Below, in pieces: positions 1-64,000 of a stretch of DNA of 64,000 bases; the first letter of the stretch is position 1; each line of letters opens with the position of its first letter. Source of the DNA: Candidatus Omnitrophota bacterium. GTDB lineage: Bacteria; Omnitrophota; Gorgyraeia; Gygaellales; Profunditerraquicolaceae. The stretch spans positions 123,723 to 187,722 of the forward strand of contig JAGOOP010000001.1 of the NCBI GenBank assembly GCA_017992455.1, written 5' to 3'. The notes beneath the pieces were generated by a model. That model searched no databases. It was not told the origin of the DNA and saw only the letters and a list, made by a program, of their open reading frames with translations. The translations under genes and the position numbers were made by a program.

Positions 1-465
1 GGTGAGCCCGATGAGCAATACATACGGAAAGATCATCCTGTTGAGCGTGATCGTCGCGGCTAATTTCGCCGGATCGGCGGCAAAACCGGGCGCGATAAGC
101 CGGACAATAACCGGGGACAGGATCATCCCCAGGACCGTGATCGCTGACAAAAGGACGAGCAGCAGGTTCATGATCACATTGGCCAGGTCCCAGAACTCCT
201 TCGCGCGCTCTTTGGCAAGATATTCGCTGAAAACAGGCACAAATGCGGCGTTTGCCGCGCCTTCTCCGGCCAGGTCACGGAACAGGTTCGGGATCTTGAA
301 CGCGATGACGAACGCCTGAGCGTACAGATACACGCCGAAAAGCTGGGCAATGACGATATCGCGGACAAAACCCAGGATGCGCGACGCGAGGGTCGCCAGT
401 GCGATCACGCCGGCGGAACGGGCGATCCCGCGATCGGTATCTTTTGAGCTTTTATTTATTGACAT
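1..465 (-). CDS. murJ: Lipid II flippase MurJ/MviN, N-terminal part (the rest of the gene lies beyond the window start)
   Basis: My own minus-strand translation from the ATG at 465-463 gives MSINKSSKDTDRGIARSAGVIALATLASRILGFVRDIVIAQLFG...FKIPNLFRDLAGEGAANAAFVPVFSEY, a canonical MurJ N-terminus. It is absent from the ORF track because the frame runs off the window edge. Confidence 0.85.
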   Translation of the reverse strand, partial: MSINKSSKDTDRGIARSAGVIALATLASRILGFVRDIVIAQLFGVYLYAQAFVIAFKIPNLFRDLAGEGAANAAFVPVFSEYLAKERAKEFWDLANVIMNLLLVLLSAITVLGMILSPVIVRLIAPGFAADPAKLAATITLNRMIFPYVLLIGLT

Positions 466-531
466 ATGTTTGAAATTATGTTATTCTTTAAAACCTGACA
501 CTAAACCTTATTTTTACGAAGGAGTTACCGT

Positions 532-795
532 ATGGCTAATCGTCGTGCTGCCGTAAAGCGGATGCGCGTTGATGCGAAAAGACATTCCCGCAACCAGAAA
601 ATACGGCGCGAGCTCAAAAAAAGCATAAAACAGTACCTGGGCTTGCTGACCGTTAAGAATGCCGCTGAAGCAAAAACGTTATTTACGAAAGTAACGTCTC
701 TGCTCGATAAGGCCGCCAAAAAGCGCGTCATTCATCCGAACACGGCTAACCGCAACAAATCACGCCTCGCGAAACGCCTGCTTAAAGCCGCATAA
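532..795 (+). CDS. rpsT: 30S ribosomal protein S20
   Basis: 87-aa basic protein MANRRAAVKRMRVDAKRHSRNQ...LDKAAKKRVIHPNTANRNKSRLAKRL, with a GAAGGAG Shine-Dalgarno about 8 nt upstream. Confidence 0.95.
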   Translation: MANRRAAVKRMRVDAKRHSRNQKIRRELKKSIKQYLGLLTVKNAAEAKTLFTKVTSLLDKAAKKRVIHPNTANRNKSRLAKRLLKAA

Positions 796-1431
796 ACTCA
801 CGACCAGCCGCTCAAGGGCAAAGGAAGGTTTCAGGCCGCTCGTTTTGATCAACAGATCGCATTCCAGAAGCGATCTGTTGAGCCGGCGCATTAAGCCGAC
901 ATTCGTCTGATTCCTTGTCAGCCCTGCACGCAATGCGCCCAGGATCATCTCCGGCTTCTGGCCTTTCTTAAGCAGTTGATGCAACAGCTTGAGGCTGTGT
1001 GCCGTCCTGCCCGCGCGGATCTCGTCCACAAGGCCGAACGCCGACGAATACGCATCCTGTCTGAACTGCCTGACCGCCGCGCACGCAGCCATGGCTGCGC
1101 AAAACCTGTCTTTCCGGTCGAATTCGGCCATATCAATGACCAGTATCACGCCGGGGTCCGGCGAGCGCGCGTATTTTTCCAGATATTCCTTGCAGTCTTT
1201 TTTAAGCGCGCCTGCCTGTTTGATCACGACGATCCTGCGGCCTGACGAAGCGGCATGATACAACAATCGCTCCTGCAGTCCCTTGAGGTTTATATCCCTG
1301 GCGTAGAGGATGTCCAGATCGAATTGAGCGGTATCTGCGGAAAGGTACTGAGCTTTGATCTCGCTGAGTACTTTGTCTTTGGCGGGCGCATCCTGGCCGG
1401 TGACCAGATATATACTGTCTCTCTTCACCAT
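760..1431 (-). CDS. holA: DNA polymerase III delta subunit (short form)
   Basis: ORF 760..1581. The likely start is MVKRDSIYLVTGQD at 1431, which overlaps the lptE stop by 7 nt. The layout is HolA-like (LVTGQD...RRIVVIKQAG...YLEKYARSPDPGVILVI) and the lptE-holA gene order is conserved. Confidence 0.7.
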   Translation of the reverse strand: MVKRDSIYLVTGQDAPAKDKVLSEIKAQYLSADTAQFDLDILYARDINLKGLQERLLYHAASSGRRIVVIKQAGALKKDCKEYLEKYARSPDPGVILVIDMAEFDRKDRFCAAMAACAAVRQFRQDAYSSAFGLVDEIRAGRTAHSLKLLHQLLKKGQKPEMILGALRAGLTRNQTNVGLMRRLNRSLLECDLLIKTSGLKPSFALERLVVSLCGFKQAFREA

Positions 1432-1973
1432 TCTTCGACGACGCGGGCGACGATCCTGCGGGCAAGGTCGTCCAGAGCGGCCCTGATCGCCGCATCTTCC
1501 GACCTCTGCGCGGGGAAATACGAGGTGTCGCCGGTGAAACCTTTTTCTTCCCAGAGAAGCTTGTTCTCTTTCCTGTCCCACAGGCTGATATTGACGACGA
1601 GGTTGATCCGGTATTCATCCACTTCGTCGTTCTCCCGGTACCGGAGCGCATCGCGCCTGAATTCGACAAGCTCGCCCTTTAATTCGAGATCGGCCCTGTC
1701 CATATCGGCAGGCCGGACATTGCCGTCGAAAAGGAATTTATTCGTCAGGGTCTTGGTGATATCGGTTTCGAGCCCCGGCCGGTAAAGCTTATACTTGTTC
1801 CCGGCATCGGCTTCCCGCGTGATGTCGATCGAGCTGAAAAAAGGCGGGATATATACCGTGCGGTATTTGCCGGCGAGCATCGAGCGCGTGGTATATCCGC
1901 AGCCGGCTGCGACGAACAAACACACCGGAAGGACCAACTGCAATAAACGCTTTTTCCTGTCCATGATCATCAA
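1425..1973 (-). CDS. lptE: LPS-assembly lipoprotein LptE-like
   Basis: It has a signal peptide with lipobox VAAGC, is about 180 aa, and sits between bamD-like and holA genes. The overall sequence pattern is LptE-like. Confidence 0.65.
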   Translation of the reverse strand: MMIMDRKKRLLQLVLPVCLFVAAGCGYTTRSMLAGKYRTVYIPPFFSSIDITREADAGNKYKLYRPGLETDITKTLTNKFLFDGNVRPADMDRADLELKGELVEFRRDALRYRENDEVDEYRINLVVNISLWDRKENKLLWEEKGFTGDTSYFPAQRSEDAAIRAALDDLARRIVARVVEEW

Positions 1974-2914
1974 TGCCCCCGTTTTCCCATGATCGCAAGC
2001 CGTTCGGCGGCTTTTGCAGCCGACACGGAATCAGGGTAATTGTCCATGATGTCCCGGTAATAACTGCGCGCGGCGGCCCAGGCTTTCTGCTTCTCATAGA
2101 ACAAGCCGGCGCTGTACAGGCTCTGCGCTTCTTTTGCGTTCAGGGCCCTGATATGCTTTTCAGCCTCCGGCGTCAGGATGGCATCGGGATGCTGGACCAC
2201 GAACTCCTCGAATTTCTGTTTTGCCTCGCGGGTCGCGCCCTGGTCATAGGCAGGCGACCGCGATACGCTCGCCCGCGTCAACGCCAGCTGGAACTTCGCG
2301 GGCTCGACCCATTCGCTGTCAGGATACACCGTGACCACTTTACTGAATGCTTCCTCTGCCTCATAATAACGCTCGATGCTCTTGAACACGAGACCCAGCT
2401 TATACTGGGCTTTCGGCGCAAGCGGCCCGTATGTGGAATTCTCGATGACCTTGGTGAATATCTCGATCGCCGGATTATCAACCGGCAGAACGACGCCGAA
2501 CGCCTTGCGCCTGGTCCCGGACATGAATTCTTCGCCGATCTTGAACTCGCGCTCAATGATCTCTCCGATCCGTTCGGAAAACGGGTATTTCTCCACGACC
2601 TTCTGGTAGGACAGGAACGCCTCGTACAGATTGCCCTGCGTTTCATCGATCAGGCCGAGATAATACTGTGATTCTGCCGCTTCGACCGCCTTGGGATAGT
2701 TGCGGATAAGCTTTTTGAACTCTTTTTTCGCTTCTTCGTAGCTCTTGCTTCCGAAAAGTTCCACGGCGAATGCGAGCTGGTCTTTAGGTGTGGACTTCAC
2801 TTCAGTCTTGGGATTGATGAACTTGCCGGTCTTTGGGGTCCATATCCAATATGCATGGCATGGACTGCCTGCCAGCACGAACAAAACGGCCAATGCGATC
2901 ATGAATGTTTTCAT
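1970..2914 (-). CDS. bamD: Outer membrane protein assembly factor BamD-like TPR protein
   Basis: It has a signal peptide followed by TPR-like repeats (ELFGSKSYEEAKKEFKKLIRNYPKAVEAAESQYYLGL...YKLGLVF...). Its size and layout match BamD/YfiO. Confidence 0.7.
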   Translation of the reverse strand: MKTFMIALAVLFVLAGSPCHAYWIWTPKTGKFINPKTEVKSTPKDQLAFAVELFGSKSYEEAKKEFKKLIRNYPKAVEAAESQYYLGLIDETQGNLYEAFLSYQKVVEKYPFSERIGEIIEREFKIGEEFMSGTRRKAFGVVLPVDNPAIEIFTKVIENSTYGPLAPKAQYKLGLVFKSIERYYEAEEAFSKVVTVYPDSEWVEPAKFQLALTRASVSRSPAYDQGATREAKQKFEEFVVQHPDAILTPEAEKHIRALNAKEAQSLYSAGLFYEKQKAWAAARSYYRDIMDNYPDSVSAAKAAERLAIMGKRGH

Positions 2915-2957
2915 AGTATATCTACTCTAACATGGCCATATGGTTTTGTCAAATGTA

Positions 2958-4397
2958 TTAAGGAAACCGCCAGTAGGCCCAGGGGATCCTGATCAGAAGG
3001 CTGTTAAGACGGAGCAGAGAAAGGATAAGGAATTCGCTCATAGAAGCGAAACTATATGCAATATAAGGACATAGAAAGCTTGATACGATAAGGCCCGCAC
3101 CGCATAGAGTGATCAGCGATGCGATCACCGGTATGAATATATTAGCGAGCACGGTAACAGGAGCGATGATCCTGAAATAATACGCTATGAATCCCGCTGT
3201 GCCGAGCCACGCGGACAGGGAAACAACGCTCAATTGAGCGGTCCAGCGCAGCGGCCTGAAAGGGATCCTGCTTGTCTTGAGCAGGCCGGCAACAACAGGC
3301 GATAATAAGCCGACCGCTGCGACAGCGGCAAACGACAATTGAAAACTCGCATTGAACAGCTGCCGCGGGTCGAACGCCAGGATGCTGAACGCTGAAAGGC
3401 TCAATGCCTGCGATATGGACGGATCCCTGCGCACATACCAGCTTAAGAATAAAAAAATACCCATGATCGTTGCCCTGACCACCGGAGGCGACGCTCCGGT
3501 CATTAAACAATAGAGGATAAGAACCGGGACGATAATGATCAGCCGCGCATAACGGGGAATGCGCATGATCTTCAAAACGAGGGCGCAGGCGCCGGCAATA
3601 ACGCCGACATTGAACCCGCTGACCACGAGAATATGCACGGTCCCCGACCTGATCATGTCATTATAGATGACGCGGGGAACCCCGGCCTTGTCTCCCAGGA
3701 GCATCGCGTTCATGATCCCGGCTGCCGGCGGCGGCATATACCGATCAACAATATCCTGGGCGCGTTGTTTTACGCGCAGGCATACCGCGACCATTCCGGG
3801 CCGGTTGTCAGGGGCAAGAATGCGTATTCGATGCACTGATCTGACCTTTAATACGGCATATATCCCCCGGTCCCTCAGCCGGTCCCGTATGCTCGTGCGG
3901 CCGGATGAGCGGAAACGCGACGGCAAACCCAGCATTCCCGTTGCTTCAACGCACGTACCGTGTTCGAGGAAAACCGCTCCATCCGTAACAACGCGAATGA
4001 CGCCGCTGCAACCGTATGAATACGAATTGATGATCACGCGGTCGGTTTTCAAATCGAATACGGTGCGAGAACCTGCCGTTCCGGTTTCTCCTCCAACACG
4101 ACCGCGGACAACGCACGGACCGCCCATTGCCTTAAACACAAGATGCCTGATATGATCTGCCGGGCATGTATTCGCATTGACCATGCATGCGGCGCCGCAG
4201 AAAAAAAGCGCGCATGACAAAAAAAAGCGGCTGAAAAATACTGCAGGCGCTTTCTCTGTCATCCGCATCGCGATCGCGCTCATTACGCAGCACGCTGCAG
4301 CGATACACCAGGCATAATAAAAAGGAACAGGGAACTGCCGGGCGCATACGATGCCCAGGCTGAAATACAGCGCGATCCAGGCGAACGGATTTTTCAT
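2958..4397 (-). CDS. comEC: ComEC/Rec2 family DNA internalisation channel (no C-terminal metallo-beta-lactamase domain)
   Basis: 479-aa polytopic membrane protein with a DUF4131-like N-terminus and a competence domain (LLGDKAGVPRVIYNDMIRSGTVHILVVSGFNVG). It lies directly downstream of comEA. Confidence 0.8.
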   Translation of the reverse strand: MKNPFAWIALYFSLGIVCARQFPVPFYYAWCIAAACCVMSAIAMRMTEKAPAVFFSRFFLSCALFFCGAACMVNANTCPADHIRHLVFKAMGGPCVVRGRVGGETGTAGSRTVFDLKTDRVIINSYSYGCSGVIRVVTDGAVFLEHGTCVEATGMLGLPSRFRSSGRTSIRDRLRDRGIYAVLKVRSVHRIRILAPDNRPGMVAVCLRVKQRAQDIVDRYMPPPAAGIMNAMLLGDKAGVPRVIYNDMIRSGTVHILVVSGFNVGVIAGACALVLKIMRIPRYARLIIIVPVLILYCLMTGASPPVVRATIMGIFLFLSWYVRRDPSISQALSLSAFSILAFDPRQLFNASFQLSFAAVAAVGLLSPVVAGLLKTSRIPFRPLRWTAQLSVVSLSAWLGTAGFIAYYFRIIAPVTVLANIFIPVIASLITLCGAGLIVSSFLCPYIAYSFASMSEFLILSLLRLNSLLIRIPWAYWRFP

Positions 4398-4401
4398 ATC
4401 G

Positions 4402-4731
4402 TCATTCCACGCACACCGCCTCTTTCAGGCGCTCGAATCTGGATCCGTTCAAGCCCTTGACCCTGCGCAGGGCGTCGATATCCGCGAACGGGCCGTTGAC
4501 CGAGCGATAGTCGATAATGCGCCGCGCAAGCGTATTGCCGATACCGGGCAGTTCCTTGAGCAATTCCGTATCGGCGGTATTGATATTGACCTTGCCGTAT
4601 GATCGGTCAAAACAGAAAACAGGCCGCAATACGGCCGACTGTTTTCTCGCGTAACCGATGGCAGCGCCTGAAAGGATGACCAGGGCAAGGAACACGGCAG
4701 CGCGGCTTTCCTGTTTGGTGAACGGGATCAT
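4402..4731 (-). CDS. comEA: ComEA helix-hairpin-helix DNA-binding competence protein
   Basis: It has an N-terminal TM segment followed by VNINTADTELLKELPGIGNTLARRIIDYRSVNGPFADIDALRRVKGLNGSRFERLK. Confidence 0.85.
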   Translation of the reverse strand: MIPFTKQESRAAVFLALVILSGAAIGYARKQSAVLRPVFCFDRSYGKVNINTADTELLKELPGIGNTLARRIIDYRSVNGPFADIDALRRVKGLNGSRFERLKEAVCVE

Positions 4732-4780
4732 GGTGAGCCTCCGTATAAATAGACGCTCACCGGCCCGTTATCTCACCGGA

Positions 4781-4966
4781 TTATTTCAATACGATAAGGC
4801 AGAAAAGAAGAATTGCGGCGAGGTTGACGACAACGATGAACAGGGCAGGAGTCCCGACGGGATCGACCACGGCGCGCAGATGGCTGTTGCAGAACATGCA
4901 GGTATCGAGGATCGTCCGGTATCGCGCGCGGCAGTGCGGACAGAACTTCGTTTCATGATCGCCCAT
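4781..4966 (-). CDS. Small zinc-ribbon membrane protein
   Basis: CPHC...CMFC zinc ribbon followed by one hydrophobic helix. It is a paralog in architecture of the neighbouring 5040..5249 gene. Confidence 0.55.
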   Translation of the reverse strand: MGDHETKFCPHCRARYRTILDTCMFCNSHLRAVVDPVGTPALFIVVVNLAAILLFCLIVLK

Positions 4967-5008
4967 AAAAAAACCACCATCCTTAATGTGTTCTATTAAG
5001 AACCGTGG
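4967..5008 (-). terminator. Hairpin plus U-tract between the two zinc-ribbon genes
   Basis: On the minus strand, CCACGGUUCUU...AAGGAUGGUGG forms the stem and is followed by UUUUUUU, which runs directly into the AUG at 4966. The 3' arm contains the only Shine-Dalgarno-like GGUGG. Confidence 0.55.
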
Positions 5009-5039
5009 CTTTTCTTAATAATCCGGGATCGCTTATTGC

Positions 5040-5249
5040 TTAATTTTGGCCGAACGCGCGCATGGCTGCGTTCGCGCCGAGGAAAACAAAAAGGGTAACG
5101 GTAAAACCGACCAGCGTCGCGATAAGGTCTTTGCGGCCGAGGACCTCGCCTGCCGGCCGTAACGCAGAACCGCATTTCGTGCAGGTCTTATAGATCGCCG
5201 TATGGTACGTGTCGCATTTCGGGCACAACTGCGTGTATCGCTCTGCCAT
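5040..5249 (-). CDS. Small zinc-ribbon membrane protein
   Basis: Start MAERYTQLCPKC at 5249 with a GAGGGAG Shine-Dalgarno. It has a CPKC...CTKC ribbon followed by one TM helix. Confidence 0.6.
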   Translation of the reverse strand: MAERYTQLCPKCDTYHTAIYKTCTKCGSALRPAGEVLGRKDLIATLVGFTVTLFVFLGANAAMRAFGQN

Positions 5250-5358
5250 GCTCCCTCTTTCTGTTTTCCGCGGACATACCTTCAATCTAAATATACCCCA
5301 GGGACGGCTGTTATCAAGGGCATTTTAGCCTGTTTTTGAAAGCGATTTCACCTCTCAA

Positions 5359-8300
5359 TTATCCTATGCAGACAAGAATATCTGTCAACTCAGTCCGCGT
5401 CGCAAGCCCCTGCTCCTCTTCCAAGCGCAGGATATTCAGGATACAGCGGGCCGTTTTCTCCAGATGTTCCCCTGCATCAGGCCGGCAAACGCAGACAGCA
5501 ACATATTCCTTCATCCTGGCGTAGGGCATTTCTTTTGCGCGCATCTGCGCCTCGATGGCTTTCCACTCTGCGTCCAAGTCCTGTATTTTTGAATTTCTTG
5601 CCAGCTGTTGCATTTCCAGCATCGCCTGCGGCATCATCACGGGCGCCTGCTGCGGCTGACCGCCGCCGTGCAGCGCCCGGAAATCAATGCCGGCGAGGTC
5701 CTGCTGCTGCGCGTCTATATCCCGGACCTCTCCGCCGTCCAGCTGCACCTTGGGCCGCTGTGTGTCGTTATGAGACGCTTGATTTTTTTCGATCGCATCT
5801 ATTATTTTCGGCACTTGCGGCATGATCTTTTCGTCATATGGTTTCAGCTTATCCAATCCCTTGAGCTGGCGTATTGCATCCTTACCTAATGCCGCGATTA
5901 AAACTTTTATATTTCCTTTAAAATATGCTTCGAAGACAACATCTTCCCCCACTGCTTCAATCACTCTGCAAGCCAAAAATAACGCCGGGGCATAGGAATT
6001 CTTGACGCCGAGGACTTTGCGCTCTAATTCCTGTGCCTGTAGATCCAGGGGATAGTTTGTGTCCGCGGCATCGATCAAGAAGTCTTTTAAACTCGACGTC
6101 GCTATTTTCCAGGCGGCATATTCAGTGACCCCTTCGTCAAGGATCTTGCCAATGCTTCTTAAACCGCGGGAGTTGTGGTGCAAACCTTCATGAAGCAGTA
6201 GCATTGTCAGCAGCGGGCCATCCAATTCAGAAGGAATAACATAGGTTTGGTGGAAGGGAAAGTATCCCGCAGAGTAGACGCCCACATATTTTTCAACGAT
6301 ATGGCCCGGGACAAATTTCACGTCATATGGCACAGGCGGATTCACATGTATTGCATTAAGAAAATCCGTCAACAAGACGTCATTTTCCTCCATCCGCCTT
6401 TGCTGAGACACCGAGGACTCTACGGAATGCCGTATCAGAATTATTTCTTTCTTTATGCTTTTGTTCATGTGCTTCTGTACCATCCTCCAGATAACCTCTT
6501 CGGTGGTCCCGATGTTGAATTTCCTGAGGACCTGCCGGAAATAGCGCTCAAGAACTTCTTCGGTCAGTTGCAATTTGGGATCCTTCCATGTTTCTTTGGA
6601 CGCATCAAATATCTTCCTGATTTTTTCCCGGATATCGTCTGCTTGTTGATCGAACCGAGCGGTCTCATTACTCTTGTCGTCGTCCCGCTGCGCCGCGGGC
6701 CGCTCCGTGCCGCCGTCGCGCTGCACCAGGCATTCCCGCGGCAGCCAGATCGTGACCGTCGTTCCCCCGGCATCTTCATGTTCCACGGAGGAGAACTCCG
6801 CATCCGGCACTCCTGCTTCACGCCATAGAGAGGCCAGCAATCCCGGGCTGCCGGTCTGACTGTCTCCGCGGCAGATGATATTGACATCTATACCGCTCCC
6901 TCCGAAATAGAGATCAAAACCGCGTTCCCTCATTAATTCTTTCCGTCGCGTATCGGCGGCGTACGTTCCCGCGCCATTATCTTTGATCCGTATCTGCAAG
7001 CTCTCCTTCTCATTATGCATAACCCAACCGGCACTCAACTTAAGGATCCCTGTTACGGGAGGCTGTTGTGCGGCGTGCCCGATTTCCTCCATATATTCTC
7101 TGTCATGGAATGTGGCTACGGCGTCATAACTGTTCCGCACAAGCCGAAGGATGAGATTCTGTAAAGATCGCTCGAAAATAGTCATTTCTTTGCCGTTCAC
7201 ATCCAGGAAGTCGCCGATAAACGGCTTTTTAAACTCGAGATCAGCCAGAATGGTATTCTTAACAAGGGAATCAAAGCGCCACGTTACAAATTCACTCTTC
7301 TGTTTGATCATTGAATCCTTATCCATGGGTTCTGAGTGCGAAAGAAACCCAATCGTACGGTCAACGATCTTTACGATCTGCTCCTCTGCACCCCGGTCAG
7401 CTAGCGGTGTATGCTCCGACCCAGTGCCGCCGTCGCGCTGCACCAGGCATTCCCGCGGCAGCCAGACGGTCACCGTCGCTCCCCATCCGTCATCGCCGTA
7501 CGTCAGGCTGTAAAACTGCTCTGTCGCATCTTCATTATCCTGATTCTTGGGTATGGTGACTCCCGCCAAACCCCACAGATATGCCAGGAGCCCTTGAGCG
7601 CCGGTCGCGCTGTCGCCCTTGCTGATCATCCGGGTATCCAGCCCGGCGCCGCCGAAATAGAGATTACTTCCTTCAACGAACGATTTGTGCCTGGTATCGG
7701 CAGCGAACAAGCCTGCGCCGTTATCCGCGATCGTGATCCTGAGGCTTTCTTTCCCGGTCTGCGGATGTGTTGCCCAGTGTGCGGCGAATGTCAATCTGAC
7801 CTTTTCCGGTATCGGCCTATCAGCACATCCGATCTTCCCCATATACTCGCGATCGTGGAATGTCGCAACAGCGTCATATCCGTTGACTGCAAGTTTGCGT
7901 ATAAGCGTCTTGAGCGTTGTCTCGGTTATCGTTGCCATATTTCCCTCGAATCCGTTCCCGTTTCCGAAAAATTCCCGGAACCTGATCGTAAACGGTTCCT
8001 TGTATTTCAGGCCGAAGAGGATGGTGTCTTCCATGACTGAATCGACCAGGGCGAGGAACTTATTGTTTTCTTCGATTGCCCGCTGACCGTTCATTCTCGC
8101 TTCAACAGGAGGCACCGCAAACTCGATGGTTTTTTCGACGATCTTTGCTTCACGGGAAAGAATACGCATCCGATCGGCGATATCCTCTTGGCCGAACGCT
8201 CTGCGCGCGAACCATACGAGCCGGGACTTCACCGCACGCATTCTGGTAAGAAGAGCCGCGGGTCCTAAAAAGAGACCGAATAACGCGCCTCGCGTCGTCA

Positions 8301-11300
8301 ACTCATACGTCCGCTGGACTTCGGCTGGAAAGATATCCGTGCTGTTGGAGTCGGGCGCCGAATCCTCACGCGCCTCGTTGATCTTCTCAATCAGATATTT
8401 ATGCTCATCCGGGTCAAGCCGGTCAATGCGGTCTGAAAAATACGGGTCGATCACCTTGCCGCTGATGTTCCCTACCTTTTGCTCCCTCATCCTCACGCGT
8501 TTCTCTTCATCGCCCGGATTGAGCATATACCACAAAGCCCAGCGGAGCACCCCGAACGGCCCTGCGTCATTATACGCGTGGATCTCATTGACCGCATGGC
8601 TGCTTTCATGCGCCACAATACGGACCCTCAGATCGGTCGAGTAAGAATCGAATGAATCTTTTAATATGTAAATATCGGCGCCTTTGACCAGCACGTGCGG
8701 AAATCCGATGCGCGGAAGCGCCATGCCTTCTGCCCAGGGATTCGGCAGGGGAAGTTCGTCGACGAGCGTGATCGAGACATTGCCTGACATGGCGGTCCGG
8801 GCCAGATCAGGCTCGATCAGATACAACCAGATGACCGCATGCGCCACATCGGGTTCTTTCTCCCACCGCTCCAGGGCGTGTTCTCTGAAAAGCACGTAAT
8901 CCTCATACGCGCGGAACGCCTCTTCGCTCTCATAGATCCTGCCGTCTGCGGCCTGATAAACCGAGTCATATCCGGCCTGCCCAAGAAAACTCTGCAGATC
9001 AAGGATCTGGTACATATCCGTTCTCTTCTCTTTGGTCCACTGCTCGTTCGGCTCATTGTGCAGCAGATCCATGGACACGATGGTATGCGCATCGGGAATC
9101 TGGGCCTCGAACGCTTCGTAATCCTGCTGGAACGCAACGCCGTACTTTTCTTTGTAAGCGCCCAGCTCTTTTTCAAGCACGGTCCTGAGCGCCCGCGTTT
9201 TCTGGATATCTTTGATCGCGCCGCTGTCCTGAGGCGCATGCATTGCGCCGGCAGTTTTGTAAACTTTGATCGAATTGAACGCACCCTGGGCCAGATAACT
9301 GCTCCAGTGGAATGCCTCCCTTTCAGTATAGGTATCAGGGAACAGGGCCTGCGGATCATTGCCGGCCTGAATATAACGGTCTATCGCGCCCGCCTCCTCT
9401 TTCTCAAATAAAAACTCTTTGAAGCGAGACGCGGCAGGAATTATCGGCCCGAGTTCTTCCTCGGCCTGCCGCAGATCAGCCTGCAGCCGCGCATGCCGCT
9501 CGCGCAGTTCATTCCACTCCTCGGGACGAGTTTCTTTTTCTCCCCGCTGGATCATGCCAACCATGGAAACCTGCGCGCTGAAGCTTTGATCCGTCAGGTC
9601 GCGGTGTTTCAAGAGTTCCTTGTCAATATCGCGCGTATCTTTATGCGTATTCCTGTATTCCCTGACCAGATCGTTCACTTCGTCTCTCAAAGCTTCCAGG
9701 TCCTGCAGTTCGTCATGATCGGCAGGAACCCCGCTCAAGACATCGACCTGATCGCCCACAAACCCTATCTGATATCCCATTCTGCCTTTATCGTTGAGAT
9801 ATTCCGCAATGGCTTTGGGATCCCTGCCTGTGATATCAAGGATCTCTATGATATGCCCGTCGCGGGCGCCGTAAAGCGTATATTCATTCAAATACCTGCT
9901 CAGATTCTGTACCGCGTTGCCGTTGACGACCAACAGAAGCGGAACATCATGAGTTTTTACATACGAGGCGTTTTGCTGCTCAAGATACAGGTCTGGAAGC
10001 GGATTGACAACGAGCGATATGCTGACCGGATGCGAGGTATTATCGGTTAACCCCTCCGGCTCAGATAAAAAGAACGACGTGTAATCGGTTGAATAGGGGA
10101 TTTTTTCAATATGATTAAAAGTCGTCAGGTGCAGCGGCTGCATATCCGGGCCGAGAGGATCGGATGTGTGATCATCGGCCATGCCGCTTACATACGCGTG
10201 AACGAATCCTCCTATAAAAAACGACGGAACGACAAAGAAAGCAAAAACCGCCAGCGTCTTAAAACGCCGGGAGAGCATGCCCTGCGGCTGCGGCGTGTTA
10301 GCGCTGACCATGCCTTCCTGTATTTTCCAGTTCCGGAGATCATCGCGAAGCAAAAGCAGGTCCCCGTACGTCCACGCGCGCAGATCGCCGGCCATCAGAT
10401 CCTTGAACCGCCTGAGCTTCCTTTGCGACGGGATGCCGTAGTGCGCCAGCATCAGGGGGATGATCTGCTCGATCAGCGCGTGCTTTTTGCCGCGGATATC
10501 GTCTGCCAGAGCCCGAAGGCCGTTGGCAGGGATCTCTTCTGGCAAAGAATCGATGCCCCGCGCGTCAAAATATTCCTGCACGAGCTCCCGCTGCTGCCGG
10601 ACCGCTTCTGCATGGTCGCCCGTGCCGCCGTCCCGCTGCACCGCGTCTTCATGCTGCGGGCTGAGCAAGTCGGCTTTTGTTTCTTCGAGGTCTGTCAGTA
10701 AACGGCCGCGGGGATTTCGCAAATCCTGATGCTTCATATAATCACGATTATAGAAACCTCCGGCTCTGCCGGATCCCTGCTCCCGGTTCATAATTAATTG
10801 CAGTCGATCATATGTCGCTTCCTGTATCGGCGCGGTCAATATGGTGCCATCTGCCTGCATGATAACCAGCCGACGGCCAACAATCAGATAATGCTTGGAC
10901 AAGAGCTGTTCCAGGCTATCCTGAACTGACATTCCCAGCCGGATCTTGATTTCCTTATTTGCCTGTGCCAGGCTTTCAGCTATCGCATTGCTCTGTAAAG
11001 CAGAGAATTCCTTGGCCTCCGCTGGCCTGAACCATACTATCCTTGTCTCCGGATCATTTTTGTCGCGAAATCCCGTTGCATATACGGTGGCCAGTATCTT
11101 GGACCGGATGTTCTTTTCCGGCGGGGCGCTGAAAAGGCGCACGCTCTTGCTGCCCGGAGGCAGTATCAGTTCACCGATGATATCCTCTTCGCCGCCGTCG
11201 CGCCGAGATTGACTGCCGTCTGCCTGAGAGAACTGAAATCCTGCCTCTTCCGCTATCTCGAGTAATTTAGCCCTGCCGCGCGCCAGCCAGCCGGCAATCT

Positions 11301-12522
11301 GAATTTCAGAATATCCCTGAGCCGCCAGGAAATCTTTGGCCTGTCTGACCTCATCATCATAAGGAATTCGCGTGTCATTCTCATCTTCCCCGCGTGACTG
11401 ATTTCCGCCGTCTCGCGGCACGGATCCCTTTTTATCGCCGATAGATAAATTCTGTATAATAAAATCACTCACGTATTCACGATTGTCTAACGAGGACGAT
11501 GGGATCGCGGTCAAGCTGCCGCCTGCGACCTGTATGCCGCCGGAGAAATACTGCCTTATGGTTACGCCGTATGGGCTGTTTATGGTTTCTTCTTTTCTGT
11601 ATTCGCCTTCGGAAAAGGACCGTTTGTAGGCATTAAAGCAGGAGGCTTTCGACCATGCCTCTTTTGATGCGAGTCCGTTCAGATCTTTTCCGTCGATGAC
11701 AGGGTTATCCTCATTTTTCGACTTGAACCATTGTGCCAGGATTAACGAATAATACACCTGTCGAAGCTCAGCGTATCTCTTGGAGGAATTCACCTCCCTG
11801 GTCAGCTTCGGAATGATCAGCTGGCGCACAAGGTCTGAGGAATATTCATTCAGCTTTTTAACATTCGGGTCGTCGAAATTGTAGAACGGCGAGTCCTTTA
11901 TGTAATCCTGCTCGAGCATAACTTGCAGGGTCGCCTTGTAGATGAATACACCCTGGGGGGTTTCCCTGATGATGATCTCGCCAGGCACGATCCACGGACG
12001 GGTGAATGTCGGTATCTCTATATCCTGCCCGCTGTAAGTCTGTTCTGCTTTCTCATACAGCTTGTTCCAGTATTGCCTGCCTTCGGGTGTATCGGGATTG
12101 GTAAAACGCGCGAGGTCTTTCTTCAACTGCAGGTCAGCCTCAAGCAGAACTTTTCCAAGGTCCGTCTTTTCCAGATACGGATCGATGACATTATCAGGAG
12201 AATCAGGTCGTAGATTTACCCAAAACATGCTATTGGGTAATGCCAGGCCTATTTTGAAATATTCAAAGAGTTTTCGGGAGGATTCTTCTGCCTGGCCGGG
12301 CGTGAGACTTTTAAGGTCCCCTTGATCAAGAAGAAGCTGGAAGTTGTTTGTGCTCGGATCGAATTCAATTGAACGCAGCTGAACAGGCCTGAACCTGTCT
12401 GCAACAGGCGCGAGATTGCTTAAATACGCGGGCACGGCAAACTGGCCAGCGACCTGTGCATAGCCGGTTTGCTCGGAAATAAAACAAAAACAAATTAGTA
12501 AGGCAATGATCCGCTTGAACAT
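5359..12522 (-). CDS. Giant (2,387 aa) secreted/membrane multidomain protein of unknown function
   Basis: Uninterrupted ORF with a signal peptide (MFKRIIALLICFCFISEQTGYAQ) and internal hydrophobic helices (TLAVFAFFVVPSFFIGGFVHAYV; GALFGLFLGPAALL). It has two HExxH motifs (VAHESSHAV at 8591-8620; LLLHEGLHHN at 6173-6202), two GHKL-like modules and six (R/L)DGG junction motifs. Confidence 0.9.
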   Translation of the reverse strand: MFKRIIALLICFCFISEQTGYAQVAGQFAVPAYLSNLAPVADRFRPVQLRSIEFDPSTNNFQLLLDQGDLKSLTPGQAEESSRKLFEYFKIGLALPNSMFWVNLRPDSPDNVIDPYLEKTDLGKVLLEADLQLKKDLARFTNPDTPEGRQYWNKLYEKAEQTYSGQDIEIPTFTRPWIVPGEIIIRETPQGVFIYKATLQVMLEQDYIKDSPFYNFDDPNVKKLNEYSSDLVRQLIIPKLTREVNSSKRYAELRQVYYSLILAQWFKSKNEDNPVIDGKDLNGLASKEAWSKASCFNAYKRSFSEGEYRKEETINSPYGVTIRQYFSGGIQVAGGSLTAIPSSSLDNREYVSDFIIQNLSIGDKKGSVPRDGGNQSRGEDENDTRIPYDDEVRQAKDFLAAQGYSEIQIAGWLARGRAKLLEIAEEAGFQFSQADGSQSRRDGGEEDIIGELILPPGSKSVRLFSAPPEKNIRSKILATVYATGFRDKNDPETRIVWFRPAEAKEFSALQSNAIAESLAQANKEIKIRLGMSVQDSLEQLLSKHYLIVGRRLVIMQADGTILTAPIQEATYDRLQLIMNREQGSGRAGGFYNRDYMKHQDLRNPRGRLLTDLEETKADLLSPQHEDAVQRDGGTGDHAEAVRQQRELVQEYFDARGIDSLPEEIPANGLRALADDIRGKKHALIEQIIPLMLAHYGIPSQRKLRRFKDLMAGDLRAWTYGDLLLLRDDLRNWKIQEGMVSANTPQPQGMLSRRFKTLAVFAFFVVPSFFIGGFVHAYVSGMADDHTSDPLGPDMQPLHLTTFNHIEKIPYSTDYTSFFLSEPEGLTDNTSHPVSISLVVNPLPDLYLEQQNASYVKTHDVPLLLVVNGNAVQNLSRYLNEYTLYGARDGHIIEILDITGRDPKAIAEYLNDKGRMGYQIGFVGDQVDVLSGVPADHDELQDLEALRDEVNDLVREYRNTHKDTRDIDKELLKHRDLTDQSFSAQVSMVGMIQRGEKETRPEEWNELRERHARLQADLRQAEEELGPIIPAASRFKEFLFEKEEAGAIDRYIQAGNDPQALFPDTYTEREAFHWSSYLAQGAFNSIKVYKTAGAMHAPQDSGAIKDIQKTRALRTVLEKELGAYKEKYGVAFQQDYEAFEAQIPDAHTIVSMDLLHNEPNEQWTKEKRTDMYQILDLQSFLGQAGYDSVYQAADGRIYESEEAFRAYEDYVLFREHALERWEKEPDVAHAVIWLYLIEPDLARTAMSGNVSITLVDELPLPNPWAEGMALPRIGFPHVLVKGADIYILKDSFDSYSTDLRVRIVAHESSHAVNEIHAYNDAGPFGVLRWALWYMLNPGDEEKRVRMREQKVGNISGKVIDPYFSDRIDRLDPDEHKYLIEKINEAREDSAPDSNSTDIFPAEVQRTYELTTRGALFGLFLGPAALLTRMRAVKSRLVWFARRAFGQEDIADRMRILSREAKIVEKTIEFAVPPVEARMNGQRAIEENNKFLALVDSVMEDTILFGLKYKEPFTIRFREFFGNGNGFEGNMATITETTLKTLIRKLAVNGYDAVATFHDREYMGKIGCADRPIPEKVRLTFAAHWATHPQTGKESLRITIADNGAGLFAADTRHKSFVEGSNLYFGGAGLDTRMISKGDSATGAQGLLAYLWGLAGVTIPKNQDNEDATEQFYSLTYGDDGWGATVTVWLPRECLVQRDGGTGSEHTPLADRGAEEQIVKIVDRTIGFLSHSEPMDKDSMIKQKSEFVTWRFDSLVKNTILADLEFKKPFIGDFLDVNGKEMTIFERSLQNLILRLVRNSYDAVATFHDREYMEEIGHAAQQPPVTGILKLSAGWVMHNEKESLQIRIKDNGAGTYAADTRRKELMRERGFDLYFGGSGIDVNIICRGDSQTGSPGLLASLWREAGVPDAEFSSVEHEDAGGTTVTIWLPRECLVQRDGGTERPAAQRDDDKSNETARFDQQADDIREKIRKIFDASKETWKDPKLQLTEEVLERYFRQVLRKFNIGTTEEVIWRMVQKHMNKSIKKEIILIRHSVESSVSQQRRMEENDVLLTDFLNAIHVNPPVPYDVKFVPGHIVEKYVGVYSAGYFPFHQTYVIPSELDGPLLTMLLLHEGLHHNSRGLRSIGKILDEGVTEYAAWKIATSSLKDFLIDAADTNYPLDLQAQELERKVLGVKNSYAPALFLACRVIEAVGEDVVFEAYFKGNIKVLIAALGKDAIRQLKGLDKLKPYDEKIMPQVPKIIDAIEKNQASHNDTQRPKVQLDGGEVRDIDAQQQDLAGIDFRALHGGGQPQQAPVMMPQAMLEMQQLARNSKIQDLDAEWKAIEAQMRAKEMPYARMKEYVAVCVCRPDAGEHLEKTARCILNILRLEEEQGLATRTELTDILVCIG
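6730..7180 (-). other. GHKL (Bergerat-fold) ATPase-like module 2 within the giant protein
   Basis: Motif I is LVRNSYDAV (7114-7143), motif II is IKDNGAGT (6964-6987) and the G2-like motif is YFGGSGID (6886-6909). The module ends in GGTTVTIWLPRECLVQRDGGT. Confidence 0.6.
7446..7930 (-). other. GHKL (Bergerat-fold) ATPase-like module 1 within the giant protein
   Basis: Motif I is LAVNGYDAVAT (7862-7897), motif II is IADNGAGLF (7705-7731) and the G2-like motif is YFGGAGLD (7635-7658). The module ends in GATVTVWLPRECLVQRDGGT. Confidence 0.6.
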
Positions 12523-12634
12523 ACTTTTTATAAGTTATTATTTTGCGGGTAAAATAAAAAGATAGGACTTATCCGGCCACGCCAAATAGGTCTATCAACC
12601 TTATATTATAACTATATATTATATATAGGGGATT

Positions 12635-13246
12635 TCAAGACGCAGGGAGGGATGTTTTGAAAGCGGTTTCAACCCGCTTAACCACGTCTTTTAGCCAACG
12701 AGCGCGCATCTGAGGGGTGCTGGTGACGACAACACGGAACATTTTTCTGCTCAAGCATTTTGCCCCGCAGAAAGCAAGAGTATTTTCCCATATTTTCTGA
12801 AGAGGATCTCCCAGAACCTGGTTTTCGCGTTTGGCAGGAGTATCGGAAGTATTAAAAATGAGGACCTTCGTTATGTTACCCAGCATTTCTATGGGCAGTC
12901 CTGCTGCGCCTTCAGGCCCCGGAGGGAAATCATACGCAACGCCAGGCCGCAATACCCTGTCAACCCAGCCTTTGAGGATCGCAGGCGGCTCGCCCCACCA
13001 GTTCGGATGAATGATCACCAATCCCTGGGCGCTGCTGATCTCCTCGCAATGCTTTTTGATACGGGCAGGCAGCTTTGCGTTTTTTCTTATCTCGTGCTCA
13101 GGCAGGACAGGGTCGAATTGCTCGCGATAAAGATCGTGGAAAATGACGGAATGCCGGTTGCGTTTGAGCGTCCGGACAACAGTGCGGGCGATCGCAGCGT
13201 TAAAACTTCTGGGAGAGGGATGCGCGAGGATAACGGATATTCTCAT
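12635..13246 (-). CDS. Flavodoxin-like-fold NAD(P)H oxidoreductase (Flavodoxin_2 / quinone reductase family)
   Basis: Start MRISVILAHPSPRSFNAAIARTVV... at 13246, in an ATGA overlap with the leuS stop. The NWWGEPPAILKGWVDRV motif is typical of this family. Confidence 0.7.
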   Translation of the reverse strand: MRISVILAHPSPRSFNAAIARTVVRTLKRNRHSVIFHDLYREQFDPVLPEHEIRKNAKLPARIKKHCEEISSAQGLVIIHPNWWGEPPAILKGWVDRVLRPGVAYDFPPGPEGAAGLPIEMLGNITKVLIFNTSDTPAKRENQVLGDPLQKIWENTLAFCGAKCLSRKMFRVVVTSTPQMRARWLKDVVKRVETAFKTSLPAS

Positions 13247-15639
13247 ACTACGATATTGACGATCTTGCCGGGGACAAAGATGAATTTTTTGATCGGTTTG
13301 CCCTGGATCCATTGCTGGGATTTCGCATCATTGTCAACGATCGCCCTGACCGCCTCGGAAGCCGCCTGGGAGGGGATCGTGATCTGCGACCTGACCTTGC
13401 CGTTGATCTGCACCGGAATGACCACCGTATCTTCGACAAGCATCTTTTCGTCCCATGCGGGCCACGGCGCCGCAGCGACCGGTTCTTTATTGCCGAGAAT
13501 CTGCCACAGCTCCTCGCAGAAATGCGGAGCGATCGGCGCCAGGAGGATGACAAGCGTCGAGAATACGTTCCTATCCGCCGCTCCCTGGTAGATCGCGTTC
13601 ACCAGCTCCATCATACTCGCAATGGCAGTATTGAATTTGAAACTCTCATAATCCTCAGTGACTTTTTTGATCGTCTTATGGAGCGCCTTAATTACATCCT
13701 GCGACGCCTCGCTTTTCAGGTTGTCCTGGATGCGCCAGACGCGGTTCAGGAACCGCAGCGCGCCTTCCATGCCGCGGTCATCCCATTCAAGCTCTGCCTC
13801 AGGCGGCGCTGCAAAAAGGATGAAAAGTCGCAGCGCGTCAGCGCCGTAGCGCTGGATCATGGAATCAGGATCGACGATATTGCCGCGTGATTTTGACATA
13901 ACCTCGCCGTCCTTGAGCACCATGCCCTGCGTCAGGAGGCGGACAAACGGTTCATCGTAATCGACCATGCCGAGGTCTTTAAAGAATTTGGTAAAAAATC
14001 GGGAATACAATAAATGCAGGATCGCGTGTTCGATGCCGCCGATATACTGGTCCACCTGCATCCAGTATTTTGCCTCTTTGACATCAAACGGCGCTTTTGT
14101 TTCCTGTGGAGAACAATACCGCAGAAAATACCACGACGAGTCGAAAAAAGTCGCCATGGTATCGGTCTCGCGGCGCGCAGGACTTTTACATTTCGGGCAT
14201 ATGCAGTTGACGAATGAAGCGACCTTTCCCAGGGGGCTGCCGCCTTCGCCGGTAAAAGGCGCGTCAGCGGGAAGCTCGACAGGCAGATCCTCGTACGGAA
14301 CGGGAATCGTACCGCATTTCTCGCAATAAATGACCGGGATGGGCGTGCCCCAGTACCTCTGGCGGGAAATAAGCCAGTCGCGCAATCGCCAGTGCGTCTC
14401 GATCCTGCCAATGCCCTTTTTTTCCATCCACTCGGCAATACGCAGCTTGGCTTCTTCGTTGGTCAAGCCGTTGAACTCGCCGGAATTGATCTCAACGCCT
14501 GAGCCCTCGTATGCCTCGGACATTGTTTCGACAGAGAGCGCGGCTCCTGCTGGCTGGATAACAACGCGCATGGGCAGGCCGTGCTCTTTTGCAAAAAGAA
14601 AGTCGCGCTGGTCATGCGTAGGCACTGCCATGATCGCGCCGGTGCCGTATCCCATGAGAACATAATCGGCGATCCAGATCGGGATCACTTCGTCATTGAC
14701 GGGATTGACCGCGCAGGCGCCGGTGAACACGCCTTCTTTCTTTACGTCGGACGATGCGCGCGAAACCGTGCTTTCCTTGGCGACCTTTGTAATGAACGCG
14801 CGCGCCTCTTTTTCCTGCGCCTTACCTTTGATAAGCTCTTCGACAAGCGGATGCTCGGGCGCGAGAACAACATAGGTTGCGCCGAAGATCGTGTCCACTC
14901 GCGTCGTAAAGACGGGCAGCTGCGCACCTGTGCCCTGCACTTTAAAAAATATCTCAACGCCCTGGGACTTACCGATCCAGTTTGTCTGCATGGCAATGAC
15001 CCGCTCGGGCCAATGCGTGAGCTGTTTGAGGTCCTCGAGCAGGCGTTCTTTATATTCGGTAATGCGCAAATACCACTGTTCAAGATCTTTTTGCTCAACG
15101 GGGCTGTGGCACCTCCAGCAGCCGCCGTCGATGACTTCCTCGTTCGCAAGAGTCGTTGCGCATGATGGGCACCAGTTTACGGGCGATGCTTTCTTATACG
15201 CAAGCCCCTTTTCGAACATCTTAAGGAATATCCACTGGTTCCACCGGTAATAATCCGCATCGCAGGTCGAGACCTCGCGGCCCCAGTCATAGGAAAAGCC
15301 CATTTTCTGAAGCTCCCGCTCCATTTCCCCGATGCATTGATGGGTCCAGGCGTCCGGTTTGGTCTTGTTCTTGATCGCGGCGTTCTCCGCAGGCTGGCCG
15401 AACGCGTCGAATCCCATGGGATGCAGGACCTGGAATCCGCGTGCCGCTTTATACCTGCTGAACACGTCGCCGATGGTATAATTGCGCACGTGTCCCATGT
15501 GGATCTTCCCCGACGGGTACGGGAACATCTCAAGGCAATAATACTTCGGCCTGCCGGAAACAGCGCGTGCCTCGAAGCTTTTGCGGTCCTTCCAGGCCCG
15601 CTGCCACTTTTCTTCAATGTCCTTGAACGAGTATTCCAT
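13243..15639 (-). CDS. leuS: Leucyl-tRNA synthetase
   Basis: 798 aa with HMGHVRNY (HIGH-type) and VMSKSRGN (KMSKS) motifs. It looks LeuS-like along its full length. Confidence 0.97.
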   Translation of the reverse strand: MEYSFKDIEEKWQRAWKDRKSFEARAVSGRPKYYCLEMFPYPSGKIHMGHVRNYTIGDVFSRYKAARGFQVLHPMGFDAFGQPAENAAIKNKTKPDAWTHQCIGEMERELQKMGFSYDWGREVSTCDADYYRWNQWIFLKMFEKGLAYKKASPVNWCPSCATTLANEEVIDGGCWRCHSPVEQKDLEQWYLRITEYKERLLEDLKQLTHWPERVIAMQTNWIGKSQGVEIFFKVQGTGAQLPVFTTRVDTIFGATYVVLAPEHPLVEELIKGKAQEKEARAFITKVAKESTVSRASSDVKKEGVFTGACAVNPVNDEVIPIWIADYVLMGYGTGAIMAVPTHDQRDFLFAKEHGLPMRVVIQPAGAALSVETMSEAYEGSGVEINSGEFNGLTNEEAKLRIAEWMEKKGIGRIETHWRLRDWLISRQRYWGTPIPVIYCEKCGTIPVPYEDLPVELPADAPFTGEGGSPLGKVASFVNCICPKCKSPARRETDTMATFFDSSWYFLRYCSPQETKAPFDVKEAKYWMQVDQYIGGIEHAILHLLYSRFFTKFFKDLGMVDYDEPFVRLLTQGMVLKDGEVMSKSRGNIVDPDSMIQRYGADALRLFILFAAPPEAELEWDDRGMEGALRFLNRVWRIQDNLKSEASQDVIKALHKTIKKVTEDYESFKFNTAIASMMELVNAIYQGAADRNVFSTLVILLAPIAPHFCEELWQILGNKEPVAAAPWPAWDEKMLVEDTVVIPVQINGKVRSQITIPSQAASEAVRAIVDNDAKSQQWIQGKPIKKFIFVPGKIVNIVV

Positions 15640-15644
15640 GAAGG

Positions 15645-16043
15645 TTATTGTTTGATGCGCAGAGGAATGAGCGACCGCATGGTCTCGATGCCCCGCAGGA
15701 TGACGTCCATGCCGCAGGGTTTTGAAAGATAATGATCAGCTTCCATGTCGTAGCTTTTGCGCAATGTTTCAAGCTCGGTCTTGGCGCTGATGATGATGAC
15801 CGGGCGCCACCGGTCCGTATATTTCTCCCTGACCTGCTTGAGCACCTCAAAGCCGTTGAGCTTGGGCATGATCAGGTCAAGAAGGATCAGGTCCGGATCG
15901 AATGCGGGGAATTTCGCAAGCGCTTCATCTCCGTCAAAAGCGGTCGCGACATCGAACCCTTCCCGGGTCAAACGGTTTGAAACGACCTGCACGATATCCG
16001 GCTCGTCGTCAACTACCAGTATTTTGAATCCCATGGCCCTCAT
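15645..16043 (-). CDS. Stand-alone response regulator receiver (CheY-like)
   Basis: ILVVDDEPDIV...DLILLDLIMPKLNGFEVLKQVRE...PVIIISAK. Confidence 0.85.
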   Translation of the reverse strand: MRAMGFKILVVDDEPDIVQVVSNRLTREGFDVATAFDGDEALAKFPAFDPDLILLDLIMPKLNGFEVLKQVREKYTDRWRPVIIISAKTELETLRKSYDMEADHYLSKPCGMDVILRGIETMRSLIPLRIKQ

Positions 16044-16900
16044 CCTTTGCGCGCGGCCCGCTGCATCAGCCGCCGCACAATGAGCAGGTTTCGCTCATCT
16101 GCGGTCGCGCTATCCTTTGGCGTTTCCAATACACATGCGGTATGCCCCAGGCGCTTGTCGCTGACAATCCGCCTGAAACCCGCTCTTCCGATATTTCCTT
16201 TACCGATATGCTCATGCCGGTCGCGATGGCTGCCCAGTGTATCGCGCGTATCATTCAGATGAATAAGCGCAAGATTCCTGATGCCGACCGTGCGCTCTAT
16301 TTCATCCATGAGCCGGCTGTATCCTGCTTCCGTTGCCAGGTCGTAACCGGCAGCATACGCATGGCATGTATCAAGGCAGGCGCCGATACGGCCCTTCTGT
16401 TCGATGCGGCTGATGATAGCCGCATGATGTTCAAACGTATAGCCGAGCCAGGAACCGCTGCCGGCCGTGTTTTCCAAAAGGATCTTTACGGGCGAACCCT
16501 CAGTCAGTTCCAGGACCCTGTTCAGCGCGATCGAGATCTTTTTCAGACCCCGCTTCTCGCCGGACAATTTATGGCTGCCCATATGGGTGACCATATATTC
16601 CGCGCCCAGGGCCTTGGCCTCGCGCATATCCTGCACATACGCGGTGATCGAACCGCGGAACAGGCCGTGCTCCGGGGACGCAAGATTGATCAAATACGGG
16701 ATATGGATAAAGACTTTTTCTATATTGCTCGCGGCCCGGCGCCGTTTGAATTCATCGATATCGGCTTTTTTCAGCCTGCTTCTGCGCCACTGCCGGGGGT
16801 CGCGGCTGAATATCTGCATTGCGGTGCAGCCGAGTTTTTCCGCGCGCGTTATCGATTCATAGATCCCGCCGGCTGTTGACACCTGTATCCCGAGCAGCAT
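16040..16900 (-). CDS. nfo: Deoxyribonuclease (endonuclease) IV
   Basis: Motifs across a TIM-barrel AP endonuclease 2 pattern: IHIPYLINLASP, MVTHMGSH, CLDTCHAYAAGYD and HLND. Confidence 0.9.
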   Translation of the reverse strand: MLLGIQVSTAGGIYESITRAEKLGCTAMQIFSRDPRQWRRSRLKKADIDEFKRRRAASNIEKVFIHIPYLINLASPEHGLFRGSITAYVQDMREAKALGAEYMVTHMGSHKLSGEKRGLKKISIALNRVLELTEGSPVKILLENTAGSGSWLGYTFEHHAAIISRIEQKGRIGACLDTCHAYAAGYDLATEAGYSRLMDEIERTVGIRNLALIHLNDTRDTLGSHRDRHEHIGKGNIGRAGFRRIVSDKRLGHTACVLETPKDSATADERNLLIVRRLMQRAARKG

Positions 16901-16918
16901 AGAACCTCATTTTAGCAT

Positions 16919-16974
16919 AAAAAAAAGGCAGGTCCACCAAAAACCTCTCGTCGAGAAATGTGGCGGCCCTGCCT
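16919..16974 (-). terminator. Candidate terminator downstream of tRNA-Ala
   Basis: On the minus strand, the stem AGGCAGG/CCUGCCU (plus an inner CCAC/GUGG pairing) is followed by an 8-U tract. The large loop lowers confidence. Confidence 0.45.
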
Positions 16975-16979
16975 GTATA

Positions 16980-17055
16980 TGGTGGAGCTGAGGAGGATTG
17001 AACTCCTGACCCCTTGCATGCCATGCAAGTGCTCTCCCAGCTGAGCTACAGCCCC
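16980..17055 (-). tRNA. tRNA-Ala (anticodon GGC), CCA encoded
   Basis: The reverse complement GGGGCTGTAGCTCAGCTGGGAGAGCACTTGCATGGCATGCAAGGGGTCAGGAGTTCAATCCTCCTCAGCTCCACCA folds as a cloverleaf. It has the G3:U70 alanine identity pair and the anticodon loop AT-GGC-AT. Confidence 0.9.
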
Positions 17056-17071
17056 GGAATCTATCGATATT

Positions 17072-17479
17072 TCAACCGCTGATATATTTCGACAGCAGCG
17101 ACCACGTCTTGCTGCCCACAACGCCGTCGGGGGTTATGCCGTTGGCCCGCTGGAATTTCATGATGGCCTCTTTTGTCTCAGGCCCGATCTTGCCGTCGAT
17201 CATACCCTTGAACATACCGGCTTTTTTAAGCGCGGTCTGGATCTCGGTGGCATTGGGCATGCGGACTTCCTGCCTGCTCGCTGCCTCAAGCTGTTTGCGC
17301 AGGATGTAATTCTCATCCTTGAGCCGGTTACGCTCTATCTCAAGTGAATTGATCTTGGCCTGGTATTCCTGAACGACCGAAACCGATACGGTCTGCGATG
17401 CCCTGGGCGACTGGGTCGTCGCGCACCCCGATAACGCAAAAATCCCTGCCAATAACGCTCCCAAACATATCCGTCCCAT
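17072..17479 (-). CDS. Lipoprotein with coiled coil and peptidoglycan-binding (PG_binding_1) domain
   Basis: Start MGRICLGALLAGIFALSGC at 17479 behind an AGGAGG Shine-Dalgarno, with lipobox LSGC. The C-terminus is IQTALKKAGMFKGMIDGKIGPETKEAIMKFQRANGITPDGVVGSKTW. Confidence 0.7.
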   Translation of the reverse strand: MGRICLGALLAGIFALSGCATTQSPRASQTVSVSVVQEYQAKINSLEIERNRLKDENYILRKQLEAASRQEVRMPNATEIQTALKKAGMFKGMIDGKIGPETKEAIMKFQRANGITPDGVVGSKTWSLLSKYISG

Positions 17480-17503
17480 ACGAACCTCCTTGAAATTCAT
17501 GGT

Positions 17504-17532
17504 ATTATACCCCAGATTTATAGAATTGACAA
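17504..17532 (-). promoter_or_regulatory. Sigma70-like promoter for the PG-binding lipoprotein gene
   Basis: The minus strand reads TTGTCA-N17-TATAAT (-35 at 17532-17527, -10 at 17509-17504). Confidence 0.5.
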
Positions 17533-17554
17533 ACAAGATTTTAGACTGTATCAT
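17526..17554 (+). promoter_or_regulatory. Sigma70-like promoter for tRNA-Leu
   Basis: TTGACA (17526-17531)-N17-TATCAT (17549-17554), about 18 nt upstream of the mature tRNA 5' end. Its -35 overlaps the divergent promoter's -35. Confidence 0.5.
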
Positions 17555-17571
17555 TTATATACATTCGGAAT

Positions 17572-17657
17572 CGCCGAGGTGGCGAAATGGCAGACGCGTC
17601 GGTCTCAAAAACCGATAGGGTTACACCTATGAGGGTTCAACTCCCTCCCTCGGCACC
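17572..17657 (+). tRNA. tRNA-Leu (anticodon CAA), long variable arm, CCA encoded
   Basis: The acceptor GCCGAGG pairs with CCTCGGC, the anticodon loop is CT-CAA-AA, the variable arm is TAGGGTTACACCTAT and the T arm is GAGGG-TTCAACT-CCCTC. The last 7 nt, GGCACCA, are the att core of the adjacent element. Confidence 0.9.
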
Positions 17658-17763
17658 AAATTGAACGGTTGACCCCAAAGGCTCTGTCCCTCGGGACAGA
17701 GCGCCAAAATTCGCGTTTTCGGCGAAAATTCGGCGGGGCAAATTCAAGTATAGGTGAACTTCG
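17651..17763. repeat. Inverted repeat A, left copy (113 bp)
   Basis: It is the reverse complement of 19275-19387, with one mismatch (17748 against 19290). It starts with the tRNA 3' end GGCACCA and contains the internal palindrome CTCTGTCCCTCGGGACAGAG. Confidence 0.95.
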
Positions 17764-17869
17764 TAAGGAGTTCACCTATTTCTTTTTCGGCGTCCTCAGT
17801 CAAAATTCTTTTTTTCTCCCTCATGAGGAATCCGCTGGAAACCCGAAAGGCGCAAACCTGGAGGTCGCC

Positions 17870-19477
17870 ATGAAATGCGCCGTGTACGTGCGGGTTTCCA
17901 CCGAAGAACAAGCCAAAGCGGGTTACTCTCTCGCCGCCCAGACAGATAAGATAATTGAGTTTATACGCAACAAAGGCTGGACGCACACCGAAATTTATTG
18001 CGATGACGGCTACTCTGCCGCGACGCGGCGGCGGCCAGCACTTGAGCGTTTGCTGGCCGATTCAACGGCGCGGCAGTTTGACGCCGTCCTGGTGTATAAG
18101 ATCGACCGCTTCTCGCGCAACCTCAAAGACCTGCTCGATATTGTCGAACAATTGAGCAAGAACGCCGTCGGCTTCAAGTCGATAACCGAATTGATCGATA
18201 CCACCACCCCTGAAGGCCGCCTCATGTTCCACCAGTTCGGCTCATTCGCGCAATATGAGCGCGAACTGATCGCCCAACGCGTAATGCTTGGACTGCGTAA
18301 AAGATTCCAGTCCGGCATGTGGGTAAGCGGCGTAGCTCCCTTCGGCTACAAGCAAAAGAACGGAAAACTTGAACTTGTTGATAAAGAGGCGGCCGTCGTC
18401 AAGACCATGTTCGACCTCTACACCCAAAAGAACCTCGGCGTGATAAATATCGCCCGTTACTTAAATAACGCGGGACTACGGACACGGGCCGGAAATATGT
18501 GGAAGCCGACGGTCATTCACCACATTATCACAAATCCGACTTACACAGGTTGCATAATACGCGGCGGCGAGAGAGTAACCGGGGCTCACAAACCCATTGT
18601 TAAAGAGGAAACATTTAACCGTATAAAAGAGCTCCTTCCTACTCGCAAAGCGAAAACCCGCGTGTTTGTGAGCCCCAACCTCTTCACCGGGTTCATATTC
18701 TGCGGCTGCGGCGCTCCCATGCACATGATTTATCCAGGACTGCCAAATAAGATTCGTTATAAATACTATGCCTGCTCCCGGCGCATAGCCTATAAAGACT
18801 GCAAAACCGAATATCTACGCCAGGACATCTTAGAAACCAGTGTTTTAGATCAGCTAAACAAGCTTGCCACTGATAAACCAAGACTGACCGCGATAATAAC
18901 CCTTCTTAAAAACCAGAACAACAAGCTTTTACCTGGCTTGCGCCGCAGCCGCCTGGAGCTGTCGCAAAATATCAGCGGTCTGACACAGCAAAAAAACGGG
19001 TTATTAAAATGGATGAGCGCAAAAGAAGCAAAACCTTATACGCTGAACGTACTCAATGAGAAATTCGAGAAGATCGAGCTTGAACTAAACGAATTAACGC
19101 ACAAGTTGTGGCAGACCGACGAGGAATTGAGTAAGAGGTCGCGCTTTGGCTTGTCTTCGGAGAAAGTCGCCTTGTGGCTTAAGCAAGTGATCAAGACTTA
19201 CGCGGATTCCGACCGGCAGGAGAAAAAAAGAATTTTGTCTGAGGTTTTGGAAAAGATCACAGTAAAATCAAAAGACGAAGTTCACCTATTCTTGAATTTG
19301 CCCCGCCGAATTTTCGCCGAAAACGCGAATTTTGGCGCTCTGTCCCGAGGGACAGAGCCTTTGGGGTCAACCGTTCAATTTGGTGCCCTTCGTCTGAAGA
19401 ATACCCAAAAGGCTGTTTGTCAATTAACCTACTCGATTCAATCCTACTACCAAAAGAAAGATCAGTCAAGAGAATAG
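17870..19477 (+). CDS. Large serine recombinase (resolvase domain, recombinase domain, zinc ribbon, coiled coil)
   Basis: The ATG at 17870 follows a GGAGG Shine-Dalgarno. The protein reads MKCAVYVRVSTEEQAKAGYSL...VLVYKIDRFSRN..., then CGCGAPMH...YYACSRRIAYKDCK as the zinc ribbon, then a long coiled coil. The last 68 codons lie inside the inverted repeats. The TTG-started N-terminal extension in the ORF track (17669) is repeat DNA. Confidence 0.9.
   Translation: MKCAVYVRVSTEEQAKAGYSLAAQTDKIIEFIRNKGWTHTEIYCDDGYSAATRRRPALERLLADSTARQFDAVLVYKIDRFSRNLKDLLDIVEQLSKNAVGFKSITELIDTTTPEGRLMFHQFGSFAQYERELIAQRVMLGLRKRFQSGMWVSGVAPFGYKQKNGKLELVDKEAAVVKTMFDLYTQKNLGVINIARYLNNAGLRTRAGNMWKPTVIHHIITNPTYTGCIIRGGERVTGAHKPIVKEETFNRIKELLPTRKAKTRVFVSPNLFTGFIFCGCGAPMHMIYPGLPNKIRYKYYACSRRIAYKDCKTEYLRQDILETSVLDQLNKLATDKPRLTAIITLLKNQNNKLLPGLRRSRLELSQNISGLTQQKNGLLKWMSAKEAKPYTLNVLNEKFEKIELELNELTHKLWQTDEELSKRSRFGLSSEKVALWLKQVIKTYADSDRQEKKRILSEVLEKITVKSKDEVHLFLNLPRRIFAENANFGALSRGTEPLGSTVQFGALRLKNTQKAVCQLTYSIQSYYQKKDQSRE
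19275..19387. repeat. Inverted repeat A, right copy (113 bp)
   Basis: It is the reverse complement of 17651-17763 (112/113) and lies inside the 3' end of the recombinase gene. Confidence 0.95.
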
Positions 19478-19779
19478 GCCCCGCCCGCTTGGCCGCGGGC
19501 TTCGTTGTGCCGGTGGCGTCGCTTCGCCCCGCGTGACGCGGGGCTGCGCTGGACGGCCGCTTAGGTCAGCGGCCTGGAGCTAATGCAGTCCGGGCTCGGC
19601 TCGGCTGCGGCTGGGGCTGGGTGGGGGCAGCCCCAGCCGCGCGTCCTCTCGCACCGCTGTTAAATCCCCCAGGTCGTACGCTGTGCCGCAATTAACAAAT
19701 AGAAAAACTCGGCGGTGCGGCACGCCGAGCCTCTTGGTGGATAGGTTTGAAAAGTCGCTAAGTAAACCTACACCCCGAT
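19381..19779. repeat. Inverted repeat B, left copy (399 bp)
   Basis: It is the exact reverse complement of 22528-22926, checked block by block by eye. It begins with TGGTGCC, which is shared with repeat A. Confidence 0.95.
19702..19729 (-). terminator. Rho-independent terminator inside repeat B, facing out of the cargo segment (mirror copy on the + strand at 22578-22605)
   Basis: The minus strand reads CUCGGCG-UGCCGCAC-CGCCGAG followed by UUUUUC, about 100 nt downstream of the last cargo gene. Confidence 0.6.
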
Positions 19780-19830
19780 AACACTGTTATTTTTTTAAGG
19801 GGGCACCTTTTAAGGATGCCCCCTTTCGAA

Positions 19831-20262
19831 CTATCTGTATTTTACGAATTTGGTATTCCCAAGCTCGTAATAATAGTACCAAACTTCCGAAACATTAACG
19901 TTATGTTTTGATATGAGACGCAATGCTTCGTCACAATACTTGCTTGGTACAATCAACAGAAACTTGATACCTAGGCTTCCATAATCTTTCCATTGTTCCG
20001 CTTCTGAATCAGAAACAGACTCAGCGGTTTCAATTTCTTCAATTATGACAGCCGTACCTCTAGCCGAACCTAATGAATCAGGCAGCCATACTACAACATC
20101 AGGATAACGCGGATTAGACGCAGGTCCTACAAATTGATTCTTCTCCCCACCAGGATTAGTGCTCACTTTGTAACCCTTGCGTTGCATTTCTCCATAAGTC
20201 GCAGCTGACGCACTGACTATTCTATCATGCTCGGATTCTTCCAGGGTTGTACGAATAGCCAT
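19831..20262 (-). CDS. Hypothetical 143-aa alpha/beta protein; possible PD-(D/E)xK-like fold (weak)
   Basis: Start MAIRTTLEE at 20262, after a strong AGGAGGT Shine-Dalgarno. YPDVVVW...AVIIEEIET resembles a nuclease core without the canonical Lys. An RLISKH (Rx4H) string lies near the C-terminus. I recognise no family for it. Confidence 0.5.
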   Translation of the reverse strand: MAIRTTLEESEHDRIVSASAATYGEMQRKGYKVSTNPGGEKNQFVGPASNPRYPDVVVWLPDSLGSARGTAVIIEEIETAESVSDSEAEQWKDYGSLGIKFLLIVPSKYCDEALRLISKHNVNVSEVWYYYYELGNTKFVKYR

Positions 20263-20457
20263 TATTTTTTGGTATACCTCCTTCCTAAAATTTCTGTGGG
20301 GAAGTTGCCAAAAGTATTGACTTTTCACCTCCTTAGGATATACTAATGACAACGGCACTAACACAGATATTTAGTGTCCCAAGGGTGGATAAAAGGCCCC
20401 CAAGCCAAACTTTATCCGCCCTTTTTCTTTTATTCAAAGACCATCAGTAGTTAGTTA

Positions 20458-21096
20458 TCAAACCAAGAATTTATTTAGCTCATTTACTAATATATGTACG
20501 GTCGTAGAAGGTCTTCTGACGCTAGCGGGATGAGTAGCTATGTAACCAGATAGAAGTCGCGAGGCATTTCTTATTCCATCCCCCTGTTTGTTTAGAATAA
20601 GCTGGTAGATTTCAGTACTGTTTTTCTCGTAAGGCTTACCTAAAAGTGCGCTTAACCTGGTAATATATTCCGATCGTTTTGAGGCAGTTTGATGATATTG
20701 GAAGTGTAACAAGTACCATAACTCAAAACACTCATTAGAATAAGCCACTTTGATATCATGTTTTTTTGCCAACGCAATAGCCTTTTCAAAGTTATCATCA
20801 GGATTATCATCTTTATCAAATACACACCAAATTTGATCAAACTTTATACCGTATGTTGCAGCATCTTTCTTGTACTTTATAGTCTTTTCTACAAGAGACA
20901 CTGTATTATCTCCCGGCCCAAAGATTTCGTCTTTTACTTGAGAGGAAGTTAACCGAAAACTGTTAAAATAATTAGGCTCAGTTTTCTCCCCTTCACAGAC
21001 AATTAAGAAAGTTTCTCTAACTGTCCTGACGGCAACTTGCCTTTTAGCGATTCTTGACTGTTTTCTTTTCCAAAACGCGGCGTCCGGTTCTTTCAT
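20458..21096 (-). CDS. RloB-like (Toprim-related) protein, AbiLii-type
   Basis: The N-terminal FLIVCEGEKTEPNYF motif is characteristic of RloB-like proteins, followed by WCVFDKDD. Its start is in an ATGA overlap with the upstream ATPase stop. Confidence 0.75.
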   Translation of the reverse strand: MKEPDAAFWKRKQSRIAKRQVAVRTVRETFLIVCEGEKTEPNYFNSFRLTSSQVKDEIFGPGDNTVSLVEKTIKYKKDAATYGIKFDQIWCVFDKDDNPDDNFEKAIALAKKHDIKVAYSNECFELWYLLHFQYHQTASKRSEYITRLSALLGKPYEKNSTEIYQLILNKQGDGIRNASRLLSGYIATHPASVRRPSTTVHILVNELNKFLV

Positions 21097-22346
21097 TTTC
21101 TAAAAAGCGAGTTGTCTCCTCTAATAAAAGGAATAGCTCCATATTTGCCTGCAATGTAGTCTTTCTCAAAAGAAGCATCATTTCTAACTTTATATTCTGC
21201 CAAAGAATATAAATCAGTCGCCCCATATTTATTTTTTTCTGTTAGCCATATTTGATCTCTGCGGAAAATGCTTCTATTAAAAAGATTGGTATTGTGAGAA
21301 GCAAAAACTAATTGAGCATTCTTGGGGTTATTCTCAAGAGAATTAAATAATGTTATAAGAAATTTTATTAAAATAGGGTGGAGTTTCGCGTCAAGCTCAT
21401 CAACTACTATTATGCTCCCATTCTTAAGAGTGTCTAGAAAAGGCCCGGAAAGAGCAAAGAATTTCTTAGTGCCTTCGGATTCCTCTATCCCCAAATCAAA
21501 TTTAACCGAGGATATTGGCTTGTTTTCGTTATCAAATTTTGAGTGCAAAGTTTGGATGCTAACATTGAAAACTTGTCCCTCTGGGCCAAATTTTGCTTTT
21601 TCCTTTTCAGACATATCCTCATACTTTAACTGCGTTTCCTCTAAATTAATATCCTCGATTCCTAAATCGGCTTCTTTGAGAAATCTGAGAACATTTTTCC
21701 TGAATTCCTCATCCTTGATTCTTTCAAGAGTGAACGGAACAAGCCTTACGTCTATCAGCGTAGATATAATATGGAGGTTTTTCCCAAACCAATTTAAGAT
21801 CTCTTTTGAAATCTCGCCATTCCATTGAGCAACAACCGATAAGAAGAGCGCATTAGGTCTAGTTATTTTCTCCTTTCCTTTGCCTTCTTTAAAATGCGTT
21901 CCGATTTGAAAGTTGTCCCCTTCTCTTACGAAAAGTTGAGTTTCTTTTCTAATCGGAACGCTAAAAAGCCATTCTCGTACTACCTTTTCTCTATCAACCT
22001 GAAAACCATATCTATACCTTGTTTCTTTATGAATAAAAACTACTTCGAAAAGAGATGGTTTATCATCTGTTTCAGCACTCAATTTAAAGTTTGTGACATT
22101 AATTCTTCCCTTATCTTGGGTAGAAGTTAAAACAAATTTTTTCATAAACCTCATTGCTCTAATCAAATTACTTTTCCCACTTGCGTTGGCTCCATAAATA
22201 ACTGCACTCTTCAATAACCTTAATTTATTGTTAGCTATAAATAGATTTGTATCCGCATGTTCTTTCTTAGCGGAAGCAACCATGCTGAAAGTTACAATAT
22301 CTTTAAAAGATAAGAAATTCCCTACACTAAATTCAATTATCATCAT
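21093..22346 (-). CDS. AAA15/AAA21-type ABC ATPase (AbiLi / AriA / OLD-ATPase class)
   Basis: Walker A is GANASGKSN, the signature-like motif is ESEGTKKF, Walker B is IIVVDELDAKLHP and the H-loop is FASHN. The N-terminus MIIEFSVGNFLSFKD is typical of the family. Confidence 0.85.
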   Translation of the reverse strand: MMIIEFSVGNFLSFKDIVTFSMVASAKKEHADTNLFIANNKLRLLKSAVIYGANASGKSNLIRAMRFMKKFVLTSTQDKGRINVTNFKLSAETDDKPSLFEVVFIHKETRYRYGFQVDREKVVREWLFSVPIRKETQLFVREGDNFQIGTHFKEGKGKEKITRPNALFLSVVAQWNGEISKEILNWFGKNLHIISTLIDVRLVPFTLERIKDEEFRKNVLRFLKEADLGIEDINLEETQLKYEDMSEKEKAKFGPEGQVFNVSIQTLHSKFDNENKPISSVKFDLGIEESEGTKKFFALSGPFLDTLKNGSIIVVDELDAKLHPILIKFLITLFNSLENNPKNAQLVFASHNTNLFNRSIFRRDQIWLTEKNKYGATDLYSLAEYKVRNDASFEKDYIAGKYGAIPFIRGDNSLFRK

Positions 22347-22426
22347 TATCTCCTGGGTTACAGTATCTATTAGGCATATTTTTGGACAAAGTCCACAAAT
22401 TACAATCCTATTTTATCCACAAAAGA

Positions 22427-22454
22427 AGTATAACTCAAAAATATAAAATGTCAA
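22427..22454 (-). promoter_or_regulatory. Sigma70-like promoter of the cargo operon
   Basis: The minus strand reads TTGACA (22454-22449)-N16-TATACT (22432-22427). Downstream lies a TGGAC-TTT-GTCCA palindrome (22383-22395) that could be an operator. Confidence 0.55.
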
Positions 22455-22527
22455 GCTTTTTTGTGATATTTACTCAAAAACTAGTTTTATTATTGTAGCA
22501 GCGCCATAATCGAAGTGGTTTCTAGGA

Positions 22528-22926
22528 ATCGGGGTGTAGGTTTACTTAGCGACTTTTCAAACCTATCCACCAAGAGGCTCGGCGTGCCGCACCGCCGAGT
22601 TTTTCTATTTGTTAATTGCGGCACAGCGTACGACCTGGGGGATTTAACAGCGGTGCGAGAGGACGCGCGGCTGGGGCTGCCCCCACCCAGCCCCAGCCGC
22701 AGCCGAGCCGAGCCCGGACTGCATTAGCTCCAGGCCGCTGACCTAAGCGGCCGTCCAGCGCAGCCCCGCGTCACGCGGGGCGAAGCGACGCCACCGGCAC
22801 AACGAAGCCCGCGGCCAAGCGGGCGGGGCCTATTCTCTTGACTGATCTTTCTTTTGGTAGTAGGATTGAATCGAGTAGGTTAATTGACAAACAGCCTTTT
22901 GGGTATTCTTCAGACGAAGGGCACCA
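22528..22926. repeat. Inverted repeat B, right copy (399 bp)
   Basis: It is the exact reverse complement of 19381-19779 and ends in GGGCACCA at the right boundary of the element. Confidence 0.95.
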
Positions 22927-22950
22927 GACTGATAGCCAAAAACATAGAAA

Positions 22951-22987
22951 ACATAGGGACGGTTCTCTTCGAGAACCGTCCCTATGT
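22951..22987. terminator. Bidirectional terminator in the chromosomal flank right of the element
   Basis: A perfect 17-bp stem ACATAGGGACGGTTCTC / GAGAACCGTCCCTATGT with a 3-nt loop and T-rich tracts on both sides. It lies downstream of the minus-strand gene 23023..24072. Confidence 0.7.
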
Positions 22988-22990
22988 TTT

Positions 22991-23016
22991 AAATAATTCT
23001 GACCCCGTTTTTAGCC
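22991..23016. repeat. REP-like element, single copy (AAATAATTCTGACCCCGTTTTTAGCC)
   Basis: The same 26-mer recurs at 24296-24321 and 60846-60871. Its reverse complement recurs at 24265-24290 and 60792-60817, and a partial copy lies at 27990-28011. Confidence 0.85.
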
Positions 23017-23022
23017 TTTTTA

Positions 23023-24072
23023 TCAGTCGTTGATGACGATTGTGCCGTTCTCGCACGAAATACTGTTGATCCGCATGAGATTGAGGCCGTTGGCGGAATT
23101 GGGCACCAGTTCATAAACCACGCCGTCAAGGCTCAGGACAAGCTCGCTCAACTGCTGCGCACTGGGTTCAGAAACCAGGGGCTTTCCGGTCACGATGTCG
23201 AATTCCACGGTCCCGTATTCTCCGTCATAATCGGTGCCTCCCATGCGCAGGGCAGTCCCTCCCTCAAGGACCTCGACGCTCGACAGGTCTCCGGTCCCCT
23301 CATCAAAAAGGGTCAGCGGGAAAATAGTCAATGCATCGGAGGAGGTCGTCACGAGCCCGAACCAGGCTGAATTGTCTGCCCTGACCGCCATCGCATTGGG
23401 CTCAGCCGCCATCACAACGCCTGAAAACTCGCGGTCTCCTGCGGTGAAAGATATTTCCTGGCCCACATACTGCTGGCTGCCGGACCTGACCATGGCGAGG
23501 ACTGCCGGATCAACCCCGCTATAGGTCCATTCCCCCGCGTTATTCGTGTTGATCTGAGGCGCTGTTGCCGGCACGTATCCTGTTGCTGGAATGACCGGCG
23601 AGACTGCCGGGCCCGGAGCAGGAGAAACAGGCGCTGCGGGAGCCGGAGAAACAGGCTGGGCCGATGTTGCAGGAGCTGTTTGCCCCGGCATCTGAAATAC
23701 CTGCGTCTGAACGTGCGCGGTCAGGACCGGCGTTACCATCGCCGCCTGGCGAATGGATATCGCGGGCGCGACTGCGGTCGTGTCCACTGCGTGGAACGTC
23801 TGGATCGCGGGCCTGAACGTATAGGTGTCCGCGAGGGCCGCCATGCGGTCCTGCAGGAAAGTTTCAGAGGTCTGGAACGAAAACTGCGAGAGATCCGGCT
23901 TCTGCCACTGCCCCGCCGTTTCCGAAGACGCATTCATCGTGTGTGACGGAGATTCATACACATAAGAACTGAAATCATAGGCATAGGCTGATGCTGCAAA
24001 AAAAATGCCTGCTGCGCACGCGGCAAAGAACAAAACCGCTGCTGCAGAAGAGGATTTCATCTGACTGCACAT
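23023..24072 (-). CDS. Secreted protein of unknown function with Pro/Ala-rich linker
   Basis: It has a signal peptide (AAVLFFAACAAGIFFAASAYA), a PVSPAPAAPVSPAPGPAVSPVIP linker and a C-terminal region that looks beta-rich. I recognise no family. Confidence 0.6.
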   Translation of the reverse strand: MCSQMKSSSAAAVLFFAACAAGIFFAASAYAYDFSSYVYESPSHTMNASSETAGQWQKPDLSQFSFQTSETFLQDRMAALADTYTFRPAIQTFHAVDTTAVAPAISIRQAAMVTPVLTAHVQTQVFQMPGQTAPATSAQPVSPAPAAPVSPAPGPAVSPVIPATGYVPATAPQINTNNAGEWTYSGVDPAVLAMVRSGSQQYVGQEISFTAGDREFSGVVMAAEPNAMAVRADNSAWFGLVTTSSDALTIFPLTLFDEGTGDLSSVEVLEGGTALRMGGTDYDGEYGTVEFDIVTGKPLVSEPSAQQLSELVLSLDGVVYELVPNSANGLNLMRINSISCENGTIVIND

Positions 24073-24112
24073 GGAACACTCCTTTGTTTGATTTGATCGC
24101 CGGCGGTACGCG

Positions 24113-24162
24113 ATAAAAAACCACGATCCTTAAGATAGAATGAATTCTATCAAGAACCGTGG
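24113..24162 (-). terminator. Long hairpin plus U-tract in the leader of gene 23023..24072
   Basis: On the minus strand, CCACGGUUCUUGAUAGAAU...AUUCUAUCUUAAGGAUCGUGG is followed by UUUUUU. The stem arms are nearly identical to those of the hairpin at 4967-5008. Confidence 0.5.
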
Positions 24163-24264
24163 CTGATTCATGTCTGCGCTGAATGTGCGATATACTTTAT
24201 AAAGATAGCACATGCCAGACGTTTTTTCAAGGTCGGGAATAAAAATATTTTTGAATTACACCAA

Positions 24265-24321
24265 GGGCTAAAAACGGGGTCAGAATTATTTATTAAATAA
24301 TTCTGACCCCGTTTTTAGCCC
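24265..24321. repeat. REP-like element, head-to-head pair forming a 57-bp palindrome
   Basis: GGGCTAAAAACGGGGTCAGAATTATTTATTAAATAATTCTGACCCCGTTTTTAGCCC, immediately after the stop codon of the SGNH gene. Confidence 0.9.
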
Positions 24322-24990
24322 TTATTCTTTTTTGAATTTGGTCAGCAGGGCGTTCTGGTTCAAATATGGCAGGATGGCGCGATAGACCCGCTGCGCGATA
24401 AGCCGGTAGCCGTGCTCATTGGGATGAAAATAATCGCTTTTCATGCTGGCTTTGTCGAAAATGCCGTTGAGCAGGTTCGGAATATAGATCGTCCCGTATT
24501 GCCGGCTGAGCGACTGGAAAATCGGGCCGTAGTCAGACATGAGATGCATATTGCTGACATCGACCAACGCCACGATCGCTCCCTGCTTCTGGCATTGCTG
24601 TATGATCGATTCGATATTGCGCCGCGTATCTTCGAGGGCTATTTTGGTAAGGAAATCGTTTGCTCCGAACTCGACAACTACCAGAAGCGGTTCCCGGTCA
24701 AGGACGTCGGGCCTGATCCGCTTCAAAGCTCCTTCGGAGGTATCTCCTTCAATGCCGGCATTCACGACCGGGATGGACGTCAGTTTGGAAAGATACGCCG
24801 GATAGGAAGATTTCGGGCCTGCGCCGAACCCCTGGGTCAGGGAATCGCCGAAACATACGATATATTTACCCGAAGAATCTATGTTCACGATATCGCTGCG
24901 CATGCACCCTGATATGCACAGGATACCGGCGATGCCCGGGACGATCAAACTCCTGGATAAGATACGGCCGTAATGAATAACCATTTCCAT
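24322..24990 (-). CDS. SGNH/GDSL hydrolase lipoprotein (TesA/arylesterase-like)
   Basis: Lipobox CISGC. The SGNH blocks are FGDSLTQG, VEFGANDF and DYFHPNEHGY. The start is uncertain (24990 or 25020). Confidence 0.8.
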   Translation of the reverse strand: MEMVIHYGRILSRSLIVPGIAGILCISGCMRSDIVNIDSSGKYIVCFGDSLTQGFGAGPKSSYPAYLSKLTSIPVVNAGIEGDTSEGALKRIRPDVLDREPLLVVVEFGANDFLTKIALEDTRRNIESIIQQCQKQGAIVALVDVSNMHLMSDYGPIFQSLSRQYGTIYIPNLLNGIFDKASMKSDYFHPNEHGYRLIAQRVYRAILPYLNQNALLTKFKKE

Positions 24991-24997
24991 AATTCTC

Positions 24998-26068
24998 TCA
25001 GGCGCAGACGCGCCGCTCATGCCGTGCGCGCAACTGGCCGCAGGCGGCTTCGATATCTTCTCCCCGCGGCTGCCTGACCGTCACGGGAACGCCGCTTTTG
25101 GCCACCTCTTGCCTGAACGCCGCCGTCTCGCTCCTGCCCGGAGCCGCAAGGCCCGGATCAGCCTGGGCGTTAAGCGGGATCAGGTTGACCTTGCAATCGA
25201 ACCCACGCAATATTGTACCTAATTTTCTCGCGTCTGCCAATGAAGAATTGATCCCGCGGATGAGCACGTATTCGAACGTCACCTGTCTGCCTGTCTTCTG
25301 CCGGTATGCGCGGCAGGCAGCGATCAGGTCTTTCAAAGGATACCGTTTGTTGACCGGCATGAGCGCGGACCTGGTTCTCTCATCGGCCGCGTGCAGGGAA
25401 ACGGACAATTCGATCTGCAGCCCTTCGCCGGCAAGCCGCCGTATCTGCGGGATCAGCCCGTTGGTGGATATGGTGATCCTTCGCGCTCCGATGTTCAATC
25501 CGTGTTTCGCGTTCAACATGCGGACCGCGCGCAGGACATTATCATAATTATCGAGCGGCTCGCCGCTGCCCATAAAAACCACATGGGTCAACGATTGCGC
25601 CGCCGAGCGATGCCTTAAATACAGGGCCTCTTCGATCATCTCGCCCGCGGAAAGATCCCTCTGAAAACCGAATGCGCCGCTCACGCAGAAGCGGCATGCG
25701 AATTTGCATCCGACCTGGCTGGAGATGCAGCCGGTGACCCTGCCTGAAGCGGGGATGCTCACCGCTTCGATCATACCGCCGTCAACAAGCTTAAAAAGGA
25801 ATTTTTCCGTCCCGTCCACGGACCTGCGCGTTTCCTCGATCCGCATGGTCCCCGCAGAACATTCTTCGATCAGCCGCCGGCGCAGGCCGCGCGGCAGATC
25901 GGACATGGCATCGAAATCAAAAATGCCGCGCTCGTATATCCAGGTGAATATCTGTTTTGCGTGAAAGCGCGGCAATCCCCACGAAACGATCACTGATGCA
26001 AGCTGTTCCGCATCAAGGTCCATGATATCGCGTGTCATCGCGATTTCCGCAATTTTCTGCTCAGGCAT
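24998..26068 (-). CDS. rlmN: 23S rRNA/tRNA adenine-C2 methyltransferase RlmN (radical SAM)
   Basis: CKFACRFCVSG radical SAM cluster motif, then VFMGSGEPLDNYDNV and LSVSLHA. It looks RlmN-like along its full length. Confidence 0.9.
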   Translation of the reverse strand: MPEQKIAEIAMTRDIMDLDAEQLASVIVSWGLPRFHAKQIFTWIYERGIFDFDAMSDLPRGLRRRLIEECSAGTMRIEETRRSVDGTEKFLFKLVDGGMIEAVSIPASGRVTGCISSQVGCKFACRFCVSGAFGFQRDLSAGEMIEEALYLRHRSAAQSLTHVVFMGSGEPLDNYDNVLRAVRMLNAKHGLNIGARRITISTNGLIPQIRRLAGEGLQIELSVSLHAADERTRSALMPVNKRYPLKDLIAACRAYRQKTGRQVTFEYVLIRGINSSLADARKLGTILRGFDCKVNLIPLNAQADPGLAAPGRSETAAFRQEVAKSGVPVTVRQPRGEDIEAACGQLRARHERRVCA

Positions 26069-26661
26069 GTATCAAGCTCGTCAAGGATACGCTTCTTGAA
26101 CAGGCGGCTGACCGCGGCGATCTCGACCGCGGACTCAAGCGCCTCGATGCGGTAAAAGCCTTCGGCAAAATCGCCGCCGATAGCTACGACGCCGTGATTC
26201 TTGAGCGCGACGAGCGGATTTTTGCGCAATGCCGCGATCACGGGCTCCGGTTCCGCAACCGTCACCGTAAACTGTTTGACCACGGGCACGTCGCCGATCG
26301 TATGGCGTGTTTCGAAGATCAAATCTGCCAGGCGCGGATACACAACAAAATACGCATTGGTCAAAGGCGGATGGCAATGGATGACGCGTTGACACGGAAA
26401 ATTCCGGTAGATCATGCTGTGAAGCGGATATTCAGAGGATGGACGAACGCCTGACAGGCGGGGGCCGCGGCGAATATCAACCCGGACGATATCGCGCTTT
26501 TTGAGCGCGCCGAGGCATGTGCCGGTGGCAGTGATCAACATGGTATCGCGGTCCAGGCGACAGCTCAGATTGCCGGACTTTGCCGCGACAAGCGACCGGT
26601 CGTATAATTTTCTGCCGATACCGATGATCTCTTCCCGCAGCTTTTGCTCAACCGCATTCAT
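26035..26661 (-). CDS. Class II aldolase/adducin family protein
   Basis: SGNLSCRL...LITATG...PSSEYPLHSMIY...VIHCHPP pattern. Confidence 0.8.
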   Translation of the reverse strand: MNAVEQKLREEIIGIGRKLYDRSLVAAKSGNLSCRLDRDTMLITATGTCLGALKKRDIVRVDIRRGPRLSGVRPSSEYPLHSMIYRNFPCQRVIHCHPPLTNAYFVVYPRLADLIFETRHTIGDVPVVKQFTVTVAEPEPVIAALRKNPLVALKNHGVVAIGGDFAEGFYRIEALESAVEIAAVSRLFKKRILDELDTCLSRKLRKSR

Positions 26662-27092
26662 TTCCCGCCTCTTTCGCGTCTGGGCCGCAGCCGCTTTTTT
26701 TCGCCGGCCTTGATCGTATGCCAGTTCGCAATGATCTCTTTGGTCGACCCGACTTTTTGCTTCCCGAATACGTGCGGATGGCGCCTTTTAAGCTTCTTGA
26801 TCAGGCCGTCGATCACGCCTTCAATATCGAATTTCCCGGATTTGGACGCGATCTGCGCCTGGAACATGACATGGAGCAGGATATCGCCGACTTCTTCCTT
26901 CATATGAGGATAATCCCTGTTCCGGACAGCTTCGACGAACTCGTCAACCTCTTCCTGCAGATCCTTTAACAGCGACGCGTGCGTCTGCTCCTTGTCCCAC
27001 ATGCATCCGCGCGGACCATGAAGTGTATCGTATATCTTTTTCAATTCCGTGAACCTGGTCTTATCCCTGTTCCGCTTCTTCATTGAGTTCAT
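26658..27092 (-). CDS. mazG: MazG-family nucleoside triphosphate pyrophosphohydrolase
   Basis: GCMWDKEQTHASLLKDLQEEVDEFVEAV...EEVGDILLHVMFQAQIA...KRRHPHVFG. Confidence 0.85.
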   Translation of the reverse strand: MNSMKKRNRDKTRFTELKKIYDTLHGPRGCMWDKEQTHASLLKDLQEEVDEFVEAVRNRDYPHMKEEVGDILLHVMFQAQIASKSGKFDIEGVIDGLIKKLKRRHPHVFGKQKVGSTKEIIANWHTIKAGEKKRLRPRRERGGK

Positions 27093-27921
27093 ATCCTTTC
27101 GCCAGGAGATATCCTTTGGCCCGTTCCGTATGCCGGTACCGGTTTACGATATCCCAGAAATCGGTTCCGTGGCCGCGGCATACAAGATGCGCCAGCTCGT
27201 GCACGAGCACATAATCCCGCACCCATGCGGGCATGAACGCGACGTGATGCGCAATGCGGATCTTCCGGCGCTCGTAATCGCAGCAGCCGAATTGAGCGTT
27301 CTGGCCCGTTACATATTCTATAGACTCAAAGCGCAGTTTGCCAGAGAAATATTGTTTGTTCAGTTCGAAAGCGCGCCTGGCGAGGGCCCGGTCGCTATTG
27401 AGATCTTTTTTCAAAAGCTTCTTTTCGATCCGACCCCTGAGATCATTGATGACAGCCTGAAGATCCCCGTCAGCGATGCGGGCGGGAACCCGCACATACA
27501 ACGTATCCTTGACCATGCGGGCGCTTGCGCTGCGCGAACGCCTTCGGGTGCGGACCACTTTTATCTCTTTGATGCGGCTCTGCCGCAGGGAGGGATAATG
27601 GAAAGCCAGCCATACGGTATTCTCATGCGGTATTGTCCATTCGACCCGGTGGCTGCATCCTGCAGGGATCGTCATATGATCGCCGGGGATAAGGGTCATT
27701 TCCGCCGGGCCGTCGAAGAACTTCAATCGCGCCGAGCCGGATAGTAACACGACCCATTCGTCCGTATCCTGTGAAAGCCACTGCCCCGGCGGCGTTGACT
27801 GGCCGCGCGACACAATGCGCTCGAGCCTGACGCCGGGACCGGCAATGACCGTCTCGGAAAACTCATCGGAATGGCAGCGAGCGGGATCCGTGAATATATT
27901 GTGCTTTTCAGGGATTGCCAT
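27061..27921 (-). CDS. Fusion of a cupin domain and a YgjP/DUF45-type HExxH metal-dependent hydrolase
   Basis: The N-terminal ~110 aa form a cupin (WVVLLSGSARLKF...GDHMTIPAGCSHRVEW). The C-terminus has VLVHELAHLVCRGHGTDFW. Confidence 0.65.
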   Translation of the reverse strand: MAIPEKHNIFTDPARCHSDEFSETVIAGPGVRLERIVSRGQSTPPGQWLSQDTDEWVVLLSGSARLKFFDGPAEMTLIPGDHMTIPAGCSHRVEWTIPHENTVWLAFHYPSLRQSRIKEIKVVRTRRRSRSASARMVKDTLYVRVPARIADGDLQAVINDLRGRIEKKLLKKDLNSDRALARRAFELNKQYFSGKLRFESIEYVTGQNAQFGCCDYERRKIRIAHHVAFMPAWVRDYVLVHELAHLVCRGHGTDFWDIVNRYRHTERAKGYLLAKGYELNEEAEQG

Positions 27922-27989
27922 TGACGATTATTATACTACGGGTACATGCCCGGGAGCACATATATTGAACCGCAGGGCCGCGCAAAAAT

Positions 27990-28011
27990 AAATAATTCTG
28001 ACCCCGTTTTT
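27990..28011. repeat. REP-like element, partial single copy
   Basis: AAATAATTCTGACCCCGTTTTT overlaps the stop codon of gene 28011..28316. The terminal TAGCC is replaced. Confidence 0.7.
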
Positions 28012-28316
28012 TATTCGGTGACCGCATCGACGGCAAGGACGAATGCCTTGACGCCTTCTTTGCCGAGAGTCTGGCGCAGTTTCTGCGCTGCGGCAAGCAG
28101 CTGCAGGGCCTCGCTGTCAGTACAGCCGGCCAGGAGAAGGTTATTGCGGCCGGGCCAGATATCATTGCCCATGTGCGTGCCCGATGATTTTCCCTTGCCG
28201 AACACGCCGGGGATCTTGGTATAATTGTTCAACACGCAGGATTGCTCGAGGATATCCATAACCTCAGCGTCAACGGCCTCGTTGTACGATATCATGACCA
28301 TCTTGGTTATCTTCAT
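28011..28316 (-). CDS. Small PII-like (ferredoxin-fold) protein, last gene of the efflux operon
   Basis: 101 aa with a beta-alpha-beta-beta-alpha-beta pattern and a Gly-rich loop (GVFGKGKSSGTHMG). The fold is assigned by eye only. Confidence 0.4.
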   Translation of the reverse strand: MKITKMVMISYNEAVDAEVMDILEQSCVLNNYTKIPGVFGKGKSSGTHMGNDIWPGRNNLLLAGCTDSEALQLLAAAQKLRQTLGKEGVKAFVLAVDAVTE

Positions 28317-31300
28317 TTCTCCTCCAGCGGCTTATCGCATTTGCGCACCTTGACCATACCGGCTGCCTTGCGGTGGAACACCGAATAGAGCGTCGGCACG
28401 AACAAAAGCGTGATGAACGTGGATACGGTCAGGCCCCCGACCATGCTGATGCCGATCGGCTGCCAGGTCTCGGACCCTTCGCCTTGCGAAAAGGCCAGCG
28501 GCAGTAACCCGACGAGCGTCGTGATCGTCGTCATCAAAACAGGCCGTAAACGGTCCTTGCCTCCCTGCGTCACCGCTTCAAAAAGCGTGAATCCGCGCGC
28601 GCGCAGGATATTGATATAGCTGATAAGCACGATCGCGTTATTGACGACAATGCCCATGAGCATGACCATGCCCAAAAACGACAGCACGTTCAATGTCATG
28701 CCGAAGACAACGAACGCCCAGATCACGCCGGTGAACGTGAAGGGAATGGAGAACATGATGATGAACGGGTCAAGCAGGGATTCGAATTGGGCCGCGATGA
28801 CCATATACACGAGGATAATGCCCAGCGATAACAGAATGACCAGATCTGCGAACGCCTTTTTCTGTTCTTCCGCCTCGCCGCCGAAATTGATGATGATGTC
28901 CGACGGCACGGCAAGCGACGCCATCTCTTTGCGGATATCCTCGACGATCTTGCCGCTCGAGCGGTTGAGCGTATTGGCCTCGACCCTGACAATGCGCTCG
29001 CGGTTCTTGCGCTCGATGGACAAAGGCCCGGCCGTTTCATAGATCTTCGCAAAGCTGGACAGCTTGACCTGTTTGCCCGTTACCGGAGACGTCAGCATGA
29101 GGTTCTCGACGTCCTCAAGCCGCGTGCGGGCAAAATCTTCAAGCCGCACGTAGATATCATAGGTCCTGCCTTTTTCCCTGTATTTGCTCGCGCTCGATCC
29201 TTCGATAAAGGTCTTGATGTTCCGGGCGATCATGTTCATGTTCAGCCCGAGGCTTGCCGCCCGCTCGCGGTCGACCGCGATCCGGATCTCGGGCCGGTGC
29301 GCGTCGCGCGAGACCGCGACATCCACAGCGCCGGGAACATTTTCAACGATCTGCCTGATCTTCTCAGCGAGACGGTTCGTTTCGTCGAACGAATTGCCGA
29401 TGATCTCGATCTGGATTGATTTGCCGCCGCCGCCCAGGATCATCCTGTTCAACATACTGCCGGTGCCCACATCGACTTTTTCAACGCCGGGTATTCTGCG
29501 GATGCGCTCGCGGATCTCATTGGCTACCCGCTTGTCGGATTTACCGCGTTCGGTCTTGGGCACCATGCGCAGGCCCGCATAGACGATATGCGACCCTGAT
29601 GCCTGGCCTGTTGCGCGGCCGATACCGTGGACCTGGCCGCTGCGGACATAACTGAATTTCCGCTCCGGGATCGTATCAAAAATATCCTCGAGTTTCATGG
29701 CAACCTTGTCCGACTCTTCCATGCGCGTGCCGATAGGAAGCCTCACTGTTGCCTGGATATCGCCGGTATCCTCCTGCGGGATGAATTCATTGCCCACAAA
29801 ACGCGTGAGCACGAGCGTGGCGAAGAAGACCGCGGTAAATCCGATGAGCACGAATTTTTTATGGCGCAGGCACCAGCCGAGCATGAACGAATATCTTCGC
29901 TCGATCCTGACAATAATGCGCTCGATCACATTATAGATGCCGGAAAACACGCCGTGTTTACGCTTGAGCGCATCGGAAGAAAACGCCGGTTTCAGCCACT
30001 GCGAACACAGCATGGGGCTGAACGTCGACGCGGTAAACAGGGACGCAACCAGCGTCGCCGTAATGATCGCTGCCAGTTCGGCGAACATGACGCCGACCAC
30101 TCCTGAAATAAAGAACATGGGCAAGAAAACCACTACGGTCGTCAATGTCGACGCGGCGATGGACAGAAAGACTTCAGATGTGCCGAATATGGCCGCTTCG
30201 CTGCTGCGCTGGCCGTATTCGAGCTTGCGGAATACATTATCCACGACGACAACGGCGTTGTCAACGACCATACCCGAGGCGATGGCCAATGAAGAGAGGC
30301 TGATGACATTGATCGTCTTGCCGCTTAAAAAAAGATACAGGAACGTGATGAGCAAAGAGAACGGTATGCTCAGGGCGATGATGACGCTCGGCAGGAACTG
30401 CCTGAGGAAAAACCATACCACGAAAATGACCAGGATTATGGCCAGCCACAGGGAATTGCTCAGTGTTCTCAGGGACAGGATGATGTCTTCCGAGGTGTCA
30501 AAGACAAGGTTCGCCTCCACGTCGGACGGCAGCGTTTTCATCAATTCGCCGAACTTTTTCTGGACCCGCTCGGCCACCTCGACCGTGTTGGTCCCGGTCT
30601 GCTTCTGCACCATCATGGTAAGCCCGCGTTTGCGGTCGATGCGCACGAGCGTCGAGATCTCCTTGAATGCGTCCTCGATGCGGGCGACGTCGCGCAGGTA
30701 TACCACCTTGCCGGCCCGCGTGCCGAGAATGACATCCTTGATCTCGTCGGGCGCGGCAAACTCGCCCGGAAGCCGCAGGAGATAATCGGTCAGGCCGGTC
30801 TTGAGGTTCCCGACCGGCAGGGTCACGTTTTCCCGCTCGAGCGCGGTCAATATGTCCGACGGCGAGAACCCGTACCCTTCGAGCTTCTGCGGATCAAGCC
30901 AGATATTGATCTGCCGCTCGAGGCCGCCGTGCAGCTGCACCGTGCCGACGCCGGCGATCTGTTTTAAAGGATCGCAGACGCGCCGGTCGATGATATCGTA
31001 TAATTCCGCGTAACTGCGGTCCGCCTTAAAGCCGTATACCGCAATAGGCATGTTCGCGGTATTGAATTTCCACAGGAACGGGGTCGAGATCTCGTCGGGG
31101 ATGTCCGGCAAAGACGGTTTTGCCTGGTCTATGCGGTCGCGCACGTCGTTGGACGCCTCATCCACGTTGGTGCCCCATTTGAACAGAAGCGTCACCGTAG
31201 AAATGCCCTCGGAAGAAGTGGACGTGATCTTGTCAAGGCCCGGAGTGATCGCGAGCTGGTTCTCAAGCGGCTCGGTGACTTTGGTCTCGACGTCTTCGGG

Positions 31301-31465
31301 GCTCGCGCCCGGATACGCAGTGATGACCGATATTGCCGGGGTTTCGATCGTGGGCATCATGTCAACGCCGAGCCTCGACATGGCATACAGAGACACCAGG
31401 ATCAAAGCCAGAAAGATCATCAGGTTCGTGACCGGCCGCTTGACGCCGAATTCCGGAAGGCTCAT
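28313..31465 (-). CDS. RND efflux transporter permease (AcrB/HAE1-type)
   Basis: 1,050 aa with 12 TM segments and two large periplasmic loops. The N-terminus FGVKRPVTNLMIFLALILVSLYAMSRLGVDMMP and the VVDNAVVVVDN / IVVNNAILI motifs are typical. Confidence 0.95.
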   Translation of the reverse strand: MSLPEFGVKRPVTNLMIFLALILVSLYAMSRLGVDMMPTIETPAISVITAYPGASPEDVETKVTEPLENQLAITPGLDKITSTSSEGISTVTLLFKWGTNVDEASNDVRDRIDQAKPSLPDIPDEISTPFLWKFNTANMPIAVYGFKADRSYAELYDIIDRRVCDPLKQIAGVGTVQLHGGLERQINIWLDPQKLEGYGFSPSDILTALERENVTLPVGNLKTGLTDYLLRLPGEFAAPDEIKDVILGTRAGKVVYLRDVARIEDAFKEISTLVRIDRKRGLTMMVQKQTGTNTVEVAERVQKKFGELMKTLPSDVEANLVFDTSEDIILSLRTLSNSLWLAIILVIFVVWFFLRQFLPSVIIALSIPFSLLITFLYLFLSGKTINVISLSSLAIASGMVVDNAVVVVDNVFRKLEYGQRSSEAAIFGTSEVFLSIAASTLTTVVVFLPMFFISGVVGVMFAELAAIITATLVASLFTASTFSPMLCSQWLKPAFSSDALKRKHGVFSGIYNVIERIIVRIERRYSFMLGWCLRHKKFVLIGFTAVFFATLVLTRFVGNEFIPQEDTGDIQATVRLPIGTRMEESDKVAMKLEDIFDTIPERKFSYVRSGQVHGIGRATGQASGSHIVYAGLRMVPKTERGKSDKRVANEIRERIRRIPGVEKVDVGTGSMLNRMILGGGGKSIQIEIIGNSFDETNRLAEKIRQIVENVPGAVDVAVSRDAHRPEIRIAVDRERAASLGLNMNMIARNIKTFIEGSSASKYREKGRTYDIYVRLEDFARTRLEDVENLMLTSPVTGKQVKLSSFAKIYETAGPLSIERKNRERIVRVEANTLNRSSGKIVEDIRKEMASLAVPSDIIINFGGEAEEQKKAFADLVILLSLGIILVYMVIAAQFESLLDPFIIMFSIPFTFTGVIWAFVVFGMTLNVLSFLGMVMLMGIVVNNAIVLISYINILRARGFTLFEAVTQGGKDRLRPVLMTTITTLVGLLPLAFSQGEGSETWQPIGISMVGGLTVSTFITLLFVPTLYSVFHRKAAGMVKVRKCDKPLEEK

Positions 31466-32385
31466 CGCGTATCCTCGATATTATTCAAACCGTTCTCCTC
31501 GACCATGACGTCAACGCCTTCGCGCAGCCGCATCTGCCCCATGATCACAACCTTATCGCCGGCGGACACCCCTTCCAGGACCTGCACATAAGGACCCTGG
31601 CGCACGCCTGTTCTGACATCGCGCAGATGCGCTTTCCCTGCCGTGACCACATACACGTATTGCTGCGGCGCCTTGCCGAGCACCGCCTCTTTCAAAAGCA
31701 CAAGCGCGTCTTTATATTCGCGGATCACCACCTTGACCTTCGCATACATCCCGGAGCGCAATCGATGCCCTTTATTATCGATACCGATCTCGATCTGGCA
31801 GGTCCGCGTTGCCGTATCCACGATCGGGCTCATGCGCGCGATCGTTCCTTTGAATATCTCATCCGGATATGCCTCGACCGTCACTTCGGCGCTCATGCCG
31901 ACCGATAAAGCCGGCAGGTATTTCTCAGGGACATCGAGAAACACCTTCACCTTGTCCATATTCACGACAAGCCCTATCGGCGCCTGCGGGGATACGTTTG
32001 CGCCTATATCGACGTTTATGCGCGCCACGATCCCGGCGATCGGGCTTTCCACCGGGGACTTCTCGAACGTCAGGCCGACCTCATCCCGGTCGATCCAGGC
32101 AATGGTCTCGCCTTTTGCCACGCTGTCCCCTTCCTGCTTGACCTTCTCGATGATCTTGCCGGTCACGCGGGGGAATACCTGCGTTTCTTCCCGGGCTTTC
32201 ACATTGGCGACATAATCGATATATTCCTGCAGCACATCCGCCTTGACGGTCGCGACCTTGACCGGGATCGCGTCGCTGCCCGACGCCTTCCGGACGGCCG
32301 TTTCTTTCTTCTGACAGCCGCACAGTAGCAATATGCCTGCCAGCGCAATGACAAATCCCGATCTATACGCACGCATCCTTTTCAT
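31462..32385 (-). CDS. RND efflux periplasmic adaptor (MFP) lipoprotein
   Basis: Lipobox LLCGC, biotinyl-lipoyl-like and beta-barrel segments, and coupling to both the RND and TolC genes. Confidence 0.9.
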   Translation of the reverse strand: MKRMRAYRSGFVIALAGILLLCGCQKKETAVRKASGSDAIPVKVATVKADVLQEYIDYVANVKAREETQVFPRVTGKIIEKVKQEGDSVAKGETIAWIDRDEVGLTFEKSPVESPIAGIVARINVDIGANVSPQAPIGLVVNMDKVKVFLDVPEKYLPALSVGMSAEVTVEAYPDEIFKGTIARMSPIVDTATRTCQIEIGIDNKGHRLRSGMYAKVKVVIREYKDALVLLKEAVLGKAPQQYVYVVTAGKAHLRDVRTGVRQGPYVQVLEGVSAGDKVVIMGQMRLREGVDVMVEENGLNNIEDTR

Positions 32386-33647
32386 TATATTCCTCCTGTT
32401 GCATTGTCGAAACGGGCCTGGGAAATCTTATAATCGTAGATCGCCTGGCTCTGGTTAAAAAGCGCGATCGAATAGCTTAACAAGGCATCGTGCAGGTCCA
32501 ATGAGCTTGCGATGCCGCTGTCGAATTGCTTTTGGGCGACCTCGGCGGCATCCTTATATACTGCCGTTTCATCTGCGGCCGATTTCATTTTCTCTATAGA
32601 ATCCTTCAGATCCAGATACGCTGTCTTGACGTCAAGCGCGATATCTTTGCCGGTCTTCTCCCGCATGATCTCGGCCTCTTTCAGGTCAATGACCGCTTTT
32701 TCGACCTTTGCCTTGGTAAGCCATCCGTCAAAAACCGGCCATGATACGGTGATGCCGATCACATTGTAATCATTCGGGTTCTTTGTCGTGCCGCTCAAGA
32801 CCGTGGACCGCGCATAATAATCCCATGATGCGTATACCGTCGGGCGATTGCCCGCTTTGGCGACTTCCATATTCTTGAGCGCTGCGTTCCGCTGCGCCTC
32901 GACCTGTCTGATCTCAGGCCGCGACTCCATGGCCTTCAGGAAGGCCTTGTCATACGCCAGCTGCTGCGGCTCATAACTGAATTTTGCAGCAGGCGTTATT
33001 TTTATCTCCCGATCGAGATACAGAAGATTCCGCAGCATGGCCGCAGCCGCTTCGGCCTGCGACTGAGCTGCCGTATGCGCCTGAGTAACGCCGCTCAGCG
33101 AAGACTCGATCCTGAGCATATCGGATTCAGACGCCTGGCCTGCCCTGAACCGCGCCCTGGCCGCAGCCGCATGTTCTTTTGTATTATCAAGAATGGCCCG
33201 GTTGACCCCGACGAGCTCGCTGCCGAGTAAAAGCGCATAAAACGATTGTTTGACTTTCAGGATTGTATCCTGTTTTGTCTTGTCGAGTGCAGCTTCGGAT
33301 GCCGTATATGCGTATTCACCTGCCTTAACGGCGTTGATGATCCTGCCGCCCGCATACAGGGTCTGTTTGACCTGGGCCTGGCCCGCATAGGCGGACACAT
33401 CCTTGGAATAAAGCCCCCGCGTATCGGACCAGCCGCCGGAAACGGTCAGACCCGGGAACAGGCTCGCATGCGCTTCGGATATCGCGGCCTTTGCTTTTTT
33501 CAGGTCCCCTGCCTTAAGCATAAGATCGCGGTTATCCCGGAGCGCGATCGATACCGCCTCGTCAAGCGTCAATGATATCTCCTCTGCCCCGCACGCAAGC
33601 GGCGCAGCGAAGATCAAAATCGTTATGAATATGATCCGCGCCCTCAT
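32385..33647 (-). CDS. TolC-family outer membrane efflux protein
   Basis: A signal peptide followed by two OEP repeats (LTLDEAVSIALRDNRDL...). Confidence 0.9.
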   Translation of the reverse strand: MRARIIFITILIFAAPLACGAEEISLTLDEAVSIALRDNRDLMLKAGDLKKAKAAISEAHASLFPGLTVSGGWSDTRGLYSKDVSAYAGQAQVKQTLYAGGRIINAVKAGEYAYTASEAALDKTKQDTILKVKQSFYALLLGSELVGVNRAILDNTKEHAAAARARFRAGQASESDMLRIESSLSGVTQAHTAAQSQAEAAAAMLRNLLYLDREIKITPAAKFSYEPQQLAYDKAFLKAMESRPEIRQVEAQRNAALKNMEVAKAGNRPTVYASWDYYARSTVLSGTTKNPNDYNVIGITVSWPVFDGWLTKAKVEKAVIDLKEAEIMREKTGKDIALDVKTAYLDLKDSIEKMKSAADETAVYKDAAEVAQKQFDSGIASSLDLHDALLSYSIALFNQSQAIYDYKISQARFDNATGGI

Positions 33648-34102
33648 TGGCCCGCCTCTGATTCCTGCGCAAGAATGCCCTGGATGCGCGTCAATACCCT
33701 TAAATAATCGGTCCGGTCCTTATCGGACAGCCTGCTGAATATCTCTTTGATCCGGGCAACCTTATGAACGATCAGATTCTTGACCAGGTCTTTTCCCTTT
33801 TCCGTCAGCCGCACCCTGATGATCCTGCGGTCTGACGGATCATACACACGGGATACATAGCCGCCCCTGACAAGCCGGTCCACGATGCCCGTTGCGGCAG
33901 CGGTCGTGACGCTCAGATACCGGGCCACATCGGTCATGCGCAGTTCTCCCATTTTATTAAGGTATATGAGGATGAATATCTGCGGGGGCGTTATCGTCCC
34001 GTTCGTCAGCTCGTTGATCTCGCGCTTCCAGAGGCCGCGGACGACCTCAGGCATGATCTCGATCAAACTGCGCGAATATTCGGTCAGGGATGGATTATCC
34101 AT
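33644..34102 (-). CDS. MarR family transcriptional regulator
   Basis: Winged helix: LTNGTITPPQIFILIYLNKMGELRMTDVARYLSVTTAAATGIVDRLVRGGYVSRVYDPSDRRIIRVRLTEKG. Confidence 0.9.
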   Translation of the reverse strand: MDNPSLTEYSRSLIEIMPEVVRGLWKREINELTNGTITPPQIFILIYLNKMGELRMTDVARYLSVTTAAATGIVDRLVRGGYVSRVYDPSDRRIIRVRLTEKGKDLVKNLIVHKVARIKEIFSRLSDKDRTDYLRVLTRIQGILAQESEAGQ

Positions 34103-34119
34103 CTTGCGCGCTCTTTATT

Positions 34120-34134
34120 GTTAACTAAGTTAAC
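34120..34134. promoter_or_regulatory. Candidate MarR operator (GTTAAC-TAA-GTTAAC)
   Basis: A near-perfect 15-bp palindrome 18 nt upstream of the marR start and just downstream of the predicted -10. Confidence 0.45.
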
Positions 34135-34150
34135 TACTTTTACTATTAAA

Positions 34151-34179
34151 TATATAGCACATTAATAACATTTTGTCAA
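34151..34179 (-). promoter_or_regulatory. Sigma70-like promoter of the marR-tolC-mfp-rnd operon
   Basis: The minus strand reads TTGACA (34179-34174)-N17-TATATA (34156-34151). Confidence 0.55.
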
Positions 34180-34233
34180 CGTTTATCGCGCACGGACAAG
34201 GGAGGGGGAGGGAGCGAGGGCAAGAGCAATTGA

Positions 34234-35274
34234 TCATCGCCGGGCTGACGCAAGGACGTCCGGGCAGCCTCCTGCGGGCTGCATGCCGTCTTTTGATTTT
34301 GAATCCGGCCGGGCTGTATGCCGGAACTCCTCGATGACCGCCTGCATCTGCGCGGCTGTTTTCGCCGCGGTCGCATGCTGGCGCAGATGACGGACGCCGT
34401 GATGGCCCCAGGTGTACCAGATGAAGAACTTGCGGAAGGATACCACGCCGACCCGCTCTTTATGAAAATCGACGGATAAACGCAGATGCCTGCTCATGAC
34501 GTCGGAGATGGCCGCGACCCCGGGCCGGGCGGGGATCGCGCCGCGCTTAAAATATTCCTCCAGTTCGCGGAAGATCCACGGATTTCCCAAAGCGCCGCGC
34601 GCGACGAGAACACCGTCGCATCCCGTCTCATCGAACATTTTCTTTGCGAGCCGCGGCGTAAAAATATCGCCGCTTGCGATCACGGGGATCGAAACGGCTT
34701 TTTTGACCGACCCGATAGCGCCATGATCGACGGTCCCGGCGTACCCCTGCTGTTTGGTCCTGCCGTGGATGAACACGGCGCATACGCCGGCATCCTGCAG
34801 CCGCGCCGCTACTTCGGCACAATTGACCGACCGATCGTCCCAGCCGGTGCGGATCTTTGCCGTCACCGGGACTTTCGACAGGCGCACGACGATCGCCGCC
34901 AGCTTTTGTAATTTGACCGGGTCCCGCAACAGGCTCGCGCCTTCGCCGCGGCGCGTCACCTTGCGTTCGGGACATGCGGCGTTGAAATCAAGGATGTCGA
35001 AGGCATACGAGGACATGATATCCATGCCCCGCCTGATAAATTCGGGTTCGCAGCCGAGCAGCTGCACGCCCAAAGGCCTGTCGTCCGCCTCGCTGGCCAG
35101 CATCTGCCTGGTCTTGACGCTCTTATATCCGAGGCACCGGGCATTGATCATTTCGACGAACGCGCATTCACAGCCGAACGACCGGTTGAGCATGCGGAAC
35201 GGCAGGTCGCTGATCCCCGCCATGGGCGCAAGTATCCACCGCGACGAAAGTTTTACACTACCGATCTTCAGCAT
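34234..35274 (-). CDS. dus: tRNA-dihydrouridine synthase
   Basis: LAPMAGISDLPFRMLNRSFG...LDFNAACP...VTAKIRTGWD...HGRT. Confidence 0.9.
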   Translation of the reverse strand: MLKIGSVKLSSRWILAPMAGISDLPFRMLNRSFGCECAFVEMINARCLGYKSVKTRQMLASEADDRPLGVQLLGCEPEFIRRGMDIMSSYAFDILDFNAACPERKVTRRGEGASLLRDPVKLQKLAAIVVRLSKVPVTAKIRTGWDDRSVNCAEVAARLQDAGVCAVFIHGRTKQQGYAGTVDHGAIGSVKKAVSIPVIASGDIFTPRLAKKMFDETGCDGVLVARGALGNPWIFRELEEYFKRGAIPARPGVAAISDVMSRHLRLSVDFHKERVGVVSFRKFFIWYTWGHHGVRHLRQHATAAKTAAQMQAVIEEFRHTARPDSKSKDGMQPAGGCPDVLASARR

Positions 35275-35310
35275 AGGAATACAATAGAATTGTATGGGTG
35301 AGCGGCCGTA

Positions 35311-36258
35311 TTATGAAAAACTGCCGATGCTGCGATATTTCCGGTAACGGTTCCTGAGAAGGTCTTCTTTACTGAGCGACTGCAGCTGCATAAGGTTACC
35401 GACAACCGCTTTCTTGAGGTTTTTGCACATGAGCGGGGGATCACGGTGCGCGCCGCCGAGCGGCTCCGCAACAACCTCGTCGATGATACCGAGCTTGAGA
35501 AGCTGGTGCGCATTGAGCTTGAGGACTTCCGCCGCCTCGGGCGCTTTTGCCGAGCTTTTCCACAATATGGCAGCGCACCCCTCGGGAGAGATGACGGAAT
35601 AATACGCATTTTCGAGGACGCAGACCCTGTCGGCGACCCCGATACCGAGCGCCCCGCCCGAACCTCCCTCGCCGATGACCGTCGCCACGATCGGAACGCC
35701 GATCGTGGTCATCTCGCGCAGGTTCAAGGCGATCGCCTGCGCCTGGCCCCGTTCTTCGGCGCCGATGCCCGGATACGCGCCGGGAGTATCGATGAATATG
35801 ACAACGGGAACATTGAACTTTTCCGCCATTTGCATAAGCCGCAGCGCCTTTCGGTACCCTTCCGGATGCGCACAGCCGAAATTCCGCCTCAGGTTGTCCT
35901 TGATATCCCTTCCCTTTTGATGGCCCATGACCATAACCTTGGTTCCGTCAAGCCGGGCAAGCCCGCCGATAAGCGCTTTATCGTCGGCGAATGCGCGATC
36001 GCCGTGCAATTCGACAAAATCCGTCATGAGGGCCCCGATATAATCGCTGGTATACGGCCGCTGGGGATGGCGGGCGATAAGCACGCGCTGCCACGGGGTC
36101 AGATTGGCATATATTTCTTTCTCCTGCGCCGCGCGTTTTTCCTCAAGGTTGCGGATCTCCGCGGACAGGTCTACCTTTTTATCGGCCGCGAATTTCTGGA
36201 GTTCCTGGATATGCTTATCAAGCTCGACAAGCGGCTTCTCGAAATCAAATCCTGCCAT
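35311..36258 (-). CDS. accA: Acetyl-CoA carboxylase carboxyltransferase alpha subunit
   Basis: FIDTPGAYPGIGAEERGQAQAIA...VIGEGGSGGALGIGV. Confidence 0.95.
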   Translation of the reverse strand: MAGFDFEKPLVELDKHIQELQKFAADKKVDLSAEIRNLEEKRAAQEKEIYANLTPWQRVLIARHPQRPYTSDYIGALMTDFVELHGDRAFADDKALIGGLARLDGTKVMVMGHQKGRDIKDNLRRNFGCAHPEGYRKALRLMQMAEKFNVPVVIFIDTPGAYPGIGAEERGQAQAIALNLREMTTIGVPIVATVIGEGGSGGALGIGVADRVCVLENAYYSVISPEGCAAILWKSSAKAPEAAEVLKLNAHQLLKLGIIDEVVAEPLGGAHRDPPLMCKNLKKAVVGNLMQLQSLSKEDLLRNRYRKYRSIGSFS

Positions 36259-36269
36259 ATTTTTTCCTT

Positions 36270-37088
36270 TTAATCGACAATGGCGACCTCGACCCCGACC
36301 GGGATTACGCTATACAGTTCTTCGACGTCCCGGTTTGCCATGCGGATACAGCCCGCAGTCGCCTGCGTCCCGAGGCTTTTGGGGTCGGTCGTGCCGTGAA
36401 TGCCGTATCCCTGTTTTGACAGTCCGAGCCACCGCGTGCCCAGGATGTTCTCGGGGCTGCCCGCCGGGATCACGGCGCCCGGCTTATACCACGGGGGGTT
36501 CGGGATCTTTTCAATGATCGTGAACGTTCCGACCGGCGTCGAGTTGTTCACGCCGGTCGCGACCGTATAGCTTTTAAAGACCGTGTCGTTGGTCTTGAGC
36601 AAAAGAATATTCTGGGATTTATCAACGACGATGTTGAAGGGGGTGGTCCACACCTTCAGCCTGGTGCCGGGGAATATATTGTCGCCGGACAGCTCATTAC
36701 TTTTCTTGATCAATTCAACGGTCGTTTTATGCTCGCGGGCGATCTTTTCCAGGGAATCGCCTGCCTTGATCACATATTCGCTGCTTCCCGGGATCATCTC
36801 CCGGGAAAACAACAGCGCCATGTTCAAAGCCTCGACCTTCTGCTGCCACAAAAGTACCTCGCGGGAATTCGGGATCTCGTTGATCAAGCGCTGATATTCC
36901 CGGCGGGCGCCGGGCAGATCATTCCGCGACTCAAGGTCCCGCGCGGCTGCCGATTCGGCGGAAACCGGGCCCGCAGGCGCTCTTGAACAGGACAACAACG
37001 GACAGGTCCTGCTGACTGTTTTTAAAACAAAGAAGGCCGCGACCGCGCATACCGCGATCCCGCCCACGATCAACCGCTTCTTATCCAC
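36270..37088 (-). CDS. L,D-transpeptidase (YkuD) with LysM domain
   Basis: The LysM domain is YVIKAGDSLEKIAREHKTTVELIKKSNEL. The YkuD active site is HGTTDPKSLGTQATAGCIRMANRDVEELY. Confidence 0.85.
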   Translation of the reverse strand: MDKKRLIVGGIAVCAVAAFFVLKTVSRTCPLLSCSRAPAGPVSAESAAARDLESRNDLPGARREYQRLINEIPNSREVLLWQQKVEALNMALLFSREMIPGSSEYVIKAGDSLEKIAREHKTTVELIKKSNELSGDNIFPGTRLKVWTTPFNIVVDKSQNILLLKTNDTVFKSYTVATGVNNSTPVGTFTIIEKIPNPPWYKPGAVIPAGSPENILGTRWLGLSKQGYGIHGTTDPKSLGTQATAGCIRMANRDVEELYSVIPVGVEVAIVD

Positions 37089-37111
37089 TCATCCCTCCTC
37101 GCACGCGCCCG

Positions 37112-37561
37112 TCAATGCGCGATATATGCAATGATCACGCCTAAGATAAAGCCGGCAATGACCTCGATCGGCGTATGGCCGATGAACTCACGCAGGCGGC
37201 CTTCCCGTATCTTGCCCTGCCAGTAGATATCGTCCATGATCTTGTTCAATATCCGCGCCTGGCTGCCTGTTGCGCGCCGCACGCCCTGGGCGTCGAACAT
37301 AACGACGAGAGCGAACGAAGCGGCAAGCGCAAAATGGACGCTGTCGAACCCGTACGAAAGGCCGATGGCCGTTGCCAGGCACGATGCGCCGGCGGTATGG
37401 CTCGACGGCATACCCCCGGTCCCTACAAACCAGCGGAAATCGATCTTTTTCTGGATAAAATAGCCCACAATGACTTTCAGCGACTGGGCGATCACCCAGC
37501 TGGAAAGAACGGTAAGCAGGATCTTATTATGCGCGAACTGCACGAAAAAATCGTTCATCAA
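37112..37561 (-). CDS. Divergent PAP2 family membrane protein (DUF212)
   Basis: GGMPSSHTAGASCLATAIGL...MFDAQGVRRATGSQA. Confidence 0.8.
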   Translation of the reverse strand: MMNDFFVQFAHNKILLTVLSSWVIAQSLKVIVGYFIQKKIDFRWFVGTGGMPSSHTAGASCLATAIGLSYGFDSVHFALAASFALVVMFDAQGVRRATGSQARILNKIMDDIYWQGKIREGRLREFIGHTPIEVIAGFILGVIIAYIAH

Positions 37562-38208
37562 TTGTCCACGGGAGACGCCTGGACTTCGATCTTCACCCGC
37601 GCAGGCATCGTTATTTTCCCGTCCCTGATAATATACCCTTTGTTCCCCAGCAGTATCTCGTTCACCCGGCGCTTCGCGTCGGTCCTGACCATGACCGGCG
37701 ACGATCTGCGCGCGCTGCGCGTTTTACGCCTCAGATCCTTGATCGCTTTCTTTAATCCGTCGATAGAACTGAGCGCCGCGGCCATCCGGTCCCTGTCCTG
37801 AGATGCGGCAGACAATCCGGCGCGCAGACTGTCGATCTGGTCCACGAGAGCGGCGTTTTCCTGCCGCGCGATCGATATCTGTTCGCTCAAGGCCTCCGCA
37901 TTATCCTGAGCCTCCACGATCGCCGCTTCCAGCATCGAAAATTTGATTTGATCTTCTTTGATGCGGTTTTTCAATCCCGAATTCTCGAGCATCAAGTTTT
38001 GCGCGCCTTCCCGGGCGCGCTCCAGATCGCCGGAAAGATTATCCCGCACCTGTTCCAGATATGCGATCTCATCCTGAACATGAGCAAGCTCTGCCTGCAT
38101 GCGGGCCCTTTCCTGCAAAAAAGCCGTGAAGCGATACAGGCTATAGCCGGTGACCCCAACGAGTATCAATAATGCACCAGATGCAAGCGGCACAATCGTT
38201 TTATGCAT
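37558..38208 (-). CDS. Membrane-anchored coiled-coil protein, unknown function
   Basis: Start MHKTIVPLASGALLILVGVTGYSLY gives one TM helix, followed by a long heptad-rich region. Confidence 0.5.
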   Translation of the reverse strand: MHKTIVPLASGALLILVGVTGYSLYRFTAFLQERARMQAELAHVQDEIAYLEQVRDNLSGDLERAREGAQNLMLENSGLKNRIKEDQIKFSMLEAAIVEAQDNAEALSEQISIARQENAALVDQIDSLRAGLSAASQDRDRMAAALSSIDGLKKAIKDLRRKTRSARRSSPVMVRTDAKRRVNEILLGNKGYIIRDGKITMPARVKIEVQASPVDN

Positions 38209-38385
38209 AAAGCCTTCTTCTTGAACCTTAATTATATGATGGCAGGGCTTAAAATGCAAGCCCTTTTGCCGAAAACAACGGAAACAGCCGGGTGTCCAGG
38301 GAAGCGCGAATAGCGTTGAAATAGCTTGACCCCGGGATAACGGGTGCTAGACTAACATATATATAAAAAACCATTGCGCCTCTTA

Positions 38386-39900
38386 ATGTTACGGTCCTGT
38401 TTAGGTAAAACATATGAACGATATCGGCGCGCGGCATGCGCGCGCCCCACATGTTCCACAAACATCGGTTTGATCGTTATCATTCTGGCTGCTGCCGGAG
38501 TTTTTTTGAGATGCTTCAAACTATCGTTTCAAAGCTATTGGTTTGACGAGATCAACAGCATCGAGCACGTTTCGCAAAACGTATTTTTCAAGTGGATTGC
38601 CCATGGTTCCGGAGGCGATCCCCCGCTGTATGAATTTTTGTTATATTTCTGGCTACGCATATTCGGCAGCCATGAGACGCCGGTCAGGGCGCTTTCGGCG
38701 ATTTTCAGCATCGGGACGATTCCTGCTTTATACGCATTGACGCGGGAACTGTTCGACCGCAGAACAGCCGGGTACAGTGTTATTTTGTTATCGCTGTCCT
38801 CATATCATATTTTTTACGCGCAGGAAGCGCGGATGTACGCGCTGACCGGATTCCTCGTCATCATTTCTGCGGTTTTTTTTATCAAGGCATTAAAACACGG
38901 CCGGGTCATGTGGTGGGCGCTCTATGCACTAACCGCCGCCCTGGCGTTTTATGCGCATTATGCCGTTTTATTCATCATCTTTGCAGAATACGCGACGCTG
39001 TGCTTATTCCGTCACACATGCAAGATACGATTATGGTATTGGCTCGGCAGCGCATCGGCCATAGCGATCATGATTCTTCCCTGGATAGGGCGGTCCGTCA
39101 TCCCCTGTTTTATTACGCCCGTTTTTATCAACCGGGACGCGTATTTATGGGTACCGCCCCCGTCCCCGAAGATCATTATCGACACCTTCATATTTTTTAT
39201 CGCGGGCCACGAATGGGTGCTGCGGGCACTGCCCCGCGGGTTCGATGTCGCCTGCAAAACAGCGGTGACCGCGACAGGATCGATGATCCTCGCCGACCTG
39301 TGGCTGACATTCAAACAAACGGGGCCCCGGGCGGAAAAAGCTCACGCGGCCCTGCTTGTCGTATGGTGCCTCCTGCCCGTTGCCGCCGTATATACGGTAT
39401 CTGTTCTCCTGAAACCGATATATGTAGTGCGGTACGTTGATACGGCTCTTCTTGCCCTGCTCGTTTTGTGCGCCCGCGCCATATGCCGCATGCGGGCCGG
39501 ATATTTAGTAATATCCTTTTTTATCTTTTATGCTATCCTCAACATCATGACGCTGAATCATTATTATCGCTTTCAAGTCAAATCGCCCGGCCGCGAAATC
39601 GCGGACCATCTCCGTTCAAAACAGCTGGCCGATAAATACATTCTGATCCACAGTCCGTATGAAATGCGGGTCATCGGATATTATTATCCCGGGATATCGC
39701 ACGCGATCCGCGAGCTCACGCCCCAATCGTTCCGGAATGCAATCAAACATAACCGCGACCTGGTGTTCGTTGTTCCCCTCGATAATTTCCGGGCACCGGA
39801 CGGCATCGAGCATGATCTTACCGAGCGCTATCAGCAGACGGGCCGCGATGTGCTCGGACCCGTTCAAATAATCGTATTCAGCAAAGTCTCCTCGCCCTGA
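38386..39900 (+). CDS. Glycosyltransferase family 39 / ArnT-PMT-like membrane glycosyltransferase
   Basis: Polytopic protein with YWFDEINSIEHV near the first loop, in an ArnT/PMT_2-like layout. The start is uncertain (ATG at 38386 or TTG at 38374). Confidence 0.65.
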   Translation: MLRSCLGKTYERYRRAACARPTCSTNIGLIVIILAAAGVFLRCFKLSFQSYWFDEINSIEHVSQNVFFKWIAHGSGGDPPLYEFLLYFWLRIFGSHETPVRALSAIFSIGTIPALYALTRELFDRRTAGYSVILLSLSSYHIFYAQEARMYALTGFLVIISAVFFIKALKHGRVMWWALYALTAALAFYAHYAVLFIIFAEYATLCLFRHTCKIRLWYWLGSASAIAIMILPWIGRSVIPCFITPVFINRDAYLWVPPPSPKIIIDTFIFFIAGHEWVLRALPRGFDVACKTAVTATGSMILADLWLTFKQTGPRAEKAHAALLVVWCLLPVAAVYTVSVLLKPIYVVRYVDTALLALLVLCARAICRMRAGYLVISFFIFYAILNIMTLNHYYRFQVKSPGREIADHLRSKQLADKYILIHSPYEMRVIGYYYPGISHAIRELTPQSFRNAIKHNRDLVFVVPLDNFRAPDGIEHDLTERYQQTGRDVLGPVQIIVFSKVSSP

Positions 39901-40045
39901 TATCGAAGGCGTCGCGTCCGCGGCTCTCGCCATTCGCTCCTCTTCCTCCCAGGCACGCATAAAAAAATAATAGTGAGATTTTCTTTGAGGAAGCATCTGT
40001 TATATTAAGGAAGCGTTCATCATGGCCGGAAAGGAGAAGCTGCGT

Positions 40046-41578
40046 ATGCTCGCAAAAATATTGAGTTACGGTATACTTGGAATAGACGCGTATCCTATTG
40101 AAGTGGAAGTGGATGTTTCAAGCGGAGGACTGCCGGTGGTAAGTCTGGTGGGATTGGCGGACAAAGCGATCAATGAAAGCAAGGTCAGGGTCAAGGCGGC
40201 GATCAAGAATTCCGGCTTCGAATGGCCCGGCACGCGCATCACCATAAGCCTCGCACCCTCCCATCTCAAAAAAGAGGGATCGGGGTATGATCTTGCCATA
40301 GCGCTCGGGGTCCTTGCCGCAAGCGGACAGTGTTCTGCCGCACCCCTGAAAGATTATTGTTTCCTGGGAGAGCTTGCTCTGGACGGATCGCTGCGCCCTG
40401 CGCGCGGGGTCCTGCCGATCAGCATGGCGGTAAAAAGATCGGGTATCCCGCGCATCGTGTTGCCGGAGGCGAATGCGAAAGAAGCCGCGCTGGTATCGGA
40501 AATACAGGCGTGGCCGATGGCTGCCCTGCGCCAGGCCGTGGACTTCCTGAACGACCCCGGCGGAAAAATCCCGTTCTCTATCGACAGATCCCGGCTTTTA
40601 AAACAGAACGCGAAGTACGCCGTCGATTTCTCCGATGTGACAGGCCAGTTCGCGGCAAAACGCAGCATTGAAGTCGCGGTCGCGGGCGGTCACAACCTCC
40701 TGATGATCGGCCCTCCGGGCAGCGGCAAGACCATGCTTGCGCGGCGCATTCCTACGATCATGCCTGAGGTAACGCTTGAGGAAGCGCTCGAGATAACCAA
40801 GATCCATTCCGTGGCCGGGATGCTGCCGATCAAGGACGGGATCATGGCAACGCATCCGTTCCGCCTTCCCCACCATACCGTCTCGTATTCGGCGCTGGCA
40901 GGCGGCGGCCCGGTGCCGCGGCCGGGCGAGATCAGCCTCGCCCATCAAGGCGTCCTGTTCCTTGACGAACTACCCGAGTTCAAGCGGGACTGCCTGGAGA
41001 TCCTGCGCCAGCCCCTCGAAGACGGATGCATCCATATATCGCGCGCGGCCCGGTCGTTCGTTTTCCCGGCGCGCTTTATGCTCGTCTGCGCATGCAATCC
41101 CTGCCCGTGCGGCTATTTCTCCGATCCGCGCAAGGCATGCACATGCAATGCGGCGAAAATACAGGCGTATATGAGCAAAATATCAGGCCCGCTGCTCGAC
41201 CGCATCGATATCCATATCGCAGTCCCTTCGGTCAAATACCAGGACCTGAACGAACCCGCGGCTGCCGAATCGTCCGCTGAGATCAAAAAAAGGATCGAAC
41301 GGGCGCGCGCGGTACAACGCGTCCGGCTGCTGTCCGAAGGGATCTTTTATAATGCGGCCATGGACACCAAACAGGTCAAACGATTTTGCATTCTTTCGGA
41401 CGACGCCCGCGGCCTTCTCAAAATGGCGATGGCTGAATTAGGCCTTTCGGCGCGGGGATATACGAAGATACTCAAGGTCTCGCGGACGATCGCGGACCTG
41501 GCGGGATCGAATGAAATCATCGAGCAACATATGGCCGAGGCCATACAGTACCGCGGGCACAACGGACAGGATCAATAG
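40046..41578 (+). CDS. comM: YifB/ComM family Mg-chelatase-like AAA+ ATPase
   Basis: MLAKILSYGILGIDAYPIEVEVDV..., Walker A is GPPGSGKTM and Walker B is LFLDELPEF. The zinc-ribbon-like CACNPCPCGY is also present. Confidence 0.9.
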   Translation: MLAKILSYGILGIDAYPIEVEVDVSSGGLPVVSLVGLADKAINESKVRVKAAIKNSGFEWPGTRITISLAPSHLKKEGSGYDLAIALGVLAASGQCSAAPLKDYCFLGELALDGSLRPARGVLPISMAVKRSGIPRIVLPEANAKEAALVSEIQAWPMAALRQAVDFLNDPGGKIPFSIDRSRLLKQNAKYAVDFSDVTGQFAAKRSIEVAVAGGHNLLMIGPPGSGKTMLARRIPTIMPEVTLEEALEITKIHSVAGMLPIKDGIMATHPFRLPHHTVSYSALAGGGPVPRPGEISLAHQGVLFLDELPEFKRDCLEILRQPLEDGCIHISRAARSFVFPARFMLVCACNPCPCGYFSDPRKACTCNAAKIQAYMSKISGPLLDRIDIHIAVPSVKYQDLNEPAAAESSAEIKKRIERARAVQRVRLLSEGIFYNAAMDTKQVKRFCILSDDARGLLKMAMAELGLSARGYTKILKVSRTIADLAGSNEIIEQHMAEAIQYRGHNGQDQ

Positions 41579-44367
41579 ATACGCTTTTTACCGAATATTT
41601 CTTTAAGGATAACGCGGGCTATATGCTCGGCCAAAAACCGGTTTCCTTTTTCCGTGCAATGGCCGAAGTCCCCGGCGAACTTATCGCGAAAAATTTCCTT
41701 GAACCCTTCCGAAGCTATTATTTTTTCAAAAACGGCCCTGTTATCGATAAAAATAATATTCTTGTCGTTCTTGAATATTTTCTTTAACGGAGTTATATCG
41801 CGAAGGGGATATTGCATGCAGATCATCGGAATGCCCCGCTTGTCGAGGATCTGCTTAAACGCACGGTAGTTATGAATAAAAGCGCCCTTGGAATCCTCCA
41901 ATCTCAACCTATCCGCCTTTTGAGCATACTGCTTTGCCAGCGCCGGTTTCTTAAGCTCAGCGTATAATGCCGAAAGGGCCCCGCAGGCGCGCTCATTCCG
42001 GGGATTCAGAACAACGGCTTGCTTTAAAATATCTTCCGCCCGGGCAAAATCGCCTTGTTCGCTATAAAAAGATCCCAATCCGCAATAAGCGCTATCGTTC
42101 AGGGGATTTAAGGCAATGGCTTTCCGGAATGCGCTCTCAATAATATCGAACGGTCTTTGTCGTTCGTACAAGATCCATCCCCATACGGCATAGGCCCAAT
42201 CGTTCTCAGGATTCAGCTCTATTGCTTTCTGAACAAACGTTTCGGCCTGCTCCAGTCTGCCGAGTTCGTGATAAAGCCATCCCAGTTCCGTATACGCCAG
42301 ATCGTTCTGAGCATCAATTTCCAGGGCCTTCTGAACAAACGCTTCGGCCCGGACGTATTCGCCCCGCTCCCGATAACACCCTGCAAGTTCGACATACGCA
42401 TTATCGTTTTTCGGATTCAACCGCAATGCTTCTTTGAGCATGGCTTCCGCCTCGAAGACTTTGCCCTGTTCCCGATAACACCCTGCAAGTTCGACATGCG
42501 CATTATCGTTTTTCGGATTCAACCGCAATGCTTCTTTGAGCATGGCTTCTGCCTGAGCGACTCGACGCTGGCTACGATACATAATCCCCAGGCCGGAATA
42601 TGCGCCGTCGCTGCGGGGGTTTATCTCCAACGCTTTTCTAAACGATATTTCCGCGCGGTCGTATTGCCCTTGTTTGAGGCACAAAGACCCCAGACCGGAA
42701 TATGCGCCGTCGCTGCGGGGGTTTATCTCCAACGCTTTCCGGAAGGATCGTTCCGCCTTGTCGAATGAACTCTGATCGTGATACACAAGGCCGAGCTCCA
42801 TGTGCACGGCATCCATAAGCGGGTTTATCTCAAGGGCCCGTTTGCACGCGTCTTCTGCGCGGGCGTAATCGCCTTGTGCGCGATAGATCCCCGCTAACCA
42901 GAAGTATGCGTTTTCATTCAGGGAATCTGAGTTTAACGCTCGCTTCGTAACCGCTAGTGCCCGGGCAAAATCCCCTCGCTCGCGATACAACGCCCCTAAT
43001 GCAAAGCACGCCGTATCGTTCTGAGGGGATATTTCCAATACCGCCTGAAAAGCTTTTTCGGCCTCGTCGAATCTGTCCTGGAGACGATACGCCTCTCCCA
43101 GTCCTATATACGCCTGGTCATTGCGCGGATCCATCTCCAGCGCTTTCCGGAAGGATCGTTCCGCCTTGTCGAACGAGCTCTGATCGCGATACAAAAAGCC
43201 GAGCTCAAGATATGCCTCTGCCTTACGCGGATTGATCTCTACCGCCTTCGTAAAAAACTTCTCTGCTTCCGCGTCCCTGCCCTTGCCGCGGCACACGACC
43301 CCCGATCCGAAATACGCCTGATCATTGCGCGGATTCATCTCCGCCGCCTTTCTAAACGATATTTCCGCGCGGCCGTACTGCCTCTGTTCGAGGTACAGAG
43401 ACCCCAGGCCGGAATATGCGCCGTCGTTGCGGGGGTTTATCTCCAACGCTTTTCTAAACGATATTTCCGCGCGGCCGTACTGCCTTTGTTCGAGGTACAG
43501 AAACCCCAGGCCGGAATATGCGCCGTCGTTGCGGGGGTTTATCTCCAACGCTTTTCTAAACGATATTTCCGCGCGGCCGTACTGCCTCTGTTCGAGGTAC
43601 GAAAACCCAAGACAGGAATATGCGCCGTCGTTGCGGGGGTTTGTCTCCAACGCTTTTCGAAAGGATATTTCCGCCTGTGTAAAATCGCCCCGCCGCTGAT
43701 GTTCAAAAGCCCGTGCGATATATGCGTTATCGTCATGGGGGACGGGTTCGATAGCCTGCGTGCACGGAACCGCTGGCTGCGACAATACACAAAGCTCCTG
43801 CGGAGAATCAGGCGCGGCCGGCAGCCCCTTGCCCTTATCGCGTTTTCTTCCGTCGTCTCTCGTCCTGAAAGATCCGATCGCCTTCAGTTTCCGATCAACA
43901 TGCGGCCAGAGAGATCTCGCTATTTTATACGTTCTCATCGAGGTAAAAAAACGGATGATCCCCGGCAGATCAGCTTTGGCGTTCAGAACATCCGCCCCCG
44001 AATCATTTATTCCCATCATTACGATTACCAGATCGGGACGGTATATATCAAGATATGCTTCAACGCTATTGAGAATTCCCGCGCTCGTTGCAGCCGCATT
44101 GCCCTTATCGATAACGGCAAAACGCACGCCGATATCATGCTGGTTCAAAATTTCTTCCAGGATCGGGGGATACTGGTTCTGGGTCGTCGATTCACCGAGA
44201 CAAAGGATACGATAATCGCCCCTTTGTTTCAACGTCTGCCTGTTCCTGTATTCCTGGAGATAAAAAACAGCTTTCCCTTCTATTCGCAATCCGATCTCCA
44301 GAAATACCGCGGCTAACGACACGATCAGAGCCAGTTTCCTGAAATAGATCCCATAAGGACGCTTCAT
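41572..44367 (-). CDS. TM-anchored SGNH hydrolase-like protein split by a ~20-unit TPR array (paralog 1)
   Basis: Likely start MKRPYGIYF at 44367. The SGNH blocks are CLGESTT (I), IDKGNAAAT (II) and MMGINDSG (III), then the TPR repeats, then FAGDFGHCT (V, DxxH). Confidence 0.8.
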   Translation of the reverse strand: MKRPYGIYFRKLALIVSLAAVFLEIGLRIEGKAVFYLQEYRNRQTLKQRGDYRILCLGESTTQNQYPPILEEILNQHDIGVRFAVIDKGNAAATSAGILNSVEAYLDIYRPDLVIVMMGINDSGADVLNAKADLPGIIRFFTSMRTYKIARSLWPHVDRKLKAIGSFRTRDDGRKRDKGKGLPAAPDSPQELCVLSQPAVPCTQAIEPVPHDDNAYIARAFEHQRRGDFTQAEISFRKALETNPRNDGAYSCLGFSYLEQRQYGRAEISFRKALEINPRNDGAYSGLGFLYLEQRQYGRAEISFRKALEINPRNDGAYSGLGSLYLEQRQYGRAEISFRKAAEMNPRNDQAYFGSGVVCRGKGRDAEAEKFFTKAVEINPRKAEAYLELGFLYRDQSSFDKAERSFRKALEMDPRNDQAYIGLGEAYRLQDRFDEAEKAFQAVLEISPQNDTACFALGALYRERGDFARALAVTKRALNSDSLNENAYFWLAGIYRAQGDYARAEDACKRALEINPLMDAVHMELGLVYHDQSSFDKAERSFRKALEINPRSDGAYSGLGSLCLKQGQYDRAEISFRKALEINPRSDGAYSGLGIMYRSQRRVAQAEAMLKEALRLNPKNDNAHVELAGCYREQGKVFEAEAMLKEALRLNPKNDNAYVELAGCYRERGEYVRAEAFVQKALEIDAQNDLAYTELGWLYHELGRLEQAETFVQKAIELNPENDWAYAVWGWILYERQRPFDIIESAFRKAIALNPLNDSAYCGLGSFYSEQGDFARAEDILKQAVVLNPRNERACGALSALYAELKKPALAKQYAQKADRLRLEDSKGAFIHNYRAFKQILDKRGIPMICMQYPLRDITPLKKIFKNDKNIIFIDNRAVFEKIIASEGFKEIFRDKFAGDFGHCTEKGNRFLAEHIARVILKEIFGKKRIY
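42369..42572. repeat. Two near-identical 102-bp tandem units (TPR-coding)
   Basis: The units begin with CCCGATAACACCCTGCAAG at 42369 and 42471. A further 102-bp-spaced pair starts at 42613 and 42715. Confidence 0.9.
43327..43734. repeat. Four tandem 102-bp units (34-aa TPR period), three near-identical
   Basis: The units start at 43327, 43429, 43531 and 43633 (GCGGGGGTTTATCTCCAACGCTTTTCTAAACGATATTTCCGCGCGGCCGTACTGCC...). They encode RAEISFRKALEINPRNDGAYSGLG.LYLEQRQYG. Confidence 0.9.
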
Positions 44368-44404
44368 TGTCGGTTTTTTCTTTCTGCGTGCATTGTTGAG
44401 CGTA

Positions 44405-45886
44405 TCATCTGCCGAACACGCCCTTGATGATACCATCAGCGATATTGCTTGCCAGCAGCCTGTTGCCTTCATTCGTGCAATGGCCGAAATCCCCGGCGAA
44501 CATATCCGTGAATACCCCTTTTACCCCCATTTCCGCGACCGCTTTTTTGAATACCGCTTCGTTATCCACGAAAATAACGTCTTTTCCCCCCTCAAAGATC
44601 TTCTTGAGCGGAGCAACGGGACGCATGGGATATTGCGCGCACACAAGCCGCGTGCCGCGTTCATCCAGAATATCTTTCAGCGCGTGATAATTGGCAACGG
44701 TAACAGGAAGATAATAATCCGATCTTGCGCTCCGGAGCTTTTTATCGTATTCCCTTGCCAGTTCGTATTCCCCCGTTGCTTCGTATAATGACACAAGGGC
44801 TCCGAGGGCGCGATCGTCGCGTGGATGAGCGATCATCCCCTTGCGCAGAACATCTTCCGCCTGCGCGTACTTGCCCTGGTCGCGATACAGCCACCCGAGC
44901 TCGACGTACACGAGCTTATTTCGAGGATTGAGCTCTATGATCCGTTCGAACGCCGCCGCGGCCTTTGCCAATCGGCCCTGTCTGCGATAAAGCTCTGCGA
45001 GATAAAAATACGCAAGATCATCCCGGGGGTTCAGGTCCCTCCCTTTCTTGAACAAAACTTCCGCCTGACGATCATCACCGTGTTCCCGGTGTATCACTCC
45101 GAACCCAAGGTATGCCTTTTCATTCCGACGGTTTAAAAATAATGCTTTCTTGAATAATGCGGCCGCACGAGAGAACATCCTGCGATCAGCGTAAATGTGC
45201 CCCAGTTCGGCGCATGTTGTATCGTTATCGGGATCGATCTCGAGAGCCCTTCTGTACATTTCCTCTGCCTGAAGGAATCGGTGATGCATCTTATAGAAAT
45301 GCCCCAGTTCCCGGTATGCAGTATCAAGAAAGGGCTTTGATGCGATATCCCTTTTCAACGCGCGTTCAGTCGAGTCGTATTCCGTAGAAGACCCTTCGCC
45401 TGATCCCGGCAGCATGCGCAGCAACAAAAGCTTCGCCAATTTATATGTTCTCATGGACAAGATAAATCGGACGATCTCCGAATGTGTTCCCGTCCCGCGC
45501 GGCAGGGCTGAATCCCGGTCATTGATCCCCATCATCGACACGACGAGATCGGGGCGATATTCATCAAGGTACGTTCTCACGTTACTCGCAATATCTATCG
45601 AAGAAACCGCCGGGCTGCCTTTATCGATGACCCTGAACCGCACGCCTAAACCGCGCCGGTTAAGAGCATCTTCGAGGAACCGCGGGTACTGACACGAGGT
45701 GGTCGATTCTCCCAGGCACAAAATACGATAATCGCCCTTCAGTCGTACCGCCTGCCTGTTCGTGTATTCCCGTAAAAATGCCTTTATGCGTCCTTCCGCG
45801 CGCAACCCCGCCTCAAGAAAGAGGATGATCAATAAAACAATGGCCGACGATCTCTTAAAATATGTAATATATGAATGCCTGTCCAT
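44405..45886 (-). CDS. TM-anchored SGNH hydrolase-like protein split by a TPR array (paralog 2)
   Basis: CLGESTT, IDKGSPAVS and MMGINDRDS, then TPRs, then FAGDFGHCTNEGNRLLA. Its 5' end overlaps the MBOAT stop by 32 nt. Confidence 0.8.
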   Translation of the reverse strand: MDRHSYITYFKRSSAIVLLIILFLEAGLRAEGRIKAFLREYTNRQAVRLKGDYRILCLGESTTSCQYPRFLEDALNRRGLGVRFRVIDKGSPAVSSIDIASNVRTYLDEYRPDLVVSMMGINDRDSALPRGTGTHSEIVRFILSMRTYKLAKLLLLRMLPGSGEGSSTEYDSTERALKRDIASKPFLDTAYRELGHFYKMHHRFLQAEEMYRRALEIDPDNDTTCAELGHIYADRRMFSRAAALFKKALFLNRRNEKAYLGFGVIHREHGDDRQAEVLFKKGRDLNPRDDLAYFYLAELYRRQGRLAKAAAAFERIIELNPRNKLVYVELGWLYRDQGKYAQAEDVLRKGMIAHPRDDRALGALVSLYEATGEYELAREYDKKLRSARSDYYLPVTVANYHALKDILDERGTRLVCAQYPMRPVAPLKKIFEGGKDVIFVDNEAVFKKAVAEMGVKGVFTDMFAGDFGHCTNEGNRLLASNIADGIIKGVFGR

Positions 45887-47282
45887 TCGGAATGCCTTTT
45901 TTAACGATAAGATAGCAACAGACCGCGAAGAATATCGCCTGCAGCACGACGTTGGATCGCAAAATGAACATCTGGTCCTTCTTGATATACTGGATGATCT
46001 GGGTCAACACAAAAAACCATGTTACAAACAACAGCGTGGAAACGGCGGAGTAAATATCCGGGCCTGCTGCCGCCAGGTTGAAGATCAATCCGTGCAGCAT
46101 ATTCCATGCCTGCGCCATGGATTGCGCCCTGAAGATGAGCCATCCGATGCAGACAAGATGAAAAACAATGAACGCGCAGGCCAGATCCCGCGATCGTTTC
46201 AGCCAGACGTTCCTGGTCGACGGGATCATTCGCAGCAACGGTTCGAGGGCCCGGTGAATGATAAGCATCGCTCCCTGATACACTCCCCAGACAACAAATG
46301 TCCACGATGCTCCGTGCCAAAGCCCGCCCAAAAACATCACAATACCGATATTGCAATAGGTCCTGACACGACCCTTACGGTTCCCGCCGAGCGGGATATA
46401 CAAATAATCCTTGAGCCATGTGGATAAACTGATATGCCACTTTTGCCAGAACTGGCGCGGGTTAACGGCGAAATACGGCAGATCGAAATTCACCATAATA
46501 TCAAACCCCATGCATTTCCCCAGGCCGCGCGCTATGTCCGAATAGCCGGCGAAATCGCAATAGATCTGCAGCGCGAACGCGTAGATCGCCACAAGCACAG
46601 AGGCCCCGTGATACGGCGCGCTCTGAGCGAAAACAGGATCCACGATACCTGCCAGATTGTCAGCGATGAACATCTTCTGGAATAATCCCCAGAAGATCAA
46701 ATAACACCCCTGGCCGGATTTTTCCAGGGATAAAATCCGCGAAGAAGAGATCTGCGGTAAAAGATGCCTGGCTCTTTCTATAGGCCCCGCCACCAGCTGC
46801 GGAAAGAACGATACGAACAGGGCGAAATCCATGAATTTGGGTGCCGGCTTTATATCCCCGCGGTATATGTCTATGGTATAGCTCATAGTCTGGAAGGTAT
46901 AGAACGATATACCGAGCGGCAGGACTATATGCAGGGCGGCCGGATGCAGCGTGAGACCGAAATAGCCGAGGAATGCCTGGAGGCTGGCAACGAAAAAATT
47001 AAAATATTTGAAAAACCCTAAAATGGACAGATTCCCGGCAACGCTCAAAAATAAAAAAAGTTTCTTCCGTCTAATGCTCTCCGTCCCTGCGATCCCGATA
47101 CCACAGACATAATCAAGGACTGTCGAAAAAAACATCAGAAATAAGAATCTCCAGTCCCACCATCCATAGAAAACATAGCTCGCCACAAGAAGCATACGGT
47201 TCTGCCACTTGTGATCCAAAAAAATATAAAGGCCATATACAATGATAAAAAAAAGAAGGAACGCCGAAGAATTAAACAGCAT
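45855..47282 (-). CDS. MBOAT family membrane-bound O-acyltransferase (AlgI/DltB/PatA-like)
   Basis: 475-aa polytopic protein with FWQKWHISLSTWLKDYLYIPLGGNR and GGLWHGASWTFVVWG, which contains the conserved MBOAT His. Confidence 0.9.
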   Translation of the reverse strand: MLFNSSAFLLFFIIVYGLYIFLDHKWQNRMLLVASYVFYGWWDWRFLFLMFFSTVLDYVCGIGIAGTESIRRKKLFLFLSVAGNLSILGFFKYFNFFVASLQAFLGYFGLTLHPAALHIVLPLGISFYTFQTMSYTIDIYRGDIKPAPKFMDFALFVSFFPQLVAGPIERARHLLPQISSSRILSLEKSGQGCYLIFWGLFQKMFIADNLAGIVDPVFAQSAPYHGASVLVAIYAFALQIYCDFAGYSDIARGLGKCMGFDIMVNFDLPYFAVNPRQFWQKWHISLSTWLKDYLYIPLGGNRKGRVRTYCNIGIVMFLGGLWHGASWTFVVWGVYQGAMLIIHRALEPLLRMIPSTRNVWLKRSRDLACAFIVFHLVCIGWLIFRAQSMAQAWNMLHGLIFNLAAAGPDIYSAVSTLLFVTWFFVLTQIIQYIKKDQMFILRSNVVLQAIFFAVCCYLIVKKGIPNGQAFIYYIF

Positions 47283-47291
47283 GGTCCCGTG

Positions 47292-49115
47292 TCATTTATG
47301 GAATATTTCCTTTAAAATCGTATCCGCTATGTTCGCGGCCAATAACCGGTTGCCTGTTTCCGTGCAATGGCCGAAGTCTCCGGCAAACATGTCCCGAAAG
47401 TATGCTCCATAACCCGATCGATCGACCATGTCCTTGAAGCGCTTTTCATTATCCACAAATATAATCCCCTCTGCCTTTCCGTCGAAGATGCGCTTGAGCG
47501 GCCCTGCACTGCGCATGGGATACTGCACGCAAACAAGCCGTATCCCTCTCCGGTCCAGGATATCTTTCAACCGGCGATAGTTGGCAACGGTAATGGGAAG
47601 ATAATACCCCCGTCTCAATCTATGGACTTCAAGCATGCATTCTTGCGCCAATGCGCGTTCGCCCATTTCCTCGAATACTCCGGCAAGCGCTATATGGACC
47701 CGTTCATCCCAAGGGTTTAACGCGCGGGCTTTCTTGAGCGCCTCCTCTGCCTGCTTGAATCTGCCTTGTTCGCGATAGACAAACCCCAACTCGAGGCACG
47801 CACAATCATTGCGGGGATCCAATGCGATGGCCTTTTCAAAAAACATTTCGGTTTGCGGCGACATGCCCTGATCGCGATACAGCCAGCCCAAACCAAAGTA
47901 TGCGTTGTCGTTATTCGGGTTCGCGTCCAGTGATTTACGGAACGCCGCTTCCGCCCGCTCCGGCTCGCGCTGATCGCGATACAACCAGCCTAATTCTGCG
48001 TACGCTATATCATTATCGCGGTCCAATTCAATGGCTTTCCCGAAACAATCTTCGGCGTCCCCCGGCCTTCCCTGATCGAAATGAAGCCTGCCGAGTTCAA
48101 TGTAAATATCGGCGTTTTGGGGGGATATATCTTTGGCTCGCATGAACGATTCCTCCGCTAAAGCAAGCTTGCCTTGACAGCGATATATCTTTCCTAATTC
48201 GACATGAACATCTCCGTCCAGAGGATTAAGTTTTTTGGCGCGATTGAACGATTCTTCCGCCGAGGCATAGTCGCCCTGATTGCCATAAAGCTTCCCGAAT
48301 CCGATATGCGCTTGAGCATTGTAAGGATTCAATGCCACGGCGCGATCGAGCATATCCCGGGCCTGAGAAAGTTTGTGCTCATCGCAATAAAGAAGCCCCA
48401 GCGCAGCGCATGCATCGTCATTGCGGCCGTTGATCTCCAAAGCCTTCTTAAATAATTGCTCGGCCTGACTGGATCTGGCCTGCGCGCAGCGCGCCCACCC
48501 CAATGTAACGCACAAATCATCATTGCCGGGGCCGGACGCAGCGGCGCGCGCCAAAACTCCGCGGTCAGGAATGTTGCTGCCGCGCGACACAGCCGGCCCT
48601 TTTTCTTTCGTTTTCGTCCTGATATGCAGCCACAATAATCTCGCTAATTTATATATTCTAAACGTTTTGAGATGCGCCGCGAGCTTCGAAGACGCAGCGG
48701 TTTCGCGCGGCATATGCTTCCCGGCATCGTTGATACCCATCATCGTGATCACGATATCCGGCCGGTATTCATCCAGCTGATGCTCGAGGAGATTTAACAG
48801 GGTCGTCGTGCTTGTCGCCGCCCTGCCTTTATCAATGACGCTAAAACGCACGCCGATATCGCGTCCATTCAAGATCTCTTCCAGAAACCGAGGATATTGG
48901 CCTTCGGTAGTGGATTCTCCCAGGCACATAATACGACACGCGCCTTTCTGCTGTATCGACCGCCGGTTCCGGTACTCCTGCATGGAAACCAGAAGAAATC
49001 CTCCAAAGCGCATGGAGATCTCCAGAAGAACCGCAAATATGCATATGCCGGCGGCAATAAGGGCTATTTTAGCATTGCGCGTCGGCCCCTTACAGGACGT
49101 GCATTCGTTCAGCAT
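47292..49115 (-). CDS. TM-anchored SGNH hydrolase-like protein split by a TPR array (paralog 3)
   Basis: CLGESTT, IDKGRAATS and MMGINDAGK, then TPRs, then FAGDFGHCTETGNRLLA. The start is probably MLNECTS at 49115 behind an AGGAG Shine-Dalgarno (the ORF track starts at 49130). Confidence 0.8.
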   Translation of the reverse strand: MLNECTSCKGPTRNAKIALIAAGICIFAVLLEISMRFGGFLLVSMQEYRNRRSIQQKGACRIMCLGESTTEGQYPRFLEEILNGRDIGVRFSVIDKGRAATSTTTLLNLLEHQLDEYRPDIVITMMGINDAGKHMPRETAASSKLAAHLKTFRIYKLARLLWLHIRTKTKEKGPAVSRGSNIPDRGVLARAAASGPGNDDLCVTLGWARCAQARSSQAEQLFKKALEINGRNDDACAALGLLYCDEHKLSQARDMLDRAVALNPYNAQAHIGFGKLYGNQGDYASAEESFNRAKKLNPLDGDVHVELGKIYRCQGKLALAEESFMRAKDISPQNADIYIELGRLHFDQGRPGDAEDCFGKAIELDRDNDIAYAELGWLYRDQREPERAEAAFRKSLDANPNNDNAYFGLGWLYRDQGMSPQTEMFFEKAIALDPRNDCACLELGFVYREQGRFKQAEEALKKARALNPWDERVHIALAGVFEEMGERALAQECMLEVHRLRRGYYLPITVANYRRLKDILDRRGIRLVCVQYPMRSAGPLKRIFDGKAEGIIFVDNEKRFKDMVDRSGYGAYFRDMFAGDFGHCTETGNRLLAANIADTILKEIFHK

Positions 49116-49223
49116 GACGCTCCTATACATTCACGATCATCGTAATATTGTATTATACCATCGCCCCTTTGGAATAAAAATAATTTTGTGCCGCGCATTG
49201 CACGATCGGCTCTTGCCGGACCG

Positions 49224-49270
49224 CTCAAGATCTAAAACATCTTGAGATAACATTTCCTGCGAGCTATAAT
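49224..49270 (+). promoter_or_regulatory. Sigma70-like promoter with overlapping inverted-repeat operator for the XRE-cupin regulator gene
   Basis: TTGAGA (49242-49247)-N17-TATAAT (49265-49270). The perfect 8-bp inverted repeat CTCAAGAT-N7-ATCTTGAG (49224-49246) overlaps the -35. Confidence 0.55.
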
Positions 49271-49301
49271 ATACGAAATTACGCGTAACCAAGGAGACCG
49301 C

Positions 49302-49856
49302 ATGTCAGAAAAACTCAGGGCCATTGCCGAACGGATCACGGAACTGCGCCAGATCGCCGGGCTGTCGGTGGAACAGCTCGCTGCCGAATTCAAGATCGCG
49401 CCGGACCTGTATCAGAAATATGAGTCCGCAAGCGCCGATATCCCGGTCAGCCTCCTCTACGAGCTGGCCCAGAAGTTCAATGTGGAGCTGACAACCCTGC
49501 TGACCGGCGATGAGCCGCGCCTGCACGGGTACTGTCTCGTCCGCAAAGGCACCGGCCCGTCCGCAGACCGGAGAAAAGAATACGCATATCAGGACCTCGC
49601 GTTCAATTTCGCCAACAAGAAGGCCGAGGTTTTCCTCGTCACGGTCGAAGCCAAATCCCCGGCGACGGACATCCATTATAATGCCCATCCGGGGCAGGAA
49701 TTCACCTATATGCTCGACGGGGACATGACGGTCGTCCTGGACGACCACGAGCTCGAGATGCATCCGGGCGACTCCCTGTATTTCAATTCGGACATGAAAC
49801 ACGCCATGACCGCCCTGCACGGGAAGCCTGCGCGTTTCCTGGCGTTCATCATATAA
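49302..49856 (+). CDS. XRE-family HTH plus cupin domain transcriptional regulator
   Basis: The HTH is [26 protein letters not shown] and the C-terminal cupin is [18 protein letters not shown]...[14 protein letters not shown]. Confidence 0.85.
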
Positions 49857-49885
49857 ACATCCACCTGCGGAACAAAGGACGCCCC

Positions 49886-51547
49886 ATGCTTGAAAAATTC
49901 GTCAAAGGAACGTTCAAATCATACGAAGATTTCTGCCGGGATTTCAAAATAACGGTCCCAACGCATTTCAATTTCGCGTACGACGTCGTCGCGGAATATG
50001 CGCGCACGGAACCCGGCAAGACAGCCCTGGTCTGGTGCAATGACAAAGGCAAAGAAGCCTCGTTCACGTTCGCGCAGCTGGACGCGCAGGTCAATAAGAC
50101 GGCGAACCTTCTAAGCGGGCTGGGGATCGCCAAGGGCGACCCGGTCATGCTCATGCTCAAGCGCCATTATGAATACTGGTTCTGCCTCCTGGCCCTCCAC
50201 AAGCTCGGAGCGGTCGCGATCCCGGCCACGCATCTGCTGAAAACCAAAGATATCATTTACCGGAACAATGCCGCGGGCGTCAAAATGATCATCTGCGTCG
50301 ATGAGCCGGAACTCCTCGAGCAGGTCGATCTGGCGCGTAAAGAATCGCGGACGCTCATCAGCCGGATGGTCGTCGGCGGGCAGTACAAGGACTGGATATG
50401 CTATGACGACGCGGTCGAAAAGCAGCCTGCCGTTTTCGCGCGGCCGGCGGGCGCGCAGGCGGCGAAAAACACGGATATCATGCTCCTTTATTTCACCTCC
50501 GGCACGACCGGCATGCCCAAAATGGTCCAGCATAATTTTACCTATCCGCTCGGCCACATCATCACGGCGAAATACTGGCAGAACGTCAGGAATAACGGCC
50601 TGCACCTGACCGTTTCCGATACGGGCTGGGCAAAAGCCGCGTGGGGCAAGATTTACGGACAATGGATCGCGGGGACCGCCGTGTTCGTCTATGACTACGA
50701 TAAATTCGTGCCGAAAAACCTGCTCGAGGTAGTAACGAAGAACGGCGTCACGACCTTCTGCGCGCCGCCGACCGTGTTCCGGTATCTCATCAAGGAAGAC
50801 CTGACCAAATACGATTTCCGAAAGCTCGAGTATTGCGTTGTGGCAGGAGAGCCCCTGAACCCTGAAGTATACAACCAGTTCCTCAGGATGACGGGCGTGA
50901 AACTCATGGAAGGATACGGCCAGACTGAAACCGTCGTTCAGATCGCGACCTATCCGTGGATCGAACCGCGGCCGGGCTCCATGGGCAAGCCCTCTCCCAC
51001 GTACGATATAGACCTCGTCAATGACAAGGGCGTATCCTGCCAGGCAGGAGAAGAAGGGCAGATCGTCATCAGGACGGATAAACGAAAACCCGCCGGCATG
51101 TTCGACGGGTATTACCGAGACGCAGCGCTCACGAAAAGCGTCTGGCATAACGGGATTTACTATACCGGGGACATGGCATGGCGGGACGAGGACGGCTATT
51201 TCTGGTTCGTCGGACGGGCTGATGACGTGATCAAAAGTTCCGGGTACCGCATCGGGCCGTTCGAGGTCGAATCGGCGCTCCTGGAACACCCGGCGGTGCT
51301 TGAATGCGCGATCACCGCGGTCCCCGATCCCGACCGGGGGCAGATCGTCAAAGCGACGGTCGTGCTCACCAAAAACTATACCGCCGGCGATACGCTCGTG
51401 ACCGAATTACAGGAACACGTGAAAAAAGTCACCGCGCCGTATAAATATCCCCGGATCATCGAGTTCGTGAAGGAACTGCCCAAAACGATAAGCGGAAAGA
51501 TACGCAGGGTGGAGATCAGGGAGAACGACAGAAACAGCCTGTTGTAA
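49886..51547 (+). CDS. AMP-forming acyl-CoA synthetase (medium-chain/ACSM-like)
   Basis: [23 protein letters not shown] and [38 protein letters not shown], with SGKIRR at the C-terminal end. Confidence 0.9.
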
Positions 51548-51553
51548 CGGTCC

Positions 51554-51832
51554 TTACCAGAGATTTTCCTGAAGCCAGGAGTCCGCGGCAGTTGTCCTGC
51601 GCTTCGGCGCCGCCGCGCGGCCGCCGGCGTCCTCAAGAACCTCGTATTCCTCATCCGCGCCGGCGCTATTCACATCGACCGGCGTTGTTTTTTTACCGAG
51701 CGTGCCCGCATGGGTAATATAGGCCACATCGGACGACGTCATCCTGCCGGTACCGAACGCCCCGATGGTTTCGCAGCCGCAGAAAACCGCACACGCCGCC
51801 ATGACCGCATAGACCGCTTTATGCCGCGCCAT
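51554..51832 (-). CDS. Small putative lipoprotein, unknown function
   Basis: Start MARHKAVYAVMAACAVFCGC, a lipobox-like signal. I recognise no family. Confidence 0.4.
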   Translation of the reverse strand: MARHKAVYAVMAACAVFCGCETIGAFGTGRMTSSDVAYITHAGTLGKKTTPVDVNSAGADEEYEVLEDAGGRAAAPKRRTTAADSWLQENLW

Positions 51833-51856
51833 TAAACCTCCGTGCGTCACGAGACA

Positions 51857-52165
51857 TCATGACAGCAAAAGCATATTATCGATGCCGAAATCGAGGCCGA
51901 CCTCCCACGTGCCGTGTCCGACCTGCGCGCACCACGCAACATGCGCCTGTTTACGGATACGGCGCCTGGAGAGAAAAGGCAGGTCGAAAAGGATCGTAAG
52001 CGTATCGTTGACGGCAAACCGCTGATATCCCAGGATAGCGGCGCCCCGAGCGGAGATATTCTCCATCAGCACCGCCGCGGGCTCTTCCGAAACGCGCCGC
52101 ACCCATGCGGTCGAATGGGTCTCATACCGATTATACATCCGTCTGCATGCCGATGTGTACGCCAT
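51857..52165 (-). CDS. PilZ domain protein
   Basis: RRMYNR (RxxxR) and NISARG (D/NxSxxG) are spaced as in c-di-GMP-binding PilZ domains. Confidence 0.6.
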   Translation of the reverse strand: MAYTSACRRMYNRYETHSTAWVRRVSEEPAAVLMENISARGAAILGYQRFAVNDTLTILFDLPFLSRRRIRKQAHVAWCAQVGHGTWEVGLDFGIDNMLLLS

Positions 52166-52171
52166 TCCTTG

Positions 52172-52579
52172 CTACGCGGAATTTCCGATAAAACTGGCGA
52201 TCTCTCCCCGGTCCTGCGTTTCGACTTTCCGGAACACGATCCCCAGGCGGTACTCGTTATTGGACAGGGTATGGCGGTACCGGACCTCTCCGACGATATC
52301 CATCGGCCCGTAGAAGCTGACGTCTTCGTTATCGACCTTGAACAGCGTGAATTTCAGGGACAGGACCGACCCTTCGGGAATGTCGTGGCTGGAAAGAATG
52401 GATACGCCCCCTTCGCTCAGATCGATCATCGTTGCGCGGATCTCCTGATTCTCGATCTGCATGCGGGCCTTGGCAGTCTTATCAACGCGGAATAGAATGG
52501 CGAGATTCACCCGGAGGCGCTTGAACACGCGGCGTTCCTGTCCCGGACCGGTATTATTCGGCATTTCCCCCTCCTGCAC
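52172..52579 (-). CDS. PilZ domain protein
   Basis: QERRVFKR (RxxxR) and DLSEGG (DxSxxG). Confidence 0.7.
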   Translation of the reverse strand: MQEGEMPNNTGPGQERRVFKRLRVNLAILFRVDKTAKARMQIENQEIRATMIDLSEGGVSILSSHDIPEGSVLSLKFTLFKVDNEDVSFYGPMDIVGEVRYRHTLSNNEYRLGIVFRKVETQDRGEIASFIGNSA

Positions 52580-52968
52580 TAATCTTTTAAAAGTTTTTCG
52601 AGCAATTTCTTCGATGTCGTGGAAACGTTTTTTTCAAGCTGGTTCACGGCCGCTTCGCGCTGCTCCAGGTCCTGGCGGGCCTGCTGTAGCTGGCGCTCGG
52701 CGGCATCGAGTTTATGGGACAGGTTCTGCACCTGCATCTCGAGCATCGCGATATCGTTCCTGCTGCCCGACATATGGCGTGTATAATCGAGGTACCCGAC
52801 CGACGCCGCGGCGCCGAGCAAAAAAACGATAAGCCCGAGCCAGATAACGCATGTTTTCCAGAAGGTCACCAGACGGACCAGCTGCGCATATTTCGTCTTA
52901 TACGCCACGACAAGCTGTTTGTAATCCGCAAGCGCATAGACCAGATCGGACTTTTCTTTATGGGCCAT
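52579..52968 (-). CDS. Membrane-anchored coiled-coil protein, unknown function
   Basis: One TM helix (CVIWLGLIVFLLGAAASVGYL) followed by a coiled coil. It shares a stop/start nucleotide junction with the PilZ gene. Confidence 0.5.
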   Translation of the reverse strand: MAHKEKSDLVYALADYKQLVVAYKTKYAQLVRLVTFWKTCVIWLGLIVFLLGAAASVGYLDYTRHMSGSRNDIAMLEMQVQNLSHKLDAAERQLQQARQDLEQREAAVNQLEKNVSTTSKKLLEKLLKD

Positions 52969-53025
52969 AAACTAATTATACTATAATTTGCCGATTTTAA
53001 AGCGCTTTTTTTGTCCCCGGCCGTT

Positions 53026-53580
53026 TTATTTCATAAGCGACAGCGTTTCAGCCCGGGTCTTCTCATTTTTCTGGAACACGCCGCGCACCGCAGAGGTCAC
53101 CGTCAGCGTTCCGGGCTTCTTCACCCCGCGCATCGACATGCACAGATGCTCTGCCTCGATGACCACCATGCAGCCCCGCGGTTTCAACTTGGACATGATG
53201 ATGTCGGCGATCTGGCTCGTCAGCCGCTCCTGGACCTGCGGCCTTCGCGAAAGGATATCGACGACACGCGCCAGCTTGCTCAACCCCGTCACCCTGCCGT
53301 TCTTCGGGATGTACGCGATATTTGCCCTGCCGATGAACGGAAGAAGATGATGCTCGCACACGCTGTACAAAGGGATCCCTTTGAGCAGGACGATCTCTTC
53401 GTGCTTCTGGTCAAGGACCACTTCGAGTTCCCGCGCCGGGTCCCTGCCGATGCCTTCAAAGATCTCCTCATACATCTGGGCAACCCGCCGCGGGGTCTCA
53501 CGAAGGTCCTTCCGGCCGGGATCATCGCCGATCGCTCTCAAGATATCACCGACCGCTTTTTCGATCCTCTTCACGTCCAT
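53026..53580 (-). CDS. folE: GTP cyclohydrolase I
   Basis: [36 protein letters not shown]...[15 protein letters not shown]. Confidence 0.93.
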
Positions 53581-53590
53581 ATATTCTCTC

Positions 53591-54997
53591 CTATTTTCCG
53601 ATGCAGAACCGGCTAAAAATGGAATCCAACAAATCCTCGGAAAACCTCCTGCCCAGAAGCTCGTCGATCGCGCCGAGAGCGTCCCTGATATGCTGAGCGG
53701 TCAGTTCCGCCGATACGCCATTATCCAGCGAAACGCGCGCGCGGGCAATGCTTTTCCGGGCCTCCTTTAATTCCCTGATATGGCGCATATTGCTGACGAA
53801 CACGGGCTCCGCGAACTCGACGCTGCCCCCGAAAACAAAGGATGCGACCGCGTCTTCAAGCGCATCGATATTGCGAAGCTTTTTCGCGCTTACCTCGACC
53901 ACGCGCGTAAATCTGCCCGCGAGGTCTTCCCTCTTCAGCCTGCGCCTGCGGTCGATCTTATTGATCACCGCGATCGTCCTGGACGTGCCGACAAAACGCA
54001 TCATCGACCGGATATGCCTGTCAAGCGGGATGGTCCCGTCAAATACCAGCACGACCAGGTCCGCCTGCCTGATGCATTCCCGCGCCCGCGCAACGGCCTT
54101 GCGCTCGACAAGGTCCCGGGGCTCAAGAAGCCCCGCGGTGTCCATGATGCGGATAGGGATACCCCGGATATCGATATACTCTTCGATGACGTCGCGCGTC
54201 GTGCCCGCGACGGGCGTGACGATTGAGCGCTCTTTTTCCAAAAGCGCGTTCAATAACGAGGATTTGCCCGCATTCGGCCTGCCGCAGATCACCGTGCGCA
54301 CGCCCTCGCGCATGACCCTGCCGCAGCGCGCCTGTTCGAGAAGCCTGCGCAGTTCACTGTCCAGGTCCCGGGCCTGTTTTTCGAGCCGGACCGTATCTGC
54401 GGGTTCGATGTCCTCGTCGGGAAAATCAATGTGCGCCTCGAGGACCGCCAGGATACGGATGAGCCGCGCGCGCAATCCCGACACGCGGCGGGACAGAACA
54501 CCACGCAGCTGCCGCACGCCGGTCGCCAGCGCCGCGTCTGTCTTTGCCCTGATGACGTCGAGGACCGCTTCCGCCTGCGACAGGTCGATCCGGCCGTTCA
54601 GAAAAGCGCGCCGGGTGAACTCGCCGGGCTCGGCGATCCGTGCTCCCGCGTCGCACACCAGCTCCAGAACCCTTCGCAGCGCCACGATCCCTCCGTGGCA
54701 GTTGATCTCGACGACATCCTCGCGCGTGAACGTGCGGGGGCCGCGCATCACCGTTACGAGGACTTCGTCGATGACCGACCTGTTCCGGCATGCGTCCGGA
54801 CCGGCGCCGGGACCGACGATCCAGCCGTAACGGATCGTGTGCGTGGCCTGAGCGGCAAGCCGGACCCTGTCCCGGGACCGAAAAACCGCATCCGCGATCT
54901 CGATCGCCCGTGCTCCGCTCATGCGGACAATGCCGATGCCTGCCTCTCCGGCAGCGGTCGCAATCGCCGCTATCGTATCATCGTTATGATATCTCAT
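53591..54997 (-). CDS. mnmE: tRNA modification GTPase MnmE
   Basis: [22 protein letters not shown], the G-domain motifs [12 protein letters not shown] and DTAG, and the C-terminal FCIGK. Confidence 0.95.
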
Positions 54998-56390
54998 GGG
55001 TCCCCGAAACTAATATCCGCCGGGCGTCTCCGACGGTAAATAACGAGCCTGTCACGACGATCGTGCCGTCCGGGCCGGCGCGGCCAAACGCGATATCGAG
55101 CGCCTCCCCAACGCGCTGCGCCTCGAGGACCGGCGTTGCCGTGCCCAGACCCCGGATAATGGCTGCGATATCGGCTGTCGTGCGCGCCCGCGGATTATCG
55201 GCCCGCGTGGCGATACAGAGATGCGCAAGCGGCACAAGATTCCCGCAGATGGCGGCCGCATCTTTATCCCTGGATATGCCCAGCACAAGAATGATGTTCC
55301 CGCCGCGGATAAACTGCCTGAGCGTCTTTGCCAGCGCAGCGGCCGAGGCCGCATTGTGCGCGCCGTCCAGGATAACGCGCGGCCTGCGATCAATGATCTC
55401 AAAACGGCCCGGCCAGCGCGCTGCCGCGAGCCCCCGGTGAACGGGATCAACTGCGCGCTCCGTTTCCCGGCAGCCGAAAAGACCGGCGACAAGCCCGACG
55501 GCAACCGCCGCATTGACCGCTTGGTGTTCTCCCATCAACGGCAGGCGGATATCTTTGTACGAACCGGCCGCGCCGGAAATATCGACCCTCTGCCCTTCGC
55601 CGGCAACAGCACGGATCTCGTACCGGATGTCTTTGCCGATCTCCAGCAGGCGGCATCCCTGCTCCGAGCACCGGGAACGCAGGACCGCAGCGACTCTGTC
55701 TTCCTGCGGCGCGGTGATGACCATGCCCGTCGGAGTTCCGCGCTTGATGATGCCGGCCTTTTCCCGGGCGATGTCGACAAGCGTATTTCCAAGTTTGTTC
55801 GTGTGATCGAAGCTTATCGGCGTGATGCCGGCAATATGCGGCAGAACGACGTTCGTTGCGTCAAGCCGGCCGCCAAGGCCCGTTTCCAGGACCGCATAAT
55901 CGACCGCCTGCTCTTTGAAATACACAAAAGCGAGCGCCGTATATACCTCGAAGAAAGACAACGGGCCGTGCGCAGACCGGGCGCCGTATGCGGTGATCTC
56001 CGGCCGCATCATTACGGTCAATCGCGTCAATTCTTCCTCGGGGATCATGCCTTCGAAATCCGCCTCGGCAAGGCGGCGTGTGTCCGGCCGGACAGTTCCG
56101 GCCGGGTCCAACACGCGGATACGCTCCCTCACATCGGTCAGATGCGGAGAGGTATACAGGCCGACGCGGTAGCCCATGTACCGCAGGATGGAAGCGGCAA
56201 ACGCGCATACGGAACCCTTGCCCTTGGTCCCGGCCACATGGATACAGCGCAGCGTCCGGTGCGGATCGCCGATACCGGCCAGGAATTCCGCGATGCGCTC
56301 AAGCTTGAAGGAAGCCGCATAGGGAAGGCACGGCGTTTTCTCGTGATTGGCGAACGATTCGAGGTATTCGATCGTATCCCGGTAGGACAT
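54984..56390 (-). CDS. folC: Folylpolyglutamate synthase / dihydrofolate synthase
   Basis: HVAGTKGKGSV P-loop, LETGLGGRLDATN, and a Mur-ligase-type C-terminal domain. Confidence 0.9.
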   Translation of the reverse strand: MSYRDTIEYLESFANHEKTPCLPYAASFKLERIAEFLAGIGDPHRTLRCIHVAGTKGKGSVCAFAASILRYMGYRVGLYTSPHLTDVRERIRVLDPAGTVRPDTRRLAEADFEGMIPEEELTRLTVMMRPEITAYGARSAHGPLSFFEVYTALAFVYFKEQAVDYAVLETGLGGRLDATNVVLPHIAGITPISFDHTNKLGNTLVDIAREKAGIIKRGTPTGMVITAPQEDRVAAVLRSRCSEQGCRLLEIGKDIRYEIRAVAGEGQRVDISGAAGSYKDIRLPLMGEHQAVNAAVAVGLVAGLFGCRETERAVDPVHRGLAAARWPGRFEIIDRRPRVILDGAHNAASAAALAKTLRQFIRGGNIILVLGISRDKDAAAICGNLVPLAHLCIATRADNPRARTTADIAAIIRGLGTATPVLEAQRVGEALDIAFGRAGPDGTIVVTGSLFTVGDARRILVSGTHEIS

Positions 56391-56414
56391 AGGAACCTGC
56401 GGAATCGTTACTGC

Positions 56415-57974
56415 TTAATGGCGGAAATGCCGCATCCCCGTGAACACCATAGCGATCTTGTGCTTGTCACAGGCATTGATGATATCGTCATCGGCGATCG
56501 AACCGCCCGGCTGTATGATCGCCTTGACGCCGATCTTTGCCGCCTGAGCGATCGCGTCCTCTTTCGGGAAGAACGCGTCGGAGGCAAGGCATGAATTCTT
56601 TGCCAGTTTCCCCGCCTTGCGCTGGGTGATATATACCGAATCGACCCGCGACATCTGGCCCGCGCCGATCCCGACGGTCCGGGTACCCTGCACAAGGATG
56701 ATCGCGTTCGATTTGACGTGTTTGGCCACCTTCCAGGCGAACAAAAGAGCGGCCATATCTTTTGCCGACGGCTTCTTTTTCGTCACCACTTTCAATTTCG
56801 ATTCGTCAAGGGTCAGAAGGTCTTCATCCTGCACAAGAAGGCCGCCCGCGACCCGCTTCAAGTCAAGCTGTTCGGTCTTCCGCGTCACATGCGGCAGTTC
56901 AAGCAGGCGGACGTTCTTCTTTTCTTTGAGAAGGGAGAGCGCGCCGGGCGCGAACGACGGAGCGACAATGCATTCCAGAAAACCGCATTTCCCGATGGCC
57001 CGGGCGATCTTTTCATCAACAGGCCGGTTGATGCTGACAATGCCCCCGAACGCGGACAGCTTGTCGCAGCTCCACGACTGGTCGAACGCCTTCATGATAT
57101 CGTCATTCTCGGCAACGCCGCACGGATTATTATGCTTGACGAAAACGACCGCGGGCTTTTCGAACTCCCCGACGATGTTGACCGCGGCATTCACATCCAG
57201 TATATTGTTGAACGACAGCTCCTTGCCCCACAATTGCTTCATTGCCGCAACCCCGGCGATATCTCCGGCATCGCGGTAGAACGCCGCGGACTGATGGGGG
57301 TTCTCCCCGTAGCGCAGGTCCTGCATCTTGATGAAATGAACGGACATCTCCGCCGAAAATCTATCGCTGTGAGAGCTTCCGCCGTGCTGGCCGCTCAGGT
57401 ACCGGTAGATCGCCTGGTCGTAATGGCTCGTGGTCCTGAAAACCTCATGGCCGAGCACCCGGGCGGTCTCTTCGGATATCGCGCCGCCGGTGCGGTTCAG
57501 CTCTTCGATAATGCCGTGATACTGGTTCGGATTGCATACGACCACGACCGACTGATGATTCTTGGCCGCGGAGCGCAGCATCGACGGGCCGCCGATATCG
57601 ATGTTCTCTATCGCCTGCTCCCTTGTTACCCCGGGATTGGCGACCGTTTTCTCGAACGGATACAAGTTCACCACGACCATATCGATGAGCCCTATCTTAT
57701 GGTTTTTCAGCGTCTCCATATGCTCCGTGTTCCGGCGCAGGGCAAGGAGCCCTCCGTGGATCTTCGGATGCAGCGTCTTGACCCGGCCGTCAAGCATCTC
57801 GGGGAACCCGGTATAATCGGACACCTCGGTCACCATGATGCCCTGTTCTTTCAGCGCTTTGGCGGTGCCGCCCGTCGACAATATCTCAACGCCGAACTTG
57901 GACAGAGCCCCGCATAATTCAATAATACCCGTTTTGTCGGAAACACTCACCAATGCGCGTTTTATCTTGATCAT
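56415..57974 (-). CDS. purH: Bifunctional AICAR transformylase / IMP cyclohydrolase
   Basis: [13 protein letters not shown]...STGGTAK...[13 protein letters not shown]...C-terminal FTGMRHFRH. Confidence 0.95.
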
Positions 57975-58013
57975 TGAGCAGTCCTTTCCTGTTCCCGCAT
58001 CCGCACGATCCTG

Positions 58014-58718
58014 TTATTTATTGGTCCTGATGACAAGATAATCCCCGTCCTGAACGGCATATTCTTTCATTTCGAGCCGCACGTGGTTGTTCGATTTCGC
58101 CCTGGAAAGGCTTCCGTCTGAAACAAGGTCCCGGAACGACACGACCTCTGCGCGGATAAAACCTTTTTGTATGTCCGAATGGATCGCGCCCGCGGCATCC
58201 CACGCGGTCGCGCCTTTTTTCAGCGGCCACGCATGCGCATCCTTGTCGCCCGCGGTAAAAAAACTGATGTAGCCCAAATGCGCGTAGGCATTGGACAACA
58301 CTGCGTCTTTATTCTCGAGCTCCGCGGCCTGCGCCAGGTACACCGGCCGCATCGATAACAGCGAATATCCCGAGACGAGCTCACGCTCCTGGGCGGTCAG
58401 GGCGACATCGCACACCAACCCTTCCTTGTCCAGCTGGTCCTTGAACCGTGTCAGGACCGCTTTTTCCGCATCGGGAGGGTTCCGCGACAGCCGCGTTTCG
58501 ACGAACTCGATATCGGCCACGACGAGATCCAGCTTTTTATCCGCCGGGCATATGATGCCGTCGCACTCGAACAGTTTGCCCTCGTCGACAACAATATCGA
58601 CCTGAATATACACTTCCTTTGCCGAATTGAACATGGCTTTCAACTGCTTGATCCGGGGATCGGACAACGCCGCTTTCCCCTGTGTGAATACATCGGTCCC
58701 TGCGATTCCTATCTTCAC
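58014..58718 (-). CDS. YchF-related protein that keeps the C-terminal (DUF933/TGS-like) domain but lacks a P-loop
   Basis: The C-terminus FFTAGDKDAHAWPLKKGATAWDAAGAIHSDIQKGFIRAEVVSFRDL is YchF-like. The N-terminus MKIGIAGTDVFTQGKAAL sits where GxxxxGKS/T would be. Confidence 0.5.
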   Translation of the reverse strand: MKIGIAGTDVFTQGKAALSDPRIKQLKAMFNSAKEVYIQVDIVVDEGKLFECDGIICPADKKLDLVVADIEFVETRLSRNPPDAEKAVLTRFKDQLDKEGLVCDVALTAQERELVSGYSLLSMRPVYLAQAAELENKDAVLSNAYAHLGYISFFTAGDKDAHAWPLKKGATAWDAAGAIHSDIQKGFIRAEVVSFRDLVSDGSLSRAKSNNHVRLEMKEYAVQDGDYLVIRTNK

Positions 58719-58736
58719 CGGTTACGGCTCCTTTGG

Positions 58737-60671
58737 TTACTCTTCGTCCTCTTTATGATGCTCCTGGAATGCCTGGATTATGGGCGCTGCGATCTTATTC
58801 GGCACCGTTTCGTAATGGGAGAATTTCATGGTATAGCTCGCCTTGCCCTGGGTCATGGAGCGCAGATCGTTGGCATAGGTGAACATTTCTGAAAGCGGCA
58901 CGCTTGCCTTGAGCGCCTGGGTCCTGCCCTTCACCTCCATCCCGAGGGTCCTGCCGCGGCGGGAGTTCAGATCGCCCGACACCGCGCCCATGTATTCTTC
59001 CGGAATATACACTTCTATTTCCATGATCGGCTCAAGGAGCACCGGGCTGGCGGCCAGCACCGCTTTGCGTAATGCCATGCCGCCCGCGCGCTGGAACGCC
59101 GCATCGGACGAATCGACGTCGTGGTATGAACCGTCGAACAATATCGCCTGGACGTCCACGACCGGGAAACCGGCGATCACGCCCTGCGCCATCGCGGCGC
59201 GGATGCCCTTTTCGACCGAGGGGATGAAATTGCGCGGGATGGCTCCTCCGACGACCTTGTCCACAAACTCGAACCCTTTGCCGTGCTCGAGGGGTTTGAG
59301 CTCGATCCACGCGTCGCCATACTGGCCGCGGCCGCCTGACTGACGCTTGAATTTTCCCTGGACCTTGGCTGTTTTCGTGATCGATTCCTTATACGGAACT
59401 TTCGGCTTCCCCAGATCGACATCGACATTGAAGCGCTTCTTAAGACGGCCGATCATGATATGCAGATGCAGGTCGCCCATGCCCGAGATGATCATTTCTT
59501 TTGTCTCCGGCTCGACTTTCTCGTGGAATGTCTGATCCTCGGCAACGAGCTTGGCGAGGGCCTGCGAGATCTTTTCTTCATCCTGGCGGGTCTTGGGCTT
59601 GACCGATGCGGACATCATCGCCTCGGGAAATTCCATCGGCTTGAATACGACCGGGTGCTGCTGGTCCGCGAGCGTATCGTTGGTCCAGGTATTCTTGAGC
59701 TTGGGTATGGCAACGATATCGCCGGGACCGGCGCTTTCGACCGCGCGCTGTTCCTTGCCCTGGAGCAGATACAGATGGCCGAACCGTTCGGTGTTCTTCT
59801 GCGTGACATTATAAAACGTCGCGTTCGCGGCAAGCTTGCCCGAAAAGACGCGCGCAATGCTTAATTGCCCCACATAGGGGTCGAATATGCTCTTGAAAAC
59901 AAATGCGGAGAACGGCTTGCTGTCCGACGGCTCGACCGCCCCTTCTTCGATGAGCATATGCGGCCGCTCAAGCGGCGATGCGAGATCCTCTTTGACGGCC
60001 TTGAGCAGGTCGTCGAGGCCCGCTTCGGTCAACGCAGACCCGAAAATGATCGGGAACACCTTTGCATTGTTGACCGCCTGATGCAGCCCCGCTTTGATCT
60101 CGTCGATGGTAAGCGTGCCGTTGGAAAGATATTTTTCAAGCAATGAATCGTCGCTTTCGGCAACCTCTTCCATCAGCGATTCAAGCGACGTGGTATCGAG
60201 GATAACGGCGCTGCGCGATAAAACCGACCGTATCTCCGCCACGATCTTGTCCTTATCGACCCCGTCCTTATCCGCCTTATTGACGAATATGAGCCGCGGC
60301 ATGCCGATCTCTTCGAGCAGATGCCAGACGCGCTCGGTCCCGACCTCGACGCCGGAGCTTGCGTCGATCACGACGACCGCGTTATCGACGGCCCTGATCC
60401 CTGCGAGGACTTCCCCGTAAAAGTCGGCAAAGCCCGGCGTATCCACGATCTGGATCCTGATATCCTGGTAATCGCAGAACATGAAGCCGGCGTTGATCGA
60501 TGACTTGCGCTCGATCTCGTCCCAATTATAATCGCTGACCGTATTGCCTTCGCCGATCGTTCCCTTACGGGTTGTCGCCTTGCATTTGAACAGGATCGCT
60601 TCGGACAGGCTGGTTTTGCCTGATTGGGCGTGGCCAAGGAAAACTACGCTCCTCTTATTAGTGGCTTCCAT
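58737..60671 (-). CDS. Elongation factor G-like translational GTPase (paralog)
   Basis: Likely start MEATNKRSVVFLGHAQSGKTSL at 60671. It has DTPGFADF, NKADK, and EF-G domains II-V (GDLHLHIMIGRLKKRF...). Confidence 0.85.
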   Translation of the reverse strand: MEATNKRSVVFLGHAQSGKTSLSEAILFKCKATTRKGTIGEGNTVSDYNWDEIERKSSINAGFMFCDYQDIRIQIVDTPGFADFYGEVLAGIRAVDNAVVVIDASSGVEVGTERVWHLLEEIGMPRLIFVNKADKDGVDKDKIVAEIRSVLSRSAVILDTTSLESLMEEVAESDDSLLEKYLSNGTLTIDEIKAGLHQAVNNAKVFPIIFGSALTEAGLDDLLKAVKEDLASPLERPHMLIEEGAVEPSDSKPFSAFVFKSIFDPYVGQLSIARVFSGKLAANATFYNVTQKNTERFGHLYLLQGKEQRAVESAGPGDIVAIPKLKNTWTNDTLADQQHPVVFKPMEFPEAMMSASVKPKTRQDEEKISQALAKLVAEDQTFHEKVEPETKEMIISGMGDLHLHIMIGRLKKRFNVDVDLGKPKVPYKESITKTAKVQGKFKRQSGGRGQYGDAWIELKPLEHGKGFEFVDKVVGGAIPRNFIPSVEKGIRAAMAQGVIAGFPVVDVQAILFDGSYHDVDSSDAAFQRAGGMALRKAVLAASPVLLEPIMEIEVYIPEEYMGAVSGDLNSRRGRTLGMEVKGRTQALKASVPLSEMFTYANDLRSMTQGKASYTMKFSHYETVPNKIAAPIIQAFQEHHKEDEE

Positions 60672-60791
60672 GATAATGCTCCTTTTTTGGGGAAAGACGG
60701 GAATTTTATCAGGGCTCAATCATGAAGATCGAGAGCCGGTTAGGCGTATATTCATTATAGAAGACAAGCAGACCGCGGTCAAGCATAAAAA

Positions 60792-60871
60792 GGCTAAAAA
60801 CGGGGTCAGAATTATTTATTTGCGATATGTCAGTAGCCGGCAAATAAATAATTCTGACCCCGTTTTTAGCC
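60792..60871. repeat. REP-like element, inverted pair with 18-nt loop (31-bp arms)
   Basis: GGCTAAAAACGGGGTCAGAATTATTTATTTG ... CAAATAAATAATTCTGACCCCGTTTTTAGCC, between the kamA stop and the EF-G-like gene start. Confidence 0.9.
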
Positions 60872-60896
60872 CCTCGTTCGAGTCTTTTTCAGAGGG

Positions 60897-62084
60897 TTAT
60901 TCGAGGTAGGTAAAGACCTTATTCTCGTAATTGCGCAGGACGTATTTGCCTTTTGCCTGCGAAAGGATGTAATTCGGCGCAACGGGGATCTTGCCGCCGC
61001 CGCCGGGCGCGTCGATCACATAGGTCGGCACGCCGTAGCCGGTCGTATGGCCCCGCAATTTCTCCATGATATTGATGCCCACGCTCACCGGCGTGCGGAA
61101 ATGCTGCGTGCCGCGCGCAGGGTCGCACTGATAGATATAATAGGGGCGGACGCGCATCTTCAACAGTTCATGCATAAGCCTGCGCATGGTCGACGGCCGA
61201 TCGTTGATCCCTTTGAGGAGGACGGTCTGGCTTCCCAGCGGGATCCCTGCGTCGGCGAGCATATCGCAGGCATTGCGGGTCCTGCGCGTGATCTCCTTCG
61301 GGTGGTTGAAATGAAGGCTGATCCAGACCGGCGCGTGTTTCTTGAGCATTGCCACAAGCCCTTCGGTAATGCGCTGCGGCAGCGTCACCGGCACGCGGCT
61401 GCCTATTCTGATGAATTCCAGGTGGGATATGGCGCGCAGCCTGCCCAGGAGCATATCCAGCACTTCATCTTCAAGGGTCAGGGGATCGCCTCCCGATATC
61501 AGCACATCGCGCACCTTCTTGTTCGACTGGATATATTCAATGGCCTTGTCCCAGCGGTTGATCGAGGTATCGCGCTTCTCATCCTGGCCCACAAGCCGGC
61601 GCCTCGTGCAATGGCGGCAGTACATCGCGCACGACTCCGTTGCCAGAAGCAATACCCGGTCCGGATACCGGTGCACCAGATGCGGCGCCGGCGAATGGCT
61701 GTCCTCCCCGCACGGATCGGCCATCTCATACGGACTCACCTTGAACTCATCCACGGTCGGGATCGCCTGGCGCCGGATCGGGCACAACGGATCTTCCGGA
61801 TCAAGGAGCGTCGCCCAGTATGGAGTGATCGCCATGGCCATGCGGCCGCGGGCGCTTTTCAACCCGTCTTCCTCAGCCTGCGTAAGCTTCACGACCTGGC
61901 TGATCTGATCGAGCTTGGAGATCCGGTTGCGCATCTGCCAATGCCAGTCTTCCCAATCCAGAGGATTGACGTCTTTGTACAAGCTGATCTGCTGGTAATC
62001 CCTGCTGATGCGTTTTGCAGGACGGCTTGTAATAACGGGCTCGCCAAGCGTTTTGTGCTGTTCGGTCGCAAGCGTATTAGCCAT
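60897..62084 (-). CDS. KamA-family radical SAM aminomutase (lysine 2,3-aminomutase-like)
   Basis: CAMYCRHCTRR cluster motif with flanking VLISGGDPL, in a KamA-like layout (395 aa). Confidence 0.85.
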   Translation of the reverse strand: MANTLATEQHKTLGEPVITSRPAKRISRDYQQISLYKDVNPLDWEDWHWQMRNRISKLDQISQVVKLTQAEEDGLKSARGRMAMAITPYWATLLDPEDPLCPIRRQAIPTVDEFKVSPYEMADPCGEDSHSPAPHLVHRYPDRVLLLATESCAMYCRHCTRRRLVGQDEKRDTSINRWDKAIEYIQSNKKVRDVLISGGDPLTLEDEVLDMLLGRLRAISHLEFIRIGSRVPVTLPQRITEGLVAMLKKHAPVWISLHFNHPKEITRRTRNACDMLADAGIPLGSQTVLLKGINDRPSTMRRLMHELLKMRVRPYYIYQCDPARGTQHFRTPVSVGINIMEKLRGHTTGYGVPTYVIDAPGGGGKIPVAPNYILSQAKGKYVLRNYENKVFTYLE

Positions 62085-63111
62085 GGCTTATCTTCCTCCT
62101 TTGGAAGGCGCTCAACAATACCGACTCTATCAGATCCTCGTATTCCATGCCCGCGGCATATGCCATCCGCGGGAAATTCGATTCCTTCGGGTCCAGTCCG
62201 GGCAGCGGATTGATCTCCAGGACATACGGAACGTTATGTTTGTCCAGCCGGATATCGGTGCGGGATATATCGTAACATCCTATTGCCCGATGCGTGCGCA
62301 GCGCAGTATCTTTGACGAGCCGTTCCGTTGCGCTGTCCAGGCGCGCGGGACAGTAGAACGTCGGCGTCAGCCCCCGGCCGTGGTCCCCCTGAAACTCCTT
62401 CATGTGCCATGAATAAAAGTATTCGCCGCTTGCCGCGGCAGTCGAAAAATCTATCTCGAGCACGGGCAGGATCGTCGCCGTACCGTTCTCGAGGATCCCG
62501 ACGGTCAACTCCCTGCCCTCGATGAATTCCTCGACAAGGACTTCCTGCCGGTAAAGACGAATGAGCTCTGCGATCTTCTCGCGCATGTCCCCGGCAGCCG
62601 TAACGACGTTGGCGCGCGTGATCCCTTTCGCAGACCCCTCCAGGTTCGGCTTCACGATCAACGGGAACCGAAGCTTCGGGTCCAGCCGCTCCCCGCCCGT
62701 TTCGAAAACCTGGAACGACGGAGTGGGGATATTCTCCGCCCTCAGGATCCTTTTGGTCATCGCTTTGTTCAAAGCCAGCGCCAGCGAGAAGGCGCTCGAT
62801 CCGGTATACGGAATATCCAGGCACTCCAGCAATGCGGGTACCTCCGATTCCCTGAAGCGGCTGCGGCGGCCTTCGGCGATATTAAAGACCATATCGACCC
62901 TGTTCTTGATGAAATACGATATCAGCGCGGGCTGGTCCGCGTCGACCGACTGCACGATATGGCCGCGCCGGCACAAAGCCCGGGCGATCGCGTCGATCGT
63001 ATCCGCTGAATCATACTCCGAAAAATAATCCTCCGGCTTGCTCCCGTCTTCCTGCTTCACATTATACGTCAACGCGATGTTCATCGGAGGCCGTAACGCC
63101 GAATAGCGCAC
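62077..63111 (-). CDS. ATP-grasp ligase, D-alanine--D-alanine ligase-like (paralog 1)
   Basis: It has a Ddl-like N-domain, then ATP-grasp motifs (PLIVKPNLEGSAKGI, VLVEEFIEGRELTVGIL, VLEINPLPGL). It overlaps the kamA start by 8 nt. Confidence 0.8.
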   Translation of the reverse strand: MRYSALRPPMNIALTYNVKQEDGSKPEDYFSEYDSADTIDAIARALCRRGHIVQSVDADQPALISYFIKNRVDMVFNIAEGRRSRFRESEVPALLECLDIPYTGSSAFSLALALNKAMTKRILRAENIPTPSFQVFETGGERLDPKLRFPLIVKPNLEGSAKGITRANVVTAAGDMREKIAELIRLYRQEVLVEEFIEGRELTVGILENGTATILPVLEIDFSTAAASGEYFYSWHMKEFQGDHGRGLTPTFYCPARLDSATERLVKDTALRTHRAIGCYDISRTDIRLDKHNVPYVLEINPLPGLDPKESNFPRMAYAAGMEYEDLIESVLLSAFQRRKISHG

Positions 63112-64000
63112 TCGAGTATCCGGGCGATCATTTTCTCGTATGGCACGCCCTGGTATGCCGCGATGACCGCAAAAACGTCTTCGGTCGACAGAGACGGAAG
63201 CGGATTGATCTCCAGCACATACGGCGCTCCCGTTTCATCCACGCGGATATCGACCCTGCCGAAATCGCGGCATTCTATGGCCGTATAAGCAGCCAGCGAC
63301 ACATCGATAATACGCTGCACGAGCTTCGGATCGACCGGCGCGGGCACGATATATTCAACCGCATCGGGCCGCGCGATATGGCCGAACGTATAAAATTTAT
63401 CTTTCAGGTCGAGCGCCCCGTCTATTTTGATCTGCACGATCGGCAGGGCCTCGGGCGTTTCCGTGCCGAGGATCGCGACCGTAAATTCCGTTCCCCGGAT
63501 GAACTCCTCGATCAACGCAGGCTGGCGGTATTTGGCAAGGATCATTTCCACCTGCCTGCGTAATTCTTGATCCGTGGTAACGCGCGACGCTTCCGACAAC
63601 CCCTTCGACGATCCTTCACAGCGCGGTTTCACAAAAAGCGGGAACTTCATCGATGACGGGATCGTCCCGATCTGATCCATTGATTTTATCTCGACAAACT
63701 TGGGGGTGGGAATGCCTTCCGCAATAAAGATCTTTTTTGCGATGATCTTGTCCAGGGAAAGCGCGAGGGTGAGCGAGTCTGCCCCGACGAACGGGACGCC
63801 GGCCATCTCCAGAAGGATCGGAACCTGGGATTCGCGGTTCCTGCCGGCCAGGCCTTCGGATATATTGAAGACAATATCGACCTTCAAGTCATGGATCCGG
63901 CTTAACAGGGAAGAAACATTGCCGATCCTGACAACCTCATAACCGCTTTTACTAAATGCGTCGGCGATGACATTGATGGTATCGGGGTGGTCGAACTCGG
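63081..64000 (-). CDS. ATP-grasp ligase, D-alanine--D-alanine ligase-like (paralog 2), 5' end beyond the window
   Basis: PLFVKPRCEGSSKGL, ALIEEFIRGTEFTVAIL and VLEINPLPSL. The frame stays open upstream of the track's TTG start through to position 64000 (EFDHPDTINVIADAFSKSGYEVVRIG...). Confidence 0.8.
   Translation of the reverse strand, partial: EFDHPDTINVIADAFSKSGYEVVRIGNVSSLLSRIHDLKVDIVFNISEGLAGRNRESQVPILLEMAGVPFVGADSLTLALSLDKIIAKKIFIAEGIPTPKFVEIKSMDQIGTIPSSMKFPLFVKPRCEGSSKGLSEASRVTTDQELRRQVEMILAKYRQPALIEEFIRGTEFTVAILGTETPEALPIVQIKIDGALDLKDKFYTFGHIARPDAVEYIVPAPVDPKLVQRIIDVSLAAYTAIECRDFGRVDIRVDETGAPYVLEINPLPSLSTEDVFAVIAAYQGVPYEKMIARILECAIRRYGLR

Follow-up and report, generated by a model that had tools for sequence, protein, structure and literature searches.

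The imperfect dyad at 19356-19414 of the 64-kb window (the whole stretch of Omnitrophota DNA analysed here) is probably an intact attP-type site of the large serine recombinase (LSR) encoded around it, in an integrated element that appears to carry two inverted attP copies, one of which was used to integrate. The element (17659-22926, 5.27 kb) forms an island next to the 3' end of a tRNA-Leu(CAA) gene, into which it was inserted, and its interior GC content is 36-43% against 52-58% in the flanks. Three sites share a short core: one at each junction of the island with the host, and the dyad between them, whose two arms are those that the island presents at its two ends.

Make-up of the dyad site

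The tRNA-Leu(CAA) gene (17573-17658, + strand; called by ARAGORN, Rfam tRNA score 60.1 bits) ends in the 7 nt GGCACCA (17652-17658), and the same 7 nt recur at 22920-22926. When the three sites are aligned on this core, the left junction (site 1, 17623-17683, + strand) reads as a B arm supplied by the body of the tRNA gene, the core, and a P' arm, AATTGAACGGTTGACCCCAAAGGCT. The right junction (site 3, 22893-22943, + strand; delimited by alignment and a motif scan) reads as a P arm, AGCCTTTTGGGTATTCTTCAGACGAAG, the core, and the host arm B' (GACTGATAGCCAAAAAC), the host flank being GACTGATAGCC. The reverse complement of 19356-19414 (site 2, to which no strand is assigned) reads as P, core and P', i.e. 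the left part of site 3 followed by the right part of site 1. At sequence level both dyad arms repeat flanks of the core exactly, in reverse complement: the left arm what lies 3' of the core at the tRNA-Leu junction, the right arm what lies 5' of the core at the right junction. Because the arms switch exactly at the core, we read sites 1 and 3 as attL and attR of an inserted element and the dyad as the whole attP, lying inverted relative to both. The attB reconstructed from the outer arms joins the tRNA-Leu 3' end to GACTGATAGCC and contains CCCTCGGCACCAGACTGATAGCC.

Two element ends joined at a core shared with attB are found both in the window and in one related locus, L036, which is inserted at a tRNA-Glu gene and carries all three sites in the same relation, with the 5-nt common core GGCTA. 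In the window, alignment limits the crossover to the 7-nt block 19381-19387; if the register is equal in the two loci, the L036 core would narrow it to 5 nt around the dyad centre.

The dyad arms are 12 nt long, AGCCTTTGGGGT at 19356-19367 and ACCCAAAAGGCT at 19403-19414; the reverse complement of the second, AGCCTTTTGGGT, matches the first at 11 of 12 positions. They are separated by 35 nt, an odd number, so that the arms are symmetric about a single base rather than a dinucleotide, and the centre, 19385, falls within TGGTGCC (19381-19387). The sequence-only reading that had drawn attention to this dyad gave the same arms, coordinates, inverted match and gap, all reproduced here, and its placing of the centre inside the 7 nt common to the tRNA-Leu 3' end and the right end of the element was verified. 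It had also likened the dyad to LSR att sites of about 40-50 bp with imperfect symmetry; the imperfect symmetry centred in the core holds, while the size, about 59 bp, exceeds that figure and lies at the upper end of the 40-60 bp range for the imperfect dyads of LSR attP sites. Dyads as such are common: with 12-nt arms, at most one mismatch and a spacer of 20-50 nt, there are 46 in the 64-kb window, and the surrounding 2 kb contains one comparable dyad against 0.21 in shuffled sequence. Only about 0.005 comparable dyads are expected by chance to be centred in any one 7-nt stretch.

Site 2 lies inside the recombinase gene (17870-19477, + strand, 535 aa), about 30 codons ahead of its stop. The protein has the three domains of an LSR, Resolvase (PF00239, 1.2e-41, residues 4-150), Recombinase (PF07508, 9.7e-20) and Zn_ribbon_recom (PF13408, 9.8e-12). 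A YVRVSTEEQ motif includes Ser10, invariant in homologues, the N-terminal domain matches that of TP901-1 integrase (3.5e-27), and four cysteines (C278, C280, C302 and C311) are invariant. Relatives with solved structures are the TP901-1, SPbeta and A118 integrases. An AlphaFold2 model built on a 19-sequence alignment was poor (pLDDT 56, tail about 30) and uninformative on the C-terminal tail; as for the coiled-coil insertion of LSRs, this low-confidence model places long helices at residues 336-424. In IMG/VR the closest relative of the recombinase has only 32% identity over a fragment and an exact copy of the left arm plus core is absent, so a phage origin is not supported.

Conservation of the site in related loci

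Recombinase homologues are numerous (50-72% identity), mostly from Omnitrophota metagenome-assembled genomes. We fetched 107 loci, some of which are not close relatives and some of which are the same contig fetched twice; from these, 21 distinct sites were aligned, 18 lineages being gap-free in the arms. The related loci have the recombinase gene beside a tRNA 3' end, and each such lineage retains an intact site. Insertion is at one of seven tRNA species (Leu-CAA, Leu-GAG, Leu-CAG, Phe-GAA, Glu-CTC, Glu-TTC and Met-CAT), and the core sequence varies with the tRNA targeted. In the closest relatives, L001 and L002, the recombinase is 96% identical and the repeats (113 + 26 nt) are arranged as in the window. 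One further locus, L089, with the recombinase between two different tRNA-Leu genes, was considered as a case of capture of a second attB and was set aside as possibly a chimeric contig.

The 35-nt spacer is constant in all 18 gap-free lineages. Arm positions 6, 7, 9, 10 and 11 are invariant complementary pairs (TT…GGG opposite CCC…AA), and at position 8 the window clade has G opposite A while six lineages have C opposite G, both arms having changed. Invariance with paired change is the pattern expected when two subunits of one protein read both arms. The earlier impression that this junction looks like a complete attP is supported by its P-core-P' make-up, the adjoining LSR gene, and a dyad conserved, with fixed spacing and in part co-varying arms, among relatives whose proteins are only 50-70% identical.

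A conserved outer motif, TTTGGGG on one arm and CCCAAAA on the other, lies at about 19-25 bp from the centre in both P arms. On inspection of the alignment, AGCCAAAA is found in the host arm B' at about 13-20, against about 19-26 in P', and so some 6 bp nearer the centre than the P/P' motif; the tRNA arm B has GGGT at the P-arm distance, with no inward shift. For Listeria integrase, each attP half-site measures 25 bp and has its zinc-ribbon motif at 16-24; in attB that motif is 5 bp closer in (PMC3783163). The motifs of the dyad are 2-5 bp farther from the centre than in the Listeria attP, which as a whole is 50 bp against about 59 bp here, its motifs at 16-24 corresponding to about 19-30 bp.

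The recombinase frame is open across the site in 21/21 lineages, with stops in the other five frames in almost all of them, and the tail of about 30 residues is similar among homologues. Codon-position variation around the site is nevertheless not coding-like, which leaves the role of the tail in the protein uncertain; third positions vary least in the right arm, so that constraint at the DNA level probably dominates. Codon-position analysis was tried as a means of separating protein from DNA constraint over the site and could not discriminate between them. Part of the DNA-level constraint at the tail may be accounted for by a promoter-like element, TTGACT-17-TAGGAT (19441-19469, - strand), which lies antisense to the tail and is directed at the core. 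Elements of the form TTGAC(G/T/C)-17-TAATCT or TAGGAT are found in 18/21 lineages at a near-fixed distance from the core and with variable spacer sequence; L031 has a TTGATT variant.

Inverted repeats, cargo and orientation

Two pairs of inverted repeats are joined at site 2, pair A bracketing the recombinase gene and pair B bracketing the cargo. The left member of pair A (a', 17652-17819, + strand) repeats the recombinase 3' end in reverse complement and forms the leader of the recombinase gene; the right member (a, 19219-19387, + strand) is the coding 3' end as far as the core. They pair over 17652-17764 with 19275-19387 (113 nt, 99%) and over 17794-17819 with 19219-19244, and differ at one mismatched nucleotide and over a divergent patch of 29 nt, which makes a' a physically separate copy. 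Within a', behind the tRNA, is a terminator-like hairpin (17750-17779, + strand) with a 13-bp stem followed by TTCTTTTT; L020 and L088 have the same hairpin and T-run. Pair B is nearly perfect, 19381-19779 (b) matching 22528-22926 (b') over about 400 nt at about 100%, both listed on the + strand. Repeat b includes the P arm, the end of the recombinase gene (tail and stop), conserved hairpins rich in GC (19478-19745) and a minus-strand terminator (19734-19703), and b' ends in the core. That the dyad sits where the two repeats meet was confirmed, with the refinement that they overlap in the 7-nt core alone: a 13-nt overlap returned by the repeat search comes from extension across two mismatches. 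An Rfam scan of 16800-23200 at E<=0.1 returned nothing beyond two tRNAs.

The low-GC cargo (19831-22346, - strand) consists of a 177-aa ORF (19831-20364) and a defence pair, AbiLii/RloB (20458-21096; PADLOC AbiLii 6e-32, Pfam RloB 2e-47) and the AbiLi/AAA_21 ATPase (21093-22346; PADLOC AbiLi 3.7e-105, Pfam AAA_21 1.1e-40). Repeats of 320-480 nt and 93-100% identity flank the cargo in L006, L008, L010, L017, L024, L032, L033 and L034 (93-99.5% in L006, L010, L024 and L032), and the cargo within these conserved repeats is unrelated among relatives; examples are a DnaJ-domain protein, a DUF4238 protein, a sigma factor together with a Ser/Thr kinase, and LexA accompanied by two methyltransferases. 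In relatives with both gene ends assembled, the recombinase is typically enclosed by a 140-165-nt inverted repeat (90-100% identity) that terminates on the outside at the tRNA 3' end. Between the window and L001 the loop of a conserved palindrome is TC in one and GA in the other, in both repeat copies, so the copies undergo concerted evolution.

Among relatives the recombinase segment is found in two orientations. In the first, the tRNA (+) is followed by the recombinase (+) with its full tail; in the second, the recombinase (+) is followed by the tRNA (-) and the ORF stops 4-20 codons beyond the core. One pair is L020 and L088, which share 1169 nt of flank and 1585 nt of recombinase segment, both at 100%, in opposite orientations. 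L034 is a fully spanned flipped locus, running cargo, attP, a' (interrupted by an IS), recombinase, a and tRNA-Glu(-). Most relatives' contigs end about 120 nt beyond the core or within the second repeat copy; such breaks fit repeats or mixed orientations, so orientations called from short reads need caution. Assembly from short reads can also place a segment flanked by perfect 165-nt repeats the wrong way round. Exact look-ups with neighbouring proteins, aimed at an unoccupied attB or alternative isomers within the species, returned nothing useful; neither a circular form of the element nor an empty attB of this species was found.

These arrangements invite a reading, in our judgement unlikely, in which the recombinase is mainly an invertase, as in the Hin or P1 Cin systems, that flips its own gene by crossover between sites 1 and 2 and the cargo by crossover between sites 2 and 3, the dyad being the shared middle site. 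Sites 1/2 and 2/3 are inverted, with cores that mark the outer limits of long inverted repeats, the recombinase gene sits within its own invertible segment as hin does, and the segment is seen both ways round in relatives, in one pair with identical flanks. But the enzyme is an LSR rather than one of the small Hin type, and it would have to carry out attL x attP and attP x attR reactions, which the LSRs studied do not (PMC3783163). The switching of ends at the core and the low-GC cargo moreover show insertion into a tRNA gene, and homologous recombination between the repeats, or re-integration via the other attP, explains the flipping equally well. Inversion is in any case compatible with an attP-type site in an integrated element, not exclusive of it.

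It is quite improbable that the island is a composite of two inserted units, one carrying the recombinase between P'-type ends and the other a cargo cassette between P-type ends, with the dyad as their hybrid junction. Each unit does have its own inverted repeats ending in half-sites, cargo varies among relatives between conserved b repeats, and in L006 the mismatch of a and a' resembles two lineages. Yet in every lineage the P arm runs without a break into the tail of the recombinase ORF and the promoter-like element, a motif is common to the P and P' arms with one position changing in both, and a recombinase unit without a P arm is absent apart from the degraded L048; serial insertion would again require attP x attR-type reactions.

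Two readings are effectively excluded. One is an assembly artefact in which reads of integrated and excised circular forms were mixed: repeat B is indeed about 100% identical over about 400 nt and most related contigs break in or just past repeats, but such a mixture is unable to yield an inverted attP, a' differs from a, and independent assemblies show the same layout with repeat identities of 90-99.5%. The other, a chance or coding-driven palindrome with no role in recombination, draws on both arms lying in the ORF (coding EPLG and NTQKA) and founders on the 0.005 expectation for a given core, the low third-position variation of the right arm, the fixed spacing and symmetric arms in 18 lineages, and the coincidence of the dyad centre with the attL/attR switch point.

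A proposed two-attP element and known recombination systems

On the preferred reading, an attP-type site in an element with two inverted copies, the LSR paradigm would have each half-site bound by one recombinase subunit, with TTTGGGG and CCCAAAA most likely contacted by the zinc-ribbon domains and with cleavage and exchange at a 2-bp stagger near G19385, inside GGCAC. The island would carry two inverted copies of a block of about 580 bp comprising the recombinase 3' end, attP, the tail and the structured trailer. The spare copy would have recombined with the tRNA-Leu attB and so been split into attL (17652) and attR (22920), leaving the copy at site 2 uncut and the recombinase gene that reads through it whole. 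In the excised circle, the two inverted repeats of about 580 bp would separate the recombinase from the cargo.

Integration via the other attP, or inversion between the repeats, would give the flipped isomer of the relatives. There the recombinase would run into the antisense strand of the tRNA and lose its 30-residue tail, and an intact attP with the conserved promoter-like element may precede the truncated gene. In the orientation of the window, the recombinase follows the tRNA and the hairpin at 17750-17779, an arrangement that may have a regulatory sense. Under the known rules for LSRs, a chromosomal attP without a free attB is inert, so the mechanism alone does not account for retention of the intact site.

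For the origin of the duplication, one- and two-step site-specific events (tandem dimers, antiparallel attP x attL or attP x attR, and dimer inversion) were considered and rejected; none of these derivations ends in a normal attP lying inverted beside just one recombinase and one cargo copy.

Taken alone, the site is of an ordinary kind, whereas the layout appears to be undescribed: our search of the literature, along with the lack of relatives in IMG/VR, gave no instance of an intact inverted attP within a recombinase ORF, bracketed by inverted repeats under concerted evolution and conserved in a family retargeted to seven tRNA species. We suggest, tentatively, that these Omnitrophota islands could represent a distinct integrative design, in which the choice of attP copy sets the linkage of the recombinase to its tail and to a promoter, a switch of expression and direction that would work without a separate directionality factor, and in which the b repeats serve as handles for swapping cargo. 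If this were so, the attP copy used in integration, or a subsequent inversion, would decide whether a full-length recombinase is made or one lacking 30 residues, and whether the recombinase is joined to a conserved promoter firing across attP. Large serine integrases are leading genome-insertion tools, and control of their direction normally needs a second protein; a toggling of orientation and C terminus through an internal attP would be a new mode of regulation for LSRs. Related enzymes acting on seven tRNA species with matched attP cores might serve in engineering specificity, and the islands would bear on how small defence islands move and exchange cargo in Omnitrophota, a phylum known almost solely through metagenomes.

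The site resembles the attP sites of LSRs such as A118/LI, TP901-1, SPbeta SprA, phiC31 and Bxb1 in its imperfect dyad symmetry about a short core that attB also has, in having as arms the joined ends of the integrated element, and in having outer motifs at a zinc-ribbon-typical distance; the motif is some 6 bp further in on the host arm B' but is not displaced on the tRNA arm. All three domains of those enzymes are present in the recombinase. The site differs from them in lying within the recombinase ORF, in persisting after integration as an intact inverted copy, and in being surrounded by long inverted repeats that undergo concerted evolution, and no directionality factor was identified for this element.

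Among invertible systems, Hin and Gin are small serine recombinases with sites of about 26 bp and a Fis-bound enhancer, and the inverted repeats of the P1 C segment are 0.6 kb long, each with a cix site at its outer end. As in the Hin, Gin and Cin systems, segments of the island lie between inverted repeats whose outer ends carry the crossover sites, and both orientations occur in nature; as in Hin, the recombinase gene lies within its own segment. As for Hin and Gin, a segment flanked by inverted sites is found both ways round, read subject to the assembly caveat attached to 165-nt perfect repeats. The enzyme, in contrast, is a 535-aa LSR with LSR C-terminal domains instead of the Hin-type C-terminal HTH of the small recombinases, and the outer sites are tRNA/host junctions made by insertion.

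The excised circle, with two long inverted repeats bearing recombination sites and two unique segments, would resemble the yeast 2-micron plasmid (FLP/FRT). FLP, however, is a tyrosine recombinase, and that plasmid replicates itself and uses inversion for copy amplification, whereas the element here is without replication genes and no circle was observed; three contigs (L024, L032 and L052) are compatible with an amphimeric circle without proving it.

A last parallel concerns the placing of attP in coding sequence. In the integration-dependent immunity of mycobacteriophages, attP lies in a gene whose product is altered by integration. The island is like these phages, and like SSV-type archaeal integrases, in that integration via the attP copy in the coding sequence would alter the C terminus. 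Those systems use tyrosine recombinases; here the enzyme is an LSR of which only the last 30 residues are exchanged, and the spare inverted attP would keep the gene intact.

Promoter-like element and palindrome at the att site

A promoter-like element runs antisense to the recombinase tail (19441-19469, minus strand) and occurs again at 22838-22866 on the plus strand. Its consensus, which can be written as TTGAC(G/T/C)-17-TAATCT or TAGGAT, is kept at homologous positions in 18 of the 21 lineages (distinct aligned sites from related loci). The element lies ~53-59 nt from the core, i.e. the 7 nt common to the tRNA-Leu 3' end, the internal attP and the right end, and is directed across the att site. 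It would drive the recombinase only if the gene has an intact attP ahead of it.

A perfect palindrome with a 9-10-bp stem (CTCTGTCCC-NN-GGGACAGAG; 17681-17702 and 19337-19358) abuts the P' arm of the attP. It was found in all related loci, with the structure kept and the stem sequence varying by lineage. Its loop is inverted in the window relative to that of the homologous locus L001, and in another, L008, it is inverted between the two copies.

GC-rich structured block behind the recombinase

Directly 3' of the recombinase stop codon lies a GC-rich block of ~270 nt (19478-19745), with an inverted copy at 22562-22829. The block is conserved between lineages, and homologous blocks were located in related loci (L006:7560-7862, L017:1902-2196, L010:1759-2015 and L012:11584-11850). 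The predicted fold comprises several hairpins and a long-range pairing (GGCUCGGC/GCCGAGCC); between lineages, 17 of the 55 predicted pairs retain pairing despite two-sided changes, and the strand bias of G.U pairs favors the recombinase-sense strand. The block, which had no match in Rfam, may function as a structured 3' UTR, as an oriT-like element, or as stretches of homology through which cargo is exchanged.

Peculiar related loci

(i) In L089 (9725-11575), the recombinase segment is flanked by tRNA-Leu(CAA) on the plus strand and tRNA-Leu(CAG) on the minus strand. This may reflect capture of a second tRNA attB by the internal attP, with chromosomal DNA deleted or inverted as a result; alternatively, the contig may be a chimera. 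(ii) The repeat copies of L006 (5775-5938 and 7303-7466) are only 90% identical and bear palindromes characteristic of two different lineages, which together suggest that modules were exchanged between elements. (iii) L034, whose recombinase segment is in the flipped orientation, has a DDE transposase (DDE_Tnp_1_4; 3481-4791) inserted within a', the inverted-repeat copy serving as recombinase leader.

Other features of the window

REP-like palindromic units (…GGCTAAAAACGGGGTCAGAATTATTTA…) are found in intergenic positions at 22983-23019, 24263-24323, 27982-28018 and 60789-60874, frequently as hairpin pairs 3' of genes. On the minus strand, 5359-12522 is occupied by a single ORF of 2387 aa. Three paralogous minus-strand genes of 966, 493 and 612 aa (41572-49130) contain arrays of 102-nt period, corresponding to 34-residue TPR-like repeats, and share conserved 3' ends.

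What the first reader, a model, noticed from the sequence alone, without database searches (positions are those of the whole stretch)
19831..22454. Defence-type cargo: ABC ATPase plus RloB/Toprim-like pair with an extra unknown 143-aa gene
Seen:
- A 417-aa ATPase with Walker A GANASGKSN, Walker B IVVDELD and H-loop ASHN.
- It is translationally coupled (ATGA overlap at 21093-21096) to a 212-aa protein with the RloB-type FLIVCEGEKTEPNYF motif.
- Both lie behind a consensus-like promoter (TTGACA-N16-TATACT) with a TGGAC-TTT-GTCCA palindrome.

Established knowledge: ATPase plus RloB/Toprim pairs are the AbiL type, and more broadly the PARIS/OLD/Gabija class of anti-phage systems.

New element: a third gene follows after a 195-nt spacer. 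It has its own strong AGGAGGT Shine-Dalgarno and encodes an alpha/beta protein. It has a PD...EEIET string (a possible degenerate PD-(D/E)xK nuclease) and an Rx4H string. It may be an additional effector, an immunity or regulator component, or an unrelated passenger.
Basis: partly seen in the sequence, partly recalled or inferred. Interest (0 to 1): 0.55.

Follow-up and report, generated by a model that had tools for sequence, protein, structure and literature searches.

The report
AbiL defence pair plus unrelated nuclease module
The first two genes are an ordinary AbiL-type anti-phage pair (ABC ATPase plus RloB/Toprim nuclease), while the third gene is a separate, self-contained 0.6-kb module: an unannotated nuclease-like protein with its own conserved small-RNA and leader region.

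Summary
Genes 1 and 2 (21093-22346 and 20458-21096, minus strand) are a canonical AbiL pair. PADLOC scores them AbiLi 3.7e-105 and AbiLii 6e-32, Pfam scores AAA_21 and RloB 2e-47, and they share an ATGA overlap.

The 143-aa third gene is not an AbiL component.
- About 30 independent loci carry a homologue, and none has AbiL.
- The neighbours there are HigBA-like, Panacea and ImmA/IrrE pairs, a DpnII restriction-modification system, or a LexA-like gene.
- The nearest plasmid AbiL pair has unrelated downstream genes.
- Only window 19820-20434 is shared between loci, so gene plus spacer travel as one 0.6-kb unit.

The protein models confidently (pLDDT 91) as an alpha-beta-beta-beta-alpha-beta fold resembling PD-(D/E)xK nucleases. 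Its invariant residues include H12, D13, D55, E76 and E78. It matches no Pfam, PADLOC, PHROG or NCBIfam family.

The spacer carries, on the opposite strand, a conserved promoter, two co-varying hairpins and a T-run. These predict an ~81-nt small RNA with no Rfam match. The sense leader folds to occlude the SD and AUG. My guess at function is an antisense-controlled nuclease, type I toxin-antitoxin-like. This is untested.

The cassette lies between perfect 392-nt inverted repeats, inside a 5.3-kb large-serine-recombinase island in tRNA-Leu. That island has an unusual and recurring architecture.

The parts
17573..17658 (+). tRNA-Leu(CAA). Its last 7 nt, GGCACCA (17652-17658), are the crossover core of attL.
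   Evidence: ARAGORN; three-site alignment.
17659..17764 (+). P arm. It is the reverse complement of 19275-19380, with 1 mismatch. It is an inverted copy of part of the recombinase's own 3' coding region, placed upstream of the recombinase gene.
   Evidence: Repeat I2.
17870..19477 (+). Large serine recombinase with Resolvase, Recombinase and Zn_ribbon_recom domains. It is CcrB-like. Its conserved C-terminal tail is encoded across the internal attP.
   Evidence: Pfam and NCBIfam. Homologues at 52-96% identity conserve the tail.
19381..19387 (-). Core of an intact attP (Q-core-P) in inverted orientation, lying inside the recombinase gene (codons of 'FGAL').
   Evidence: The symmetric arms CCTTTTGGGT / ACCCCAAAGG centred on the core were read directly from the sequence.
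19388..19779 (-). Left copy of the Q arm, a perfect inverted repeat of 22528-22919. It contains the last 29 recombinase codons and a terminator at 19703-19734 that faces transcription leaving the cassette.
   Evidence: Repeat I1; terminator scan. Independent contigs L006 and L007 reach into it from the cassette.
19831..20262 (-). Third gene: a 143-aa protein with a PD-(D/E)xK-like fold and invariant residues including H12, D13, D55, E76 and E78. Its family is unannotated.
   Evidence: No hit in Pfam, PADLOC, NCBIfam or PHROGs.
20263..20434 (-). Conserved leader of the third gene. It is shared as DNA with 9 other loci whose upstream genes are unrelated. Its 3' half folds to occlude the SD and AUG.
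20317..20344 (+). Promoter TTGACT-N16-TATACT, antisense to the third gene. In 10 loci the -35 box (consensus TTGAC) has four of five bases invariant and the -10 box (consensus TATACT) has its two A's and final T invariant.
20351..20431 (+). Predicted ~81-nt small RNA. Hairpin A is at 20354-20378 (loop CACAGAUAU), hairpin B at 20381-20423, and a U-run at 20424-20431 (intrinsic terminator).
   Evidence: Covariation: 96.2% of cells paired, 10 of 21 pairs compensatory, 0 of 500 shuffles as good. G-U asymmetry favours the + strand. MFE is -28.8 kcal/mol. No Rfam family.
20458..21096 (-). AbiLii: an RloB-family Toprim protein, 212 aa, with an intact CEGEKTE glutamate motif and DKDD.
   Evidence: Pfam RloB 2e-47; PADLOC AbiLii 6e-32; 38% identity to an annotated RloB protein.
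21093..22346 (-). AbiLi: an ABC-type (AAA_21) ATPase, 417 aa, with intact Walker A, Walker B and H-loop.
   Evidence: PADLOC AbiLi 3.7e-105; Pfam AAA_21 1.1e-40; motifs.
22383..22454 (-). abiL promoter TTGACA-N16-TATACT (22454-22427) and the TGGAC-TTT-GTCCA palindrome (22383-22395) in the 5' leader.
22528..22919 (+). Right copy of the Q arm, with a terminator at 22573-22604 that faces transcription leaving the cassette.
22920..22926 (+). attR core GGCACCA. It is followed by native chromosomal flank that carries the displaced tRNA-Leu terminator hairpin (22948-22990).

Best explanation
The region is a mosaic cargo cassette (19780-22527, 31-43% G+C in a 54% G+C genome). It sits inside a 5,268-bp island (17659-22926) that a large serine recombinase inserted into the 3' end of tRNA-Leu(CAA) of a Candidatus Omnitrophica genome. 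The cassette holds two independent modules.

(1) A canonical two-gene AbiL system.
- Shown: family membership, operon structure, and intact ATPase and Toprim motifs.
- Inferred by analogy with PARIS and OLD/Gabija: the ABC ATPase AbiLi senses a phage cue and licenses the RloB/Toprim nuclease AbiLii to cut nucleic acid (tRNA or DNA), which aborts the infection.

(2) A self-contained ~0.6-kb module (19820-20434).
- Shown: it consists of the 143-aa gene plus a ~170-nt conserved control region, and it moves between genomes independently of AbiL. It is always found in toxin-antitoxin, restriction-modification or Abi neighbourhoods.
- Shown as a prediction: the protein has a restriction-endonuclease-like fold with an invariant D55...E76-x-E78 acidic cluster plus H12/D13.
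- Shown: on the strand opposite the gene, the control region has a conserved sigma-70 promoter, two co-varying hairpins and a U-run.
- Inferred: this makes an ~81-nt RNA that is antisense to the 5' part of any transcript entering the gene from upstream, here by read-through from abiL.
- Shown as a prediction: the 3' half of the sense leader folds so that the SD and AUG are buried.
- Inferred, about 30% likely: the protein is a DNA- or RNA-cutting toxin or effector kept silent by the leader fold and the antisense RNA. That would make it a type I toxin-antitoxin-like addiction or defence module that hitch-hikes at the 3' end of other defence operons.
For: AbiL:
- HMMs; overlap and motifs; homologous annotated ATPase+RloB pairs on 155 plasmids.
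- PMC11464382 places AbiL with the ABC-ATPase/Toprim systems.

Independence of the third gene:
- Gene neighbourhoods.
- tblastn of AbiLi and AbiLii against all 43 loci fetched via the third gene and its homologues hits only L006 and L007, which are identical copies of this cassette.
- The homology block is limited to 19820-20434.
- G+C is 0.42 for the third gene against 0.34-0.37 for abiL.
- The gene after the Emticicia AbiL pair is unrelated.

Fold:
- pLDDT 90.9 with alpha-beta-beta-beta-alpha-beta order.
- PDB hits SfsA, EndA, YaeQ, BsmI, Can2.
- BFVD hits MmcB-like, endonuclease I, VRR-NUC, Holliday-junction resolvase, Cas4.
- Invariant residues.
- 710 cluster representatives, some with basic Ala/Lys/Pro tails.

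Small RNA and leader:
-.

Island:
-.
Against: - There is no expression data. The small RNA, its ends and its strand are predictions from 10 sequences, of which 5 are close relatives.
- No sigma-70-like promoter for the third gene is found on its own strand. How it is transcribed is therefore inferred.
- Fold matches are weak (TM 0.44-0.59, E about 1e-3 to 2e-4). The canonical lysine of (D/E)xK is a glutamate.
- Family members at or below 61% identity lack the RNA element. It is therefore not essential to the protein's function.
- Toxicity is unsupported by any data. Classical type I toxins are small hydrophobic peptides, which this protein is not.
- The AbiL mechanism is by analogy only.
Confidence: 0.7

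Rival explanations
1. The three genes form one system: a three-component AbiL variant in which the 143-aa nuclease-like protein is a second effector, an immunity factor or a regulator of the ATPase/RloB pair.
For: The three genes are co-oriented and no strong sense-strand terminator lies between RloB and the third gene. Hairpin B has a U-run only on the other strand, so co-transcription is plausible. All three lie inside the same inverted-repeat-bounded cassette.
Against: None of about 30 independent homologue loci has AbiL. The closest annotated AbiL pair lacks this gene. Inter-locus homology stops exactly between RloB and the spacer. G+C differs. PADLOC has no model for the protein.
Confidence: 0.06
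2. The conserved spacer is only a sense-strand cis-regulatory leader (attenuator, thermosensor or riboswitch-like) of the third gene. The plus-strand 'promoter' and 'terminator' are incidental, and no small RNA is made.
For: Hairpins are complementary on both strands. The sense leader's 3' half folds stably over the SD and AUG (z down to -4.5). The CAGA motif pair co-varies in a way that also fits an intramolecular loop-loop contact in the sense RNA, and L003 pairs by G-U only on the sense strand. In L001 a strong sense promoter sits just upstream of the whole element.
Against: G-U pairs in the two hairpins favour the plus strand: 19 against 5, with 2-3 extra valid pairs in 5 of 7 loci. The T-run follows hairpin B only on the plus strand. 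In 10 diverged loci the -35 box (consensus TTGAC) has four of five bases invariant, the -10 box (consensus TATACT) has its two A's and final T invariant, and both keep the correct 16-17-nt spacing.
Confidence: 0.2
3. The 143-aa protein is not a toxin or effector nuclease. It is a benign DNA-binding or repair-type protein, or an anti-defence factor, and is simply common in variable islands.
For: Distant relatives are widespread (710 clusters). Some carry histone-like basic tails that suggest chromosomal DNA binding. Many relatives lack the RNA control region. The catalytic lysine is missing.
Against: H12, D13, D55, E76 and E78 are invariant across the aligned family members, down to 40% identity, and E11 is nearly so. 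This pattern is typical of a metal-dependent active site. Occlusion of the SD and AUG plus a putative antisense RNA is the kind of tight control seen for harmful genes. Neighbours are almost always toxin-antitoxin, restriction-modification or Abi genes.
Confidence: 0.25
4. The inverted repeats around the cassette and the recombinase gene are assembly artefacts of a short-read MAG. The true locus would be a simple island.
For: The Q arms are 100% identical over 392 nt, which is longer than a typical k-mer. Contigs from other runs break at the repeat edges.
Against: The two P arms differ by one base, so they are physically distinct copies. Both cassette ends join the same 30-mer in an independent Logan assembly (L006), and L007 reads from the cassette 298 nt into the Q arm. 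The same recombinase-flanking repeat, 162 nt long with a different sequence, occurs in an independent JGI assembly with a 65%-identical recombinase. It is also implied by the ORF of P0178.
Confidence: 0.05

Closest known systems
AbiL (AbiLi/AbiLii) abortive-infection system of Lactococcus lactis plasmid pND861, as modelled in PADLOC and DefenseFinder
   Same: Two overlapping genes: an AAA_21/ABC ATPase followed by an RloB-family Toprim protein. The AbiLi and AbiLii HMMs give the best hits (3.7e-105 and 6e-32). Catalytic motifs are intact.
   Different: The host is an uncultured Omnitrophica bacterium. The proteins are at most about 45% and 38% identical to the nearest annotated plasmid homologues. 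No phenotype is known. The biochemical mechanism of AbiL itself is not established (stated from my own knowledge).
PARIS (AriA/AriB), OLD and Gabija: the ABC-ATPase plus Toprim defence superfamily (PMC11464382)
   Same: The same ATPase clade (AAA_15/21; PADLOC AriA 3.2e-39, GajA 1e-8) partnered with a Toprim nuclease. This is the likely working model: the sensor ATPase releases or activates the nuclease.
   Different: The nuclease partner is RloB (PF13707), not DUF4435 (AriB) and not a fused Toprim (OLD, GajA). There is no UvrD-like GajB. This is therefore not a member of those families.
RalR/RalA of the E. coli rac prophage: a type I toxin-antitoxin pair with a DNase toxin (PMC4041452). Also SymE/SymR.
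   Same: A non-membrane, nucleic-acid-targeting protein is paired with an adjacent small RNA on a mobile element. The leader structure limits translation.
   Different: No sequence or fold relationship was tested or expected. Here neither toxicity nor RNA-mRNA pairing has been shown. The predicted RNA lies upstream of and antisense to the leader, and overlaps the mRNA only if transcription starts further upstream.
PD-(D/E)xK (restriction-endonuclease-like) nucleases such as SfsA, MmcB-like proteins, VRR-NUC and endonuclease I
   Same: Core alpha-beta-beta-beta-alpha-beta topology. An acidic residue follows Pro at the start of strand 2, and an ExE sits at the end of strand 3. These are the best structural matches in PDB and BFVD.
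   Different: Matches are weak (TM 0.44-0.59). No sequence-profile match to any Pfam family. Lysine is replaced by glutamate (BamHI-like, from memory). Stand-alone at 143 aa.
Large-serine-recombinase integrative elements (SCCmec Ccr, phage serine integrases). For the repeat layout: the Hin invertible segment and the yeast 2-micron circle.
   Same: The recombinase has Resolvase, Recombinase and Zn-ribbon domains. A short common core (GGCACCA) sits at attL and attR in a tRNA gene. The attP has symmetric arms. As with Hin, the recombinase gene lies between inverted repeats. As with 2-micron, the excised circle would carry two long inverted repeats, each holding a recombination site.
   Different: An intact attP sits inside the recombinase's own 3' coding end, in inverted orientation, in the integrated state. 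The arms are duplicated over 106 nt and 392 nt. I did not find this layout described, but the literature search was limited.

Membership tests
AbiL | AbiLi-type ABC/AAA_21 ATPase | tested here: met
   PADLOC AbiLi 3.7e-105 over residues 1-412; Pfam AAA_21 1.1e-40. Walker A, Walker B and H-loop are present.
AbiL | AbiLii-type RloB/Toprim protein | tested here: met
   Pfam RloB 2e-47, full length; PADLOC AbiLii 6e-32. The CEGEKTE and DKDD motifs are conserved against an annotated RloB protein.
AbiL | The two genes are adjacent, co-oriented and form one operon | tested here: met
   ATGA overlap at 21093-21096 and a single upstream promoter.
AbiL | Abortive-infection phenotype against phage | not testable with these tools
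   Needs phage challenge in a heterologous host.
AbiL, as a three-gene variant | The third gene is conserved next to ATPase/RloB pairs | tested here: not met
   Zero of about 30 independent homologue loci have AbiL (and the neighbourhood calls). The Emticicia AbiL pair has an unrelated downstream gene.
PARIS | AriB DUF4435 Toprim partner | tested here: not met
   The partner matches RloB only. There is no AriB or DUF4435 hit.
Gabija / OLD | ATPase fused to Toprim in one protein (and a UvrD-like GajB for Gabija) | tested here: not met
   The ATPase and Toprim are separate proteins. No helicase gene lies in the cassette.
PD-(D/E)xK nuclease superfamily (third protein) | alpha-beta-beta-beta-alpha-beta core fold | tested here: met
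   AlphaFold2 model with pLDDT 90.9. Elements in order: H2-28, E32-35, E56-61, E69-77, H85-95, E100-106.
PD-(D/E)xK nuclease superfamily (third protein) | Significant structural or sequence similarity to established members | tested here: inconclusive
PD-(D/E)xK nuclease superfamily (third protein) | Catalytic D...(D/E)xK motif | tested here: inconclusive
   D55, E76 and E78 are invariant, but the third position is Glu, not Lys.
Type I toxin-antitoxin | A small RNA gene next to, and on the opposite strand from, the protein gene | tested here: met
   The promoter, two co-varying hairpins and a U-run are conserved in 10 loci. This is a prediction only.
Type I toxin-antitoxin | The RNA base-pairs with the toxin mRNA | tested here: inconclusive
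   Full complementarity exists only if the mRNA starts upstream of 20431. That is so for read-through from abiL, and for the promoter in L001. No own-strand promoter was found.
Type I toxin-antitoxin | Small hydrophobic toxic peptide | tested here: not met
   The protein is a 143-aa soluble alpha/beta protein. RalR and SymE are known exceptions (PMC4041452).
Type I toxin-antitoxin | Toxicity of the protein and its neutralisation by the RNA | not testable with these tools
   Needs expression experiments.
Large-serine-recombinase integrative element | A large serine recombinase plus attL and attR that share a short core at a defined attB | tested here: met
   Domains. Core GGCACCA lies at 17652-17658 and 22920-22926. 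The tRNA-Leu 3' end is restored and the displaced tRNA terminator sits at 22948-22990.

The most novel reading that the evidence does not exclude
The 143-aa gene and its control region would be a new kind of mobile 0.6-kb addiction or defence module. In this reading a PD-(D/E)xK-type nuclease toxin is held off by a cis-encoded ~81-nt antisense RNA and a self-occluding leader, making it a type I toxin-antitoxin-like system with an enzymatic toxin. The module spreads by recombining onto the 3' ends of unrelated toxin-antitoxin, restriction-modification and Abi operons. In addition, the carrier island would represent an undescribed serine-recombinase element design. In that design the attP lies within the recombinase's own coding end and is duplicated as long perfect inverted repeats, giving invertible recombinase and cargo segments and a 2-micron-like excised circle.
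Probability: 0.3. Interest if true: 0.65.

Novelty: new member of a known kind. Interest (0 to 1): 0.4.

Why it matters
The AbiL pair only adds a distant member, from the candidate phylum Omnitrophica, to a known defence family.

Two things could matter beyond that.

First, the third gene. It belongs to an unannotated nuclease-like family (710 sequence clusters, no Pfam model). One clade of that family carries a conserved small RNA and structured leader that are absent from Rfam. That clade always sits in defence or toxin-antitoxin neighbourhoods. It is therefore a concrete, testable candidate for a new RNA-controlled toxin or defence gene. It is also a warning against reading every gene behind a defence pair as a new component of that system.

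Second, the carrier island. A serine-recombinase gene is bracketed by perfect inverted repeats that start at the att core, and the layout recurs in diverged elements. This could bear on how such recombinases keep an intact gene after integration, or how they invert cargo.

Tried and rejected
- Third gene as an AbiL component: rejected on neighbourhood evidence from both sides.
- Known family for the third protein: no hit in Pfam, PADLOC, NCBIfam or PHROGs. A profile search against PDB sequences found nothing. No relatives in the plasmid, phage or IMG/VR collections. Long relatives have no Pfam domains either.
- Known RNA family for the spacer: none in Rfam at E<=10 apart from a chance L20-leader match at E 1.1.
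- RNA element in distant family members or elsewhere in the window: not found by nhmmer or the covariance model.
- Type III toxin-antitoxin: no tandem repeats upstream.
- Homing-endonuclease-type insertion: the upstream genes are unrelated to each other, so there is no common target.
- A conserved small upstream partner protein: the 104-115-aa upstream ORFs are not homologous to each other.
- A peptide encoded by the plus-strand RNA: the 34-codon ORF in the window is not kept in other loci, which differ by indels and stops (read).
- The 177-aa GTG start: not conserved.
- A conserved own-strand sigma-70 promoter for the third gene: none found.
- The serine recombinase or its attP in IMG/VR: nothing.
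- Synteny between the window and L044 beyond the tRNA and recombinase: none.
- Literature search for the inverted-repeat recombinase layout: found nothing specific.


Full report
OBSERVATION

The minus strand of 19831-22454 carries three ORFs exactly as described.
- A 417-aa ATPase lies at 21093-22346. It has GANASGKS at residue 52, IVVDELD at 313 and ASHN at 349.
- It overlaps a 212-aa protein (20458-21096) by ATGA. That protein carries FLIVCEGEKTEPNYF at residue 30.
- After a 195-nt spacer comes a 143-aa ORF (20262-19831).

The promoter TTGACA-N16-TATACT (22454-22427) is the best sigma-70 match in the region, at 11 of 12 positions. The number of promoter-like sites overall is not above shuffled expectation. 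The 5+5 palindrome at 22383-22395 is of a size expected by chance.

The PD...EEIET string is conserved: Y53, P54, D55, E76, E78 and T79 are invariant.

GENES 1 AND 2 ARE AbiL

- PADLOC gives AbiLi 3.7e-105 and AbiLii 6e-32. AriA (3e-39) and GajA (1e-8) score far weaker.
- Pfam gives AAA_21 1.1e-40 and RloB 2e-47 over the full domain.
- Homologous ATPase genes occur on 155 plasmids. The closest, on Emticicia pEMTOL01, is annotated as an ATP-binding protein followed by an RloB family protein. Identities are 45% for the ATPase and 38% for RloB, and the Toprim CEGExTEP and DKDD motifs are conserved.
- The PARIS paper (PMC11464382) places AbiL among AAA15/21 ABC-ATPase plus Toprim systems, together with OLD, Gabija and PARIS.

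Membership in AbiL is therefore met on every sequence criterion. Membership in PARIS fails because there is no DUF4435 partner. Membership in Gabija/OLD fails because the ATPase and Toprim are not fused and there is no helicase.

The mechanism is inferred by analogy only: the ATPase senses infection and licenses the Toprim nuclease.

THE THIRD GENE IS NOT PART OF AbiL

I looked up or fetched the DNA around homologues in about 30 independent loci. The neighbours are:
- a divergent LexA-like gene (L001);
- a HigB-like plus HTH_3 pair inserted between recG and rsmD (L003);
- DUF1451, DUF2188 and a patatin gene (L004);
- an HTH plus Peptidase_M78 pair (L008);
- an HTH-SocA_Panacea antitoxin plus a RelE-like 115-aa protein (L011-L015);
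- an MqsA-like HTH, an M78-like protein and a GIY-YIG-like 104-aa protein (L016, L042);
- DNA methyltransferases (L017);
- a DpnII restriction-modification system (L041).

A tblastn search with AbiLi and AbiLii against all fetched loci hits only L006 and L007, which are identical copies of this same cassette from other sequencing runs, plus the Emticicia plasmid control. From the other direction, the gene after the Emticicia AbiL pair is unrelated (hhalign probability 0.3%). The immediately upstream ORFs of the different loci are not homologous to each other.

At the DNA level, only window 19820-20434 is shared with other loci, at 68-84% identity. The homology stops between the RloB stop codon and the spacer. 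G+C also steps: 0.34 for the ATPase, 0.37 for RloB and 0.42 for the third gene, against 0.53-0.55 for the chromosome.

The third gene is a separately acquired module.

WHAT THE THIRD PROTEIN IS

It has no hit in Pfam, PADLOC, NCBIfam or PHROGs. A family profile finds nothing in PDB sequences. It is absent from the plasmid, phage and IMG/VR collections.

A profile search of 1.84 billion cluster representatives finds 710 clusters at E<=1e-3.
- Most are stand-alone proteins of 110-165 aa.
- The longer ones have no Pfam domain. The ones I inspected carry Ala/Lys/Pro-rich basic tails that suggest DNA binding.

AlphaFold2 with the family alignment gives pLDDT 90.9 and the element order alpha1-beta1-beta2-beta3-alpha2-beta4-alpha3-beta5-beta6. 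D55 follows P54 at the start of beta2. E76-x-E78 lies at the end of beta3. E11, H12 and D13 are in alpha1.

Foldseek finds only weak but consistent matches to restriction-endonuclease-fold proteins.
- In PDB: SfsA (E 9.5e-4), tRNA-splicing endonuclease, YaeQ, BsmI, Can2 and MUS81.
- In BFVD: MmcB-like (E 2.4e-4), endonuclease I, VRR-NUC, Holliday-junction resolvase and Cas4.

I read it as a divergent PD-(D/E)xK-type enzyme in which the lysine is replaced by glutamate. BamHI is a precedent for this, from my own memory. Nuclease activity is inferred, not shown.

THE 'SPACER' IS A CONSERVED RNA AND CONTROL ELEMENT

Ten distinct loci keep about 170 nt upstream of the gene: the window, L001, L003, L008, L011, L016, L020, L041, L042 and L043. 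Their proteins are 60-81% identical and their upstream genes are unrelated.

The alignment read on the window's plus strand shows the following.
- A -35 box (consensus TTGAC) with four of its five bases invariant, and a -10 box (consensus TATACT) with its two A's and final T invariant, 16-17 nt apart. This is the site at 20317-20344 found by the promoter scan.
- An 8-bp hairpin.
- A 13-bp hairpin followed by a T-run.

On the proposed structure, 96.2% of cells pair and 10 of 21 pairs show compensatory changes. None of 500 shuffles reaches this, and slid controls pair at only 43-55%.

The strand can be assigned with some confidence.
- The T-run follows the hairpin only on the plus strand.
- G-U pairs number 19 on the plus strand against 5 on the minus strand, giving 2-3 more valid pairs in five of seven loci.

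The predicted RNA is about 81 nt (20351-20431) with MFE -28.8 kcal/mol. Rfam has no matching family. A covariance model built from the ten loci finds no further copies, neither in the window nor next to distant family members. Family members at or below 61% identity lack the element.

On the sense strand, the 3' half of the leader folds into a long hairpin in 8 of 10 loci. The conserved GUCAAUA box pairs with the AUG region and a CU-rich stretch pairs with the SD. Six of the ten loci have a z-score at or below -3.0 (range -3.0 to -4.5).

The loop motif of hairpin A recurs about 80 nt away, in inverted orientation, in the apical loop of that SD hairpin, and the two copies co-vary: ACAGA/ACAGA, GCAGA/GCAGA and GCAGG/GCAGG. 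One locus keeps the pairing only through a G-U wobble and one breaks it.

No sigma-70-like promoter for the gene lies on its own strand. In L001 a consensus promoter sits just upstream of the whole element. In the window, transcription most likely enters by read-through from abiL. In both cases the small RNA would be fully antisense to the 5' part of the leader.

MECHANISTIC COMMITMENT FOR THE THIRD MODULE

- The module is an autonomous unit: about 85% likely.
- It encodes a metal-dependent nuclease: about 60%.
- An antisense small RNA is made: about 70%.
- It acts as a type I toxin-antitoxin-like addiction or defence module, in which the leader fold and the antisense RNA keep a harmful nuclease silent: about 30%.

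RalR/RalA, a DNase toxin with a small-RNA antitoxin (PMC4041452), is the nearest precedent. Membership of that class is unproven, and the classical criterion of a small hydrophobic peptide is not met.

CONTEXT: THE CASSETTE IS CARGO OF AN UNUSUAL SERINE-RECOMBINASE ISLAND

tRNA-Leu(CAA) ends at 17658. The 7-nt string GGCACCA occurs at three places.
- 17652-17658: tRNA-core-P, which is attL.
- 19381-19387: inverted, Q-core-P, which is an intact attP with symmetric arms CCTTTTGGGT and ACCCCAAAGG around the core.
- 22920-22926: Q-core-R, which is attR.

The R flank carries the displaced tRNA terminator hairpin at 22948-22990. The island is therefore 17659-22926, 5,268 bp.

The recombinase gene (17870-19477; Resolvase, Recombinase and Zn_ribbon domains; CcrB-like) is flanked by the 106-nt P arms, which differ by 1 mismatch. 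The low-G+C cassette is flanked by the perfect 392-nt Q arms. Each Q arm carries a terminator facing transcription that leaves the cassette.

The internal attP lies inside the recombinase's C-terminal coding region. That tail is conserved in homologues at 52-96% identity, so it is native coding sequence.

The same layout recurs in an independent JGI contig whose recombinase is 65% identical. There a 162-nt perfect inverted repeat starts at the GGCACCA of tRNA-Leu and flanks the gene, and the contig breaks just after it. The surrounding genomes are not syntenic. The 602-aa ORF of P0178, whose recombinase is 96% identical, implies a third instance.

An assembly artefact is unlikely. The P copies differ by one base, and independent assemblies support both cassette junctions.

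An excised circle would carry two inverted 505-bp repeats, each containing an attP, which is a 2-micron-like layout. I could not establish why the repeats stay identical, which attP is used, or whether the segments invert.

VERDICT

The defence pair is an ordinary AbiL system in an unusual host. The 'extra component' idea is refuted.

The genuinely new material is twofold:
- the third gene's unannotated family, together with its conserved small RNA and leader;
- outside the given coordinates, the inverted-repeat architecture of the carrier island.

Overall interest is moderate.

Noticed in passing
window 17652-22926 (attL core 17652-17658, inverted attP core 19381-19387, attR core 22920-22926); L044 9805-9966 and 11333-11494: The island is a large-serine-recombinase element in tRNA-Leu. 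The recombinase gene is bracketed by inverted repeats that start exactly at the att core, and an intact attP lies inside the gene's conserved 3' coding end. The cargo is bracketed by a second, perfect 392-nt repeat. The same layout occurs in a contig whose recombinase is 65% identical. I did not find the design described.
   Followed up: partly
window 20263-20434 and the aligned loci L001, L003, L008, L011, L016, L020, L041, L042, L043: An 8-9-nt motif (xCAGAxAU) sits in the loop of hairpin A. It recurs about 80 nt away, in inverted orientation, in the apical loop of the SD-occluding hairpin. The two copies co-vary (ACAGA, GCAGA, GCAGG), which suggests a loop-loop contact or a shared protein-binding site.
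   Followed up: partly
L020 about 950-1010 compared with L011 about 4230-4280: Homology between these two loci extends 17 codons into the 3' end of the upstream gene (…IYYKEKDDIDCD(K/R)KRIL), although the rest of that gene differs. This looks like a recombination mosaic junction just upstream of the mobile module.
   Followed up: no
proteins P0055, P0093, P0121, P0170 (distant relatives of the third protein): Long family members carry Ala/Lys/Pro-rich, histone-H1-like basic C-terminal tails and a conserved N-terminal SPILVRPVREQLEHDR motif. This hints at a chromosomal DNA-binding branch of the family.
   Followed up: no
window 19703-19734 (-) and 22573-22604 (+): Each Q arm contains an intrinsic-terminator-like hairpin facing transcription that leaves the cassette. 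The cargo is therefore transcriptionally insulated on both sides, whichever way it is oriented.
   Followed up: no
window 22983-23019 and 24263-24323: A 30-37-nt palindromic element (AAGGGCTAAAAACGGGGTCAGAATTATTTA) is repeated on both sides of the 349-aa gene at 23023-24072. It may be a REP-like or bidirectional terminator element.
   Followed up: no
window 42034-48296: Long arrays of 102-nt (34-codon) repeats occur in several genes. The period is typical of tetratricopeptide (TPR) repeat proteins.
   Followed up: no
P0178 compared with window 17683-17704 and 19335-19356: The 3-nt loop of the 10-bp palindrome inside the P arm is inverted between this element and its relative with a 96%-identical recombinase (ALSLGTE/ALSRGTE swapped between the N-terminal extension and the C-terminal tail). 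The repeat stays perfect within each element. This resembles a hairpin-loop flip followed by conversion.
   Followed up: no
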